Shown here: positions 1 through 42,338 of the stretch, one piece after another
How positions within the stretch are numbered: position 1 is the first letter of the stretch
How the letters are laid out: every line of letters begins with the position of its first letter
From: a virus
Strand: one strand, 5' to 3'
DNA: 42,338 nucleotides
IMG/VR virus record: IMGVR_UViG_3300045988_018117
Span: 1-42,338 of that record
The notes under the pieces: generated by a model
What the model saw: only the letters and a program-made list of their open reading frames with translations
The model's database searches: none
What the model was told of the DNA's origin: nothing
Made by a program: the position numbers and the translations under genes

Positions 1-77
1 GCAGAAACGTTGTAAAATTCCGTTATCCATATTTCACACGCAGGAGGTCACTGGTTCGAGTCCAGCAGTCTCCACCA
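1..77 (+). ncRNA. ssrA: 3'-terminal segment of a tmRNA (ssrA)-like gene; the 5' part lies off-window
   Basis: Ends in T-loop GGTTCGAGTCC, then acceptor strand AGTCTCC, then ACCA. The U in CUCC would make the G3:U pair with a GGGG 5' end, as in tmRNA. The upstream 45 nt are not tRNA-like, so this is not an ordinary tRNA. A terminator follows. Confidence 0.5.
1..77. repeat. attL core (77-bp perfect direct repeat, partner 42262-42338)
   Basis: Base-for-base identity with 42262-42338, checked by eye. The repeat may extend beyond the window edges. Confidence 0.9.
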
Positions 78-78
78 C

Positions 79-118
79 AAAAATCCCTGTAACCACAATG
101 GTTACAGGGATTTTCTTA
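79..118. terminator. Bidirectional rho-independent terminator
   Basis: Stem ATCCCTGTAACC / GGTTACAGGGAT with a 4-nt loop. It is flanked by an A-run upstream and TTTTCTTATTT downstream. It serves the tmRNA-like gene (+) and the ORF ending at 159 (-). Confidence 0.7.
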
Positions 119-136
119 TTTCCTCCAAAACACGCT

Positions 137-158
137 TGTAAGTAACGTGTAAGCAACG
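137..158 (+). repeat. Tandem 11-bp repeat TGTAAG[T/C]AACG x2; putative integrase arm-type sites (P' arm)
   Basis: TGTAAGTAACG followed by TGTAAGCAACG, 60 bp from the att core. A near-identical pair occurs at 42162-42182 next to the other core. Confidence 0.4.
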
Positions 159-554
159 TTACCCGTTCTCAACAACGTGCATTGCCTGCCGCAGCGCTTC
201 CTTTACGTTGGGATCGTCGGTGTCCTGCATCATGCGCTCGATCAGATCCTTTGCCTTGCCCTCATCGCGGCTGTACCGGCCCATAGAATCCCTCTTGCGC
301 CGATACGAGCTGCCTCTGTTGTAGGCGGTGCGCCCGGAAGACCAGTCGCGGGAATAGCCATCATCGCGGGAATACCCATCGTCGCGGCTGTAGTCACCGC
401 TTTCAAACATGGCGATTTTGTCAATGTTCTTGATGGACGATGCCAGTTTGTGGATGGCGTCCAGTTCAGCAGCGCTCAGCTCCCGCTGGCCGGAAAACTC
501 AGACAGCTCCTCGCACAGCATCTCCCGGATGCTGAAAAGCTCCTTCATGTTCAT
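159..554 (-). CDS. Hypothetical protein with DGYSRD peptide repeats (accessory cassette)
   Basis: 131-aa ORF. RBS AAAGGAGGA lies 5 nt before the ATG. It starts 14 nt downstream of the stop of the preceding ORF. No recognisable domain. Confidence 0.7.
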   Translation of the reverse strand: MNMKELFSIREMLCEELSEFSGQRELSAAELDAIHKLASSIKNIDKIAMFESGDYSRDDGYSRDDGYSRDWSSGRTAYNRGSSYRRKRDSMGRYSRDEGKAKDLIERMMQDTDDPNVKEALRQAMHVVENG

Positions 555-567
555 GTCGTTCCTCCTT

Positions 568-990
568 TCAGCAGACGCGCTCCACGATCATGTTGCTATT
601 GGCAAAGCTGATCGCCTGAGCGCTGGTGTTCTCCATCGCCACCGTTACGCAGCAGCCCTTCGGCACGTCCACGTTGGCAGCGACGAAGATATTGAAATAG
701 TTCTCCACGGCGGCGGGCGTTACCGTTGCCACGGCGCTGGTCAGCGGCTCTCCGTTGATAGCCAGCGCGGCGGAGATTGCACCCACCGTGCCACCGGTGG
801 GGATGGCGATGTTTCCGCCGAAGGACACGCGGAACCGTGCCTTACACTGGTTTGTCAGGCCGCGCAGGAACACCTGCCCGCTGCCCTCGCGGTGTACGAC
901 GCAGGACTTGCCCGCAACGGCAGTTTCCGTCAGCGGCACATTCTGGCCGGCAGCAACGCTGACAATGTTGGAATTGGTAAACTCAGCCAT
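568..990 (-). CDS. Hypothetical all-beta protein, possibly a BclA-C-terminal / C1q-TNF-like jelly-roll; ends in Cys
   Basis: 140-aa ORF with RBS GAAAGGAA. Alternating small/hydrophobic beta-strand pattern with GCC and C-terminal ERVC. The fold assignment is from memory of Firmicutes exosporium-type proteins, not an alignment. Confidence 0.6.
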   Translation of the reverse strand: MAEFTNSNIVSVAAGQNVPLTETAVAGKSCVVHREGSGQVFLRGLTNQCKARFRVSFGGNIAIPTGGTVGAISAALAINGEPLTSAVATVTPAAVENYFNIFVAANVDVPKGCCVTVAMENTSAQAISFANSNMIVERVC

Positions 991-1028
991 AAGATCATTC
1001 CTTTCTAAAGGGGTCGAAATCGACCAGT

Positions 1029-1066
1029 TTAAAATACAGCGGCGGGACGATTGCCCCGCCGCCTTT
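1029..1066 (-). terminator. Rho-independent terminator after ORF 1124-1816
   Basis: On the - strand: GGCGGCGGGGCAATCGTCCCGCCGCTG followed by TATTTTA. Confidence 0.55.
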
Positions 1067-1123
1067 CAATATCAGCCCGGAGCTGAACAATTTCCGTTTT
1101 GGAAATAGATTTTTATGCAGTTG

Positions 1124-1816
1124 TCAGCAGCCAGAGCAGCCGGTGTAGCTGCCAGCCCACGGGTTGCAGGACGCATACGCCGGGATAGGCGTAGGCCGCA
1201 GCTGGGAGATCAGGTAGTTGTTCTGCGCAGCCTGAGACGCGGCCAGACGCAGCTCCTGATTTGCGCTCTCCAGATCGCGCATCTTGGAGTTGGTCAGGAA
1301 GTCCAGGATGGCGCGGCTGTTGGCGTTCTGATTCTCCACGATGTCGCGGGTGGCGTTCTGCACGGTGTTCCGCGTGTCACACGCCTGCGTCGCCATGTCA
1401 TAGCGCACCTGCGCGATGGCGGCTCTATTCTCGCAGCAGCAGTTTGCCGCCTGCATCTGCATGGCGCTGAGCTGCTGCATCAGTGCGGCCTGCTGGTTGG
1501 CGCGGGACAGCTCGGCATTGCCGAATCCGGTCAACAGCGTGTTGTTCACGGCATAGAAGCCGTCGCACAGCCCGCCGTTGATGAGATCCATTTTGCGCTC
1601 GATGTTGGAGAAGTCGGAGGCCAGCACATAGCCATCCACCACACCGCCGGAATTGCCGTTGTTGCCCCAGCCGTTGCCGCCCCAGCCGCAGAACGCGAAC
1701 AGGAACAGGATGATGAGGAACCACGCGCCGTCTCCGCCAAAGCCAAAGCCGTTACCGCTGCCATTGGCAGGGGCCACAGGCATGGTCATGGTGGGCATAC
1801 CCTCGGAAAGAGACAT
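1124..1816 (-). CDS. Membrane-anchored Gly/Asn-rich, Cys-rich coiled-coil protein, unknown function
   Basis: 230-aa ORF with RBS AAAGGAG. N-terminal GNGFGFGGDG, then TM helix AWFLIILFLFAFCGW (reminiscent of YjcZ-type sporulation peptides). Q/N-rich coiled coil with a CCC motif. C-terminus is GCSGC. Confidence 0.65.
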   Translation of the reverse strand: MSLSEGMPTMTMPVAPANGSGNGFGFGGDGAWFLIILFLFAFCGWGGNGWGNNGNSGGVVDGYVLASDFSNIERKMDLINGGLCDGFYAVNNTLLTGFGNAELSRANQQAALMQQLSAMQMQAANCCCENRAAIAQVRYDMATQACDTRNTVQNATRDIVENQNANSRAILDFLTNSKMRDLESANQELRLAASQAAQNNYLISQLRPTPIPAYASCNPWAGSYTGCSGC

Positions 1817-1876
1817 AGTATCACTCCTTTTTATTGATGTAATTTATCTGAATCGCGGCCACGATCAAGAAACGAG

Positions 1877-1936
1877 TTATGTTTCGTCTTATGTTTTGTC
1901 TTATGTTTTGTCTTATGTTTTGTCTTATGTTTTTGC
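1877..1936. repeat. 5 tandem copies of the 12-bp unit TTATGTTTTGTC (outer copies degenerate)
   Basis: Copies at 1877, 1889, 1901, 1913 and 1925. The array is intergenic, directly upstream of ORF 1124-1816 on the - strand. Confidence 0.9.
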
Positions 1937-1947
1937 TTAGACTTTGC

Positions 1948-2148
1948 TTATTCCATCAGACTTTGAAACTGCTTCGCCATCTGCTGGAGCTGGTTCAACT
2001 GCTGCTGCGTGAGCTTGCCGCTTTGCAAAAGCTTTTCGACCTCCGCTTTAGGGTCGCCCTGGAAATTCGCCTTGAACTGCTTGAACTGCTGCACCATCTG
2101 CATAAAGCCGTTGCCGCCGCCCATTGCACCGAAAAACGGATTATTCAT
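1948..2148 (-). CDS. Hypothetical small protein (66 aa)
   Basis: ORF with RBS AAGGAGGAA inside the end of the upstream gene. Its start overlaps that gene's stop. N-terminus is Gly/Met-rich. Confidence 0.6.
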   Translation of the reverse strand: MNNPFFGAMGGGNGFMQMVQQFKQFKANFQGDPKAEVEKLLQSGKLTQQQLNQLQQMAKQFQSLME

Positions 2149-2551
2149 CGCTCTTTTCCTCCTTGCGCTTCTTGCCCTTCATTTCGCTCACAAGCGCCGC
2201 CAGCGCGTCAAACTCTTTACGGGTCACATATTCCGCAGCGGGCGCTTTCTGCGTGTCAGGAGCGCTTGCAAGCCGCTCCACAAGGTCGTACACCTTGAGC
2301 GTCGGCTTGCCGCTTGCATCGGCCTGTTTTAGATACACCGCGGGCGCCGTCGAATCCCACAGCGCCACCGCCGCATTGGGCGCGACCATCCAGCTTCTTG
2401 CCTCCTGTTCGCCGGATACCCACTGCACGCCGCTCTGCGGCAGGGGATTTTGCGGCATCGGCGGAATGGCCTGCATCTGCTGCTGCCTCAGCTGGGCGAG
2501 GTTGTCCTGCATCGGCGGCATATAGGGGTTTCCGTAGTATGGATAGTTCAT
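2141..2551 (-). CDS. Hypothetical protein with Q/P-rich N-terminus
   Basis: 136-aa ORF. ATGA overlap with the upstream gene. Confidence 0.7.
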   Translation of the reverse strand: MNYPYYGNPYMPPMQDNLAQLRQQQMQAIPPMPQNPLPQSGVQWVSGEQEARSWMVAPNAAVALWDSTAPAVYLKQADASGKPTLKVYDLVERLASAPDTQKAPAAEYVTRKEFDALAALVSEMKGKKRKEEKSDE

Positions 2552-2931
2552 GCTTCATCCGTCCTTTCCCAGTAATACAAGGGTGTTTCGGCTCCGGAAT
2601 CCCATGTGTCGTGCCAGTCTCCGTCTATCACGCACACAACATGGGACGCCAGCGCCAGCAGATATGTACCACGCGGGTGATCCATTGCAAAATCACTCAC
2701 GGAATAGCTGTCCGAACAGTCCTCCGGGATGATATGTCGTGTAAAGCCCAGCTTCTTGAGATACGCGCCCCACACGTTGTTGGCGCTGGGCATATCCGCA
2801 AGTGCCAGACCCTGCATACAAAGCTGCACATACGTCTCATGCCATCCCTGCCCCGTGGCGCGGCAGATCGCGCGAACAGGACAGTCTCCCACGTTCTTGC
2901 CAGAGGGATTCGGGTTATACCATACGAACAT
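2548..2931 (-). CDS. Conserved phage hypothetical protein, possibly a papain-like Cys/His fold
   Basis: Start moved to MFVWYNPNP (RBS GAGAGGTGG). Motifs VGDCPVRAI and ASHVVCVIDG resemble a Cys...His peptidase/amidase arrangement. This is inference only. Confidence 0.65.
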   Translation of the reverse strand: MFVWYNPNPSGKNVGDCPVRAICRATGQGWHETYVQLCMQGLALADMPSANNVWGAYLKKLGFTRHIIPEDCSDSYSVSDFAMDHPRGTYLLALASHVVCVIDGDWHDTWDSGAETPLYYWERTDEA

Positions 2932-3105
2932 CACGACCACCTCTCTTTACCGCCAGCATACGGCAGATATCGCCGGAAAAAGCGTCAAGAAAAGGGCGAA
3001 AAAGTGCGTGTCGTTTTTTGTCGAACGATTTTTCTTGCGTTTCCCGCTTGTGCGCGTTACAATAAAAATACCCCGATCCCTTTCCTGCGTTCCATGTGCA
3101 GCAGG

Positions 3106-3145
3106 AAAGAAAAAAAGACACACCTACACGGTGTGTCTTTTTTCT
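3106..3145 (-). terminator. Rho-independent (bidirectional) terminator ending the late operon
   Basis: AAGACACACC / GGTGTGTCTT stem with a 5-nt loop, flanked by an A-run and a T-run. The stop codon of ORF 3124-3378 sits in the loop. Confidence 0.7.
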
Positions 3146-3378
3146 GCTCTCAGGCCGTCGGCCATTTTTTTGTATGCGGTACGGCGGCGGCGCTTTACGC
3201 CGTCAACCGATACGTTCATGCGGAACGCCTGCTCCACGCAGCTTCGTCCCCGCACATCGCATTCCGCGATACACTGTGCCTCCTCCTGCGGCAAGTCAAA
3301 AGATTGGATCCACGCGATAGCTCTCTTGGGTGCCATGCTATGCAGCATAGCCCGTATTTCCCGGTGCTCCTGATTCAT
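3124..3378 (-). CDS. Small sigma-70 region-4-like HTH protein (putative transcription regulator)
   Basis: 84-aa ORF. The segment LPQEEAQCIAE...GRSCVEQAFRMNVSVDGVKRRRRTAYKKMA fits the sigma region-4 HTH pattern. There is no strong RBS, and a hairpin CCTGCGTTACGCAGG abuts the ATG. Confidence 0.5.
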   Translation of the reverse strand: MNQEHREIRAMLHSMAPKRAIAWIQSFDLPQEEAQCIAECDVRGRSCVEQAFRMNVSVDGVKRRRRTAYKKMADGLRAEKRHTV

Positions 3379-3465
3379 CCTGCGTTACGCAGGCTTGCGG
3401 ATCGCCTTGCGGCGGGATGGTGCCATAGGATGGTTGCCCTATCGCCCGTTGCTCCTTTCCTTGAT

Positions 3466-6400
3466 TTACGGTGCTCGCCACCGGTTTTTCAGATCATCCA
3501 CAGATTTTACCTTCTGCTCCGTTTTCATAATCGCCTCGACGCCCTGTCGCACGTCCTTCTCATCGTAGCCGTGCTCCAGCATCTCCTTATAGATCATCCG
3601 CGCCGTCTTTGTGTCGTTCTCCTTCTGCGCCAGATAGAGCAGCTCGCACCAGCGCTTTCTGTTCCCGGCGCTCCTGTCCATACGGTAGATGGCCTTTTCC
3701 ATCTCGAACATCAGACGCACATTACCGGTTTCGCTGGCAATAGTCCGAGCCAAAGACCACACGTCGCGGCCAAGGTTTGCCACGCTGACGCCAAATATCT
3801 TGCTCACAGCGGTCAAAAGCTGCTTGCAAGCGTAAGCGGTGGTATATTTTCCCTCGCCGGTAACGCTGCTGTACATCGTCTGGGTCGCCCGCACAATGTC
3901 ACCGATGGCATCTGCGTCCATTCGCTCTACGGAGTAGCCTTGCAGGATGGAGATCAGATCCTTTGCATAGGGCAATCTTCCGACCAGCGTAATGTTGCCC
4001 TTCAGGTTTCCTTCCAGCAAAACGTTCTTTGCCAGCTCTCCGAACCTCTCCTCATCTCCGCTGACACCGGTAAGCGCCGCGAAGAAACGCGCCCCATACT
4101 TTTTCTCCTTGTCATCGTCGCGCAGCGCGTCAACAAGGGACTGTGCCAGCGAGTTTATAAGATCCGTTACCAACAGCGCACCCACGGAGCGCTTCAACTG
4201 CTTCAATGCAGCGCTCCGCTTCTGCATGTTGGTTTCAAAACGCCATGCGTCATAGGAGCGCATCAGGATATTCAGACTTTTCAGCGGCTCACCCATAAAG
4301 GACGTGGCCTGCCGCGTCAGCGCGTCGCTGTCCCGCATGATCTGCGTCCGCTGCATGATGCCGTCTACCACCTGCGTTTGGTCGATGACGTCCGTAAACA
4401 GCTCCGCCACCTGCCGGTAATACGCATCGCTGCCTACTTCCGTTTTTGTGTCTGCCGCCACCTGCCACTCGCAGGCATTCCAGATCCTGCCCCATGTAAT
4501 GGCGTCCGCATTGGCAGCGGCCCGGCTGCTCCAGTCGCTCAGTTTGTCCATAACGCTGTCGCTGGAGCCGTACACCTCTCGCGCAATGGTGTACCGGCTT
4601 CCCTGGTCAAAGCCGGACGAATCCTTGATGCCTGCAATCGCCGCCCAGTTTCTGGCCTTGTCCCAGCCGTTGCCGTCCGTCACGCCTTTTGCGATGCCTT
4701 TCGCCATGTTCTCCGGGTCGAGGATCACCGCCGCCCGGAAAAATGCCGTGGGCTGCTGGATGACCACGCGCCAGTTGGAGCCGACAGCCGCGCCCTTGGT
4801 ATTGCCCACGATCCGCTCAATGCTTCTGGTGGTGTCGCTGGAATTTTTCACCATGCCGTTCTGCATATCCCGCATCAGATTCCGCCAATACTTCTGTGCC
4901 GCGTCTCCGTATACGCCGGACAACACCTGCTGCATATTCCGCCCCGTCAGATTCCCGCTGCTGTCGCGGTACCGATAGTTGTACAGCCGGTTGATATCCT
5001 CCATCGGTGCCAGCAGCGTGGCGTATTTGATCATGTCGCTGGCGTTCTGCGCAAACACGTCATACGCACCGCCGATGTCCAGCGCATTGCTGGCGTTGGG
5101 AGTTAGCGCCTTTGCGCTGCCCATGTTCTTGATCGACCGTGCGTTATCCGCGTCCTTCTCCACGCTGGAGGCCACTGCATCCTTTGCGGCTTTGATGGGC
5201 CAGTAATGCTCCTCCTTGAATTTCCGATAGCCGTACACCTGCATACTGGCGTTGTTGCCCCACTCCGCCAGTTTGGTGCTTGCCAGCTTTTGCAGACCGT
5301 TTGCCACCTTGACCTGCTCCGGCGTCAACACAGAGGTGATGGCCTTGATGTCATCCTCCGTCAGCAGAATGTTGTCGTTCCCGCGCGGGATCTCTTTCAG
5401 CTTGCCGTCCCGCTTGATCTCCGGCTGCACAATGCCGCCCACCGTCAGATGGTGCATGGCCTGTTCGCCGCGCCGCGCCAGATTGTACAGGTTCATGATC
5501 TGGTCGGTGGTCAGCGTCAACTCCACGCCCCGGCCTGTGGTGAAAGTGTGCCGGTCAAAGCGTTTTTTATACACGTTCTTGTCCAAGAACTTTTCCGCCT
5601 CGCGCTGCACATCCCTCAGCATCCAGTGCTGCTGATCCTGCGCGTTCCGCAGCGTTCTGTACAGTTGCTTACCTGCATCGCCGTAGGCAGAGAAGAACGT
5701 ATACGGGTCTGCCATATCCAGAGAAATTTTGCGGTTTCGCCGCTTCCTGCCCATGCTGTCCGCCGCAAATCGCTCCGCCCACTCGCTGGTGCTCTTGTAC
5801 TTCGCGGAGGAGAGCGTCTTGTCGTAGGTTGTCAGCGTCGTTTCAATGGCACGGATCGCGTTCCACACCGTTTCCAGCTCGGACACGCTCATATCCGCAA
5901 TGCGCTTGCCGCCCAGCGCGGACAGAGAATCCAGCAGACCGCCGCTTTCCGTCAGCGCCGGGTCTACTACCATATTCCCCTCGTTGTCCAGAATATCATC
6001 ATAGATCTGCTTGAGCCGGTCTGCCTCCAGCGTCCTTCTGGTGGGGTCGCCGTCCGCGTTCTTCCGCAGCCGCCCGTTTTCGTCGTAGCTGTACGCGCTT
6101 TCCAGATTGATATTTTGCAGCAGGCTTGCCACCGCCACACGTAGCTTCTCCGGAATGTGCTGCTTGTCCGTTGGATTCACCAACTTACGGGAGATCGCGC
6201 CGGTGTGCCGTGCGATCCGCGCCCGCATCGCCGTTGCTTTCCGTTTTTCGCTGCCCTTCTTGGTCTTCTCGTTGTACTTCTTCCGCAGCGCGTTTACGTC
6301 GTCCCGGCGCTTCTGCCGCTCACGGGACAGCATCTCACGCACACGACCGACGGCCTCCTGCTTCTCCAGCGCACGCCTGTCTGCATACGTTTTCTTCTGC

Positions 6401-9400
6401 CGCACCTGATCGGAAATCATTCCGTCAATGATGTCGTTGGCAATCTCCTGAATGGCTGCATCACGGTAGCTGTCGAAGGGGTTTTCATAGATGGTGTCCA
6501 TGCTGTCCAGCACGTCACCTATTTGCAGCAGCATGTCCGCCTCGGTATACACGTCGCTGGGGAAATAGCCCTCGCCAAACATCTCCGCCAACTCGCCATA
6601 CACGGTATCCACAGACGTGCCATTGGACTTGTTCAGTTTCAGCGTTCCCATGTGGCTCTTTCGAAAATCGCCGTAGTTTGCCATGTCCCCGCCGAACTGG
6701 ATGGTCTGCCGCTTCAAATAGTCCCGAATTTCCAGCAGCTCCGCGCCGTACTCCGTCAGCTCCGTCGTGTTGTCCACGATGGCCTCCGCCACGGCCTTGG
6801 CGTGTGGCATCAAATCCTCCATCGTCACGTCCCGCTTCATCACAGCCTTGGCAAGCGCGTCCATCTCGCTTTGCACGTCCGCGTATTTCACATCGCTGCC
6901 GTACTCGCGGATGAGATTCTGCCCCAGCTTTTTCACGTCCCGCAGCACCACGGACGGTTCCTTGCTGATGCGCATTTCGCCCTTCAGCTCCTGCACCCGC
7001 TGTTTCAGCGCCTCATTCTGCTTGGCCAGCGCGTTTCGCTCCTTCTTGAGTTCCCGCGCCTCGCGCTCCACCTCCGCCGTATTCTTGAGCTGATACCGGA
7101 ACTTTTCAAGCTCCGATACATACGGTGTCGTTCCATTCTCAAAGTACGCCTTTATGTCGTTGATGACCTTGCTGCTGTGCGTCCCCTTCGGGTATTCCGT
7201 GCTGGACACGGTATTCCCGTTGGCGTCATCCAAATCCAGAATGACTTCGCCTCTGTTTTTGCTAATGAAGTCAGCCAGAGAATCAAACTGCGCCTTTGTG
7301 GGCATGACCGACAGGTTGATACCGCCGCTTTCCGGGCTGATACGGATATTCCCCTCGCCCATAAACTGTACCATCGCGCCGCTGTAATCGTCCCCGCCGT
7401 AATCAAGCCCCAGCGCGCCACGGATATTCCGATGATCTACGGTTCGGTAGCCGCCGGGGCCACCATCATGCCGTCCGGAGAAGTCCAGTTTCGTGCCGTC
7501 CGTGGTGATGTACCCGGTCTCGTTCCAGCTGTACGTCTTGCCGAAAAATTCCTTTGCGGATTTTACATGATCTTTTTTCTCCGCCTCCGAGTAAGCTTTC
7601 AGCGAAAACCGTATATCCGGGTCGCTGGTTGGGTTGGGATTGTCCACCCGTTTAATCTGCTCTGGAGAAAACGCAATGTAAACTGTATCAGGTGTCCCGT
7701 TGTCGTCCATGATCTCATCCGTTGACCTTACAATGATACCATCATGTCCGCCATCTTTTGCCCAACGCTTCAAATCCGAATGCCTTACGTCCGCCTGCCC
7801 AGCGGCGCTTCCCCAGCCGCTATCCTCAACAATGAGAGGATTTCGCAGATTCAAATACGCCTCCATTACATAACCACCGCCAAGTTTGCCGGATGCATTT
7901 CCAGCATACCCTTGCGCATCTTCCTTGTACGGAGTGAAATAAAATCCCAGATCACCACCTCGAAGCGGGTAATTTTGCTCGATTTTGTCTGGGTCAAATA
8001 CAGTAAATTCCGCGTCTGTTCCGTGATAGACAGTAAGAAGCCGCCCCTCCGCATCCCGCACCTTGCTGTCCTTGAAAAACTCCTGCTGCTGTTCAGAGAG
8101 CTTCCGCCCGGTGCTATCCGTGGATTTCAGTGAAAACTGCGGCTTGACATTCTCGCCATCGGTGAGTATACTGGTACCAGAAGCATTCCCCCGCTGAGCG
8201 CCGGAGTTTCCGGAAGAGCCGTTAATTTGGGGAGTGCTTCTTTCTTGCATTTCCCCGATATTGTAGACAATGCTCCCATCCTTACCCAGCGCAACGGAAA
8301 TGCGCGTTCGATAATACTTTCCGTCAAAATCCATGAAATATGCCGTTCGATAGTTCCAGCCGTCTTTTGCCATGTCACCGTGACGCCCACCAAAGTCAAG
8401 GACAGTCTTTCCTCCGCGCTCAGAAACCTTAATGAGTTCGTCGATGTGCGCAGCCGCATTTGCTTTACGTTCAAATGCTTTTTCATCCAGCGTTCGACCA
8501 TTGTTGTCGTAAATGCTACTCAGCTTCCCGGCAGATTTACTTGTCAGGAGGAGAACATCGCCGTCCTCGGCAATCAGGCGAACATCCTCGTGATTGCGGA
8601 TTTTGCCGTTGATATAGCTTTCCAGCTGTTCACTCCACGCCTTGGGATCGTTGCCAAATAACACTTGTCTGTCCGCCTGAACGTATTTCATGCCATTGGG
8701 GAACTGCTTGATCTGATACTTTGCACCGTCGCCCTCACCGGCGGCGGTTTTTGCTTTCTCCGCCTGCCGCTCCGCCGCGTCAAAGGCCACCTGCCATTGC
8801 TTGGCAATGTTTTCCAGCTCGGCAAAGTCCTTGCCGTATGCCTCCTGCGCCGCCATGTCGCGGTATTTGCCGGTGAACGCAGTTTTGACCTTGGCAAGAA
8901 ACTCCTTCAGGCTGTCCAGCAGCTTCTGCGCCGCCGTCCGGTTTTCCTTGGAGAACTTGGCAAACAGGTCTGCGTCGTCCAGCATATCACCGGCGAAGTC
9001 CGCCGCAAGCTCGTCCATCACCTCGTCACGCGTCAGCGTCACGCCCTCCTGCTCCGCCGTCTCCATGTACCGCTCCACGATCTCCGCCTCTGTGTCCGCG
9101 CCGTTTTCGCGCATCTTGTACTCCACCGCCGACTGCCGGAACTTCCGGTATTCAGCGGGGGACAAGTCCTGCATCCGGTGGGTGATCTCATGTGCGGTCA
9201 CGTTCAAAAGCGGATTGTAGCTGTCAGCGGCGATTTGGATGAGATTCTGCTCTTTGATGTACTGGCCGTTGGCTCTGCCGCCAAGCACCTGATCCACGAT
9301 CTCGATCCGGACGCCCAGCTTCTTGCCCCATGTGTTCAGCGTGGCGGCGGTGTCCTTCTTTGCTGTGATCAGATACCGACTATACTCGTTGTCCGCCAGA

Positions 9401-11115
9401 CCGGCACCCGCCGTGGTTGTCACGGACGCTACCTCCGCGTTCTCCCGTGCCACTTGCGCCCGTGCGTCCTCCAGCCCAGCATTGTACGCCGCGTACCGCT
9501 GCTCCGGCGTCAGCATCGCCGCGTACTTGCCCTTGGCCTTGTCCGCTTCGATGCCGTTCAGTCCCGCGTTGTACACGCTGGAAAATCCTGCATACAGGGA
9601 AGGTGCGTCCTCTGCCGTCCGGCTCATTTCCTGATACGCCTTTTGCCCGTTTTCCAAAAAGCCGCCTACGCGCTTCTCTGCGCGTTTCTGCACAGCAGGG
9701 GAGGGAGGTGTAACCCTCTGCGTTTCCTGCGTCACCTCGCGGCTTGCAAGCCCCGCGATGTCACGTTTTACCTGACTGATCGGCTTGTCCGTGTCCAGTT
9801 TCACGCCGGTGCGCTGCTCCAGCACCTCCACCGCCACCGGGTCACGGGCGATAGCCGCCGCCTGATTGCCGGTGATGGTCTCGCCCCGCGTCACAGCCTC
9901 CACCGCCTCCGCAGACTTTGCGTTCATCTCCGGCGCGGTGTTCTGCTGCACATCTCGGTTGTACTGCGCTTTTGCTGCGCCATACGCTACACGGTTGGCA
10001 AGGGTATTCACGCCCATTGTGCCGCCGGACAGCAATCCGCCGACGATAGCGCCTCCAGCAAACTCTTCGGCAGCGGTTCCCGGATCAAAAATCGCGTTTT
10101 CGTTTACGCCAAAATACGGATTATCGGCATCATATACCGCATTTTGCAGGGACCGGTCGATGATGCCCTGCAGCACCTCCTCCTTGCCTTCGTCCAGCAT
10201 GGTGTTCACCAGCGTCCGCCACGCCGCCTGGTTTGCCACCTTTCCTGGCAGGTTTTGGATACCGCCGCTGATCTCGATCTCCGACCCCAGCAGCGCGTTC
10301 CCGATGGCGTACAGCGCGGCCCGTTTATCATCTACGCCCTCCGTCTTTGCGTCGTTGTAGCTGTGAGAAAAGATCTGCGCCGCGCTGGAGAGATAGTTGG
10401 GGTCCTTGGCCCGTGCCGCCGCCACATTCTTCAGCGTCTGCACCAGCGCGGGGGAACTCTTGGCCGCCGTCTGCGTTGCCAATGTGCCAGCCTTTGCCGC
10501 CGCGCTGGTGCCGCCGGAGGCGAAGGCGATGGCCAGCGAGGGCAGCGCCTCCACCGCAGACGCCAACAGATTCTCCCCCTTCTCCGCATACTGTCCGCCC
10601 TTGGCGGTGTTTTCCGCGTACTTCTGCTGCAGCCCCTCCTGTTCGAGAGCGATATTCTCGTCCCATGCGTTGAAAAAACCGCGCTCGTTCATCGGTGCGA
10701 TATTTCCAAACAGCGCGTTCCAGCCCTTGGCCACCGTGCGCTCACCAAAGGCCAGCGGCGTGGTCACATCTCGTGCGATAGCCGAAAGACCCATGCCTCC
10801 CGCTTTCAGCAGGCCCTTTCCATAGTTGTACCCCTTGTTGGCCTGCTTGTCCGCACCATAATTCCCCGCGCCAAGGGCGGAAATATTGTAGTCGTTTTGC
10901 TTTTTGGAGCTGAAATATTCCTTGTTGGCCTGCATTGAAGCCTTGTCCGTATGCCATGCAACGCCGTCAGAGGAGCCTTTGCTCGTATCAACACCGACAT
11001 ATGTGGCCTTTGGGCCGCGCTTATCCTGCGCTGCAGTGGGGCCAAGCGTTCCGGTATATGTTACTTTTCGCTTTTTCCCGTTTCGTTCGGTATTCCCAAC
11101 GTAAGTTACCTTCAT
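3466..11115 (-). CDS. Giant (2549-aa) polyvalent, probably virion-packaged/ejected, multidomain protein
   Basis: Uninterrupted ORF with RBS TAGGAGG, and the last large gene of the late operon. It contains an HExxH motif, an H-Y-E ADP-ribosyltransferase-like module, further conserved-looking modules, coiled coils and a C-terminal region of about 900 aa. Confidence 0.9.
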   Translation of the reverse strand: MKVTYVGNTERNGKKRKVTYTGTLGPTAAQDKRGPKATYVGVDTSKGSSDGVAWHTDKASMQANKEYFSSKKQNDYNISALGAGNYGADKQANKGYNYGKGLLKAGGMGLSAIARDVTTPLAFGERTVAKGWNALFGNIAPMNERGFFNAWDENIALEQEGLQQKYAENTAKGGQYAEKGENLLASAVEALPSLAIAFASGGTSAAAKAGTLATQTAAKSSPALVQTLKNVAAARAKDPNYLSSAAQIFSHSYNDAKTEGVDDKRAALYAIGNALLGSEIEISGGIQNLPGKVANQAAWRTLVNTMLDEGKEEVLQGIIDRSLQNAVYDADNPYFGVNENAIFDPGTAAEEFAGGAIVGGLLSGGTMGVNTLANRVAYGAAKAQYNRDVQQNTAPEMNAKSAEAVEAVTRGETITGNQAAAIARDPVAVEVLEQRTGVKLDTDKPISQVKRDIAGLASREVTQETQRVTPPSPAVQKRAEKRVGGFLENGQKAYQEMSRTAEDAPSLYAGFSSVYNAGLNGIEADKAKGKYAAMLTPEQRYAAYNAGLEDARAQVARENAEVASVTTTAGAGLADNEYSRYLITAKKDTAATLNTWGKKLGVRIEIVDQVLGGRANGQYIKEQNLIQIAADSYNPLLNVTAHEITHRMQDLSPAEYRKFRQSAVEYKMRENGADTEAEIVERYMETAEQEGVTLTRDEVMDELAADFAGDMLDDADLFAKFSKENRTAAQKLLDSLKEFLAKVKTAFTGKYRDMAAQEAYGKDFAELENIAKQWQVAFDAAERQAEKAKTAAGEGDGAKYQIKQFPNGMKYVQADRQVLFGNDPKAWSEQLESYINGKIRNHEDVRLIAEDGDVLLLTSKSAGKLSSIYDNNGRTLDEKAFERKANAAAHIDELIKVSERGGKTVLDFGGRHGDMAKDGWNYRTAYFMDFDGKYYRTRISVALGKDGSIVYNIGEMQERSTPQINGSSGNSGAQRGNASGTSILTDGENVKPQFSLKSTDSTGRKLSEQQQEFFKDSKVRDAEGRLLTVYHGTDAEFTVFDPDKIEQNYPLRGGDLGFYFTPYKEDAQGYAGNASGKLGGGYVMEAYLNLRNPLIVEDSGWGSAAGQADVRHSDLKRWAKDGGHDGIIVRSTDEIMDDNGTPDTVYIAFSPEQIKRVDNPNPTSDPDIRFSLKAYSEAEKKDHVKSAKEFFGKTYSWNETGYITTDGTKLDFSGRHDGGPGGYRTVDHRNIRGALGLDYGGDDYSGAMVQFMGEGNIRISPESGGINLSVMPTKAQFDSLADFISKNRGEVILDLDDANGNTVSSTEYPKGTHSSKVINDIKAYFENGTTPYVSELEKFRYQLKNTAEVEREARELKKERNALAKQNEALKQRVQELKGEMRISKEPSVVLRDVKKLGQNLIREYGSDVKYADVQSEMDALAKAVMKRDVTMEDLMPHAKAVAEAIVDNTTELTEYGAELLEIRDYLKRQTIQFGGDMANYGDFRKSHMGTLKLNKSNGTSVDTVYGELAEMFGEGYFPSDVYTEADMLLQIGDVLDSMDTIYENPFDSYRDAAIQEIANDIIDGMISDQVRQKKTYADRRALEKQEAVGRVREMLSRERQKRRDDVNALRKKYNEKTKKGSEKRKATAMRARIARHTGAISRKLVNPTDKQHIPEKLRVAVASLLQNINLESAYSYDENGRLRKNADGDPTRRTLEADRLKQIYDDILDNEGNMVVDPALTESGGLLDSLSALGGKRIADMSVSELETVWNAIRAIETTLTTYDKTLSSAKYKSTSEWAERFAADSMGRKRRNRKISLDMADPYTFFSAYGDAGKQLYRTLRNAQDQQHWMLRDVQREAEKFLDKNVYKKRFDRHTFTTGRGVELTLTTDQIMNLYNLARRGEQAMHHLTVGGIVQPEIKRDGKLKEIPRGNDNILLTEDDIKAITSVLTPEQVKVANGLQKLASTKLAEWGNNASMQVYGYRKFKEEHYWPIKAAKDAVASSVEKDADNARSIKNMGSAKALTPNASNALDIGGAYDVFAQNASDMIKYATLLAPMEDINRLYNYRYRDSSGNLTGRNMQQVLSGVYGDAAQKYWRNLMRDMQNGMVKNSSDTTRSIERIVGNTKGAAVGSNWRVVIQQPTAFFRAAVILDPENMAKGIAKGVTDGNGWDKARNWAAIAGIKDSSGFDQGSRYTIAREVYGSSDSVMDKLSDWSSRAAANADAITWGRIWNACEWQVAADTKTEVGSDAYYRQVAELFTDVIDQTQVVDGIMQRTQIMRDSDALTRQATSFMGEPLKSLNILMRSYDAWRFETNMQKRSAALKQLKRSVGALLVTDLINSLAQSLVDALRDDDKEKKYGARFFAALTGVSGDEERFGELAKNVLLEGNLKGNITLVGRLPYAKDLISILQGYSVERMDADAIGDIVRATQTMYSSVTGEGKYTTAYACKQLLTAVSKIFGVSVANLGRDVWSLARTIASETGNVRLMFEMEKAIYRMDRSAGNRKRWCELLYLAQKENDTKTARMIYKEMLEHGYDEKDVRQGVEAIMKTEQKVKSVDDLKNRWRAP
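7576..8118 (-). other. ADP-ribosyltransferase-like module of the giant protein (about aa 1000-1180)
   Basis: LLTVYHGT (H1031), GFYFT (Y1059) and VMEAYLNLRNP (E1085) match the H-Y-E ART pattern seen in phage polyvalent proteins. Confidence 0.5.
9178..9192 (-). other. HEITH (HExxH) zincin-type metallopeptidase motif within the giant protein (aa 642-646)
   Basis: Translated directly: VTAHEITHRMQDLS. Confidence 0.5.
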
Positions 11116-11123
11116 ACGGCCTC

Positions 11124-12164
11124 CTAATCAGAAACGTTAAAGCCCATTTTCTTAATATCCTGTTTTTGTTTCGGGCTAAGATCATCCCACACAGATTCTA
11201 CCAACTGCGCCGCCCCCTCAGCATCCCCGGCATACAGCCGCCCACTTATTGTCCTCTGTATGTCGCTGAAAGAAGCAACGCCGCTGCCTGTCGCCTTTAC
11301 CTTGTTGCCGGAATTTTCGATGCGCGGCCCGGTCCCTGCGGTAAAATCAAATTGATAATCCGCAGACTTGTTCTTCGCTGCCTTCTGCGCGTTATAATCA
11401 GCCAAGCTGTCCCTGTACCGGTCATATTCGTCGTTGGCCAGATTGCGGTACAGGTTGGCGTTGTCCAGCAAATCGCTTCGATCCTGCGAGTACATCTGCC
11501 GCGCTACCTCCTCCAGCTGTGCCATGTACTGGTTGTACTGCTGCTGCGCCGCCGTGGCGGCATAGCTGGAGGCAAGGCCGCCGGTGCGGCTGGCCACCTG
11601 CCCAAGAACGTCCTGCATGCTCATCCGCCCGTTATTCCCGTACCGGTCAGCCAACGCCTGATACTGACTGCCCTTTGTCCAGTCATCGTAGTTCATGCTG
11701 ATCAGCTGTTTGGCCAACTCATTCAGCGTGTCCATGTACTCGCTGTTGTAGGTGGGCAGCTCGTCAATGCTGGTGGGGAGGGTTACCTGCTGATTCGATC
11801 CGTAAGATCCGCCGCTGGATGCCCCGCCTCTGCCGGTATCCGTCGGCAAGAAGGAAATGCCTGCGCCGCCACGGATCGCCCCGGCAAGAACAGCATCCGG
11901 GGAAAGCCCGCTCGGTGTTCGCGGAATAGCGCCGGTAATCGCCCCAGTTACCGCTGCGGTCGGTCCCGTGGTTGAATAGTTCCGAGGTGCCGCACCGGAA
12001 ACAGCCCCTGCAATGCTTGGCGTGGGCGTTATGGTGCTCCGGGAGCCGTTGATGTTGCCAATGTTGTAGGGGCCGACCCCCCAAGATTTCTCAATGGCAT
12101 TTGCCAAAGACGGCAGTGTGGTTTTTTTCTTCCCAATATCGTCGTATTTTTTTCTGATATCCAT
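11124..12164 (-). CDS. Hypothetical virion-module protein (346 aa)
   Basis: ORF in the late operon. TAATG overlap with the upstream gene. Gly/Ala/Thr-rich N-terminal half. Confidence 0.75.
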   Translation of the reverse strand: MDIRKKYDDIGKKKTTLPSLANAIEKSWGVGPYNIGNINGSRSTITPTPSIAGAVSGAAPRNYSTTGPTAAVTGAITGAIPRTPSGLSPDAVLAGAIRGGAGISFLPTDTGRGGASSGGSYGSNQQVTLPTSIDELPTYNSEYMDTLNELAKQLISMNYDDWTKGSQYQALADRYGNNGRMSMQDVLGQVASRTGGLASSYAATAAQQQYNQYMAQLEEVARQMYSQDRSDLLDNANLYRNLANDEYDRYRDSLADYNAQKAAKNKSADYQFDFTAGTGPRIENSGNKVKATGSGVASFSDIQRTISGRLYAGDAEGAAQLVESVWDDLSPKQKQDIKKMGFNVSD

Positions 12165-12520
12165 TATGTGCCCTCCGTGTTGTTGTTTTCCAGTGCCGTC
12201 ACGCGCTGTTCCAGTGCCGTCACGCGGCCAGCCAGCGCAGTTTGGTCATTGCTCAGTGTCGTAACGCTTTGCAGCAGCGCCGATATACTGGCGCTATGAC
12301 TGTTGACCGTGCTCTGCAATGCCGACACCGTGCCCTGCAGCGCCAGCAGCAGCGTATACGTTTCTGCGCTGGACACGCCTGCGGCGCTGACGTTCTTTGT
12401 CATGTTGCCCACGGCCCATTCTGTCCGTTGGCACATGTACTTAATGTAAGCAGACAGTTTACCGATTGCCTTTTCCGTGTCTTTGGGCATCGCATTCAGG
12501 CTTTCGGGGAATACGATCAT
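12164..12520 (-). CDS. Coiled-coil protein (fibre/needle-like), 118 aa
   Basis: Heptad-rich C-terminus with RVTALEQRVTALE (DNA direct repeat CCAGTGCCGTCACGCG x2). Overlaps both neighbours. Confidence 0.7.
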   Translation of the reverse strand: MIVFPESLNAMPKDTEKAIGKLSAYIKYMCQRTEWAVGNMTKNVSAAGVSSAETYTLLLALQGTVSALQSTVNSHSASISALLQSVTTLSNDQTALAGRVTALEQRVTALENNNTEGT

Positions 12521-14055
12521 TTCACATCACTCCCCACTATAAATTCTCTCGTAATGCCAAGGATCGTACACGGCCCGCTGCCCTCCATCCGCAATTCAAA
12601 TTTGTCGCACCGGTTGGCCGACAGGCGCATCGTGCTTACGTTAAAATCCCGTCCGACTACGCGCCCGCACTCCTGCCACGGCTTTCCGTCGCAGCGGACT
12701 TTGGCGATCATATAGCTACCCTGCGGAAGTTCCATGCGGATCATGATCTTGGAATACGCTTTTTTCCCGTTCAACATTTCGTACATGGGTGCAAATTGCA
12801 GCATCCATGGCTGTGTCTGCGGCGTATCCGCGCTGTCCAGCAGCCGCACATTGCCGTCGCCGTCCAGCATGTACAGGGTCTTGCCGATGCGGGCAAAGTC
12901 CACAGCTTCGGTATCGTCCTCCAATACCCATATGCCGGTCTTGGTTTCATACACCATCAGTCTGTATGCCGCGCCGTCCTTTACGCTCAGATAGTAGCTG
13001 TCGCCGTCGTTGCCGCCCACCGCATCGGTAAATTCTTTTTCTCCGAAGTTCTCACTGATCAGCGTTGGCGTACCGCCGGAATAGGCGTACACCCCATGCG
13101 GCCCCTTATAAAACAGCGTGTCGTTGATGACCTGCTGGCTTTTATGGCAGCCGCTTTGCAGACCCTCCATTTCGTAGGTGTACATGGCGTATTCCGCCGG
13201 ATAGCCTCCCAGCATTTTGTGCAGCTTGGTTTCCTTCCAGAACAGAACGGAAGAACTCAGCTTGCAGCAGCCTGTGAACTGGCCGTCTGTACCAACCGCC
13301 AGCGCGTAGGAATCCGTGGACACACCCTCGTACACAAAGAAGTTGGTAGGGTCGCCCAAAGCGCTGGCATAAATGGTCTGCGTCGTGTTGTCGCAGCCCC
13401 ACAGGCGGTTTTCGCTCTCACAGATAAAGTCGAGGTCAGGAATTTTCCGTTCCAGCTTGATGGCGGTACTGGCTTCCGTGGCCTCCGTGAAGGTGTTGTC
13501 CGCAACGGTGATCTCAGTGGCCGTCACGGATTTAATGACAATATCCTTGTTGTTCTCCGTCTTGGTCGTGCAGCCGGAGATCGTAATACCGTCTCCCGCC
13601 TTGAACTTTGTGGTCAGGTTTGTCCACCCGGCCACCGTCATTTTGTTCTTGGTGAACGTGGCCTTGCTTCCCGTCAAAGATGCTGCCAACGGCTTCACGC
13701 TGCGGCTGGTGATGTCTAAATACACCTTGTCCGGCCAAATCACCATTTTTGTATTGACCACGGCAAACTGCTTTTTCCCGGCAGTCACCGTGCCCACGAC
13801 CCGTCCGTCGTACAGCAGGGACGTGCCCTGCACCGCTACCAGTTTATCCCACGCCGTCAGAGCGGTCACATTCTGGTACGCCGTCTGCTTTACACGGCCC
13901 TTTCGGGTCGTGATGTAGGGCCAGCGTCTGGCGGACAGATTCAGGCTGTCCCGCAAATCGCCGTCCCTAAGATTATCTGACCAGTTGATGCCCCGCATCT
14001 GCACGATCTCCATTTTGTTGGGGCTCATGTTGTAGGGAAGTTCGGGAATACGCAT
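12517..14055 (-). CDS. Large virion/tail-associated protein (512 aa), function unknown
   Basis: Start moved to MRIPELPYNM, where TGATG overlaps the upstream stop. Repetitive beta-rich sequence in the structural operon. Confidence 0.75.
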   Translation of the reverse strand: MRIPELPYNMSPNKMEIVQMRGINWSDNLRDGDLRDSLNLSARRWPYITTRKGRVKQTAYQNVTALTAWDKLVAVQGTSLLYDGRVVGTVTAGKKQFAVVNTKMVIWPDKVYLDITSRSVKPLAASLTGSKATFTKNKMTVAGWTNLTTKFKAGDGITISGCTTKTENNKDIVIKSVTATEITVADNTFTEATEASTAIKLERKIPDLDFICESENRLWGCDNTTQTIYASALGDPTNFFVYEGVSTDSYALAVGTDGQFTGCCKLSSSVLFWKETKLHKMLGGYPAEYAMYTYEMEGLQSGCHKSQQVINDTLFYKGPHGVYAYSGGTPTLISENFGEKEFTDAVGGNDGDSYYLSVKDGAAYRLMVYETKTGIWVLEDDTEAVDFARIGKTLYMLDGDGNVRLLDSADTPQTQPWMLQFAPMYEMLNGKKAYSKIMIRMELPQGSYMIAKVRCDGKPWQECGRVVGRDFNVSTMRLSANRCDKFELRMEGSGPCTILGITREFIVGSDVK

Positions 14056-14402
14056 CACATCACCTGCACATTTCCGCTGTATGCGGGGCAGTGCTGCCGA
14101 CGCCACCATGCGATGGCTTCATTCAGCGCCTCGTCATAAACCACCTTGTCGTTGCCATACATGGCCGTCTCGTTGTTGTAGTAGTCCACCTGACAACAGA
14201 GATACAGCACATACAGCCGGTCGTAAGGAGACGGGAGCAAAAGCTCCCGCTCCTCCGCCGGCCAATCGTACACGCGCGGTTTTGCATCAAGCCGTTCCGC
14301 GAGTTGCCCGTCCAGCTCCATCACCCACGCAGCCTTTTGTTCGTCGCTGATGGTGTTAGGCCGTAGCTCGTCCACCCGTGAAATTGCCAACGTAATGGTC
14401 AT
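14055..14402 (-). CDS. Hypothetical structural-module protein (115 aa)
   Basis: ORF with RBS TAGGAGG. Confidence 0.7.
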   Translation of the reverse strand: MTITLAISRVDELRPNTISDEQKAAWVMELDGQLAERLDAKPRVYDWPAEERELLLPSPYDRLYVLYLCCQVDYYNNETAMYGNDKVVYDEALNEAIAWWRRQHCPAYSGNVQVM

Positions 14403-14411
14403 TTATACCTC

Positions 14412-15239
14412 CTATACCCCCAGCAGCTTGCCCCAGGTGCCCTTACCGGCGATGCCGTCCGCACCCAGCTTATAGGCGGTCTGGAACTTCTTCAGCGCCG
14501 CCTCGGTGCCCGCGCCGAAGTCGCCGTCCGCACCGACAGCGCCGCAGCTGTAGCCATAGGCGATCAATGCCGCCTGCAGCGTCTTGACATCCGCGCCGGT
14601 CATACCCCGGCGCAGCACCCGCACCTGCATAGCCACCGTCTCCACCTGCACGGGCACCGGCTCCGGGGTGTTCTCCCCCGGCACAAACTCGACACCCAGC
14701 GCCGCGCACAGGCCCTTGGCGATGGTCTCGCCGATAACCGTGGCGTTGGCGATGATCCACTGTGCAACACTGGGGACATCGTGGAAATCCACCTCGATAT
14801 ACACCGTGGGCGCGGCGGGATACTTCACCTCGTACAACGCAGGGTACGCCCGGATGACGTCCGGCGCACCCGGCGTCAGTGGCCCCAGCACATCCAGCAC
14901 CGCCTTGCAGGCCTTGTACCCGGCGCTGTTTTTGTCGATGATGTAGTTGCCCTTGGCGTCCTTGGTGTTGCTGTAGCAAAACAGGTGTGTGCCGGTGGCC
15001 TTGCCGTTGGCGGCGTTGGTGTGGATGGGCACATGCAGGTCGGCCTTAAAGCGGTTGGACGCCGCCACACGGTTGGCCATGGTGTCGTACTGTCCCACCA
15101 TCACCTCCACGCCGGAGCGCTCCAGCGCCGCCTTACACGCCGCCGCAATGCGCCCGCACTGGATGGCCTCGGTGGTGTCACCCACCGCGTATGTGTTGCG
15201 CCTCTGGTCGCTGGGGGACAGATACACCCGCTTAACCAT
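14412..15239 (-). CDS. Endolysin: N-acetylmuramoyl-L-alanine amidase (Amidase_3-like) with C-terminal PG_binding_1-type domain
   Basis: Start at MVKRVYLSPSDQ (RBS AAGGAGG). Contains HVPIHTNA-type amidase motifs. C-terminal GADVKTLQAAL...DGDFGAGTEAALKKFQ is a peptidoglycan-binding repeat. The gene is adjacent to a holin. Confidence 0.85.
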   Translation of the reverse strand: MVKRVYLSPSDQRRNTYAVGDTTEAIQCGRIAAACKAALERSGVEVMVGQYDTMANRVAASNRFKADLHVPIHTNAANGKATGTHLFCYSNTKDAKGNYIIDKNSAGYKACKAVLDVLGPLTPGAPDVIRAYPALYEVKYPAAPTVYIEVDFHDVPSVAQWIIANATVIGETIAKGLCAALGVEFVPGENTPEPVPVQVETVAMQVRVLRRGMTGADVKTLQAALIAYGYSCGAVGADGDFGAGTEAALKKFQTAYKLGADGIAGKGTWGKLLGV

Positions 15240-15447
15240 CGTTCTTCGCCTCCTTGTTGTAGGTGGCCGTGCTGATGCACAGCACCGCGCCAAGGAACGT
15301 GTCCACGGCGGTGATGGTGGTCACCACCTCGTCGGCATACGGCCACGCCCACACTGCCGCCAGCGCCGCGTACAGGGTAGCCACGGCGGGCAGCACGATG
15401 ATGACCAGCCATTTCAGCACATCATAGACCTTGTTGTTCAGCTTCAT
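15232..15447 (-). CDS. Holin (71 aa, two TM helices)
   Basis: MKLNNKVYDVLKWLVIIVLPAVATLYAALAAVW... is a typical small Firmicutes phage holin. It overlaps the endolysin start. Confidence 0.75.
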   Translation of the reverse strand: MKLNNKVYDVLKWLVIIVLPAVATLYAALAAVWAWPYADEVVTTITAVDTFLGAVLCISTATYNKEAKNDG

Positions 15448-15477
15448 AATTGCATTCCTTTCCGGCCTGTCGGCCTG

Positions 15478-15780
15478 TCAAATTTTGCGGATCGGCAGCT
15501 TCCGCACTTCCTCCATGACGCGCTTTGCGCTGCCGTTGCCGCCCATTTTTTCATAGGGGGTGTACAGATAATCGTTGAGATTCTCGTACTCGTCCTGCGT
15601 GATGTACCCGCGGTCGACGTACACCATACCCAGATGTATGATGCGGTCGTGAGCCAGCCCCACCAGCATCTTTCGCTCGGCGTCGCCTTTGTCGACGCGC
15701 TTGGCCACCACGGCCCATAGGCCGCTGCTGGTCAGCACCGCCACCACGAGCGGCACTGCCACCTGTGTCCAGACATCCAT
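15478..15780 (-). CDS. N-terminally membrane-anchored protein of the lysis cassette
   Basis: Start moved to MDVWTQ (RBS AAGGGGGTGA). One TM helix followed by a soluble domain. Confidence 0.6.
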   Translation of the reverse strand: MDVWTQVAVPLVVAVLTSSGLWAVVAKRVDKGDAERKMLVGLAHDRIIHLGMVYVDRGYITQDEYENLNDYLYTPYEKMGGNGSAKRVMEEVRKLPIRKI

Positions 15781-15797
15781 CCTCGTCACCCCCTTAA

Positions 15798-16652
15798 TTA
15801 AAATTCCGCGCTGTTGACGTAGTAGGTGACGCCGCCCACCGTGATCGTGCTCTGGGTAGGATCGACGCGCATGACAGGGCGGCAGTCCGCCGCTTTAGCC
15901 GGGCGCGCCGCCTCCGTGACGTACAGCTGCAGGTATCGCTGGCACTGCCATAGCGTCCGAGCATAGTCCCCAGCGTCGTTGATCACCCAGTTCCCCGCCG
16001 CATTTTTCCGCGCCAACGTCTGGGCGTCGCCCAACTCCAGCTTGGCCGCGACAAGGTGCAGCTGCCCGCCCGCGCTGGTCTTAAGCCGAGCATTCAGCAT
16101 CCCATTGATCGCCAGCAGGTAAAATACATTATCCTCATTGCAGTAAGATGCAGCGCTGGCGGGCAGCGTCTCCGGCAGCGTGGACGTTCTGGCAAACAAC
16201 GTTCCCTGCGTATTGATGGCGGAAAAGGTCACCGACTGCCCGAGCAGCGTGTCCGGATTCTCGATGCGCTGCTGCGCATACGGCACCGTGGTCGCGTCGG
16301 TGCCAGTGAGATACAGACCCAGGGTCGTCAGCTGCATCCGCACGGCATCGTTGGTGCCCTTCCAGCAGTCCGGGCCGTAGACCGCGCCGTTGTAGATCGT
16401 CTGTCCACGTTGATTGACCCGGACGGAGGGCCGCCAATCCGAGTTGATCAGTAGGTTCTCACCGACCGCCGGGGCCAGCGTGGAGATGACGTTGTTCGTG
16501 ATACCAATGTTGTAACCCGGCGTCAGCGCGTGCTGCATGGTTCCTATGCTGGCCAGCAGCGCGCACCACTGGTCATAGGTGCCGGTGTAGCCCCCACGCT
16601 TGGCCTCGCCATAGGACGAGACGAGGCCAAGATTAAGAGTAGGTGTGCTCAT
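15798..16652 (-). CDS. Putative tail fibre / receptor-binding protein
   Basis: Start at MSTPTLNLG (RBS GAAGGAGAGGAG). Beta-rich, with VAAKLELGDAQT motif as in fibre-tip domains. Located among fibre genes. Confidence 0.6.
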   Translation of the reverse strand: MSTPTLNLGLVSSYGEAKRGGYTGTYDQWCALLASIGTMQHALTPGYNIGITNNVISTLAPAVGENLLINSDWRPSVRVNQRGQTIYNGAVYGPDCWKGTNDAVRMQLTTLGLYLTGTDATTVPYAQQRIENPDTLLGQSVTFSAINTQGTLFARTSTLPETLPASAASYCNEDNVFYLLAINGMLNARLKTSAGGQLHLVAAKLELGDAQTLARKNAAGNWVINDAGDYARTLWQCQRYLQLYVTEAARPAKAADCRPVMRVDPTQSTITVGGVTYYVNSAEF

Positions 16653-16669
16653 ATTATCTCTCCTCTCCT

Positions 16670-17464
16670 TCAAATTCCCACCTTGACCGTCCCCGTCACG
16701 TCAGGCGGGTAGTCTCCGGTGACGGCCAGCTCCGTGTGGACGGGGCAGCTTGGCAGCGTCCCCAGCGTCACCGTCTCCGTGGCGGGCGCAGCCAGCGTAT
16801 ACCAGACGGTCATAGGCGTCCCGGCGGAAGCCTGCGCCGCCAGAAACGCCTTCCATGCGTCCGTGCCGTCCGGCGGGTCGCCCCATCGGACTCGGACAGT
16901 CCGCCAGACGATCCCACAGCCCTGCCTGGTCTGGTTGTTTGAGATAAGCGCTTGTGGATAATGCGTGCAGGAGCTATCCGATACAGCGCTATCCACGGCA
17001 CCCGGCATAGCGGGAGATTGATAATACCAGTCCGCCTTGTCCTCCCTCAAACCGCCTATTGTCCAGTTTTCCGTGCCGGCAAACTGCACGACCCCCACTC
17101 GCCGGGTCAATTTCCACTGCCCGCCGCCGACGTATTCCAGCGTGTCGCGGATGTCGCTGCCGGGTATGGCTCGCAGGGTTGGCAGCGTCACGGTGGTGGG
17201 TGTGGTGCCCGTCCGTCCGCTGGCCGTCAGGCTGCCCTCGGACGCCACCAGCGGCACCGGTGTGGAGGGGGTGGGCGTGCCGTCCTGCTTCCCCTTGCCG
17301 GTGGCCACAACACCCATCACGTCGTCATAGGTGCCATCCCAGCTGGCAGGCGCGGCCTTGGTCACATCCTCGTAGCCCGCTACCAGCTGCGCGCCCCGGT
17401 AAAGCTTCCCGGGCTTATACGCGCCCCGGTAAACCGCGGCGGGCTTTGCTCCTCGATGTAGCAT
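16670..17464 (-). CDS. Putative tail/fibre-associated protein (264 aa)
   Basis: ORF with RBS GGAGGGGAG, in the structural operon. No recognisable domain. Confidence 0.65.
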   Translation of the reverse strand: MLHRGAKPAAVYRGAYKPGKLYRGAQLVAGYEDVTKAAPASWDGTYDDVMGVVATGKGKQDGTPTPSTPVPLVASEGSLTASGRTGTTPTTVTLPTLRAIPGSDIRDTLEYVGGGQWKLTRRVGVVQFAGTENWTIGGLREDKADWYYQSPAMPGAVDSAVSDSSCTHYPQALISNNQTRQGCGIVWRTVRVRWGDPPDGTDAWKAFLAAQASAGTPMTVWYTLAAPATETVTLGTLPSCPVHTELAVTGDYPPDVTGTVKVGI

Positions 17465-17467
17465 CTC

Positions 17468-18553
17468 TCAGCTCCCCTCCGGAAACACGCCGTACCAGCT
17501 GTCGGCATCTATCGTACCCGCCGCCACCGCCGCGTCGTAGGCCGCCTGCGTCATTTTTGTGATGCCCGGGTCGCCCTGCGGGCCTGCGGGGCCTTGGGTG
17601 CCCTGCTCTCCCCGCGGCCCCTGCGCGCCGGTGTCTCCTGTGTCGCCCTTGGGGCCGGCAGGCCCCGTCACCTTACCGATATCTACGCTAACACCGGAAT
17701 CTAACGTATAGATCAGGTGTCCATCTGTGCCGAGGGAGAAGCTGGGCGGCGTGTCGCCGGTGTAGAATAGACGCAGCTCGCCAGTGTCTGCATCTACGTC
17801 AAACCCGTACAACCCGTCCGCTACGATGGTGGAGCCGTCCTTGCCGTTCAGGCCGTCCGCCCCTACGGCGTAAACGCCCGTGTCGACATACTTGTTTTCC
17901 GTCGGGTTCCAGACATACCAATTTTTGTTGCTGCCGATATAAGGCGTCCTTACGATGCTGTTTGCCGCGTTTGCAGCGGATGTCGCCGCAGCGCTTGAAC
18001 TTTCGGCTGCCGCTGCAGCGCTGTTTTTTGCCTGACTTGCGCTACCAGCCGCGCTGCTGGCACTGGATGCGGCCTCTCCGGCAGCAGACCGTGCATCCTG
18101 TATGTCGTCCAAGATCGTATCAATCTGGCTTTGCAACTGCTCCGCCTGCGAAGCAGGAACGTCCTGATTTACTTCCTCAGTCTCATTCCAGTTGCTTTCC
18201 GCGACCTTAAATGTTCCATAGGCCGCCATCGTGGCGCGTGTTTCCTTTTTTGCGGACGTTGCGGCGCCCTTGATTGCAACCGCCATTCTGCCTGCGTACT
18301 TTTTGGCATCGACCGGCACCGTCACCAGATACACATTCGTCTTTCCGGTTTCCAGCAAATTGGCCGTCAAAAGCGTCTGCACGACGTTTTCACCCAAAGC
18401 ATCGCAGAACTGCACCGTTTTCGTCAGTCCTGTCCACATGGAAGAAAATTCCATGCGCAAAATCACATCGTTATGACTGCCAGCCGCGCCGATCAACACC
18501 TTGTCCCCGATAATATACTCGTTCTGTATTTTCAAAGGGATTGTTCGTGTCAT
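17468..18553 (-). CDS. Tail fibre protein with BppU-like N-terminus, Ala/Ser-rich linker and collagen-like GXY repeats
   Basis: Start at MTRTIPLKIQN (RBS GGAAAGGAG). Eleven consecutive G-X-Y triplets (GPAGPKGDTGDTGAQGPRGEQGTQGPAGPQGDPG) are encoded at about 17564-17665. Confidence 0.75.
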   Translation of the reverse strand: MTRTIPLKIQNEYIIGDKVLIGAAGSHNDVILRMEFSSMWTGLTKTVQFCDALGENVVQTLLTANLLETGKTNVYLVTVPVDAKKYAGRMAVAIKGAATSAKKETRATMAAYGTFKVAESNWNETEEVNQDVPASQAEQLQSQIDTILDDIQDARSAAGEAASSASSAAGSASQAKNSAAAAAESSSAAATSAANAANSIVRTPYIGSNKNWYVWNPTENKYVDTGVYAVGADGLNGKDGSTIVADGLYGFDVDADTGELRLFYTGDTPPSFSLGTDGHLIYTLDSGVSVDIGKVTGPAGPKGDTGDTGAQGPRGEQGTQGPAGPQGDPGITKMTQAAYDAAVAAGTIDADSWYGVFPEGS

Positions 18554-18571
18554 ACACATCTCCTTTCCGCT

Positions 18572-18624
18572 GAAAAACGGCACAGCAAGCCTGGAGAATT
18601 GCGTTCTCCTGCGCTTGCTGCGCC
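18572..18624 (-). terminator. Long imperfect hairpin plus U-tract (attenuator/terminator) between head and fibre genes
   Basis: On the - strand: GGCGCAGCAAGCGCAGGAGAA..TTCTCCAGGCTTGCTGTGCC followed by GTTTTTC. Confidence 0.5.
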
Positions 18625-18666
18625 GTGTCACAGCTGTTTTTTGTGTCTCGCGGTAGTATGCAGTTG

Positions 18667-19059
18667 TCAGTTCAGCTGCGCCTTGACCGCCTCATATTCC
18701 CGGCTTTTCTGCTCCAGCATCTCCGCCGTCGCCGCGTCCTGTGCCATCGAGCGGCGGATGATGTTGTACACCTCGCGGGGAATGCGGACGTGCTTGCCGC
18801 GCTGGATGCGGTATACCTTGCCGTTCCATCCCACCACGATGTCGTCCTTGTACCGGTCGTCATCCTTGAACGCCCAGAACGGCACCATGCCGTCGTCGGA
18901 GGCTTCACCTGCCGCCATGCCGCGCATAACGGCCTCTGCTGCTTTCGCGGCCTCCTTGGCATCCTCCGCCTCCTTCTTGGCCTGCGCCAGCGCCTCGTTT
19001 GCTGCTGCCAGCGCCTTTTCCATCTCCTCCGGAGTTCTCTGCTTCTTGTTGTCAGCCAT
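18667..19059 (-). CDS. Hypothetical head-module protein (130 aa) with Ala/Glu/Lys-rich N-terminus
   Basis: Start moved to MADNKKQ (RBS AAGGAGG, 7-nt spacer). Immediately downstream of the capsid gene. Confidence 0.7.
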   Translation of the reverse strand: MADNKKQRTPEEMEKALAAANEALAQAKKEAEDAKEAAKAAEAVMRGMAAGEASDDGMVPFWAFKDDDRYKDDIVVGWNGKVYRIQRGKHVRIPREVYNIIRRSMAQDAATAEMLEQKSREYEAVKAQLN

Positions 19060-19086
19060 GCTCATTCCTCCTTGCATTTTGGGTAT

Positions 19087-19111
19087 GCGGAGGGGGAATG
19101 ACCCCCTCCGC
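19087..19111 (-). other. GC-rich 10-bp stem-loop just after the capsid gene (mRNA stabiliser or weak terminator)
   Basis: GCGGAGGGGG aatga CCCCCTCCGC. No clear U-tract follows. Confidence 0.5.
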
Positions 19112-19118
19112 GTTACCG

Positions 19119-20399
19119 TCAGTTCATCGCGCCGCTCTCAAAGGTGGAGGCGGATTCGATGCGCACCATGTACTGCTCCACCAGACGCTCCGCCACCTTG
19201 GTCAGCTTCCAGCCTGCGGTGGCACGCTGATCCAGCGGGTCAGCCGTACCGGCAGAGCCGCGCTGCTTGACGATGTGCTGCAAGCCGCCGCCCTCCAGCT
19301 CCGTCACGCCGTAGGCGTCTGCGCCGAGGATCAGGGTAGAGTACACGTCGCGGCCATTTGCGCCGCCCTCGCCGGGATACACCACCGTGCCGTCGGTCAC
19401 AGCGGCAGGTGCCGTTTTCGTAGTGATGGTAGCGGCACCGGCAGCACCTGCGGCAGCAGATTCCACCTCCAGAAGATCCTTGCCGATCAGAATGTCTCTG
19501 CCAGTCAGCGCCTTGGCCTGCTTGTCGGTGAGCTTTTCCTTGATGGTAATGACCTTCCCGGTCGCGCTCTTGGCAGTCAGGTTGCGGGCGCTTTCCTCGG
19601 CGCCGTCCTCGATCTTCAGGGGAGTGGCATGAAAGATCTTTGCCTCTGTGGTCTCCACAAAGCGCACACCCTCGATCTTGCCGATCTCGCCCTCGTAGAT
19701 GCCGTCGGGGTCGGAGTAGGTCTTCACATCCACCCACTTCTTGTCGCTCATCAGGTCATAGGCGGTGTCGGGATGGATGATACCGGCAAAGTAGCCGTTG
19801 ATCTTCTGGGCGTTCATGACCTTCAGGGCGCGTACAGCCTTGCGGATGTCGTCCACCGTCAGGTACTTGTTGTTCTCGGCGGTGCTGTCGCCGCCCACCA
19901 GCTCAGAGCGATCCTTCGCACCACCGGCGTACACCACGTTGGTGCCGCCAGCCAGCACCTCGCGGGTGATGGTGTCGGCGGTACGGCCTGCCTGAGATGC
20001 CAGAAGGCGGGTGGCCTGCACCAGGTTGTTGTCGATGGCCGTCAGCTCCAGAATATCGGACAGCTCGACGAAGCCACCGTACTGCTTGATGGTGGCGCGG
20101 ATCACGCCCATGCTAAGTTTCTGACCGGCGGGGGTCACACCTTCGGTCAGAGGCACCAGCGCCTTGGGCAGGCTGTCGTACTTTCTGAACTCGATGGTTT
20201 TGCCGCTGTTCTTGGGGATGGGGTGCTTCTGGCCAAACTGGTCATGGATCAACTCCGGCTCGGCAAGGTTGATGAGGCGCATAGAGTAATACACCTTCAT
20301 CTCGTCGCTCAGACCGGGATCCAGCGTGGTATTGGTGTATGCGTCAAACAGGTTCAGCACCACCGGCATCAGGTACAGGTCGTTGTAAATTGCATTCAT
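19119..20399 (-). CDS. Major capsid protein (HK97 fold, N4-gp56-like family)
   Basis: 426 aa with RBS GGAAAGGAG. Follows the scaffold gene. The sequence pattern (KNSGKTIEFRKY..., GVTP...) matches what I remember of N4-type capsid proteins. Confidence 0.8.
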   Translation of the reverse strand: MNAIYNDLYLMPVVLNLFDAYTNTTLDPGLSDEMKVYYSMRLINLAEPELIHDQFGQKHPIPKNSGKTIEFRKYDSLPKALVPLTEGVTPAGQKLSMGVIRATIKQYGGFVELSDILELTAIDNNLVQATRLLASQAGRTADTITREVLAGGTNVVYAGGAKDRSELVGGDSTAENNKYLTVDDIRKAVRALKVMNAQKINGYFAGIIHPDTAYDLMSDKKWVDVKTYSDPDGIYEGEIGKIEGVRFVETTEAKIFHATPLKIEDGAEESARNLTAKSATGKVITIKEKLTDKQAKALTGRDILIGKDLLEVESAAAGAAGAATITTKTAPAAVTDGTVVYPGEGGANGRDVYSTLILGADAYGVTELEGGGLQHIVKQRGSAGTADPLDQRATAGWKLTKVAERLVEQYMVRIESASTFESGAMN

Positions 20400-20438
20400 G
20401 TAATAGCTCCTTTCCGCATATCGCAGCGGAGCCGTAGG

Positions 20439-21392
20439 TCAAAAGGAAATGCGTTCGCCTCTTGCTACTCTCCGCTCGATCTCCTCAAAGTCCGCTCTCG
20501 TCAACTTCGAGGGATCCGTCTTTGTAACAAACGCGCTGTTGGAGCTGGTACCGTTCTCACTGGGACGATTGCCCTTGGCCCGGACGTTATCGGCCACCTT
20601 CTTCTCCGTGCTGGCGGCAGCGGCCTGTACCGCATTGCCCATTAGCTCGTCAAAGTGCAGCACCTTGTATGCGTGCTCCATCGGTGTTCCGGCTTTCAGC
20701 AGGTTCACAAATTCGTCGTTTTGCAGCTCCTGCACAAGGTCAAAGTTCTGGTACATGGGATTGCTCCTCATGGCCTCCGCCTCCATGTACCACTTCTCGC
20801 TCTGCGCCCGGATCTGCGCCTCCTGCTGCTGCATCTGCTGGCCGCGAAGCAGCTCGGCGTTTTCCCGCCGCAGACGGCGAAACTCCTTGTACTGCTCCTC
20901 GCTCATGCCCGCCTCCTCGGCGGCTTCGCTCCAGTAGGCGTGGTCGTTGTCCACGGCCTCCAGCAGACGCTTTGCGTCCCCGTCCGCGATGCCGTAACGC
21001 TCCATCAGCGTATCCAGCACCGGCTGGTAGGACTGCATCCGCTTCTCCGCCTCCCGCGCCTCCTTGAAACGCCGGTCGATCATCCGCTGTGTCTCCTGGG
21101 TGTACAGATCCTTGTACTCCCCATTGATCAGCTCCCGGAAAGCCTTTTTCTTGGCCTCCAGCGCGTCGGACGTGGTCTCCACATCCTTCACCTTATCCTC
21201 AGTCCCGGCGTCGGACTGTACTTCCGTCTGGCTCTCCGCCTGTTTGCCGTACTTGACGTTGGCCAGTGCGCCCGATTTGCTCTGGCGGGTGGTACCGGAG
21301 CTTGCCTGTGTCTCGCCCTGTGCGGTGGCAGCTGTCGCCCCATCGCCGCCCTCGCCGTCAAAGAGGCCGAGGGAGATTTTGTAAAGGTACAT
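20439..21392 (-). CDS. Scaffolding protein with a short Prp-type N-terminal leader
   Basis: Start moved to MYLYKISLGLFDGEGG (RBS AAAGGAGGA, 5-nt spacer). Highly charged, helical, E/K/Q-rich. Lies between the Prp and capsid genes. Confidence 0.75.
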   Translation of the reverse strand: MYLYKISLGLFDGEGGDGATAATAQGETQASSGTTRQSKSGALANVKYGKQAESQTEVQSDAGTEDKVKDVETTSDALEAKKKAFRELINGEYKDLYTQETQRMIDRRFKEAREAEKRMQSYQPVLDTLMERYGIADGDAKRLLEAVDNDHAYWSEAAEEAGMSEEQYKEFRRLRRENAELLRGQQMQQQEAQIRAQSEKWYMEAEAMRSNPMYQNFDLVQELQNDEFVNLLKAGTPMEHAYKVLHFDELMGNAVQAAAASTEKKVADNVRAKGNRPSENGTSSNSAFVTKTDPSKLTRADFEEIERRVARGERISF

Positions 21393-21562
21393 ATCTGTTC
21401 CTCCTTTGATTCGCGGGCATATCGCTCCCGTGCAGCGCCCCCTATCCACCATTGCGGCGGGCGGCGGATCTTCACCGCCGTAACACCGCGCAGGCAGGGA
21501 GGAAGTATCTATATCATAGAAAGGGGGCGCGGTCTCCCGCACCCCTAAAACGAAAAATATTT

Positions 21563-21850
21563 TTATTTTTTTTCGATTTTTACGGAGATCGCCTCCGGCT
21601 TGGCTTTTTCCAGCTGCAAAAAGCCAATTTTAAGCAGGTCATACAGCCACCTCCCGCCGTGCCAGCGCAGGTACGCATCCCCACTGTCCAGCCGTTCCAG
21701 CACCAGCTCCGCCTCCTGCGTGTTGTGCAGCCAGCCCGCCGCTGTGTACAAGAGACAGCTTACCGCCGCACACACGTCAGGGTATCCTGTGGCGTGTCCC
21801 TTGCACATCACGGAGCAGTTATCCCCGTGATGCAGTGTTACCTCCGTCAT
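21563..21850 (-). CDS. prp: Prp-family cysteine protease (ribosomal-processing protease homologue; head maturation)
   Basis: 95 aa. KGHATGYPDVCAAVSCLL matches the conserved His...Cys core (GHA...D.VCAAVS) of YsxB/Prp. ATGA overlap with the portal stop. Confidence 0.75.
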   Translation of the reverse strand: MTEVTLHHGDNCSVMCKGHATGYPDVCAAVSCLLYTAAGWLHNTQEAELVLERLDSGDAYLRWHGGRWLYDLLKIGFLQLEKAKPEAISVKIEKK

Positions 21851-23778
21851 AGGCTGGGCGTACTACGCTTTGCCAATGCCTGCCCGTAGCCGGTCATAGG
21901 CACCTGCGCCGCCATGATGCCGCTTGCAAGCTGGCTGGTGGCCTCCGCAGGTGCGCCGCCGCCAGTCTGCGCCGGTGCAGCGCCCGCGCTTTCCTGCGGC
22001 ATAATAGCGCCCGTCAGCATGGCAATCTGCGACTGCATCTGCATCAGCATATTCAATAGGGTCTGCCCCTGCATCACCTTTTCCCGCACGGTCTGGATGC
22101 CCTCGAAGTCCATCATCTCCAGCGCCGTCAGACTGGCCTGCGCGTTGTCAGGATTGAAAAAGCCCAGGGAGTACAGTTCCTTGGCCCGCTCGTTCTGCTC
22201 CATGCGGGAGAAAGGATTCTTTTTCTGCGCCTTGATTTTCAAGTCAAACACAGGCTTTCGGAACATCTCGTTGCCCATCGTGTCCAGCCCCGTCATCTGA
22301 TCCTGCAAACCAGTGTTGTCGAAGTCTACGAACTGATACTCGTTGCCCTCGCCGGTAATGCGAAAGCTGCGGCTCACATCGTAAAATTGCCGCATCAGCT
22401 CCACACACAGCAAGTTAATTTGTGTGTAGGCTCGATAGCTGGCGGCGATCATATCCCGGCTTGCCTTGTTTCCGGCCTCCTGCAAGGCGGCAATAGCCGC
22501 TGCCGCCGTCACGTTGGTGGTGCCGCCGGAGTTTACGTCCCGGTTTGCCGCCGTGTCCTTCATTTCCTCGATCTTCATCTGCGCCACCGTGACGTAGATA
22601 TCAGAAAGCGGCTGGGTGACAATCTCCTTGATCCGCTGGTCGCCGATCTCACCGTTGACGTGTACCAGCGGGCGATTCCAGTCAATAAACTCCTGTTCGT
22701 TGATGGCCGTACTTTCCGAAACAAAAAAACGCTTTTTGGTCGCCATCATCGCGTTTTCCAGAATGTTGGCGCTGAGCTTATCAATATAAAGCTGGGGGTC
22801 TTTGCAGATCGCCACATAGCCAAAGCCGATAGGCGTACCCTTCTCCGGGTACATGACGTCCAGCACCACCGGATACATCCCGTGGTCGTAAAAGCCACGC
22901 TCCCGATACTCCGGATCGTTTTCGCTGGCGTACAGCAGGGTGGAGCCAACAAACTTGACGTAGTGCAGCGCCGTCCTGCCGCTGGGTGTCTTGACCTTGT
23001 AATACCAGTCCACTACCACGCTCTTCTCGCTGGTGTCCACGGTGTCGTCATAGATGTACTCCTTCACGTCCACGACCTTGCCCTTCTGCTTGCCCTTGAG
23101 CTGAGGGTACTCGCTGTCCAGCAGGTCGTTGTCCACCAGATCCACGATAAACAGATTCCGGCTCTTCTGGATGTCCGTGATCCCCGGCTCCCAGAACAGG
23201 TTCAAAAGGTCGATGTCCCGAATCTCGATGTCGCCCAGCCCGTTGTCCTTCTTGCTGTCCCAGAACACGCCGTACACCGCCGTGCCGTGCTTCAGCTTTT
23301 CCCACCAGTTGTCGGAGTACACCTGCTCAAAATGGTTATACTCCTGCACCACCGGCAAAATCTGGCTCAGCGTCTTTGCGCTCTGCTCGTCGCTCTTTTC
23401 ACGGGGCAGCACCACCGGCTCCGGATAGTTGTCCATCGCGTCCGCGTGCTTATTCTGGATGGTGTTAAACAGCCACGCCGACGTAGGCTTGGGCTGGGGA
23501 GGGGAGGAGAGGACTTCCTTGCCGCTCTTGTCCACCAGCTTGGCCTTGCTCTGCCCGATGCCCTCCCAGTGCCGCAGCTCCCACCACAGCTCGTCGTTGA
23601 CCACCCGGCTCTCCAGATTGCCCTTGCCGTTTTTGTACCGCGTCAGCAGGTCGATCCCGCGCTCCACGTCCTTTTCTGTGATGGTGGGCGTGTCGTCCGT
23701 CCGCTCCAGCAGCATCGCCGCCATCTCCGGCGGCATACCGTCTTCCGGCACAATGCCGGGGATGCCGTATCTCTCCAT
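21847..23778 (-). CDS. Portal protein
   Basis: 643 aa, immediately downstream of TerL. RBS AAGGGGGAAAAGGA. Size and position are typical for a portal. Confidence 0.75.
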   Translation of the reverse strand: MERYGIPGIVPEDGMPPEMAAMLLERTDDTPTITEKDVERGIDLLTRYKNGKGNLESRVVNDELWWELRHWEGIGQSKAKLVDKSGKEVLSSPPQPKPTSAWLFNTIQNKHADAMDNYPEPVVLPREKSDEQSAKTLSQILPVVQEYNHFEQVYSDNWWEKLKHGTAVYGVFWDSKKDNGLGDIEIRDIDLLNLFWEPGITDIQKSRNLFIVDLVDNDLLDSEYPQLKGKQKGKVVDVKEYIYDDTVDTSEKSVVVDWYYKVKTPSGRTALHYVKFVGSTLLYASENDPEYRERGFYDHGMYPVVLDVMYPEKGTPIGFGYVAICKDPQLYIDKLSANILENAMMATKKRFFVSESTAINEQEFIDWNRPLVHVNGEIGDQRIKEIVTQPLSDIYVTVAQMKIEEMKDTAANRDVNSGGTTNVTAAAAIAALQEAGNKASRDMIAASYRAYTQINLLCVELMRQFYDVSRSFRITGEGNEYQFVDFDNTGLQDQMTGLDTMGNEMFRKPVFDLKIKAQKKNPFSRMEQNERAKELYSLGFFNPDNAQASLTALEMMDFEGIQTVREKVMQGQTLLNMLMQMQSQIAMLTGAIMPQESAGAAPAQTGGGAPAEATSQLASGIMAAQVPMTGYGQALAKRSTPSL

Positions 23779-23791
23779 ATCCTTTTCCCCC

Positions 23792-25234
23792 TTAATAGGT
23801 CTGATAAAATGCGTACCGGCTGGGCCTGTACTCGTCCTCTGTGTCCAGCGGCGAATAGGGACGCTCCACGATGTGTCCCATGTCCCTTGGCCCGATAGGG
23901 TTTTTCATACAGACGTACCGCAGCTGGTCGTAGATGTGATCCTCGCCGTCCGTGTCGATGTCCTCCACGTCTGTCTGGTCATAGACCAGGTTCGGAACCG
24001 TCCGTATGAAGTTCTTGCAGGTGTTGAACACATACAGCATCGGCACGCCGTCTGCGTCGAACGCCAGCCGGTGGTGAATCTGCATCTTGCCGTTGATCCG
24101 TGCGTGGTCGCCTTTTTCAAAGTAGACACGCTCACGCTCCATCAGAGCACCCACGCTCTCCGTGCCGTCGCTCTGCCAGATCGCCGGGTCGCCCACGCGG
24201 TGTATGTCCCGCCCCCGCAGGTTTGGGTCGTCCGCCTCGATGCGCCGTATCTCCTGCGCTACCTTGGTCGGCTCCCACATCACGCCACGGTTGGGCGTCC
24301 CGTTGCAGCCGTAAAACTCCCGGATATGGTACATCCGCCTGTTTCTGTCTACCGCGTACCACCCCACGGAAAAGGGACGGGAGTAGCCCCAGTCCAGCCC
24401 GCACCAGATCACCCAGTCCTCCGGTATCCGAAACGGCTCGATGACGTGGGTCTGCTTCCTGTCCAGATAGTGCTCCCGGTCGTTTTTCCACTCCGTGAAC
24501 ACCTGCCCCTCGAAGCTGTCCCAGTTGCCGTACAGCAGGGCGTTACGCTCCGCCTCCGGCATACTGGCCAGCCGCTGCACATATAACGGATCATTCTCCA
24601 TCAGGATCTTGTTGTCAAACACCGAGGACGGCACGAATATCCGCTGCTGCTGCCCCGTGTGCTTTTTCCCGTCCGGCGTATACCACACCGCCTCCTCTGT
24701 GATGGGCTGCATCGGCGGTGCCGCCGTGATAAACCGCTCCTTGACCCATCCATGCCCGATGTTGCCGGGGTTGGCGGTGGAGCGCATATAGACCCGTGTC
24801 CCCGCCCCGTTGGGACGATTACGGGATTTCAGGTAGTCGTACTCCTCCTGAGTAAAATGCGTCAGCTCATCAAAAGCGATAAAGTCATACGCCTGCCCCT
24901 GATACTGTATCTTGTCCTGCGGCCTGTTCATACTCCCGAACACGATTTGCGCACCGGAGGGAAACCGCCATGTGTGGTTGCTGCCGTTGTACCGCGCCTT
25001 TGGATACGCACGGGGGTAGTAGTTCAGCGTCTTGTCGATCAGCTCCCGCAGCTGAGGGAATGTCTTGCGCAGGATCAGCGCCTTGTACCACGGTATATGC
25101 ACCTGCCGCAGCGCTTCGATGACCAGCGCGTCGCTCTTGCCGCCGCCCGCCGCCCCACCATACAGGGCTTCATATTCCGGCCTTGCCATAAATACGGCCT
25201 GCCGCTCCTGCGGTTTCCACACGATCTCAGGCAT
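23792..25234 (-). CDS. terL: Terminase large subunit
   Basis: Walker A GGAAGGGKS and Walker B YDFIAFDELTHF, plus a C-terminal nuclease-like half. Overlaps the TerS end. Confidence 0.9.
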   Translation of the reverse strand: MPEIVWKPQERQAVFMARPEYEALYGGAAGGGKSDALVIEALRQVHIPWYKALILRKTFPQLRELIDKTLNYYPRAYPKARYNGSNHTWRFPSGAQIVFGSMNRPQDKIQYQGQAYDFIAFDELTHFTQEEYDYLKSRNRPNGAGTRVYMRSTANPGNIGHGWVKERFITAAPPMQPITEEAVWYTPDGKKHTGQQQRIFVPSSVFDNKILMENDPLYVQRLASMPEAERNALLYGNWDSFEGQVFTEWKNDREHYLDRKQTHVIEPFRIPEDWVIWCGLDWGYSRPFSVGWYAVDRNRRMYHIREFYGCNGTPNRGVMWEPTKVAQEIRRIEADDPNLRGRDIHRVGDPAIWQSDGTESVGALMERERVYFEKGDHARINGKMQIHHRLAFDADGVPMLYVFNTCKNFIRTVPNLVYDQTDVEDIDTDGEDHIYDQLRYVCMKNPIGPRDMGHIVERPYSPLDTEDEYRPSRYAFYQTY

Positions 25235-25655
25235 CCGTCTTTACCTCCGGCATCAGCACCACGCCGATCTCCTGCCGGTCTGCCTCCGGCGCTTTCTCGC
25301 GCCACCCGAAATTACAGCTCAGACTAAACTTTGCGCCGTTCGCGCCGTCCCGGTCATATAACCGCGCCTCTGCGTATTCTTCGCACCGCGCCTTTGCTCG
25401 CGTGACCGTGTCCGCGAATTCCGGCCTTGCCTGATAATCAATCAACGCCTGCCGCCCGGTAAAGCCTAATGCCAGAGCCAGCCCCGTGATCGTCGGAGGC
25501 TTTGCGTTTATGATGATAGGTATCCCATACTTATCCCGCACCGTGCATCCGTCGTCCCCGATAAACGGCTCTCCCTCGCACGCCTTAAAGTAAGCATCAA
25601 TCGCCGCCTGCATCGCCTTTACGCTTTTCCATTTTCTCGGCGCTCCTGCCGGCAT
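25227..25655 (-). CDS. terS: Terminase small subunit
   Basis: 142 aa. The N-terminus PRKWKSVKAMQAAIDAYF...PPTITGLALALGF is an HTH typical of Firmicutes phage TerS. Confidence 0.75.
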   Translation of the reverse strand: MPAGAPRKWKSVKAMQAAIDAYFKACEGEPFIGDDGCTVRDKYGIPIIINAKPPTITGLALALGFTGRQALIDYQARPEFADTVTRAKARCEEYAEARLYDRDGANGAKFSLSCNFGWREKAPEADRQEIGVVLMPEVKTDA

Positions 25656-26157
25656 ACGCTCACACCCTTTCTTTCCTGACGCAGCGGCCTCCCACCACTG
25701 GCCCTTGTCATTGCCGCGTCCTTCCCCGGCTTTCGCCTCGCCTGTATTCCATGTCTCCCCTGGGTCACATTTTTAAGAGGTGCGGGAAGTCCTGTTTTAT
25801 GTAAGCAGACTATTTGGGCCGCATCCCTTACAGCGGTCTGCCAGCGCATCGCCTGTTGTTTTACACAATCGGTCGGGTGCCACCACGCATCCATACTGTC
25901 CTACACAGCGGCTTTGTCCTAAGACAACCGCCACCACACCGCATCCACGCCTCGGATTTCTTTCGGCACGCCGGCACCCGAACCAACCACGGACTTTTCA
26001 GCCCTGCGCCGGTACGTCGGTCGCATCCGTTTCTTCATTCACAGCCGGAGCCAGCCAAATAATTATTATTCGTCCTGCCGCTTTCGTACAGCGCACAGGA
26101 AAGACCACTTCCGCAGGCTTACGCTCCGTGCGGCTGCGAGGCAAGGGGCCACGCCTA
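25656..26157 (-). ncRNA. Candidate large structured non-coding RNA (possibly ROOL/GOLLD-class), immediately 3' of the tRNA-like gene
   Basis: About 500 nt with no credible ORF, lying between two - strand operons. It has many helices readable on the - strand, including GAAA-capped hairpins (e.g. GGGCU-GAAA-AGUCC at 25991-26004). There is a long-range 11-bp pairing of 25871-25881 with 25973-25984, and hairpins at 25805-25841, 25908-25931 and 26074-26099. Confidence 0.45.
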
Positions 26158-26230
26158 TGGTGCAGACGGCTGGACTCGAACCAACGACATACCTCCTGGC
26201 GCGGTGCTCTACCGACTGAGCTACGTCTGC
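26158..26230 (-). tRNA. tRNA-like gene with canonical acceptor, D-arm and T-arm and encoded CCA, but a shortened non-canonical anticodon arm (possible pseudo-tRNA or atypical tRNA)
   Basis: - strand reads GCAGACG UA GCUC AGUCGGUA GAGC A CCGCGCCAGGAGGU AUGUC GUUGG UUCGAGU CCAGC CGUCUGC A CCA, 73 nt. Only ACC/GGU can pair in the anticodon region. Confidence 0.6.
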
Positions 26231-26244
26231 ATATTGCTCCATCC

Positions 26245-26266
26245 GGGCGGAGCCGAAGCCCCGCCC
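26245..26266 (-). other. Stable 9-bp hairpin with UUCG tetraloop in the 5' leader of the tRNA-like gene
   Basis: - strand reads GGGCGGGGC UUCG GCUCCGCCC. The G:U pair exists only in the - strand RNA (A/C mismatch on +), which supports - strand transcription. Confidence 0.6.
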
Positions 26267-26370
26267 ATCAGGAAAGAAGGGTGAAAAGAAAAAGAATGGA
26301 GATGCAGAGTTCGCCCCTGCACCCCCACGTTATCACATCTTTTTTTGTTGTTGCATTTCGTTGTGCAACA

Positions 26371-26595
26371 TCACCTAATTTCTGCGTTTACATACGGTGC
26401 ATACTCTTCTTTTATCGCACATTCTTTCAGCGGGCAGTACCGGCAGTTTTTAGCAAAGGGGCACTCGCGCCGTTCTGCTCTGGATATACAGCGAGATACA
26501 GTGGATGTGCTTACACCAAAATGCCGTGCAATCGTGCTCATGCGCCATCCGCACTCAAAGTATAGTCTCAAGTATTCGACCGTCTGCTCTTTCAC
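26371..26595 (-). CDS. Small HTH DNA-binding protein (sigma region-4 / Psq-like), last gene of the early operon
   Basis: GTG start in a GTGA overlap with the upstream stop (RBS GGAGGAGG). WRMSTIARHFGVSTSTVSRCISRAE is an HTH. Confidence 0.6.
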   Translation of the reverse strand: MKEQTVEYLRLYFECGWRMSTIARHFGVSTSTVSRCISRAERRECPFAKNCRYCPLKECAIKEEYAPYVNAEIR

Positions 26596-26786
26596 CCTAC
26601 CACCTCCTCCGGGAAGAATGTCTCCCGCACCCCGCCGCACTCCGCCACGATGTACCGCCCCTTCGGATGCACGTACACCACCGTGCCCTTGCGGATGGGG
26701 AACCGCTTTTCATCGTTGGCGCCGGAGCCGGGGTACTCGCTCGGCAGCGTCATAAACCGCGCCCGGATCGTGTCACCCTTCTGCAT
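26592..26786 (-). CDS. Hypothetical protein (64 aa)
   Basis: ORF in the operon, overlapping both neighbours. Confidence 0.6.
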   Translation of the reverse strand: MQKGDTIRARFMTLPSEYPGSGANDEKRFPIRKGTVVYVHPKGRYIVAECGGVRETFFPEEVVG

Positions 26787-27105
26787 CGCCGCCGTCCTTT
26801 TTCTCGCCGTAGGAGCAGAAGTCGTCCGGCTCTACACACACCGCATCGCCGGAATACCCGCGGGCATTTGTCTTTGGCTCCGTATGTAGGTAACACAAAC
26901 CGTTTTGGTAGTTGCGATAGTGCTTGCAGTCCTTGCAGCGCACCACCGGAGCAACATCAGCTGCAGGGATGGCATTTATGAGTTCCTTGATGTTCTTCAT
27001 GCCAAACCCATAGTCAACTCCGCCGAAGTCGTCTGTTTCGCATACATCCGCATCGGCATTGTCGAACTGTTTAAACACTGCCGATCTTTTAATATATTCC
27101 GCCAT
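26773..27105 (-). CDS. Hypothetical Cys-rich protein (110 aa)
   Basis: ATG at 27105 after RBS AAGGAGGAA. Contains a CKDCKHY...C...C motif. Confidence 0.65.
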   Translation of the reverse strand: MAEYIKRSAVFKQFDNADADVCETDDFGGVDYGFGMKNIKELINAIPAADVAPVVRCKDCKHYRNYQNGLCYLHTEPKTNARGYSGDAVCVEPDDFCSYGEKKDGGDAEG

Positions 27106-27271
27106 CACAATTCCTCCTTATCTCCTGTTCCATAATGCCCAACGGCGTGTGCTTCCGCATCCATGCGTACACCCACTCCCGGCTCTCCGCCGTGCCCATC
27201 GGCTTCTTCTTCGGCGGCAGTTCGCCGTTCTTCGCGGCGGTGGCCGTGGGGTTGTGCTTGTGCTCTCCCAT
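27089..27271 (-). CDS. Hypothetical small protein (60 aa)
   Basis: Start at MGEHKHN in a TGATG overlap with the upstream stop. Confidence 0.5.
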   Translation of the reverse strand: MGEHKHNPTATAAKNGELPPKKKPMGTAESREWVYAWMRKHTPLGIMEQEIRRNCDGGIY

Positions 27272-27747
27272 CACTCCGCCCCTCCGGCCATTCGTGCCCC
27301 ACATCCGGGGCAATAATCCGACAAAACGTATTCATCGTTGCAGCTATACACCGCCTCATAACCACACTTCGAGCAAGCGTAGCCGCCGATTGGATCGCGC
27401 CCTGCAAGCGCGGGGTCCCACCCGGTTATCTCGCTCTCGTATACCGGAAGCCACCCCGCCTGCGGCGTTTCCTCTCCATCCGACTTTCCGCCCCCAGCAA
27501 AGCCACGCACCGCGTCCAATACAGCCTTTTCGATGACCGCCTGTATGCTCACTTTGTTCTCGCACACCACAGGCATCTCATCCAAAGATTTGTTATAGTA
27601 CGTTGCCTTGCGTACCTTCCATTTGCCGTCCCAGAAGTCAACGGAATAGCCAGTGCTTTTCGCCGCTTCCATTTTTGCCGATCTTGCCGCGCCGGTTTTT
27701 ACGAAGTAGCTTTCCCGCGTCACCCACGGATTTTTGTATATCTTCAT
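27271..27747 (-). CDS. Hypothetical protein with C-terminal zinc ribbon
   Basis: 158 aa. The C-terminus has CSKCG...CPGCG. Confidence 0.65.
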   Translation of the reverse strand: MKIYKNPWVTRESYFVKTGAARSAKMEAAKSTGYSVDFWDGKWKVRKATYYNKSLDEMPVVCENKVSIQAVIEKAVLDAVRGFAGGGKSDGEETPQAGWLPVYESEITGWDPALAGRDPIGGYACSKCGYEAVYSCNDEYVLSDYCPGCGARMAGGAE

Positions 27748-28010
27748 GCCGAACCATCCATCTTTGCGCCACAGTGTGGGCAGTACTCCGTCTTGGCCGC
27801 GAACCCTATCTCACAGGCGGAGCAATACTGAATATCTCCCGCGACCTCACTATGGAACGGCACCCATCGTCCATGAACTCCTCCCGTTTCATGCTTCAGT
27901 TCGTCATACAGGTCACTAAACTTCTTGTTCCACCGCTTCAGCCAGACAAGGACCTGAATGCCTATCACGATCCACAGCCCGCTGGCAATGTTTTGCAACA
28001 AATTTTCCAT
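27744..28010 (-). CDS. Membrane protein with C-terminal zinc ribbon
   Basis: N-terminal TM helix (GLWIVIGIQVLVW). The C-terminus has CSAC...CPHCG. RBS GAGGAGG. Confidence 0.65.
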   Translation of the reverse strand: MENLLQNIASGLWIVIGIQVLVWLKRWNKKFSDLYDELKHETGGVHGRWVPFHSEVAGDIQYCSACEIGFAAKTEYCPHCGAKMDGSA

Positions 28011-28022
28011 CACTCCACCTCC

Positions 28023-28184
28023 TCATCCGCATATCTCTGATACCACAATGGCAATTATTGCCGCTACGTAAACCGCGACAAAAACTGCAAAGACAGTGCA
28101 GCTCCGCTTCTTATACATCGTGTGTATGGCGGTAATAAGCAGCGCAATACAGTACACGCCGAGCAAGGCATATAACCAGCCCAC
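28023..28184 (-). CDS. Possible small two-TM membrane peptide (53 aa, below the ORF-track cutoff)
   Basis: My own translation: (GTG)GWLYALLGVYCIALLITAIHTMYKKRSCTVFAVFVAVYVAAIIAIVVSEICG. It fills the only gap in the operon, and the GTG overlaps the upstream TAG. Confidence 0.4.
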   Translation of the reverse strand: MGWLYALLGVYCIALLITAIHTMYKKRSCTVFAVFVAVYVAAIIAIVVSEICG

Positions 28185-28540
28185 TACTGCACCACCTTCC
28201 CCCAGAACTTACGTCGGCATTCATAGCAGTTCGTTCCACGACAAGCAGCTATGAGTTTGTTAAACTCTTCACCTCTGCATAACTGTTTAGGGCAAATGAT
28301 AACATTACCCTTTTTGTCAAGTTGTGTATCTGGCCACTGTTCCAAAAACACACTCTGTCTTGTTTTACGAGGATGCTCAGCAGCCCATTCTTCGACGATG
28401 GTCACAATGTTGTCATCATCAACCATTCCCTCCAATGCACTACACTCGCATTCTTTTGCGGGGCATTGATAGCAGTCCCCGGCATGGTGGTAAAAGCCGC
28501 ACATTCTGTTCCGCTCCTCGATAAACTTCACAGCATCCAT
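28184..28540 (-). CDS. Hypothetical Cys-rich protein (118 aa)
   Basis: ORF with RBS ACGGAGGAA. Ten Cys residues. Confidence 0.65.
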   Translation of the reverse strand: MDAVKFIEERNRMCGFYHHAGDCYQCPAKECECSALEGMVDDDNIVTIVEEWAAEHPRKTRQSVFLEQWPDTQLDKKGNVIICPKQLCRGEEFNKLIAACRGTNCYECRRKFWGKVVQ

Positions 28541-28762
28541 TTACTCTTCCTCCGTGTTTGAGCACGTCACTTCGTTGTGTGTCACCCGCTGCATGGGGCA
28601 CGGCTTTTCCATCATCAGGCACAGTCCACATGGCAGGCGGTATCCGCAAATGTCTGCGGAGCTATATCCGCTGGTCTCCACCGTGTTCCCCTTCGGCGGT
28701 GCATAACCCTGCGTGGCCACATATCCCGTGCTTCCCACAGCAGTTTCAGTAAAACGGCTCAT
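28541..28762 (-). CDS. Hypothetical Cys-rich protein (73 aa)
   Basis: ATGA overlap with the upstream gene. Confidence 0.55.
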   Translation of the reverse strand: MSRFTETAVGSTGYVATQGYAPPKGNTVETSGYSSADICGYRLPCGLCLMMEKPCPMQRVTHNEVTCSNTEEE

Positions 28763-28959
28763 TCATCATCCCTCCATTCCTTCGCTTTTACGATGGAAAA
28801 AATCACCACAGCCAGCAGCCACAGCGCAAATCCGATCCACATGGGTGACAGCACCCACAGCCACGACCAGTTGATAACACCGCATAGCTTCAGTACAATA
28901 AATGCGATTTGCAGCAGCGTTCCACCAAGACCGCCCAGTGCGTTAGAATTGTTGTTCAT
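28759..28959 (-). CDS. Small membrane protein (66 aa, two TM helices)
   Basis: Start moved to MNNNSN (TGATG overlap, RBS GGAGGGA). Confidence 0.6.
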   Translation of the reverse strand: MNNNSNALGGLGGTLLQIAFIVLKLCGVINWSWLWVLSPMWIGFALWLLAVVIFSIVKAKEWRDDE

Positions 28960-29342
28960 CACATATCCCTCCATTTACACCCGTCACAGGCACCCTCGTG
29001 TGCTTGTTTGTACTTCCCGCAGTATTGGCATAGCTCGTTTTTCATGGTGTGCAATTCACTTTGCTCCTCCTCCACCGCTACGGTCTTGGCAAACTGCGCC
29101 AGTCCATCACTCATGTCCGCGATTTGCGCATCCCGCCGCAAAACGGTGTCCCGCAGGGCGGCGTTGGCCTGCAACAGTGCCTCGATGTGCCGCTGCTGGT
29201 TCTCGATCAGGTCAGCGGCGGCCGGAGCCAATACTTCACGACACGGTTCACGGCTTATCTCGTTCATTGGGCAATCTTCTTCGCAGTCTCGCCCCGGTTT
29301 TGCACAGCACCGCAGCGCGGTCACGATCTCATCTTTTGTCAT
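28959..29342 (-). CDS. Hypothetical Cys-rich protein (127 aa)
   Basis: RBS GAGGAGGAA. Cys clusters at both ends with a coiled-coil centre. Confidence 0.65.
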   Translation of the reverse strand: MTKDEIVTALRCCAKPGRDCEEDCPMNEISREPCREVLAPAAADLIENQQRHIEALLQANAALRDTVLRRDAQIADMSDGLAQFAKTVAVEEEQSELHTMKNELCQYCGKYKQAHEGACDGCKWRDM

Positions 29343-29354
29343 GTCGTTTCCTCC

Positions 29355-30836
29355 TCAAAAAATATCCCAGTCGCCTTTCTCACCTGACTTCTCATCGCCG
29401 AAATGCTTTTTTGTCACGGCAATAGGGAATTGCTCAATTTCAGAACTCCACCGGCAGCACTCTGCTCCGTGTATTCTCGCCCAGCAGACGTTAAAGCCCG
29501 AAATGCCGTCGAACAAACTCCCCAGCGTCGCGCCCTCCGGCAAATACCGCGCCATACGCCGCAGCATCCAGTCCCAGAAGGGCAGGGCGATGGAGTTGCC
29601 CAGCGCCTTGTACTTCGGGCTGTCCGCGTCCTTGTGTTTCTTGCCCTTCTCATCCGTCCAGTCGCCAATGTCCACCCATCCGTCCGGGTATCCCTGCAAG
29701 CGGGTACATTCCAACGGTGTCAATCTGCGCACGACCATGTTTGTGATGGCAAGGTCTGTGCTGTCCTTAAAGTCGCGTTGTTTGCAGCTGCTTGCAACAT
29801 TGGCATCACGATAATCTCCAAACCCGTTCATCTGATATGTAAGCGGCACTTGGTTTCCACCTGTTCTCATTCGCGCTTGCAATGCCGGTACCTTCTCTCC
29901 GCACTCGCGGATGACATCACAGGCGTGTGTCATGTCCAGTGCCACCACCGGAGCCACCACAGCTGGTTTATTCCCGCCGCACTCAGCGTTCAGTGTAGGG
30001 GACAGTTCCTCTTGATAGCCGATGCTCCTCGCCTGTTCACTGTTGCCCAGCTTAAACCCAGCGCACACTACTGGCTGGTTGTTCCCGCTCATATCCGCCG
30101 CAGCGGTCAGCGTAGGTGCTCTGTCGTCTGTGCGGATCTCTGCACCGCCCTGCTGCGTCGCCATGCAGATCACTCCGCATGATGCTTGCCCCCTGCCGCT
30201 GCCAGCCGAAATGCACATTGCCTTTTCTTTGCTTGTAATCGGGTCTTGCGTCAAGTGGACCGAGATTGTGCAATCAGCACCCGCTCCAAAATCTCCGGCA
30301 GTTTCTTCCCCCGCCGCGCCGCTCTTCTCAAGATGCCCTGACACGCTTTCGCGGTCAAATTGTATTTCGGATGCGGTGTCTCCTCCAAAATCTGCGACAA
30401 CCGAGATACGACGACGGCGTTGGGGCACTCCCCAGTGTTGCGCGTCGTGAGTTCGCCACACCACGCTCCATCGTCCTCCCATTTCATCGTGGTACCCTCC
30501 CCAGGTAGGCCAGCCCTTTTCAGGCACTTCAATACCGGGGGCTTCCGGCTCGACGATTTTGATGATCTCTTCGAGCACGGCTGCGAAGTCTTTTCCTTTG
30601 TTGCTGCTAAAGGCTCCGACCACGTTTTCCCACACGAGATACCGAGGTCTAACCATGTCACCTGTCCGTCCATTCCTTTTGTCCGCCTCCCTCATTTCTT
30701 TTACGATGCGTACCTGCTCCATAAACAGGCCGCTTCGCGCTCCCGCCAAACCGGCGCGTTTCCCGGCGATGGATAGATCCTGTCTAACAAGGTGAACCAC
30801 CTGTAATACACCAAACGGGTTCAATCTCTGCCCCAT
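29355..30836 (-). CDS. DNA (cytosine-5) methyltransferase homologue, circularly permuted (motifs V-X then I-II) and lacking the catalytic Cys in this frame
   Basis: Motifs in ORF order: QDLSIAGKRAGLAGARSGLF (aa 19-38), ENV (69-71), QRRRR (139-143), RLQGYPDGW (379-387), GNS (413-415), then LFDGISGF (441-448) and SEIE (465-468). Confidence 0.8.
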   Translation of the reverse strand: MGQRLNPFGVLQVVHLVRQDLSIAGKRAGLAGARSGLFMEQVRIVKEMREADKRNGRTGDMVRPRYLVWENVVGAFSSNKGKDFAAVLEEIIKIVEPEAPGIEVPEKGWPTWGGYHDEMGGRWSVVWRTHDAQHWGVPQRRRRISVVADFGGDTASEIQFDRESVSGHLEKSGAAGEETAGDFGAGADCTISVHLTQDPITSKEKAMCISAGSGRGQASCGVICMATQQGGAEIRTDDRAPTLTAAADMSGNNQPVVCAGFKLGNSEQARSIGYQEELSPTLNAECGGNKPAVVAPVVALDMTHACDVIRECGEKVPALQARMRTGGNQVPLTYQMNGFGDYRDANVASSCKQRDFKDSTDLAITNMVVRRLTPLECTRLQGYPDGWVDIGDWTDEKGKKHKDADSPKYKALGNSIALPFWDWMLRRMARYLPEGATLGSLFDGISGFNVCWARIHGAECCRWSSEIEQFPIAVTKKHFGDEKSGEKGDWDIF

Positions 30837-30867
30837 TTATTTTCGTAATATCGCCTAAATGTTTCAC
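30784..30867 (-). pseudogene. 27-codon fragment encoding the missing pre-motif-IV segment and catalytic Pro-Cys (…GDITKINGAEIEPVWCITGGSPC), ending in TAG, in a different frame from the main MTase ORF
   Basis: My own translation: GTG AAA CAT TTA GGC GAT ATT ACG AAA ... GGT GGT TCA CCT TGT TAG, with RBS GGAGGTGA upstream. The main ORF continues as AGA CAG GAT CTA TCC (RQDLS) one nt further on. Confidence 0.7.
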
Positions 30868-30879
30868 CTAAATCACCTC

Positions 30880-31155
30880 CTAATCTCCAAACACCACGCC
30901 GCACTCGTCCTTCAGCACGTCCTTGATGTGCTTCCGCTTGATGCGGCCTTCGTTGATCTCCTCCGCCAGTTTTTCCAGGCACTCGTACAGATACGCGATG
31001 CTGTGGGTGTCCCGGCTGTCCGTCGTCTCCTCTTGGACGTGCCAGCCGCATTTGTCCATCAGCACCATCGCCACCATGTCCATGTTCTCCCGTGTGCCTT
31101 GCAGCTTGCCACGCATAAAGATGCGGTCGTCCCTGCTCAAATGCTGTTTGCCCAT
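30880..31155 (-). CDS. Hypothetical protein (91 aa)
   Basis: ORF between the two methyltransferase genes, with RBS GGGGGAA. Confidence 0.65.
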   Translation of the reverse strand: MGKQHLSRDDRIFMRGKLQGTRENMDMVAMVLMDKCGWHVQEETTDSRDTHSIAYLYECLEKLAEEINEGRIKRKHIKDVLKDECGVVFGD

Positions 31156-31158
31156 ACT

Positions 31159-31950
31159 TCAATTCCCCCACAGTGATACTTGGTTTTCGTCCGGCAGTAC
31201 AAGCATTTGCTCCTGCGCCTTCTGGCAAAAGTCCCGGCTAATCTCAAAGCCGTAGCCACGCCGTCCCGTTTCCATACAAGCACGCAGCGTAGACCCGCTT
31301 CCGGCGCATGGGTCAATGACCACATCTCCGGGGTCTGTGAATATGCCAATTAGCCGTTTCAGCAGCACAACAGGCTTTTGCGTGGGATGAATCTTTGGAA
31401 TGTCTTTCCCGTCGCGCCCCCACTCCTGCCAGTTGAAAACCATTCTTTTTTCTCCGTACATATCCGTGTTGCGGAACTTTGGCAGTTTGTCTCGGTACAA
31501 CACCACGGCAAACTCTGTCGCGCCGACAATACGCATATTCGCCTTTAGAACCTGCGCGGAATAATTTTTGATGAAAAACAGAGGATAGGACTTCATAAAA
31601 CCGTACCGCTTGCCATAGTCGATGACCGTCTGCATCTGCTCAAACGCGCAAAAGACAATCATAGCCGGTGCCTCGCCTGTTGCTTTCGGTTCTTTTTTCA
31701 AAAGGCGGGAGCAAAAGTGCATATACTCCGCGATTTTGAAATTCCCGTCTGAGTTGAAAAAAGACTTCTTGGCAAGGCGGCTTTCCCCGTTGGCGTTATC
31801 TCCGTCTTTGTACCACATAGGATTGCTGGCGTAAGCATTTGATCCGATATTGTACGGTATGTCCGCAATGACAAGCTGTGCCTTGGGAATGTTGTACTTC
31901 TTGAAGTTTTGGAAATTATCGTTGAATAACTGAACTTGCTGTTTACCCAT
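31159..31950 (-). CDS. DNA methyltransferase, N6-adenine/N4-cytosine type (beta class, N6_N4_Mtase family)
   Basis: Motif IV DIPY (VIADIPYNIG) precedes motif I VIDPCAGSGST. 263 aa. Confidence 0.85.
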   Translation of the reverse strand: MGKQQVQLFNDNFQNFKKYNIPKAQLVIADIPYNIGSNAYASNPMWYKDGDNANGESRLAKKSFFNSDGNFKIAEYMHFCSRLLKKEPKATGEAPAMIVFCAFEQMQTVIDYGKRYGFMKSYPLFFIKNYSAQVLKANMRIVGATEFAVVLYRDKLPKFRNTDMYGEKRMVFNWQEWGRDGKDIPKIHPTQKPVVLLKRLIGIFTDPGDVVIDPCAGSGSTLRACMETGRRGYGFEISRDFCQKAQEQMLVLPDENQVSLWGN

Positions 31951-32143
31951 TCCCGTCGTCCTCCGAAATGTGCACCACCTCGTACTTGCTGTGCTGACGC
32001 TTGCCGTACATGGCTCTGCGGATGCCGCGCTCCACGGCCTCGTAGGTCATGTGCGCATGTTTGGCCAGCTCTGCGATGCTGTCACCCCAGTACAGCGGCA
32101 GGCGGAACTTGTCGTTGGTGACGATCATATAGACGTTCATCAT
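31943..32143 (-). CDS. Hypothetical protein (66 aa)
   Basis: ORF overlapping both neighbours. Confidence 0.6.
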   Translation of the reverse strand: MMNVYMIVTNDKFRLPLYWGDSIAELAKHAHMTYEAVERGIRRAMYGKRQHSKYEVVHISEDDGNG

Positions 32144-32679
32144 TCGTCCTTTAAGCGTATGGGCAAGACCATCTTGATATCGTCCTTGTTCGTCCGGATC
32201 ACACAGGGGCTGGTGGGGCCGGTAAACTCAAGGATGATCGGATTCTTGTACGTCCCTCCGGCGGAAACCTTTGCCGCCTGCAAAGCGGACAGGAGATAGT
32301 TGCCGTTGAATCCGATGCGGAACGTGGATTCCTTGGGTACCGCCTTGTCGTAGTCGATGAAATCGCCGAGGGGTTGTGCATAGCCGAAAGTGAAATCCCG
32401 GCACCGGAAGGTGACATCCCTGTCGTTCTTTTCGACGCTGATATACACGCCCTTGGGCAGTTTCATATTCGGCTTCACATAGATGACGGCATCGGCGTCG
32501 CACTCACAGACGGCGTGTTCGACGCCGAGACAGTAGCCGTTGCAGGCGACAGCCTTTACGATACTGCGTGCGGCGTCAAATTCCAGCCGGACAAATTCGT
32601 GTGGGCCTCTGCCACCGACAAAAGCCTTTACGGCGGCAATCAGGCGGTTAAAGTCATTGCTGAATATCCTCGCGGTCAT
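32140..32679 (-). CDS. Short DnaN (beta sliding clamp)-like protein
   Basis: About 179 aa. The C-terminus IKMVLPIRL resembles the conserved beta-clamp end (…MPMRL). The size is about half of a bacterial DnaN. The start could instead be at 32694. Confidence 0.5.
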   Translation of the reverse strand: MTARIFSNDFNRLIAAVKAFVGGRGPHEFVRLEFDAARSIVKAVACNGYCLGVEHAVCECDADAVIYVKPNMKLPKGVYISVEKNDRDVTFRCRDFTFGYAQPLGDFIDYDKAVPKESTFRIGFNGNYLLSALQAAKVSAGGTYKNPIILEFTGPTSPCVIRTNKDDIKMVLPIRLKDE

Positions 32680-32905
32680 GATTTTCTCCTCCATTTTCTT
32701 CTAAAATTCTGCTGATGGGCATATTCAGTGCGGCGGACAGGCGCAGGAGGGTATCAAGGCGCGGGGCGGTGCGCCCGCGCTCGATGGTGTGGATGGTGCT
32801 GATGCCGGTGTCGGCGCGCTGGGAAAGCTGTGCCAGCGTAAGGCCCAGCTCCTTCCGGCGGCGGCGCAGGCGCTGGCCCAGCGCATGGGTATCCAGCTCC
32901 TTCAT
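32654..32905 (-). CDS. XRE-family HTH protein
   Basis: Start at MKELDTHALGQRLRRRRKELGLTLAQLSQRADTGISTIHTIERG (RBS GGAGGTGA). Confidence 0.75.
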   Translation of the reverse strand: MKELDTHALGQRLRRRRKELGLTLAQLSQRADTGISTIHTIERGRTAPRLDTLLRLSAALNMPISRILEENGGENHDREDIQQ

Positions 32906-33108
32906 GCCGTCACCTCCGTTGTCTCCGTCACAGGGCGTTGCAGTCCGGTGTCGCGGTACTCCACATAGCGCTTGGGCGTGGCGCCGGGCGTCCTGCGCAC
33001 CCGCACCACACACACCTCCAGCGCGGCGGCTGTGAGGATGCCGCAGAGGGTGCGGCGGTCGGCGTCGCTGTCGATGGGCTGGGGGATGCGCATCCAGCTG
33101 TCGTTCAT
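32902..33108 (-). CDS. Hypothetical protein (68 aa)
   Basis: Start at MNDSWM (RBS GAGGAGGAA). Confidence 0.55.
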   Translation of the reverse strand: MNDSWMRIPQPIDSDADRRTLCGILTAAALEVCVVRVRRTPGATPKRYVEYRDTGLQRPVTETTEVTA

Positions 33109-33305
33109 ATCAGATTCCTCCTCATCTTTTCTTTTCCCTTCATGGTGTAGCGGCAGTGCATGGTGACATGTGACGCCCTGCCGCAGCATGTGCAGTCGCC
33201 GACGTAGCGGGTGGCGTCCACCCGCACTACATGGGTCTGCAGCAGCTGCGTATAGCAGGCAGGGCAGAACGCACCCTTGCCGATGTGGTCATAGGCCGGA
33301 TCCAT
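33105..33305 (-). CDS. Small Cys-rich (zinc-ribbon-like) protein
   Basis: 66 aa, with CPAC...CTCCG motifs. Confidence 0.55.
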   Translation of the reverse strand: MDPAYDHIGKGAFCPACYTQLLQTHVVRVDATRYVGDCTCCGRASHVTMHCRYTMKGKEKMRRNLI

Positions 33306-33675
33306 GGGGCGGCACTTCCTCTATGTAAATTTCCGTGCGGGGATGCTCCTTGTCGTACAGGACGCGGCTGCCGTCGTGCCCGGCGACAATGGCGCTGTTG
33401 TCGTCCGCCAGAACCCCGTGATGCACCAGCAGGTCGCAGGTGGCTTCCAGTAGGTTGCAGAGGTCGACGCGCCGCCGCGTGGGCATGTAGTATAGGCAGC
33501 GGACATTCACGGGGCTGTCCAGCCTTTTCCGGTAGGGGAGCAGGCAGGGCCCCGCGTCCCGCTCATACTCCCGGTATTTCTGGCTGGGCAGGATCATGGG
33601 GCGAGAACGCACCATGACGATGTGCTGGGAGTTCTTCTTTGTCACCGGCGGCAGGGGGATGGTGATGCGGATCAT
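33289..33675 (-). CDS. rusA: RusA-family Holliday junction resolvase
   Basis: Start at MIRITIPLPPVTKKNS, followed by VDLCNLLEATCDLL..GVLADDNSAIV, the RusA Asp motifs. ATGA overlap with the upstream gene. Confidence 0.75.
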   Translation of the reverse strand: MIRITIPLPPVTKKNSQHIVMVRSRPMILPSQKYREYERDAGPCLLPYRKRLDSPVNVRCLYYMPTRRRVDLCNLLEATCDLLVHHGVLADDNSAIVAGHDGSRVLYDKEHPRTEIYIEEVPPHGSGL

Positions 33676-34034
33676 GTCAGCGCCTCCTTGGCCTCCTGCC
33701 ACGTCATCCCGTGTTCCCGTGCATAGCGGGAGATGCGGCCCAGCTTGCGCTCCTTGTGGACGTAGTCCCGCATCCACGCAAAACGCTCCATCGTGTCCTG
33801 TGCCTGTTCTTCCTGCGTCTGCTCCTCCTGCGGCTCAATGCCCATCGTGATATCCGCCACATCGGGGAAAAATTTATTGCGTCTGGCATAGGCGACGGCG
33901 GCGGCTCTTACGTCCGCGTAGCTGTAAGGCTCTAAGGCGATCTCCCACGCCAGCTTCATTTTTGCCGTGACCTGCTTGTTCGGCCAGAACTGCGAAAACA
34001 GGGTAAAAAGCTTCTCAACCTCGCATCTGTCCAT
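33672..34034 (-). CDS. G39P-like helicase loader/inhibitor N-terminal domain protein
   Basis: EKLFTLFSQFWPNK...WEIALEPYSYADVRAAAVAYARRNKFFPDVADI parallels SPP1 G39P as I remember it. Confidence 0.55.
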   Translation of the reverse strand: MDRCEVEKLFTLFSQFWPNKQVTAKMKLAWEIALEPYSYADVRAAAVAYARRNKFFPDVADITMGIEPQEEQTQEEQAQDTMERFAWMRDYVHKERKLGRISRYAREHGMTWQEAKEALT

Positions 34035-34087
34035 TTCTTCCTCCTCCGGTAGTACATACTCCCGCCGCCGTAATATATAACATTCGT

Positions 34088-34197
34088 TCTCTTACTCTCC
34101 CTCTCTCTCTTACTCTCTCTCTTTCTCCCCCTCTTTCTCCTTGCGCCTTTGTTTCGCGTTTGTTCCGCTTTTGTTATCCGTTTGATTCTGATTTGTT
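34088..34197. repeat. Polypyrimidine (CT)n-rich tract followed by five TTTG(T/A)T boxes at exact 11-bp spacing; candidate origin or bent DNA
   Basis: CTCTTACTCTCCCTCTCTCTCTTACTCTCTCTCTTTCTCCCCCTCTTTCTCC at 34088-34140. Boxes start at 34148, 34159, 34170, 34181 and 34192. Confidence 0.8.
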
Positions 34198-34410
34198 CTG
34201 GCGGTTGGCGGCTTTATTTCTGCCGCTGTCCAGTGTGGGGCGAATCAAATTAAATGCGACACTGGCGGCGGGGGAGAGACTGCTGGACGGTTCTGTTTCG
34301 TTCAGCGCATAGTCGCAGATCGCCAGAAGGATCTCCGCCTGCTGCTTTCTGGGAAGAGGCTGGATCGCATCCCAGTAGGAGCTGTAAAACGTGAATTGTT
34401 TGCGCTTCAC
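34174..34410 (-). CDS. Hypothetical replication-module protein (78 aa)
   Basis: GTG start after RBS AAGGAG. FTFYSSYWDAIQPL...LLAICDYAL resembles N-terminal domains of phage replisome-organiser-type proteins (weak). Confidence 0.5.
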   Translation of the reverse strand: MKRKQFTFYSSYWDAIQPLPRKQQAEILLAICDYALNETEPSSSLSPAASVAFNLIRPTLDSGRNKAANRQNKSESNG

Positions 34411-34416
34411 ACCGCC

Positions 34417-34731
34417 TCACTCCTTCTTCATCGCCCCGATGACGTAAACGCCGCGCTCCTTGTCCAGCGCCACCTGCACGGTGTAGTCTGTCAGCGCCTG
34501 CGTCACCAGCTCCTCAGGGATCTCCAGATGGTAGCCCCACAGTGTGTCGCAGTCCTCACGCTTCTCGCCAAACTGTACGGCACAGGCGGCGTAGTGCGCA
34601 TCCATGCCGCGCCTGAACGCCTCGCTCACGCTCTCCGCGTCCTCGATGTGCTGCCGCTGGCGCTGTACGATGTTTTCCAGGTGCCGATTCTGCCGCCGCA
34701 GACCCTTGATCTCATCCTGCATCTTTCCCAT
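34417..34731 (-). CDS. Hypothetical protein (104 aa)
   Basis: ORF with RBS GAAAGGAAG. Confidence 0.65.
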   Translation of the reverse strand: MGKMQDEIKGLRRQNRHLENIVQRQRQHIEDAESVSEAFRRGMDAHYAACAVQFGEKREDCDTLWGYHLEIPEELVTQALTDYTVQVALDKERGVYVIGAMKKE

Positions 34732-34936
34732 TCTTTTCTTCCTTTCTCTCGTACTCGTCCGTCAGGTGCCGTGCGATGGTGCAATGCTCCCACGCACCGG
34801 CACAGAATTGATTCATGAAGCGGGATGCCGCGCCGCCCGTCTCGAAGCTGACGCGGCTTCCGCCCTCGCAACAGACCCGCCGTTTCTCGCTGCTGGTGAA
34901 GTAGGGGCAGGTGTACCGCTTGTGCCAGTAATCCAT
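34712..34936 (-). CDS. Small Cys-rich protein (74 aa)
   Basis: Start at MDYWHKRYTCPYF (RBS GAGGGG). Contains seven Cys residues (CPYF, VCCEGG, FCAG, HC). Confidence 0.55.
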   Translation of the reverse strand: MDYWHKRYTCPYFTSSEKRRVCCEGGSRVSFETGGAASRFMNQFCAGAWEHCTIARHLTDEYERKEEKNGKDAG

Positions 34937-34953
34937 GCCGCTTACCCCTCCCA

Positions 34954-35376
34954 TCAGAACGGCAGGTCGCCGTCGTCCTCGTCGATCTCCAGGAAGTCGG
35001 GTCCGGGAACACTGACGCCGCCTGCGGCAGGCTGGGCGAAGCCGTCCTGCGCGTCCTTCCGGCTGTCGCCAAAGTAGATGTTGTCCGCCAACACCTCGGC
35101 GCTGCGGCGCTTGTTCCCGTCCTTGTCCGTCCAGTCCCGCAGCTGCAAGCGCCCCTCCACCACGGCCATGCGGCCCTTGGAGAAATACTTGGACACGAAC
35201 TCGGCGGTGTTGCGCCACGCCACAACGTCAATAAAATCCGTGTCCTTGGTGCCGTCCGCGTTCTTAAAGTCCCGGTCTACCGCCAGCGTGAAGCTGGTGA
35301 CGGCGGTGCCGTTCTGCGTCCTGCGCAGTTCCGGATCGCGGGTCAGGCGGCCCATAATGAAAATCTTGTTCAGCAT
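34954..35376 (-). CDS. ssb: Single-stranded DNA-binding protein
   Basis: MLNKIFIMGRLTRDPELR... is an OB fold. Acidic tail ends in DDGDLPF. Confidence 0.9.
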   Translation of the reverse strand: MLNKIFIMGRLTRDPELRRTQNGTAVTSFTLAVDRDFKNADGTKDTDFIDVVAWRNTAEFVSKYFSKGRMAVVEGRLQLRDWTDKDGNKRRSAEVLADNIYFGDSRKDAQDGFAQPAAGGVSVPGPDFLEIDEDDGDLPF

Positions 35377-35377
35377 T

Positions 35378-35803
35378 TCAAATCTCCTTATCCAATTCTT
35401 TTTGTTCCGCAAACTTGTACATCATATGTGCTGCATACGAAATAGCCTGCATTAGATCCACTTCCCGCGTTCCTTTAACCTTGGAATACGCCTTGCATAT
35501 CTCCGTCCCTTGGAAATACATACGCAATACAATTTTTTCTGGAGAGACATCCAACCCCAGCGTATACAGCCCAGCCCCACTGTTAGCTTTTGTAGGTTGA
35601 ACGTCTTCCTTTTTCTGAAATGCGCCATTCTCCACTCCAAGCTCTCGGACTAACAGGTCGTATGTGTAGTCAGCCATATCGCCTGTGCAAGAGCACAAGA
35701 AGTTTGAGTTGCGACCGATGCGCCTACACACATCAGATTGCGTCATACCGTGCTCCCGAATATGCTTTTTTATAGCCGGGATATCCACCTTGATTCGTTT
35801 CAT
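35378..35803 (-). CDS. HTH-domain protein, function unknown
   Basis: 141 aa. The N-terminal IKKHIREHGMTQSDVCRRIG is an HTH. Confidence 0.6.
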   Translation of the reverse strand: MKRIKVDIPAIKKHIREHGMTQSDVCRRIGRNSNFLCSCTGDMADYTYDLLVRELGVENGAFQKKEDVQPTKANSGAGLYTLGLDVSPEKIVLRMYFQGTEICKAYSKVKGTREVDLMQAISYAAHMMYKFAEQKELDKEI

Positions 35804-35822
35804 TTCTTTTCACCCATTCCTC

Positions 35823-36095
35823 TCATAAATAACTTTTGCCGAACTCGCGGCGGAAGTCCTCCTCCGTCCAGCCCTGCTCCTGCATAGCCTTCAGCTGGCC
35901 GTAGCGCCGCAGCCTACGCATCTGGTCGCCGCTCCGGTGTACGGCACTCTTGCCGTTCCGGTGGCACCTGTTGCCGCAGAGCCACACTACCAGGCCGTAC
36001 TTTTCGCTTTTCTTGCGGTTCGTCCCGCCAAAAATGTGGTGGCATTCCAACGGGTCGTTTGTGTCACGCCGTCCGCACAGGAAGCACCGTATCAT
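35823..36095 (-). CDS. Small HNH-like zinc-binding protein (putative nuclease)
   Basis: Start at MIRCFLCG. Contains CHHIFGGTNRKKSEKYGLVVWLC..RCH. ATGA overlap with the upstream gene. Confidence 0.5.
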   Translation of the reverse strand: MIRCFLCGRRDTNDPLECHHIFGGTNRKKSEKYGLVVWLCGNRCHRNGKSAVHRSGDQMRRLRRYGQLKAMQEQGWTEEDFRREFGKSYL

Positions 36096-36631
36096 ACGCT
36101 CACCTCTCCCCACCGGCTCACAAGGGCATCCAGCTCTCGCGGCGTCATAGTCTCGATGCCGACATCCCGGCAATCCTGCACGATGGCGTCTATCAGCCGC
36201 GCCATCTGCTCCGTGTCGTATACGGAGCTGCCGTACCAGACGGTCACGTTCACGCAGCCCTTGATTTTGCTGGGGCCGGTATCGGTCATCCAGCCGATAC
36301 CGTTCCGTTCCCAGCTCCGGCAGAACGCCTCCGCCGCCTTTTCCCGCAGGCACAGCACCTCACTGACGCCGCCGATGCTCTGTATCTCCTGCCGGTATAC
36401 CTTCTCTCTCGCAACGCCGTAGTGCGCCGCCAGCTTGTCCAGCAGCACCCACGCATACCCGTTGGCATCGAGGCTCCGCCCCTTGCCCTTGATGGTGGCG
36501 GTGTACGCCTTGCCCGGCTTCAGCGCATCACAGACCTCCATCGCCGCCTCCGGTGACTTCACACGCAGGCAGAGCCACGCGCCCTCGCTGTCCTGCGACC
36601 AACGCGCCGCGTTAACCGTTACCTGCCGCAT
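36092..36631 (-). CDS. NinB/Orf-like recombination mediator
   Basis: GKGRSLDANGYAWVLLDKLA parallels lambda NinB RNRSLDQNRKLWACLGDV. Confidence 0.55.
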   Translation of the reverse strand: MRQVTVNAARWSQDSEGAWLCLRVKSPEAAMEVCDALKPGKAYTATIKGKGRSLDANGYAWVLLDKLAAHYGVAREKVYRQEIQSIGGVSEVLCLREKAAEAFCRSWERNGIGWMTDTGPSKIKGCVNVTVWYGSSVYDTEQMARLIDAIVQDCRDVGIETMTPRELDALVSRWGEVSV

Positions 36632-37229
36632 GGTTGTTCTCCGCTCTCATGCAGCCCCAGCAGAGCCGCTTGCCGTACTTCTTTACCGCGTTCTCTACGA
36701 TCTCGTTGGTGGGATACACACGATCCCCGCACTTTACCGCCTTGATGGGCAGTCCGCAGAACTCACACAGCACCGGCGCCTCCTGCTTGCTCTCCGGCTT
36801 GTCATACTTGCTCCTATCCGCCTCCCAGTACACGTCCGCGCCAAAGCCAAGCGCCTTACAAGCCACAGAGATAGCGTCCGTCAGCGCCATCTTAAAGCAC
36901 TCGTCGGAGGTATAAGGCCCGTTCTTCTCCTTAGCGACAAACGCACTGCCGCCCGTGCCGGGGATCGCGTCAGACCACACGCCGTCGGCCTTTACAAACA
37001 GGTCAATGTCCAGAAATGCGGCTACTTCGCCGTTCGCGCCCTGCTCAAGCCGCTTGTCAGTGATGACGTATTTCCATCCGAAGCCGCAGGGGCCGAACTT
37101 CTCTGTCAGCGCCTTAATACGCCACATGGGGTTGATGTCGGTCTTGCCTTTCAAGCGGCCCGCCTCGATGCGCCTTTTTGCGCTGTCCGGCACACTGCGG
37201 ACTTCGTTGTAGATCGTCAGATTATCCAT
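36612..37229 (-). CDS. Rad52-like single-strand annealing protein with C-terminal zinc ribbon
   Basis: INPMWRIKALTEKFGPCGFGWKY is a motif typical of the Sak/Rad52-type annealases I recall. The C-terminus has CEFCG...CWGC. Confidence 0.6.
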   Translation of the reverse strand: MDNLTIYNEVRSVPDSAKRRIEAGRLKGKTDINPMWRIKALTEKFGPCGFGWKYVITDKRLEQGANGEVAAFLDIDLFVKADGVWSDAIPGTGGSAFVAKEKNGPYTSDECFKMALTDAISVACKALGFGADVYWEADRSKYDKPESKQEAPVLCEFCGLPIKAVKCGDRVYPTNEIVENAVKKYGKRLCWGCMRAENNHAAGNG

Positions 37230-37720
37230 CACTTCACCCCCATGTTCGTCCGCTCACACAACTCCGCACCGGTCACGGCCATGCCGGACTTGAGCAGCGG
37301 CGCAATGTCCGTCTTGCTCACCGTCGGCTGGGCATACGTCACATTGCCGTCGTAGCCGTTGTCCATGCACCACTGCACCAGCGCCTCCATGTTGGTGATC
37401 TCTACCGCCGTGCTCTTGCGATATGTCACGGCACACTTGGCCGTCTGGAACGGCGCACCGTCCAGCGCCCGGTCAACGTAACCCAGCAGCTTGTCCCGCT
37501 TGGCTTCCAGCGCCCTGCGCCGCTCCGCCAGCTCCTTTTCCTCCTCCCGGATGGCATTGGCCTCCGCCGCCAGATTCTTCGTCCAGCACACGATGCCCTC
37601 GATCTTGGCGTCCCTCGCCATCTGGAGTTCCTCAAAGGCGTCAAAGTCAAGGACTTCGCCGGTCTCGTGGTCGATCAGGTTCTCCAGCGCCTGGTCGATG
37701 TGATACAGGCTCAAACTCAT
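37229..37720 (-). CDS. Siphovirus Gp157-family protein
   Basis: Start at MSLSLYHIDQALENLID. Central coiled coil with EEEKELAERRRALE. Overall pattern matches the Gp157 family. Confidence 0.6.
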   Translation of the reverse strand: MSLSLYHIDQALENLIDHETGEVLDFDAFEELQMARDAKIEGIVCWTKNLAAEANAIREEEKELAERRRALEAKRDKLLGYVDRALDGAPFQTAKCAVTYRKSTAVEITNMEALVQWCMDNGYDGNVTYAQPTVSKTDIAPLLKSGMAVTGAELCERTNMGVK

Positions 37721-37878
37721 TTTCTTTCCTCCCATGCGTCCACCGCCGTGATGCAGTTGTCGCACCCGACGATCTCGCCGTTCTCGTTTTTGTAGTAGGT
37801 GTCCGTCTCCTCCCCGCACACGGGGCAGACGGGCACGTCGTAGCCCTTCGGCTCCACCGGGCCGTCCCGGTATTCCAT
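37717..37878 (-). CDS. Small zinc-ribbon protein (53 aa)
   Basis: Start at MEYRDGP in a TGATG overlap. Contains CPVCG...CDNC. Confidence 0.5.
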   Translation of the reverse strand: MEYRDGPVEPKGYDVPVCPVCGEETDTYYKNENGEIVGCDNCITAVDAWEERK

Positions 37879-38024
37879 CACGCTCCGCATGACATCCACC
37901 ACAAGGCGGTCAGCAGAGCCGCCCACAGGACAAGCGCCGCAATGCCCAGCGCACGTTCCAGCCGCTTCCGCCTGCATCGCGCGGAGTATTCCCGCGCCCG
38001 GCGGTTCCGTTCTCTCTTGCTCAT
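37878..38024 (-). CDS. Small membrane protein (48 aa), basic N-terminus plus TM helix
   Basis: MSKRERNRRAREYSARCRRKRLERALGIAALVLWAALLTALWW. ATGA overlap with the upstream gene. Confidence 0.45.
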   Translation of the reverse strand: MSKRERNRRAREYSARCRRKRLERALGIAALVLWAALLTALWWMSCGA

Positions 38025-38110
38025 CGTCCCAGCGCCTCCACGCCCTTGACGATAGTCCAGCTCAGCCACGCCGCGCCGATAAACGCCAGCGCCCATGCAA
38101 ACGTACTCAT
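38021..38110 (-). CDS. Micro-ORF encoding a 29-aa TM peptide
   Basis: MSTFAWALAFIGAAWLSWTIVKGVEALGR. RBS GGAGGA. Overlaps the stops and starts of both neighbours. Confidence 0.4.
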   Translation of the reverse strand: MSTFAWALAFIGAAWLSWTIVKGVEALGR

Positions 38111-38316
38111 TCCTCCACCGTCCTTTCCGCGATCCATGCGTCCAGCTGCTTCTTGAAGATCTGGAACACAGGGCTTCGCTCCATCTCGATCACGATCCCG
38201 AAGGGATACACCCCCTGCTTGATGCCCTGCCGCAGCGTATCCGGCGATATGCTCAACCCGCGATCTCGCAGGTACTGTGCCGCGTCCTGCGGCGTCAGCG
38301 TCGCGATCCTGCTCAT
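38107..38316 (-). CDS. Excisionase/MerR-like HTH protein
   Basis: Start at MSRIATLTPQDAAQYLRDRGLSISPDTLRQGIKQG. ATGA overlap with the upstream gene. Confidence 0.55.
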   Translation of the reverse strand: MSRIATLTPQDAAQYLRDRGLSISPDTLRQGIKQGVYPFGIVIEMERSPVFQIFKKQLDAWIAERTVEE

Positions 38317-38507
38317 TTCTTTCTCCTCTCGATGATGGCATCCAGCGCACTTTCCATGCGCTTCTGGATGTCCTTCGGCTTCTTCACGCCGTTCAGGATC
38401 TGGCACACATACGCCTTTCCGATCCCCAGCTCCGCGCCCAGCTCGGCGTAGGTAATGCGGTTGTTGTGCATCCTCCCGATCAGGCGTCCCGTCCATGCTT
38501 CCGGCAT
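38313..38507 (-). CDS. Cro-like HTH regulator (first gene of the leftward early operon)
   Basis: 64 aa. ITYAELGAELGIGKAYVCQILNG is an HTH. RBS AAAGGAGA. It is divergent from the + strand lysogeny genes. Confidence 0.65.
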   Translation of the reverse strand: MPEAWTGRLIGRMHNNRITYAELGAELGIGKAYVCQILNGVKKPKDIQKRMESALDAIIERRKK

Positions 38508-38532
38508 TTCTTATCTCCTTTCAAATTTATAG

Positions 38533-38561
38533 TTGCAAAAGTTTACTTTTCGTGATACCAT
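38533..38561 (+). promoter_or_regulatory. Putative sigma-A promoter (TTGCAA-17-TACCAT, TG at -15/-14) with embedded palindromic operator AAAAGTttACTTTT
   Basis: TTGCAA at 38533-38538, palindrome at 38537-38550, TACCAT at 38556-38561. It lies in the 88-bp divergent intergenic region. Confidence 0.4.
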
Positions 38562-38595
38562 AAAGTTGCCACACATCATGCATCACGAGGTGCTT

Positions 38596-38949
38596 ATGAC
38601 CAGATACGATCTGCTTTCCGTCCTTCTGGACAACGGCGGCGAAATGGAACAGTCCCAGCTGTTGAACAAATTCCCGGACGCCCAAGTTACCGCCGAGGGC
38701 TTTTTCCAAATGCTCCTGGATGACCGCTGCATCAAATGCGGCAAAGAACCGCGGTCAACTGTCTCCATCACATTCAAAGGCAAAGCCCTTTACTCACAGC
38801 TTGATCAGGAAAAGAAAGACCACGACGAGGAACGCGCCTACATTCGAGCCGTAAATCACAGCTCTCGCAATATCGCAATAATAGCCGCGTGCGCTGGTGT
38901 GATCGCCGCAGTCTTGTCCTTTATCCAAATTCTTCTGCTTCTCCTGTGA
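38596..38949 (+). CDS. Winged-helix-like protein with C-terminal TM helix, function unknown
   Basis: Start at MTRYDLLSVLLDNGGEMEQSQLLNKF (RBS GAGGTG). The C-terminal IAIIAACAGVIAAVLSFIQILLLLL is a TM helix. Confidence 0.55.
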   Translation: MTRYDLLSVLLDNGGEMEQSQLLNKFPDAQVTAEGFFQMLLDDRCIKCGKEPRSTVSITFKGKALYSQLDQEKKDHDEERAYIRAVNHSSRNIAIIAACAGVIAAVLSFIQILLLLL

Positions 38950-39059
38950 TAACCGCCGTAAATGGCTCACCAGCACCCAAATGTTCCCGATCAATACAGC
39001 GGTGCAGTACTGAAAGGCCAATACTGCTCCTGCGCCCATTCTCTCACCCCCTCTCTCTT

Positions 39060-39135
39060 TGTTGCGTTTGTTACCTAACACGATGCCATTATATAGCTAA
39101 CATTCGCAACAGTCAACACGAAATGTTGCGTTTGT
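39060..39135. promoter_or_regulatory. Putative operator set: TGTTGCGTTTGT x2 (direct) plus one inverted half-site CGCAACA
   Basis: Exact 12-mers at 39060-39071 and 39124-39135. CGCAACA at 39105-39111 forms an inverted repeat with the second 12-mer. All are upstream of the XRE gene. Confidence 0.45.
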
Positions 39136-39173
39136 ACACTTTTGTATCCTTGCACAACAAGGAGGTATAAATT

Positions 39174-39491
39174 TTGTTTTATTTGACGTTTATTGAGCTA
39201 TGCTCAAAAATAAAAAAGTCCCCATCCGCAGTCGCAGAGGAGATGGGATTCAAAAGATCAGTTGTCACGCGCTGGCGGAACGGGACAGTCCCCCGCGATG
39301 CCAACTTGCAGCGCATAGCCGACTATTTTGGTGTTCCGGTCGAAACCCTGACCGCAGGACAAAAAGAAACCGCGCCCACCGTTACCGATGAGCGCGATCT
39401 TGAAATGCTGTCTCTGCTGTCCCGCCTTACGCCGGAGCAGAAGGAGATGCTTCTTCTCCAGATAAAAGGGCTTTTGCCGCCGCAAGAATAA
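39174..39491 (+). CDS. XRE-family HTH repressor-like protein (no peptidase domain)
   Basis: TTG start after AAGGAGG. SPSAVAEEMGFKRSVVTRWRNGTVPRDANLQRIADYFGV is an HTH. Confidence 0.7.
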   Translation: MFYLTFIELCSKIKKSPSAVAEEMGFKRSVVTRWRNGTVPRDANLQRIADYFGVPVETLTAGQKETAPTVTDERDLEMLSLLSRLTPEQKEMLLLQIKGLLPPQE

Positions 39492-39624
39492 TGTCCTTCT
39501 CCGTTTCTCCAAGCTGTACAAACAGCTCCATTAGTTTTTTGTCCATTTTCTTCCCCTCTCTTTCGTCAAATCGCATAGTTTTTTGCTCCGTGTTTGGCTA
39601 TATATCCAAATTTATTTTCTTAAC

Positions 39625-39653
39625 TTGTTTACATTCCGCGCAGTTTGTATAAT
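39625..39653 (+). promoter_or_regulatory. Putative promoter TTGTTT-17-TATAAT for the low-GC membrane protein gene
   Basis: TTGTTT at 39625-39630 and TATAAT at 39648-39653. RBS AAAGGGGG lies downstream. Confidence 0.45.
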
Positions 39654-39668
39654 TTTCTCTGAAAGGGG

Positions 39669-40403
39669 GTGTATGTATTGCGAAATGAAGATATAAAGGC
39701 AGGTGTAATTGGCACACTCGCATTATTTTCCGTTGGTTGCGTAGTAGCAAGAAATGTTTTCCCTGACCCATTTTGGTTAATCGCAAGAGTTCAGTTTCTT
39801 GTTCTGGCTGGAGTATTTATCGGATATTGCGCATACAAAGGCACAATGCGGATAGAGAACGCAGTTTCTCCAAGTGATTTAGCCTATGTTTTTGATGACA
39901 CGTTCAGCAGAAATCACGTTATTTGCCCAAAAACAGGTGATATGTGCTTAGACACAAAATGCGCGCCAGGAATCATGCAAACATACGGGATGGCAAAAAC
40001 CAGATATTTGTTAACCTATTGCGAAACGCCAAATATTTGGTCATTCGGTGTGCAATGGCTTTTATTTTCTGCCTCATCCGTCTGTTTTCTTCGTTTATGG
40101 GAACAGCACACAGGTCTTAAACTAATTCCTTTTGGAGCTGTTTTTGCAGCAATTCCGGTGGTATCTTATTTCTTATTTGATTATTATGGGAAAAGTAGCT
40201 TGTCCTGTCCTAATGCATTTTCAATGAAAATTCCACCGATTGATGATGTTGCCGGATTTAATAACGCAATGGAGCATTATTGTGTTTATCTATACGCTTG
40301 TTCACTCGTAATGCAAACCGCGTCTACAACTTATTCCAGATTTAAGTCAATCGCATTTTATATATCTTTTGCCTTGATATGTTTTGCGATTATAACATTC
40401 TAA
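39669..40403 (+). CDS. Multi-pass membrane protein of unknown function, encoded in a low-GC island
   Basis: 244-aa ORF (GTG at 39669, or more likely TTG at 39678). About 6 hydrophobic helices and a Cys-rich loop (HVICPKTGDMCLDTKC). Hand-counted 60-nt lines here are 32-42% GC, against about 55-68% elsewhere. Confidence 0.7.
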   Translation: MYVLRNEDIKAGVIGTLALFSVGCVVARNVFPDPFWLIARVQFLVLAGVFIGYCAYKGTMRIENAVSPSDLAYVFDDTFSRNHVICPKTGDMCLDTKCAPGIMQTYGMAKTRYLLTYCETPNIWSFGVQWLLFSASSVCFLRLWEQHTGLKLIPFGAVFAAIPVVSYFLFDYYGKSSLSCPNAFSMKIPPIDDVAGFNNAMEHYCVYLYACSLVMQTASTTYSRFKSIAFYISFALICFAIITF

Positions 40404-40413
40404 AGATATAGCC

Positions 40414-40445
40414 GCCCCCGCCGCCTCCGCAACGGCGACGGGGGC
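40414..40445 (+). terminator. GC-rich hairpin after the membrane protein gene (possible terminator, weak U-tract)
   Basis: GCCCCCGCCGCC...GGCGaCGGGGGC followed by TTAC. Confidence 0.3.
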
Positions 40446-40599
40446 TTACAGCAGAACACCAACCATCACGCGCACCTGCTGCGGCTTCACCGTAACAAAA
40501 CCGCATTAGGCAGGTCAACGCCGGAACAAGGCAGACCGCCCCGTTGCGCCAAACCGAAACGGGGCAGGCCGCGCCCAGTTGAGGGAGGAATGAATACAA

Positions 40600-40989
40600 A
40601 TGGAAGAATCTTTACAGGAAATTTGCAGAGAAGCCAAATACCGAGAAAAGATGACGGCGCAGGACATATCCGACAATTCCGACGTTCCGCTGTCCAGCGT
40701 CAACAACTTTTTTTCATCGTCGTCCAAAATGCCGTCTATCTACACCGCTGGACCCATCTGCCGCGTCCTCGGTGTGTCGATAGACGCTTTTTTTCATATT
40801 CAGCCAACACCCGATCCGTCCATAGAAGCACAACTTGCCCACGAACAGGAGATGAACCAGCTCCGCGTCAGAGCCATACGTCACAAGAATTATCTGATCC
40901 TCGGCCTGATGATCCTGCTTGCCATCGCCCTGGCATACGGCATTACCATTGATATGCTAAACCCCAATATTGGACTGTTCCAGAAATAA
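40600..40989 (+). CDS. XRE-type HTH protein with coiled coil and C-terminal TM helix (RodZ-like topology)
   Basis: KMTAQDISDNSDVPLSSVNNFF...ICRVLGVSIDAFF is an HTH. YLILGLMILLAIALAYGITI is a TM helix. RBS GAGGGAGGA. Confidence 0.7.
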   Translation: MEESLQEICREAKYREKMTAQDISDNSDVPLSSVNNFFSSSSKMPSIYTAGPICRVLGVSIDAFFHIQPTPDPSIEAQLAHEQEMNQLRVRAIRHKNYLILGLMILLAIALAYGITIDMLNPNIGLFQK

Positions 40990-41025
40990 AACATCTGTTC
41001 TATTTGTTTGCTACCATTGTATATG

Positions 41026-41069
41026 ACAAGTTTCTTGTTTTCAATCGGCAAGATTTACAAGATTCTTGT
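41026..41069. promoter_or_regulatory. Two palindromic boxes ACAAG-N3-CTTGT 31 bp apart, upstream of int
   Basis: ACAAGTTTCTTGT at 41026-41038 and ACAAGATTCTTGT at 41057-41069. Confidence 0.45.
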
Positions 41070-41091
41070 TTCTTCTTTGTGAGGTGTCCCT

Positions 41092-42177
41092 ATGTCTACT
41101 TGTATAAAATGCGGCGTCCAACTGGTACCGGATGCCTTATATTGCCATATCTGCGGGAAAAAGCAGGTCACGGCCTCCCGCAAGGCGCTGAAACGCCCCA
41201 ATGGGTCAGGCACGGTGTATAAGCTGGGTGGGCGGCGGTCGCGGCCTTGGGTCGCCGCAAAAGACGGCGTGTATATCGGGTACTACGAGCGGAAGACGGA
41301 CGCGCTTGCTGCACTGGATCGGCTGGCAGGCCGTCCGCTGGAGGAAAAGTTCAATATGACCTTTTCCGAGGTGTTCACCGAATGGAAAGCCGAACACTAT
41401 CGGGAGATAGGGGAGAAGGGCGTGGAATCCTATGACAGAGCCTACGCTGTATGTGCGCCGCTGCACAACAAGAAATTTCGTGACCTGCGCACAAAGGACT
41501 TTCAAGCCATCATCGACAGCAACATGGCAAAGTCCAACTCCACGCTGTCTAAATACAAGCAGCTCATGACCCAGATGGCCCGCTGGGCCGTCCGTGAGGA
41601 GATTGCCACAACTGACTTTGCCAAATACGTCAAACTGCCCCAGCAGGTAAAAAAAGAAAAAGCCATCTTTACAGATGACGAAATCGCGCTATTGGAAAAA
41701 GACGGCTCCGACGCCGCCAAGATCGCCCTTATGATGATTTACACCGGTATGCGCATAGGCGAATTGTTCTCCCTTCCGCTGAAAGACTACCATGAATCGT
41801 ATGTGATCGGCGGCGAAAAGACAAAGGCCGGCAGAGACCGCGTTATTCCCATCCGACCGGAGGGCAGGAAGTATTTTGCATACTTCGCCTCCCGCGCCAC
41901 CGGCGACCTGCTTCTGTCCGGCTACGATGGGCAGCGCATCCCCGCCAATTACCGCAAGCGTGACTTCTATCCGTTGCTGGAAAAGCTCGGTATCCCAAAG
42001 CACACGCCCCACGCCACGCGCCACACCTTCGCAACATGGGCGAGAAATGCAGGCATCCAGCAGGAGATTTTGCAGAAGATCATCGGTCACGCAAGCTTCT
42101 CCACCACGGCGGATATTTACATCCATGCAGACGCGGAAAAGCTCATCTCCGCCGTTGAATCTGCAAGTAATTTGTAA
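41092..42177 (+). CDS. int: Tyrosine recombinase (phage integrase) with N-terminal zinc ribbon
   Basis: CIKCG...CHICG at the N-terminus. The C-terminal catalytic region has HATRHTFATW...GHASFSTTADIYIH (R, HxxR, Y). Adjacent to attR. Confidence 0.9.
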   Translation: MSTCIKCGVQLVPDALYCHICGKKQVTASRKALKRPNGSGTVYKLGGRRSRPWVAAKDGVYIGYYERKTDALAALDRLAGRPLEEKFNMTFSEVFTEWKAEHYREIGEKGVESYDRAYAVCAPLHNKKFRDLRTKDFQAIIDSNMAKSNSTLSKYKQLMTQMARWAVREEIATTDFAKYVKLPQQVKKEKAIFTDDEIALLEKDGSDAAKIALMMIYTGMRIGELFSLPLKDYHESYVIGGEKTKAGRDRVIPIRPEGRKYFAYFASRATGDLLLSGYDGQRIPANYRKRDFYPLLEKLGIPKHTPHATRHTFATWARNAGIQQEILQKIIGHASFSTTADIYIHADAEKLISAVESASNL

Positions 42178-42182
42178 GCAAC
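42162..42182 (+). repeat. TGCAAGTAAT-T-TGTAAGCAAC: putative integrase arm-type sites (P arm), matching 137-158
   Basis: TGTAAGCAAC is identical to 148-157. It overlaps the int stop codon, 80 bp from the att core. Confidence 0.4.
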
Positions 42183-42261
42183 CGAAAAAACCTAAAACAG
42201 CTTAACACGGATTCTGGTTATTGTTTTCCGTGAAACATCATCAAAACACCGTGAAAACCGC

Positions 42262-42338
42262 GCAGAAACGTTGTAAAATTCCGTTATCCATATTTCACAC
42301 GCAGGAGGTCACTGGTTCGAGTCCAGCAGTCTCCACCA
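42262..42338. repeat. attR core (77-bp perfect direct repeat, partner 1-77); displaced tmRNA-like 3' fragment
   Basis: Identical to 1-77. Preceded by phage DNA containing CCGTGAAA x2 (42228-42235 and 42249-42256). Confidence 0.9.

Follow-up and report, generated by a model that had tools for sequence, protein, structure and literature searches.

A candidate human-gut phage gene for an uncatalogued, highly structured RNA attached to the CCA of a tRNA-shaped unit

The window analyzed here, a stretch of viral DNA of 42,338 nt (IMG/VR record IMGVR_UViG_3300045988_018117), raises the question of what occupies a 715-nt gap (25656-26370, minus strand) between the early and late genes of a gut prophage. 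A sequence-only reading had taken this gap for one island of about 715 nt with no credible ORF, holding a candidate structured RNA of the ROOL or GOLLD class, or else a new RNA, with an embedded tRNA-like gene. The absence of a credible ORF was borne out: the ORFs on both strands in 25656-26370 had no Pfam or PHROG match, and 353 of the 364 indels between homologues were not multiples of three. The coding reading was rejected because there is no family match and the frame is not kept between homologues. The long plus-strand ORF (25780-26565) is best explained by base composition, two of the three plus-strand frames being open. The size did not hold, nor did the idea of one RNA: the gap is a composite of several separate parts, and the conserved RNA measures about 300 nt (about 373 nt including the tRNA-like unit). 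The parts are as follows:

26296-26328, minus strand: terminator-like hairpin of 14 pairs, followed by a U-rich tract (terminator scan)
26245-26266, minus strand: GGGCGGGGC-UUCG-GCUCCGCCC hairpin with one G.U pair (sequence)
26158-26230, minus strand: tRNA-like unit ending in CCA (Rfam tRNA match, sequence)
25858-26157, minus strand: conserved structured RNA of about 300 nt (75-locus conservation profile, alignments A2 and A3, pair counts)
25745-25851, minus strand: lineage-specific insertion of about 105 nt, coordinates approximate (absent in some homologues, lower occupancy)
25656-25744, minus strand: 5' leader of terS, holding a conserved GGC-GAAA-GCC hairpin (about 25729-25738), another stem and a ribosome-binding site (conservation, sequence)

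The terminator-like hairpin lies directly 3' of a gene for an 89-aa HTH protein, is moderately conserved in related loci and may be either the end marker of an early/regulatory unit or an attenuator preceding the RNA. The UUCG hairpin, reported earlier as part of the structured RNA, is present and has the same placement in many loci of ~40 kb phages, but it lies 14 nt 5' of the tRNA-like unit and outside the conserved RNA, where it is possibly a 5' stabilizing or processing hairpin; it is also shown within a sub-threshold SorY alignment of the Rfam scan. The hairpin at 25805-25841 is likewise real, but falls within the insertion, which is outside the conserved RNA, bears the direct repeat ACAGGCGA on its flanks and is missing from many homologues (e.g., loci L022 and L009). 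An abiF-like match in the insertion (25754-25789, E 0.97) was not significant. In the terS leader, 25714-25744 and 25670-25684 are highly conserved across loci that differ in their terS gene. A minus-strand scan of 25000-27200 gave no sigma-70-like promoter; this and the terminator-like hairpin just upstream count against the reading of the locus as an RNA gene.

Support for the RNA was obtained from pair counts. For 68 modelled pairs in 56 diverse sequences, 95.0% of the cells were canonical against 32-52% when the partners were slid, 23 pairs changed on both sides against 6-8, and the covariation score was 0.272 against 0.079 or less in the slid controls. Of the five measures, three (paired cells, cells with two-sided changes, and covariation score) were reached by none of 500 shuffles, and the count of pairs changed on both sides was reached by 12 of 500. 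Among 96 distinct 5' halves, 98.9% of the cells were paired versus 32-47% in slid controls. The strand is the minus strand, as had been proposed, since the G.U pairs exist only there; fixed ones (e.g., A2 columns 117-124, 196-344, and 71-88) become A.C mismatches on the other strand. Based on just 20 shuffles, the folding energy of the whole 715 nt gave z = -6.85 on the minus strand versus -2.13 on the plus strand; the 300-nt core had z = -1.22, with 21 of 200 shuffles folding equally well. The core folds no better than shuffles, so folding energy was not used as evidence and the case rests on covariation. In the MAFFT alignments of the 5' domain, classes A and B were one column out of register, and P1 and the pseudoknot were counted per class by script. 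An all-against-all search for covarying columns was swamped by linkage between sequence classes and was discarded; only the pair 72-143 was kept from it because both of its states share the same background. Most of the covariation stems from a few sequence classes and represents few independent events.

The elements of the RNA are listed below; RNA position n corresponds to window coordinate 26158 - n.

26139-26156, minus strand: P1, a 5-bp hairpin with an 8-nt loop, beginning 1 nt past the CCA (pairing in 96 distinct sequences)
26103-26108, minus strand: 3' strand of a probable pseudoknot, pairing with the P1 loop at 26145-26150 (class-specific complementarity)
26113-26137, minus strand: P2 hairpin with conserved GUAAG in its loop (covarying pair)
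26069-26102, minus strand: P3, a bulged hairpin with the loop GUACGAA (covariation)
26085-26089 with 26012-26016, minus strand: 5-bp loop-loop (kissing) contact between the P3 loop (G69-G73) and the P5a loop (C142-C146) (covariation)
26043-26056, minus strand: P4, a short hairpin between A/U-rich and A/G-rich single-stranded linkers (pair counts)
25989-26030, minus strand: predicted three-way junction of P5 (ACGGA/UCCGU), P5a (UGCG-A-CCG...CGG-CGCA), and P5b (CU-GAAA-AG)
25966-25988, minus strand: 5' strand of P7, the long-range helix closing the 3' domain (covariation)
25867-25888, minus strand: 3' strand of P7 (covariation)
25907-25932, minus strand: P9 hairpin (covariation)

Comparison of the homologues establishes a model of the fold with a 5' hairpin, P2 to P4, a covarying P3-P5a contact, the long-range P7, and P9. 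All five P1 pairs stay canonical in nearly every one of the 96 distinct sequences, which fall for this helix into three unrelated classes (AGGCG/UGCCU, GAUGU/GCAUU, and UGCGU/ACGCC). The pseudoknot with its loop is probable and moderately supported, because there are few independent events: one class has four contiguous pairs (GACC/GGUC), the scripted count gives only three in the other classes, and bulged extensions were read by eye (GCUACC/GGGGC, GGUAUC/GAGCC, and, in L150, GGUGCC/GGACC). In P2, 48 sequences have G-C at positions 23-43 and 47 have A-U, and the hairpin is missing from the short class D variant (L150). P3 is 98.5% paired, with its pair 58-85 occurring as U-A, G-C, G-U, C-G, and A-U. 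The loop-loop contact was 99.8% paired over the 96 distinct sequences; at its pair 72-143, 53 of them have C-G and 43 have U-A, none showing a mismatch or G.U, and either state can occur with the rest of the intervening sequence unchanged (e.g., in L132 and L136). This contact could be intramolecular or intermolecular. P4 was 98.7-98.9% paired, with one-sided changes only. The three-way junction is almost invariant in sequence and 97.9-100% paired, with no pair changed on both sides; 11 of its 14 pairs in A2 and 8 of 14 in A3 never vary, so the alignment neither supports nor refutes it and this part of the fold rests on prediction. P7 showed two-sided changes in 13 of 17 pairs and retained complementarity in four unrelated sequence classes, and P9 was 99.5% paired, with two-sided changes in four pairs. 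Directly 5' of P9, GGU (25933-25935) was present in 146 of 146 members in which the motif was found, out of 152. The part of the RNA adjoining the tRNA-like unit is the least conserved (at least four classes). Three elements picked out earlier by eye were thus confirmed by covariation, namely the bulged hairpin at 26074-26099 (P3), the hairpin at 25908-25931 (P9), and the long-range pairing of 25973-25984 with 25871-25881 (P7). A fourth, GGGCU-GAAA-AGUCC (25991-26004), was borne out in part: there is an additional U in the homologues, and its UCC is a strand of P5.

The tRNA-like gene noticed earlier does exist, matching the Rfam tRNA model (RF00005) at 26161-26230 on the minus strand with 49.5 bits versus a gathering score of 29, but it is not embedded: it is fused to the 5' end of the RNA, and its CCA abuts P1. 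The unit has the acceptor, D and T arms of a tRNA cloverleaf, comprising a 7-bp acceptor stem (GCAGACG/CGUCUGC), canonical D and T arms, a discriminator A and an encoded CCA (26158-26160). ARAGORN made no tRNA call for it because just 19 nt separate the D and T arms. It does not look like a functional decoder, as a 5-bp anticodon stem with a 7-nt loop (U33, purine 37) is missing. The anticodon arms of homologous units are hypervariable, very different from each other and often non-canonical, and their T arms and acceptor stems covary between loci. In 143 of 152 copies (~94%), N-CCA directly abuts the RNA, and a 7-bp acceptor stem closes a unit of 72-122 nt in 164 of 166 loci (some shorter unit lengths in the detection output are mis-detections). 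The units fused to the RNA include at least four unrelated acceptor-stem sequences. Fusion of the RNA to an acceptor-stem/CCA unit is near-obligate.

The RNA was found in 150 or more IMG/VR contigs (three separate anchors gave 86, at least 117 and at least 117), with 152 full-length copies, in two human-faecal GenBank phages, and in 3 of 185,579 species genomes. The last three are MAG contigs, two of them from Oscillospiraceae or Oscillibacter MAGs. So far it is known only from human-gut phages with Oscillospiraceae-type hosts. Its setting is of two kinds. In phages of 60-90 kb, the RNA lies inside tRNA arrays, between the tRNA-like unit and tRNA-Gly(UCC) (about 13 nt 3' of the RNA, as measured in L001), which is followed by tRNA-Met; proteins of 91, ~380-390, and 347 aa are encoded downstream, read by eye as HU-like, cysteine-desulfurase-like, and integrase-like, respectively, with no neighboring terminase. 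The window phage is temperate (integrase, P22-like portal, and terminase present), and in it and many other temperate phages of ~40 kb the RNA is directly 5' of terS/terL. Classes of the 5' domain are freely combined with those of the 3' domain, and the domains of the RNA have evidently been shuffled as modules among unrelated gut phages.

We give somewhat better than even chances to the reading that the locus is a gene on the minus strand for an uncatalogued, highly structured non-coding RNA of ~300 nt, made as a chimera with the N-CCA end of the tRNA-shaped unit. From the sequence we infer that the RNA would be transcribed, processed and stable. The tRNA-shaped unit would serve as a processing and/or stabilizing handle, with RNase P cutting at its 5' side and, in the array phages, also at the tRNA-Gly after the RNA. 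CCA is an anti-determinant for RNase Z; if cleavage nevertheless follows the CCA, the compact 5' hairpin/pseudoknot may protect the 5' end of the RNA. Expression would be together with the late genes or the tRNA island. The RNA probably acts in trans, and its conserved host or phage partner would most plausibly have to do with tRNAs or translation, a role also suspected for ROOL and GOLLD. Intricately folded large RNAs are rare in nature, and every one of them has led to new biology; this one adds a compact, abundant class carried by gut phages. Its constant joining to a CCA end offers a concrete handle on why ornate phage RNAs sit in tRNA islands, and it is a tractable experimental target, being ~300-370 nt long and having a defined model that includes the probable pseudoknot, the covarying kissing loop and the near-invariant junction. 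Current phage annotation leaves the locus blank or with a doubtful tRNA.

A cis-acting 5' leader of the late (terminase) operon, acting only on its own transcript, was judged unlikely. Such a leader might be, for example, a processive antitermination RNA, a 5' stabilizer of the mRNA, or a translational control element. The position directly 5' of terS/terL in the window and many ~40 kb phages would fit, the terminator-like hairpin just upstream would suit readthrough control, and the sigma-70 region 4/HTH fold of the 89-aa protein encoded upstream is typical of late-gene regulators. By eye, the ~40 kb phages showed no terminator in the interval from the RNA to terS, and the scan of the window gave no minus-strand site there, so the RNA could remain a 5' leader in these phages. 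However, in the 60-90 kb phages the RNA precedes tRNA-Gly, tRNA-Met, and the HU-like and cysteine-desulfurase-like genes and not a terminase, all 3'-domain classes of the RNA were found with the same terS family, the same RNA occurs with different downstream genes, and the spacers and insertions between the RNA and terS vary from 100 to 700 nt.

A further reading, categorically new and likewise judged unlikely, is a phage RNA device that functionally ties the ornate ~300-nt RNA to the 3' ACCA of a tRNA mimic. By cutting itself off, the RNA might set free a tRNA-shaped decoy whose CCA is exposed; alternatively, the invariant GGU might clamp or present the ACCA end and in this way subvert a host factor working on the acceptor ends of tRNAs, with tRNA-targeting abortive-infection toxins, CCA-adding or repair enzymes, and the ribosome as candidates. 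If this were true, the hypervariable anticodon arms would reflect an arms race and not decay.

It is rather improbable that the RNA is a ribozyme or a tRNA 3'-end module, which self-cleaves after the CCA or binds ACCA through GGU and so matures, masks, or presents the 3' end. GGU of RNase P RNA binds the RCCA end of tRNA, and the window RNA has GGU in every copy in which the motif was found, besides the zero spacer between CCA and P1 in the 143 copies, across unrelated tRNA-like units. On the other hand, there are CCA-to-CAA variants without a compensating change in GGU, and many upstream units look unfit for decoding, so their maturation is unlikely as a primary purpose. The strand order is HDV-like (P1 5', pseudoknot 5', P1 3', hairpin, pseudoknot 3'), and the theta ribozymes, minimal HDV-like ribozymes that abut tRNAs of gut phages, are a precedent (PMC10879173). 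Theta ribozymes and the window RNA alike directly follow phage tRNAs in gut Caudoviricetes, and their pseudoknot strands come in the same order. Theta ribozymes, however, are small, have a full P1/P1.1/P2/P3/P4 core and mostly follow tRNAs without an encoded CCA (only 4.5% of the associated tRNAs encode it; PMC10879173), whereas the window RNA is ~300 nt long, nearly always follows an encoded CCA and has its conserved core far from the junction. HDV-like ribozymes form a nested double pseudoknot (P1, P1.1, P2, P3/L3, and P4) that cleaves at its own 5' end. The window RNA has no equivalent of P3/L3 or P1.1; P3/L3 has no room because only 8 nt (the P1 loop) separate the P1 strands. The HDV, hatchet, glmS and other ribozyme families gave no match in Rfam even at E ≤ 10, the part adjacent to the junction is the least conserved, and base +1 after the CCA may be U, G, A, or C.

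With regard to known families, cmscan of the whole window against all 4227 families of Rfam 15 at gathering scores reported tRNA only. At E ≤ 10, a search of 25400-26700 gave no ROOL (RF03087), GOLLD (RF01998), ribozyme, or tmRNA match, and at E ≤ 1 to 5, 14 other members again gave tRNA only, with no ROOL or GOLLD. Sub-threshold matches to Plastid-ycf2 (antisense of the tRNA), abiF, SorY, and the L20 leader were rejected as chance, as was a YrlA match at a different tRNA. By eye, only short resemblances without model support were seen to RNase P RNA, the T-box, the SRP Alu domain, group I and II introns, the 23S 5' end, tmRNA, and permuted tmRNA, and the same applies to GAAAAGUUCCG compared with the CR-I motif of RNase P. 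The literature searched gave no description of the RNA. It is best read as a new family of phage tRNA-island RNA outside the catalogued families; the assignment to ROOL or GOLLD was not upheld, and the evidence favors the fallback of a new RNA.

That the window RNA is a very divergent ROOL or GOLLD missed by the Rfam covariance models is highly improbable. ROOL is roughly 580 nt long, and ROOL, GOLLD, and OLE form RNA-only assemblies, those of ROOL and GOLLD being homo-oligomeric nanocages. Like ROOL and GOLLD, which are large, elaborate RNAs of phages or prophages often near tRNA islands, the window RNA sits in a phage next to tRNAs, as the sequence-only reading had observed. GOLLD has a variable 5' and a conserved 3' region, many of its members exceed 800 nt and some carry tRNAs (PMC12286853). 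In the window RNA, too, the 5' domain is the variable part. Pseudoknot and loop-loop contacts with no obvious protein partner are further points in common. Against these stand a length of only ~300 nt, the lack of a covariance-model match at E ≤ 10 in the 1.3-kb search and on the 14 other members, no recognized shared sequence motif, and the spacerless CCA fusion of ~94% of the copies, a trait by which ROOL and GOLLD are not defined.

More distant parallels concern the tRNA partner. The tRNA cluster of phage T4 yields stable non-tRNA species 1 and 2, which are of unknown function, matured from precursors shared with tRNAs, about 120-140 nt long, and unrelated in sequence to the window RNA; they are not known to be fused to a CCA end. 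In MALAT1-mascRNA and the MHV68 TMERs, which are eukaryotic and herpesviral and depend on RNase P/Z and Pol III, a tRNA-shaped module is joined to an RNA and tRNA-processing enzymes define the ends of the partner; a similar use of the tRNA handle may be supposed for the window RNA. In tmRNA and the bacterial Y RNA YrlA, a tRNA-like domain is combined with pseudoknots or other structured domains, but that of tmRNA, which also has a tag reading frame, is formed from the 5' and 3' ends and has a terminal CCA. ARAGORN in tmRNA mode made no call and Rfam gave no tmRNA match; YrlA was not found by Rfam at the locus, and no Ro/Rsr gene was seen among the scanned ORFs of the window.

Scarcely credible, finally, is a DNA-level packaging (cos/pac) or recombination site, or a functionless, decaying remnant of a tRNA array, for which the position just upstream of terS, three copies of GGAUGCG in the window and degenerate neighboring tRNA-like genes might speak: the third GGAUGCG is missing from other classes, some copies of the element have no terminase anywhere near, the class of the RNA does not depend on the type of terS, and compensatory changes keep strand-specific helices with G.U pairs, unexpected for a duplex DNA site. 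In phages with terS of the P22 gp3 type, the pac site lies inside the terS gene; terS of the window is of this type. Decay is contradicted by ~100 nt of sequence that stay near-invariant across at least 150 contigs.

The gap at 25656-26370 very probably contains a genuine new gene for a structured RNA, joined to a tRNA-like unit. The window represents a temperate phage with genes mainly on the - strand; it encodes an integrase (41092-42177), a P22-like portal and a capsid protein. Its early region contains two DNA methylase genes (29355-30836 and 31159-31950, - strand), one of the C5-cytosine and one of the N6/N4 type, and the tail region a single 2549-aa ORF (3466-11115, - strand). The gap is located between the gene of an 89-aa sigma-70 region 4/HTH protein (26371-26640) and the packaging genes terS (P22 gp3-type, 25227-25655) and terL (23792-25234). 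Its layout, 5' to 3', is as follows:

26349-26370, - strand: inverted repeat just past the end of the 89-aa HTH gene (after its stop codon)
26296-26328, - strand: terminator-like hairpin and U tract (terminator scan)
26245-26266, - strand: GC hairpin capped by UUCG
26161-26230, - strand: tRNA-like unit (Rfam), with CCA next at 26158-26160
25858-26157, - strand: conserved sequence of ~300 nt (the RNA)
~25745-25851, - strand: ~105-nt insertion flanked by the direct repeat ACAGGCGA, absent from many relatives
3' end of the gap, - strand: terS leader

According to the conservation profile, the shared unit begins with the tRNA-like gene (5' end) and extends to about 25860, and the sequence is nearly invariant from 26160 to about 25990. 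The sequence-only reading of a ~715-nt structured RNA with a tRNA-like gene was largely right; the element is smaller (~300 nt conserved) and more modular. The insertion carries a hairpin (25805-25841), and an abiF-like match within it was not significant (E 0.97). A GGC-GAAA-GCC hairpin of the terS leader and its flanks (25714-25744, 25670-25684) are kept across many loci, followed by a ribosome-binding site, and may form a separate terS control element. The - strand showed no sigma-70-type promoter from the 26296-26370 region to terS, so late transcription may depend on readthrough or on a promoter specific to the phage. None of the ORFs in the gap had Pfam or PHROG matches. A 261-aa ORF on the + strand (25780-26565), antisense to the RNA and the HTH gene, was rejected as a gene, having no family match and a frame not kept among homologues; it seems to arise merely from the C-richness of the antisense strand.

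BLAST against 50,697 phage records retrieved two unannotated human-faecal phages, common to the window over ~25894-26234 only, with 85-88% identity. Scanning IMG/VR for exact patterns at three independent anchors yielded 86, at least 117 and at least 117 contigs, and 152 full-length copies of the RNA were recovered. Only three contigs with the RNA were found among one genome per species (185,579 species), which, set against the matches in phage records and IMG/VR, indicates a phage-borne element. Two of the three are human-gut Oscillospiraceae or Oscillibacter MAGs, and the hosts of the phages are likely Oscillospiraceae. The third contig, L156 (CAZIQF010000008.1), comes from a MAG labelled Staphylococcaceae, which conflicts with the other contigs, whose hosts are Oscillospiraceae; this may be a binning or labelling error.

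A search of the window and 14 other members with all Rfam 15 models gave tRNA matches only. By model, the RNA is therefore not a catalogued family; ROOL, GOLLD, raiA, OLE, HEARO, tmRNA, RNase P, T-box and any catalogued ribozyme are excluded. The proposed ROOL/GOLLD membership is thereby lost, and its fallback, a new RNA, holds. The genomic setting is alike, as ROOL and GOLLD occur in phages near tRNA islands, GOLLD having a 5' part that varies and in some cases tRNAs (PMC12286853). Phage tRNAs are likewise adjoined by theta HDV-like ribozymes (PMC10879173); in contrast to them, the RNA is five times larger, has no P3/L3 and comes after an encoded CCA. In large screens for structured RNAs of viruses, the reported motifs were at most 151 nt long (PMC10690425), and a literature search found no description of the RNA. 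It is a new family in the loose kind of ornate phage RNAs that belong to tRNA islands; the fusion to a CCA end is its new feature.

The structure model comprises the following elements (window coordinate = 26158 - n for RNA position n, - strand):

2-6/15-19: P1, with an 8-nt loop
8-13 with 50-55: pseudoknot of the P1 loop, moderate support
21-24/42-45: P2
56-68/76-89: P3
69-73 with 142-146: loop-loop contact of the P3 and P5a loops
102-106/111-115: P4
128-132/165-169, 133-140/147-153 and 157-158/163-164: P5, P5a and P5b (GAAA loop), a three-way junction
170-192/270-291: P7, long-range helix
226-235/240-251: P9

The homologues demonstrate that an RNA fold of several domains, conserved and specific to one strand, is joined to a tRNA-shaped unit. 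Of the 68 nested pairs counted in alignment A2 (56 diverse sequences), 95.0% were canonical versus 32-52% with partners slid, and 23 versus 6-8 pairs had changed on both sides. The covariation score was 0.272 versus at most 0.079; the covariation derives from a few classes, thus few independent events. None of 500 shuffles reached the observed pairing percentage, covariation score or number of cells with both sides changed, and 12 of 500 reached the number of pairs with both sides changed. Both sides had changed in 13 pairs of P7, over four unrelated sequence classes, and in four pairs of P9. The three-way junction barely varies and has no both-side changes, so the alignment is no test of it. 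In alignment A3 (96 distinct 5' halves), 98.9% of pairs were canonical versus 32-47% in controls. The loop-loop pair 72-143 was C-G in 53 and U-A in 43 sequences without exception, both states occurring on the same intervening sequence (e.g., loci L132 and L136). P1 kept five of five pairs and its 8-nt loop in three unrelated sequence classes. The pseudoknot was complementary in each class (GACC/GGUC, GCUACC/GGGGC, GGUAUC/GAGCC and GGUGCC/GGACC), the script confirming only 3-4 contiguous pairs, and the bulged extensions coming from reading by eye. That the RNA is on the - strand follows from many fixed G.U pairs. The folding energy of the core was ordinary (z = -1.22); that of the whole gap (z = -6.85) rests on 20 shuffles, flanking hairpins and the tRNA.

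The RNA starts directly after N-CCA in 143 of 152 copies, the others reading CAA, CA or CCAA, and 164 of 166 loci have an upstream unit closed by a 7-bp acceptor stem. The window tRNA scored 49.5 bits with Rfam and was not called by ARAGORN, since only 19 nt stand in for the 17-nt anticodon arm and variable loop. Some upstream units are tRNA-sized (ARAGORN calls Trp, Gly, Thr, Ile, Arg or Cys), and many, that of the window included, share a common body with odd anticodon arms. Further types are a 91-nt variant, a 112-116-nt unit resembling class II tRNAs, and a 92-nt cloverleaf (GCGGCAU...AUGCCGU-ACCA; 92-93 nt long in 32 loci), in which the T-loop is without its usual consensus. The 92-93-nt units (L089, L090, L111, L158, L160, L163 and L169-L173; e.g., 92 nt ending at L089:4342) combine an acceptor stem of 7 bp with an arm capped by GUAA and a 'T arm' whose loop is GGCAGGA in place of UUCGAAU; they are present at ~32 loci, and neither Rfam nor ARAGORN matched them. 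Acceptor and T stems covary between unit types. The anticodon region does not behave like a decoder, and the retained feature is an acceptor/T-arm shape with CCA. The base preceding the tRNA-like unit is usually U, which bacterial RNase P favours at this position.

In ~40 kb temperate phages, the tRNA-like unit and the RNA lie upstream of terS/terL of several types. In 60-90 kb phages, the array order is tRNA-Thr, tRNA-like unit, the RNA, tRNA-Gly(UCC) (beginning about 13 nt after the RNA in L001) and tRNA-Met, followed by proteins of 91, ~380-390 and 347 aa, which by eye seem HU-like, cysteine-desulfurase-like and integrase-like, respectively. A terminase leader or cos/pac site is hard to reconcile with these arrays, which have no terminase after them, or with the free combination of 5'-domain classes, 3'-domain classes and upstream units, one terS family being found with all 3'-domain classes. 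The two contexts and this free combination argue for an autonomous RNA module recombining among phages.

The location of the RNA, either leading the late operon or inside a tRNA island, suggests expression in productive growth. A full trans-acting model with processing by tRNA enzymes seems marginally favoured. The tRNA-like unit would offer RNase P a site at its 5' side, and in the arrays the next tRNA would supply the site setting the 3' end of the RNA. If cut at the CCA, the 5' end would be shielded by the P1 hairpin and the pseudoknot starting there. The near-invariant block of P3 and the three-way junction, held by the loop-loop contact, would be the likely surface at which a conserved partner, from host or phage, binds. 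The GGU that precedes P9 occurs in all copies in which the motif was located and could pair with the ACC of an acceptor end. That pairing is no more than a lead, since variants with CAA in place of CCA carry no compensating change.

The tRNA arrays of L001, L005, L007, L027, L031, L033, L046 and L083 include tRNA-like genes with 2- or 4-base 'anticodons' (ARAGORN). Between tRNA-Gly(UCC) and tRNA-Met, they have a conserved non-coding stretch of 270-480 nt, where further RNAs may be encoded.

Follow-up and report, generated by a model that had tools for sequence, protein, structure and literature searches.

A stretch of viral DNA of 42,338 nt (IMG/VR record IMGVR_UViG_3300045988_018117, analyzed over its whole length and called the window below) carries on its minus strand a 493-aa ORF (29355..30836) in which the conserved motifs of C5-MTases, the enzymes that methylate cytosine in DNA at position 5, appear in a rearranged order. 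The catalytic Pro-Cys of motif IV lies upstream in frame 0, while the Gln that follows it, and everything beyond, is in frame +1. As Pro-Cys and Gln are in different frames, a complete motif IV needs recoding. The locus raises the question of whether the rearranged order is genuine, and of how a methyltransferase with its catalytic cysteine could be translated from it.

Organization and circular permutation of the gene

By profile, motifs and modeled fold, the locus is a C5-MTase. The 493-aa ORF matches Pfam PF00145 (E 2e-22; 80 bits, with a cut-off of 22), and the window protein matches PHROG 116 'DNA methyltransferase' (E 6e-54). Catalytic motifs IV (PCQ), VI (ENV) and VIII (QxRxR) are all present at the locus, as are the AdoMet motifs I (FxGxG) and X (GN). 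Within the ORF, ENV is at 30632, QRRRR at 30422, RRLTPLEC (motif IX) at 29729 and GNSIA (motif X) at 29600. Fused in frame after motif X, with the junction reading ...RRMARYLPEG-ATLGSLFDG, is a relocated AdoMet-binding module (29358..29534, minus strand) that consists of motif I (LFDGISGF, 29516-29493), motif II (SEIEQF, 29444-29427) and a short tail, and the stop codon is at 29357-29355.

The beginning of the gene lies upstream of the ORF. A ribosome-binding site (RBS) read from the sequence (AGGAGGTGAT, 30868..30885, minus strand) precedes a GTG at 30867 that opens KHLGDITKINGAEIEPVWCITGGSPC, and a TAG closes frame 0 just before this start codon. From the GTG runs a 27-codon leader in frame 0 (30787..30867, minus strand), which encodes motif III (GDI) and, from motif IV, the strand as far as the catalytic Pro-Cys (VKHLGDITKINGAEIEPVWCITGGSPC). 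Its last codon, TGT (Cys, 30789-30787), is followed by a 4-nt insertion, TAG-A (30783..30786, minus strand), made up of an in-frame stop (TAG, 30786-30784) and one further base (A, 30783), which is absent in uninterrupted homologues and is the proposed +1 recoding site. The main body (29355..30782, minus strand; 475 codons and a stop) begins in frame +1 with CAG (Gln, 30782), and comprises the Gln of PCQ and the catalytic loop, motifs VI and VIII, a linker, the target-recognition region (TRD), motifs IX and X, and the fused I-II module. The initial annotation had correctly seen a 5' segment with its own RBS and GTG but took it for a detached leftover, whereas it is the real start of the gene. 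It had also placed the 'PC' of motif IV inside the 493-aa ORF, the first 18 residues of which (MGQRLNPFGVLQVVHLVR) are in fact an out-of-frame reading of the motif III-IV DNA. The residue left as a dot in its EPV.CITGG is Trp, and the TAG-A between the catalytic Cys and Gln went unreported.

The motif order of the window protein is III-IV-VI-VIII-TRD-IX-X-I-II. Two segments align to the canonical enzyme P0386, residues 19-432 to its residues 72-501, and residues 438-479 to its residues 3-42 (57% identity, E 3e-8). This bears out what the initial annotation had proposed, namely that the C5-MTase is circularly permuted, that its motif X is fused to I-II, and that the C-terminal module is homologous to those two motifs. 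It had put the breakpoint between motifs III and IV, and here it needs correcting: the leader aligns to M.HhaI residues 59-81 (the alignment was made with the near-identical P0005), and with the N-terminus at residue 59 (GDITQV) the ends lie between II and III. The breakpoint is nevertheless unlike those of M.BssHII and DRM, as had been stated. The suggested route of tandem duplication followed by trimming fits the architecture, and P0386 has an internal Met (TKRFPN-MEHLGDITK) exactly at the position where the permuted proteins start. In the classification of PMC5944983 the window protein is Type B, with the N-terminus between II and III, the C-terminus after II, and X fused to I; its order is not that of the M.BssHII-like Type H.

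The order IV-VI-VIII-IX-X-I is found in 79 of the best 150 clusters (50% identity), the rest being mostly partial sequences, together with four that are Type H-like and one that is canonical. Among the same best 150 clusters, 51 full-length proteins start with M.H.GD and end after motif II, so that other proteins ending in the I-II module, which the initial annotation had recommended looking for, do exist. Mis-assembly of the motif order can be excluded, as the same order is shared by all of the 120 nearest protein clusters, by 80 IMG/VR loci, and by FP_Toutatis and Lelie, two Faecalibacterium phages that have been isolated and fully sequenced. The relatives P0246, P0269, P0322 and P0377 have the order IX-X-I-...-VIII, and relatives with the order IX-X-I-II-III-...-VIII have the X-to-I junction in common with the window family.

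An AF2 model was obtained for P0005, which is 96% identical to the window protein, using a diverse alignment of 82 sequences (an alignment of 53 close homologues gave a mean pLDDT of 28). The catalytic domain is predicted with confidence (pLDDT ~90 at residues 1-25 and 378-489), the TRD (171-377) being outside the modeled part, and the relocated I-II module has a pLDDT of ~90 and a strand-helix-strand pattern. The top Foldseek matches of this model are the C5-MTases M.HhaI, M.MpeI, M.HaeIII and DNMT1, with a probability of 1.0, and the fold should be the ordinary methyltransferase fold with its chain ends relocated. The permutation is real, and the locus encodes a natural Type B permuted C5-MTase. 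Type B, an order earlier known only from engineered enzymes, would be the dominant one in the present family; no report of natural Type B permutants was found in the literature searched.

The TAG-N insertion at the catalytic cysteine

The uninterrupted homologue L002 reads ...CCG TGT CAG GAT..., which places the 4-nt insertion of the window exactly between the codons for the catalytic Cys and Gln. At least 118 IMG/VR contigs, most of them from one large human-gut data set, contain a TAG[A/C/T] insertion between widely diverged flanks, and these counts do not represent independent lineages. The fourth base is A, C or T but never G (no TAGG). In 97 of the 120 nearest clusters, TAG-N separates Cys from Gln. 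It follows at least 28 distinct leaders, with the RBS and start codon kept in all 28, and nearly all TAG-N alleles show a GGAGGTGATTTAG / GGGGGTGATTTAG context 5' of the start. Alleles with a changed first base of TAG gave no matches in IMG/VR, and those with a changed second base gave a single, unrelated chance match in the metagenome set. Precise revertants of the leader haplotype were likewise not found, the five matches to GGTGGTTCACCTTGTCAGGA all being unrelated canonical MTases.

The flanks of TAG-N are conserved, and there is purifying selection on both sides. Among TAG-N alleles, the entropy of the leader by frame-0 codon position is 13.1/9.6/30.7, variation being mostly in the third position. 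The dN/dS of the leader is 0.164 in TAG-N and 0.161 in uninterrupted alleles, and that of the C-terminal region 0.147 and 0.153, respectively, with dS > 1 in this comparison, while the first 30 body codons show a dN/dS of 0.015 among TAG-N alleles. In samples drawn by DNA pattern alone, the body is a single ORF in 37 of 65 TAG-N alleles (57%) and in 39 of 71 uninterrupted ones (55%). Decay of TAG-N alleles as pseudogenes is rejected by the dN/dS values and the equal integrity of the bodies.

On the protein tree, the TAG-N and uninterrupted states are interspersed (13 changes), and the gut alleles share an identical patch of 15–28 nt around TAG-N; both observations also fit the spread of a short cassette by recombination. 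The view that TAG-N is one hitch-hiking haplotype is weakened by alleles from other environments, in which it is accompanied by synonymous variants (CCC/CCG, TGC, TCG, GGC/GGA), although the gut alleles are less clear-cut in this respect.

A suppressor tRNA or reassignment of TAG can be rejected. ARAGORN found no tRNA in the window, and TAG is used there as an ordinary stop that ends several long ORFs, which are intact under code 11; moreover, reading TAG as sense would leave the frame unrestored. A search for conserved RNA structure (RNAalifold, 27 diverged TAG-N alleles) gave nothing downstream of the insertion, and upstream only a 4-bp GGUG/CACC mini-hairpin.

Explanations for the insertion

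We favor, at a probability of about 0.6, a single-gene Type B methylase that is completed by a +1 frameshift at Cys-UAG. The comparative hallmarks of programmed +1 frameshifting are present, namely an in-frame stop, continuation in the +1 frame, conservation in diverged homologues, and protein-level selection in both frames, and it is from such sequence comparisons that we infer a programmed +1 shift as the bridging mechanism. Translation would start at GTG 30867 behind its strong RBS and run for 27 codons to the catalytic Cys, where UAG-A would be met; a fraction of ribosomes would then move +1 and continue at CAG (Gln). In the simplest reading, AGA would be decoded out of frame while RF1 has yet to act on the stop codon. 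We expect the product ...GGSPC-(R)-QDLS..., where both the identity of the extra residue and the efficiency of the shift are putative, and, with Arg inserted, trypsin would yield ...INGAEIEPVWCITGGSPCR and then QDLSIAGK. Ribosomes that do not shift would release a harmless 27-residue peptide, so that the site would throttle or switch methylase output at the level of translation, in the manner of the early prfB stop.

In the +1 frame, the P-site codon UGU or UGC is replaced by GUU or GCU and cannot re-pair, so this is not a classical slippery site, and any frameshift would be of a kind that needs no re-pairing. The shift would add one residue between the catalytic Cys and the near-invariant Gln, either Arg or, in TAGC and TAGT alleles, Ser, and an added residue beside the catalytic Cys might impair catalysis. 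The broader proposal, that this large family of gut-phage C5-MTases has a new Cys(UGY)-UAG-H recoding signal at the catalytic Cys, where full-length enzyme would depend on a +1 shift or on four-base reading with no slippery P-site codon, together with a second polypeptide overprinted and Type B as the dominant form, we place at even odds. No report of frameshifting in a DNA methyltransferase gene was found in the literature searched. If Cys-UAG-N is a programmed +1 site, it would be a new case of bacterial or phage recoding, lacking a re-pairing codon and situated at the catalytic residue of an enzyme, and methylase output would be tied to RF1 activity or to the translational state of the cell. 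The conservation of Cys-UAG-N is wide enough for the signal to be defined comparatively.

The alternative that survives best, though we consider it unlikely, is that TAG-A is a loss-of-function change. Null alleles would be kept frequent because losing methylation can at times be an advantage, as under methylation-dependent restriction, and their flanks would be preserved by recombination with functional alleles. Such exchange would account for the interspersed states on the tree, for near-identical proteins that differ only in their 5' cassette, and for the occurrence of the same short patch on very different leaders; the gene family is, besides, rich in frame-breaking variants, which include changes in poly-G length and chimeras of the MTase with the nested frame. 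It is harder to reconcile with the leader and body dN/dS values, which are the same as those of uninterrupted alleles at dS > 1, with the lack of any excess of broken bodies, or with the RBS and start codon being kept in every one of the 28 distinct leaders and no revertant being found. TAG-N is also retained where flanking synonymous sites differ, which argues against a single hitch-hiking haplotype, and the T and A of TAG were never seen to vary, whereas the fourth base varies yet is never G.

Re-initiation at a body-frame GTG is possible, and would give a two-piece enzyme: a leader peptide of 27 residues, covering motif III and the strand of motif IV and ending in Pro-Cys, would be released at UAG, translation would restart at the GTG 13 nt upstream (MVHLVRQDLS...), and the two chains would assemble non-covalently. 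This GTG, six codons upstream of CAG, is present in 45 of 48 TAG-N contexts and arises from the GGT-GGT codons that TAG-N alleles typically use. This scheme, too, predicts that leader, stop codon and body are conserved, and C5-MTases are known to tolerate fragment complementation, with M.AquI and M.EcoHK31I as natural two-chain enzymes (PMC3404938, PMC2836561). However, such an enzyme would be divided immediately after its catalytic Cys, with the nucleophile ending up at the free C-terminus of the 27-mer, and no known split C5-MTase is cut at the catalytic Cys. Upstream of CAG, the body frame of three alleles (L084, L213 and L216) contains no start codon, and three others (L210, L218 and L220) are without the GTG and offer only distant starts at least 11 codons upstream (TTG in L210 and L218; TTG/ATG/GTG in L220). 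The residues that follow the GTG (VHLVR / AHPVS / ...) are, furthermore, not conserved as protein, and we regard a two-piece enzyme as improbable.

It is very improbable that the annotated 493-aa ORF, starting at Met 30836, is itself the real product, a Cys-less and catalytically dead methylase-like protein that binds DNA and AdoMet and has some other role, such as regulation or site protection. Gene callers do report it in 95 of the 120 nearest clusters, and window-type alleles have the in-frame ATG, but this codon is missing from L008, L084 and many others, and from type B leaders (where a body-frame stop occurs six codons before CAG). In L008 the body-frame ATG is lost, and six frame-0 synonymous changes are tolerated. 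No RBS precedes the ATG of Met 30836, and the upstream region evolves as a frame-0 protein and not in the frame of the ORF. For most members of the family, gene calls start at this spurious Met, without the catalytic Cys, or pick up only the nested ORF described below, and phage methylome predictions built on such faulty calls are therefore wrong. An assembly or sequencing artefact, either a mis-joined tandem copy or an indel error making TAGA, can be virtually dismissed, given that the same order and insertion occur in hundreds of contigs from JGI, ENA, Logan and GenBank and from different studies, that the permuted order is also found in the two isolated phages, and that a 4-nt non-repeat insertion is atypical of sequencing errors.

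The nested ORF and comparison with known systems

A nested ORF of 140 codons (30251..30673, minus strand), in the +1 frame relative to the body, overlaps motifs VI-VIII and the linker. It is open in 82 of 82 loci, while the third frame is open for only ~42 codons, and it is matched by 481 database clusters. Over the linker, identity in the nested frame is 0.748, compared to 0.396 in the main frame, the entropy pattern of the nested frame is of the coding type (0.64/0.44/1.08), and the C-terminal part is conserved (..SRLSQILE..P..KY.L..KAC.GILRRA.RRGK.LP..L). These features suggest that the nested ORF probably yields a small partner polypeptide. Searches of Pfam, PHROGs and PDB sequences gave no match to it, and a possible resemblance to the segment that follows motif VIII in Dcm-type enzymes is an unsupported lead only. 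About one sixth of the relatives (~17%) have a split enzyme, in which the nested ORF is joined to the half that carries TRD/IX/X/I/II.

Relatives carry inteins as well as split forms, and also variable poly-G tracts (5–14 G) that set the reading frame, for example at the linker/TRD junction; the tract after motif VI has 9 G in FP_Toutatis and 14 G in Lelie. No phase-variable tract is present in the window gene, the longest runs of which are G5 and A6. An anti-restriction gene that unites putative recoding with a nested ORF, poly-G switches, inteins and split forms would be a good model for the tuning of DNA modification by phages. Phase-variable DNA methyltransferases that contain homopolymer or short-repeat tracts are found in, for example, Helicobacter, Neisseria and Haemophilus. 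The poly-G tracts of the relatives are similar to these, but TAG-N does not consist of repeats, and slippage cannot switch it.

Plant DRM2-type enzymes also have a rearranged C5-MTase motif order that regenerates the normal fold, with motifs VI-X before I-V; they are eukaryotic, belong to an unrelated lineage, and have their breakpoint between V and VI. The Type H enzymes M.BssHII, M.Alw26I, M2.Eco31I, M.Esp3I and M2.BsaI are natural and have motif X before I, as does the window gene. They differ from it in that the window gene has its ends between II and III, and its two structural domains are not intact as units.

The proposed frameshift site can be compared to that of prfB, the gene for release factor 2 (review PMC5009743), which has an early in-frame stop (codon 26; codon 28 here), a full product made via a +1 shift, a G-rich SD-like element upstream, and an output that depends on the speed of stop reading. 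In contrast to the CUU-UGA-C of prfB, the stop in the window is UAG (RF1), the P-site UGU/UGC offers no re-pairing, and the SD-like element (GGUGG) is 7 nt from the shift codon instead of 3 nt. The product is not a release factor and there is no evident autoregulatory loop, and the shift in the window is predicted from the nucleotide sequence. A second polypeptide in an alternative frame within a C5-MTase gene, as with the nested ORF and its own selection, is known from M.EcoHK31I (PMC2836561). The beta chain of that enzyme carries motif IX, whereas the nested ORF is a different conserved segment and motif IX (RRLTPLEC) is in the main frame. Natural two-chain C5-MTases, including M.AquI, are cut near the motif VIII/TRD boundary (PMC3404938).

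A REBASE survey in 2018 found no natural Type B enzyme (Slaska-Kiss et al., PMC5944983), although the engineered Type B permutants cp62M.MpeI and cp58M.SssI were the most active of the permutants and as active as the wild type. The authors were puzzled by the absence of Type B in nature and proposed a SAM-affinity handicap (PMC5944983). In phages of gut Clostridia, natural Type B enzymes are plentiful, and the enzyme sequences are available to test this idea. Laboratory-evolved M.HaeIII permutants start between motifs II and IV (Peisajovich et al. 2006, as cited in PMC5944983), and the present family is a natural counterpart of the duplication-and-trimming route of laboratory evolution. The window gene shares with the engineered Type B forms of M.MpeI and M.SssI the N-terminus between II and III and the joining of X to I, and the two-chain layout is natural as well in the ~17% of relatives mentioned above. 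The engineered enzymes are artificial, whereas the phage family is natural, large and diverse, and adds to the Type B order a candidate recoding site, a nested ORF, poly-G tracts and inteins.

Layout and circular permutation of the C5-methyltransferase gene

The window represents a temperate tailed phage (57% GC) with portal, large terminase and capsid genes (19119..25234), a Gp157-like protein and a tyrosine integrase (41092..42177). A single ORF of 2549 aa (3466..11115, minus strand) lies amid the structural genes of this 42-kb phage. The 493-aa ORF at 29355..30836 (minus strand) belongs to the C5 DNA methylase family (PF00145, E = 2e-22; PHROG 116). Two genes upstream is another DNA methylase, an N6/N4-type enzyme (31159..31950, minus strand; PF01555, E = 9e-27), and between them is a 91-aa ORF that matches no family (30880..31155, minus strand), the stop codon of which falls inside the ribosome binding site (RBS) of the C5-methyltransferase.

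On three-frame reading of the minus strand, the RBS (AGGAGGTGAT) precedes a GTG start at 30867 that opens a leader of 27 codons (VKHLGDITKINGAEIEPVWCITGGSPC), followed by a TAG at 30786-30784 and a single extra base, A, at 30783. The body of the gene begins in the +1 frame with CAG (Gln) at 30782, which opens QDLSIAGKR, and carries ENV (30632), QRRRR (30422), a long variable region, RRLTPLEC (29729) and GNSIA (29600). Motif I (ATLGSLFDGISGF, 29516-29493) is fused in-frame after RRMARYLPEG and is followed in the same frame by motif II (SEIEQF, 29444-29427) and the stop codon (29357-29355). The initial annotation had placed the PC of motif IV inside the 493-aa ORF; the catalytic Pro-Cys in fact lies outside it, and the first 18 residues of the annotated ORF (MGQRLNPFGVLQVVHLVR) are an out-of-frame reading of motif III-IV DNA.

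That the methylase is circularly permuted, as first proposed, is near certain. Alignment to a canonical-order relative (P0386) gives two segments that break collinearity: window residues 19-432 match residues 72-501 (motifs IV to X), and residues 438-479 match residues 3-42 (motifs I-II; 57% identity, E = 3e-8). The breakpoint had been put between motifs III and IV and needs to be moved, since the N-terminus of a protein 96% identical to that of the window (P0005) aligns to M.HhaI from residue 59 (GDITQV, motif III), and the break therefore lies between motifs II and III (Type B, with motif X fused to motif I). P0386 reads IAVTTKRFPN-MEHLGDITK, and the permuted proteins begin at a Met that is internal in the canonical form, and they end just past the preceding HFxxE. 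In four relatives (P0246, P0269, P0322 and P0377) the order is (part of the target-recognition region, TRD)-IX-X-I-II-III-IV-...-VIII, with the identical X-to-I junction and an unbroken HFPxM[KEQ]HLGD join; these could represent intermediates or else another topology arising from the same duplication. A tandem duplication with in-frame fusion and trimming, the origin suggested at the outset, fits the alignments, the internal Met start and the common X-to-I junction. An AlphaFold model of P0005 (82 diverse homologues) has a confident catalytic domain (pLDDT ~87-95 at residues 1-25, 45-170 and 378-489) and a C-terminal module predicted as strand-helix-strand, and its top PDB matches by Foldseek are M.HhaI, M.MpeI, M.HaeIII, DNMT1 and Dnmt2.

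The same motif order was found in all 120 of the nearest protein clusters and all 80 recovered IMG/VR loci. Of the 150 best clusters (50% identity) in a library with 1.84 billion representatives, 79 have the order IV-VI-VIII-IX-X-I, the remainder being mostly fragments, with four H-like (resembling M.BssHII) and one canonical. Full-length proteins that open with M.H.GD and end soon after motif II number 51. The architecture also occurs in the isolated Faecalibacterium phages FP_Toutatis and Lelie, and as prophage copies in Clostridia and Oscillospiraceae MAGs. Type B order matters to the literature, since it had been believed not to occur naturally: a REBASE search by Slaska-Kiss et al. (2018) listed 27 natural permuted C5-methyltransferases, all Type H and broken in the variable region, while among the permutants that they engineered those of Type B had the highest activity (PMC5944983). 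Earlier laboratory evolution of M.HaeIII had yielded permutants with N-termini between motifs II and IV (cited in PMC5944983). In the papers searched, no report of natural Type B enzymes later than that of 2018 was found.

A conserved stop codon at the catalytic cysteine

The interruption at the catalytic Cys is a four-nucleotide insertion (TAG-N) before the Gln codon: an uninterrupted relative (locus L002) reads CCG TGT CAG GAT, where the window and locus L001 read CCT TGT TAG A/C CAG GAT. The initial annotation did not mention it. It is present in many relatives, and so is not a private mutation of the window. The tell-tale MGQRLNPF start, or a truncation of it, was seen in 97 of the 120 nearest clusters, TAGA or TAGC in 37 of 82 loci recovered via protein, and TAG-N in at least 118 IMG/VR contigs by DNA pattern scan. 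These alleles have at least 28 distinct leaders, some less than 50% identical (e.g. VKHYGDVTKIHGNEVEPVDCVIGGSPC and MVINFGDVCKIKGSCVPLVDVITGGSPC), all of which place their start codon at the homologous position, preceded by a strong SD. Scans permitting synonymous variants recovered more TAG-N alleles, these from other environments and flanked by CCC/CCG, TGC, TCG and GGC/GGA codons, so the insertion is not bound to one haplotype. Its fourth base is A far more often than C, then T, and G was never seen; no allele with a changed first base of TAG was found in IMG/VR, nor, in the metagenome set, one altered at the second base. An exact reversion of the TAG-N leader haplotype was likewise absent from IMG/VR (five matches, all unrelated enzymes). 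TAG-N alleles nearly always start with GTG. In several uninterrupted alleles (L016, L023, L051, L052, L056, L061, L066, L069, L077 and L082) the start position upstream of KHLGD follows a good SD (aggaggtgacgcgccATAaagcac) and is occupied by ATA instead of ATG, GTG or TTG, which suggests a weak non-canonical start.

Leader variation falls mostly at frame-0 third positions (entropy 13.1/9.6/30.7 in TAG-N versus 11.7/9.0/32.5 in uninterrupted alleles), and dN/dS is 0.164 versus 0.161 over the leader and 0.147 versus 0.153 over the IX-X-I-II region. Over the 30 codons following CAG it is 0.015 in TAG-N alleles (dS ~1 or more). Decay of the TAG-N alleles was rejected, the downstream gene being a single ORF in 37/65 of them and 39/71 uninterrupted alleles, sampled by DNA pattern at motif IV alone. 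TAG serves as an ordinary stop in the window, which contains no tRNA gene; reading it as sense was rejected, as the frame would stay unrestored.

Proposed recoding and alternative explanations

Leader and body are both translated and selected within one enzyme, and therefore the ribosome must cross from frame 0 to +1 at Cys-UAG. A conserved recoding event at Cys-UAG-N, of a kind not described before, is apparently needed for the methylase to be expressed, and the mechanism outlined here is the best-supported one (probability about 0.6). It would be a programmed +1 event in which the P-site tRNA need not re-pair: the +1 codon AGA (or AGC/AGT) would be decoded while UAG awaits RF1, giving GGSPC-R/S-QDLS. 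The base after a stop codon affects its termination context, and avoidance of G at this position would fit a need for weak termination; a G-rich GGNGG upstream possibly assists the shift. Counting against frameshifting, the P-site codon is not slippery; no conserved downstream RNA structure was found near TAG-N, and the extra residue beside the catalytic Cys could be harmful to the enzyme. Since the permutation brings this Cys to codon 27, ribosomes that fail to shift release only a 27-mer, and the site would thus throttle or gate methylase synthesis.

An improbable alternative, given the ratios over leader and body, is a null allele maintained through balancing selection and recombination; the TAG-N and uninterrupted states are interspersed on the tree (13 changes), and gut TAG-N alleles have an identical short patch in common. 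Slightly less probable still is termination followed by re-initiation at a body-frame GTG to give a two-piece enzyme. Such a GTG occurs in 45 of 48 TAG-N contexts; one class of leaders, also called type B, has a body-frame stop six codons ahead of CAG, and in loci L084 and L216 the body frame is without any start codon. Least credible is a Cys-less product from the annotated Met, as in L008 the body-frame ATG is gone, yet six frame-0 synonymous changes are present.

Two TAG-N alleles have further peculiarities. At L084:2904-5243(+) no stop closes the methylase frame after motif II, and the frame continues into the gene that follows (MKAVLISIRPEWCAKIASGEKKIEVRKTRP); public gene calling picked up the nested ORF described below alone and missed the methylase because its body frame lacks a start codon. 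L216:6180-7445(+) has a Cys-rich, zinc-ribbon-like insertion (MSKACPVCGWKAVGNAEETVCPECGHELQY) in the catalytic loop, between AGKRSG and TRSGLFMEQ.

A nested reading frame, split forms and known systems

A 140-codon ORF (30251..30673, minus strand) is nested in the +1 frame of the body, where it overlaps motifs VI-VIII and the linker. In 82/82 loci this ORF is open from the identical offset, the third frame being open for only ~42 codons, and it is matched by 481 database clusters, mostly stand-alone calls of 143-170 aa, which had no Pfam, PHROG or PDB matches. The main frame dominates upstream, over motifs VII-VIII, whereas the last ~45 nested codons (SRLSQILE..KY.L..KAC.GILRRA.RRGK.LP..L) are better conserved in the nested than in the methylase frame. 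Mean identity over the linker is 0.748 in the nested frame (C.GILRRAERRGK.LP..L) versus 0.396 in the methylase frame, with entropy typical of coding sequence (0.64/0.44/1.08), and so selection acts at the protein level on at least these last ~45 codons.

Where relatives have one particular TRD module, a tract of 5-9 G (GCATCAGGGGGGGCTGTGACGG) at the junction of linker and TRD decides whether the methylase or the nested frame enters the TRD. The nested ORF is fused to TRD-IX-X-I-II in 12/65 TAG-N and 12/71 uninterrupted alleles (~17%), and the N-terminal half then ends at a TGA right past the tract, giving a two-chain layout, [III-VIII] + [nested part-TRD-IX-X-I-II]. Such loci include L001:3045-4739(-), L107, L111, L113, L115, L119, L128, L130, L134, L144, L147, L156, L160 and L197, and, with intact PCQ, L235, L239, L241 and others. 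The fused alleles either encode a Type B enzyme that is naturally split or serve as a phase-variable switch. FP_Toutatis (L231, NC_047915) and Lelie (L232, PP479942), both with intact PCQ in a permuted methylase, have 9 and 14 G, respectively, in a tract after motif VI (locus position ~1821). The former's methylase is annotated as two pieces, gp14 and gp15, the N-terminal part continuing into nested-frame sequence, and Lelie's as a 5'-truncated hypothetical protein. Many database entries are chimeras from methylase to nested frame, with varying junctions. Inteins occur right before the catalytic Cys in P0283, P0367 and P0377 (GGSP|C...HN|CQ), 3 nt from the TAG-N site of other alleles, and after ENV, in motif VI, in P0243, P0299, P0313, P0345 and P0369. 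The window copy has no intein and no G run longer than 5.

The proposed throttle at the window TAG-N is formally like the early stop of prfB, but the SD-like spacing differs. Among C5-methyltransferases, the engineered split cp62M.MpeI, which still complements, matches the natural two-chain layout of the relatives. A precedent for a polypeptide overprinted in such a gene, as in the window nested ORF, is M.EcoHK31I, the beta chain of which is encoded wholly within the alpha gene in another frame (PMC2836561); that chain holds motif IX, whereas motif IX of the window is in the main frame.
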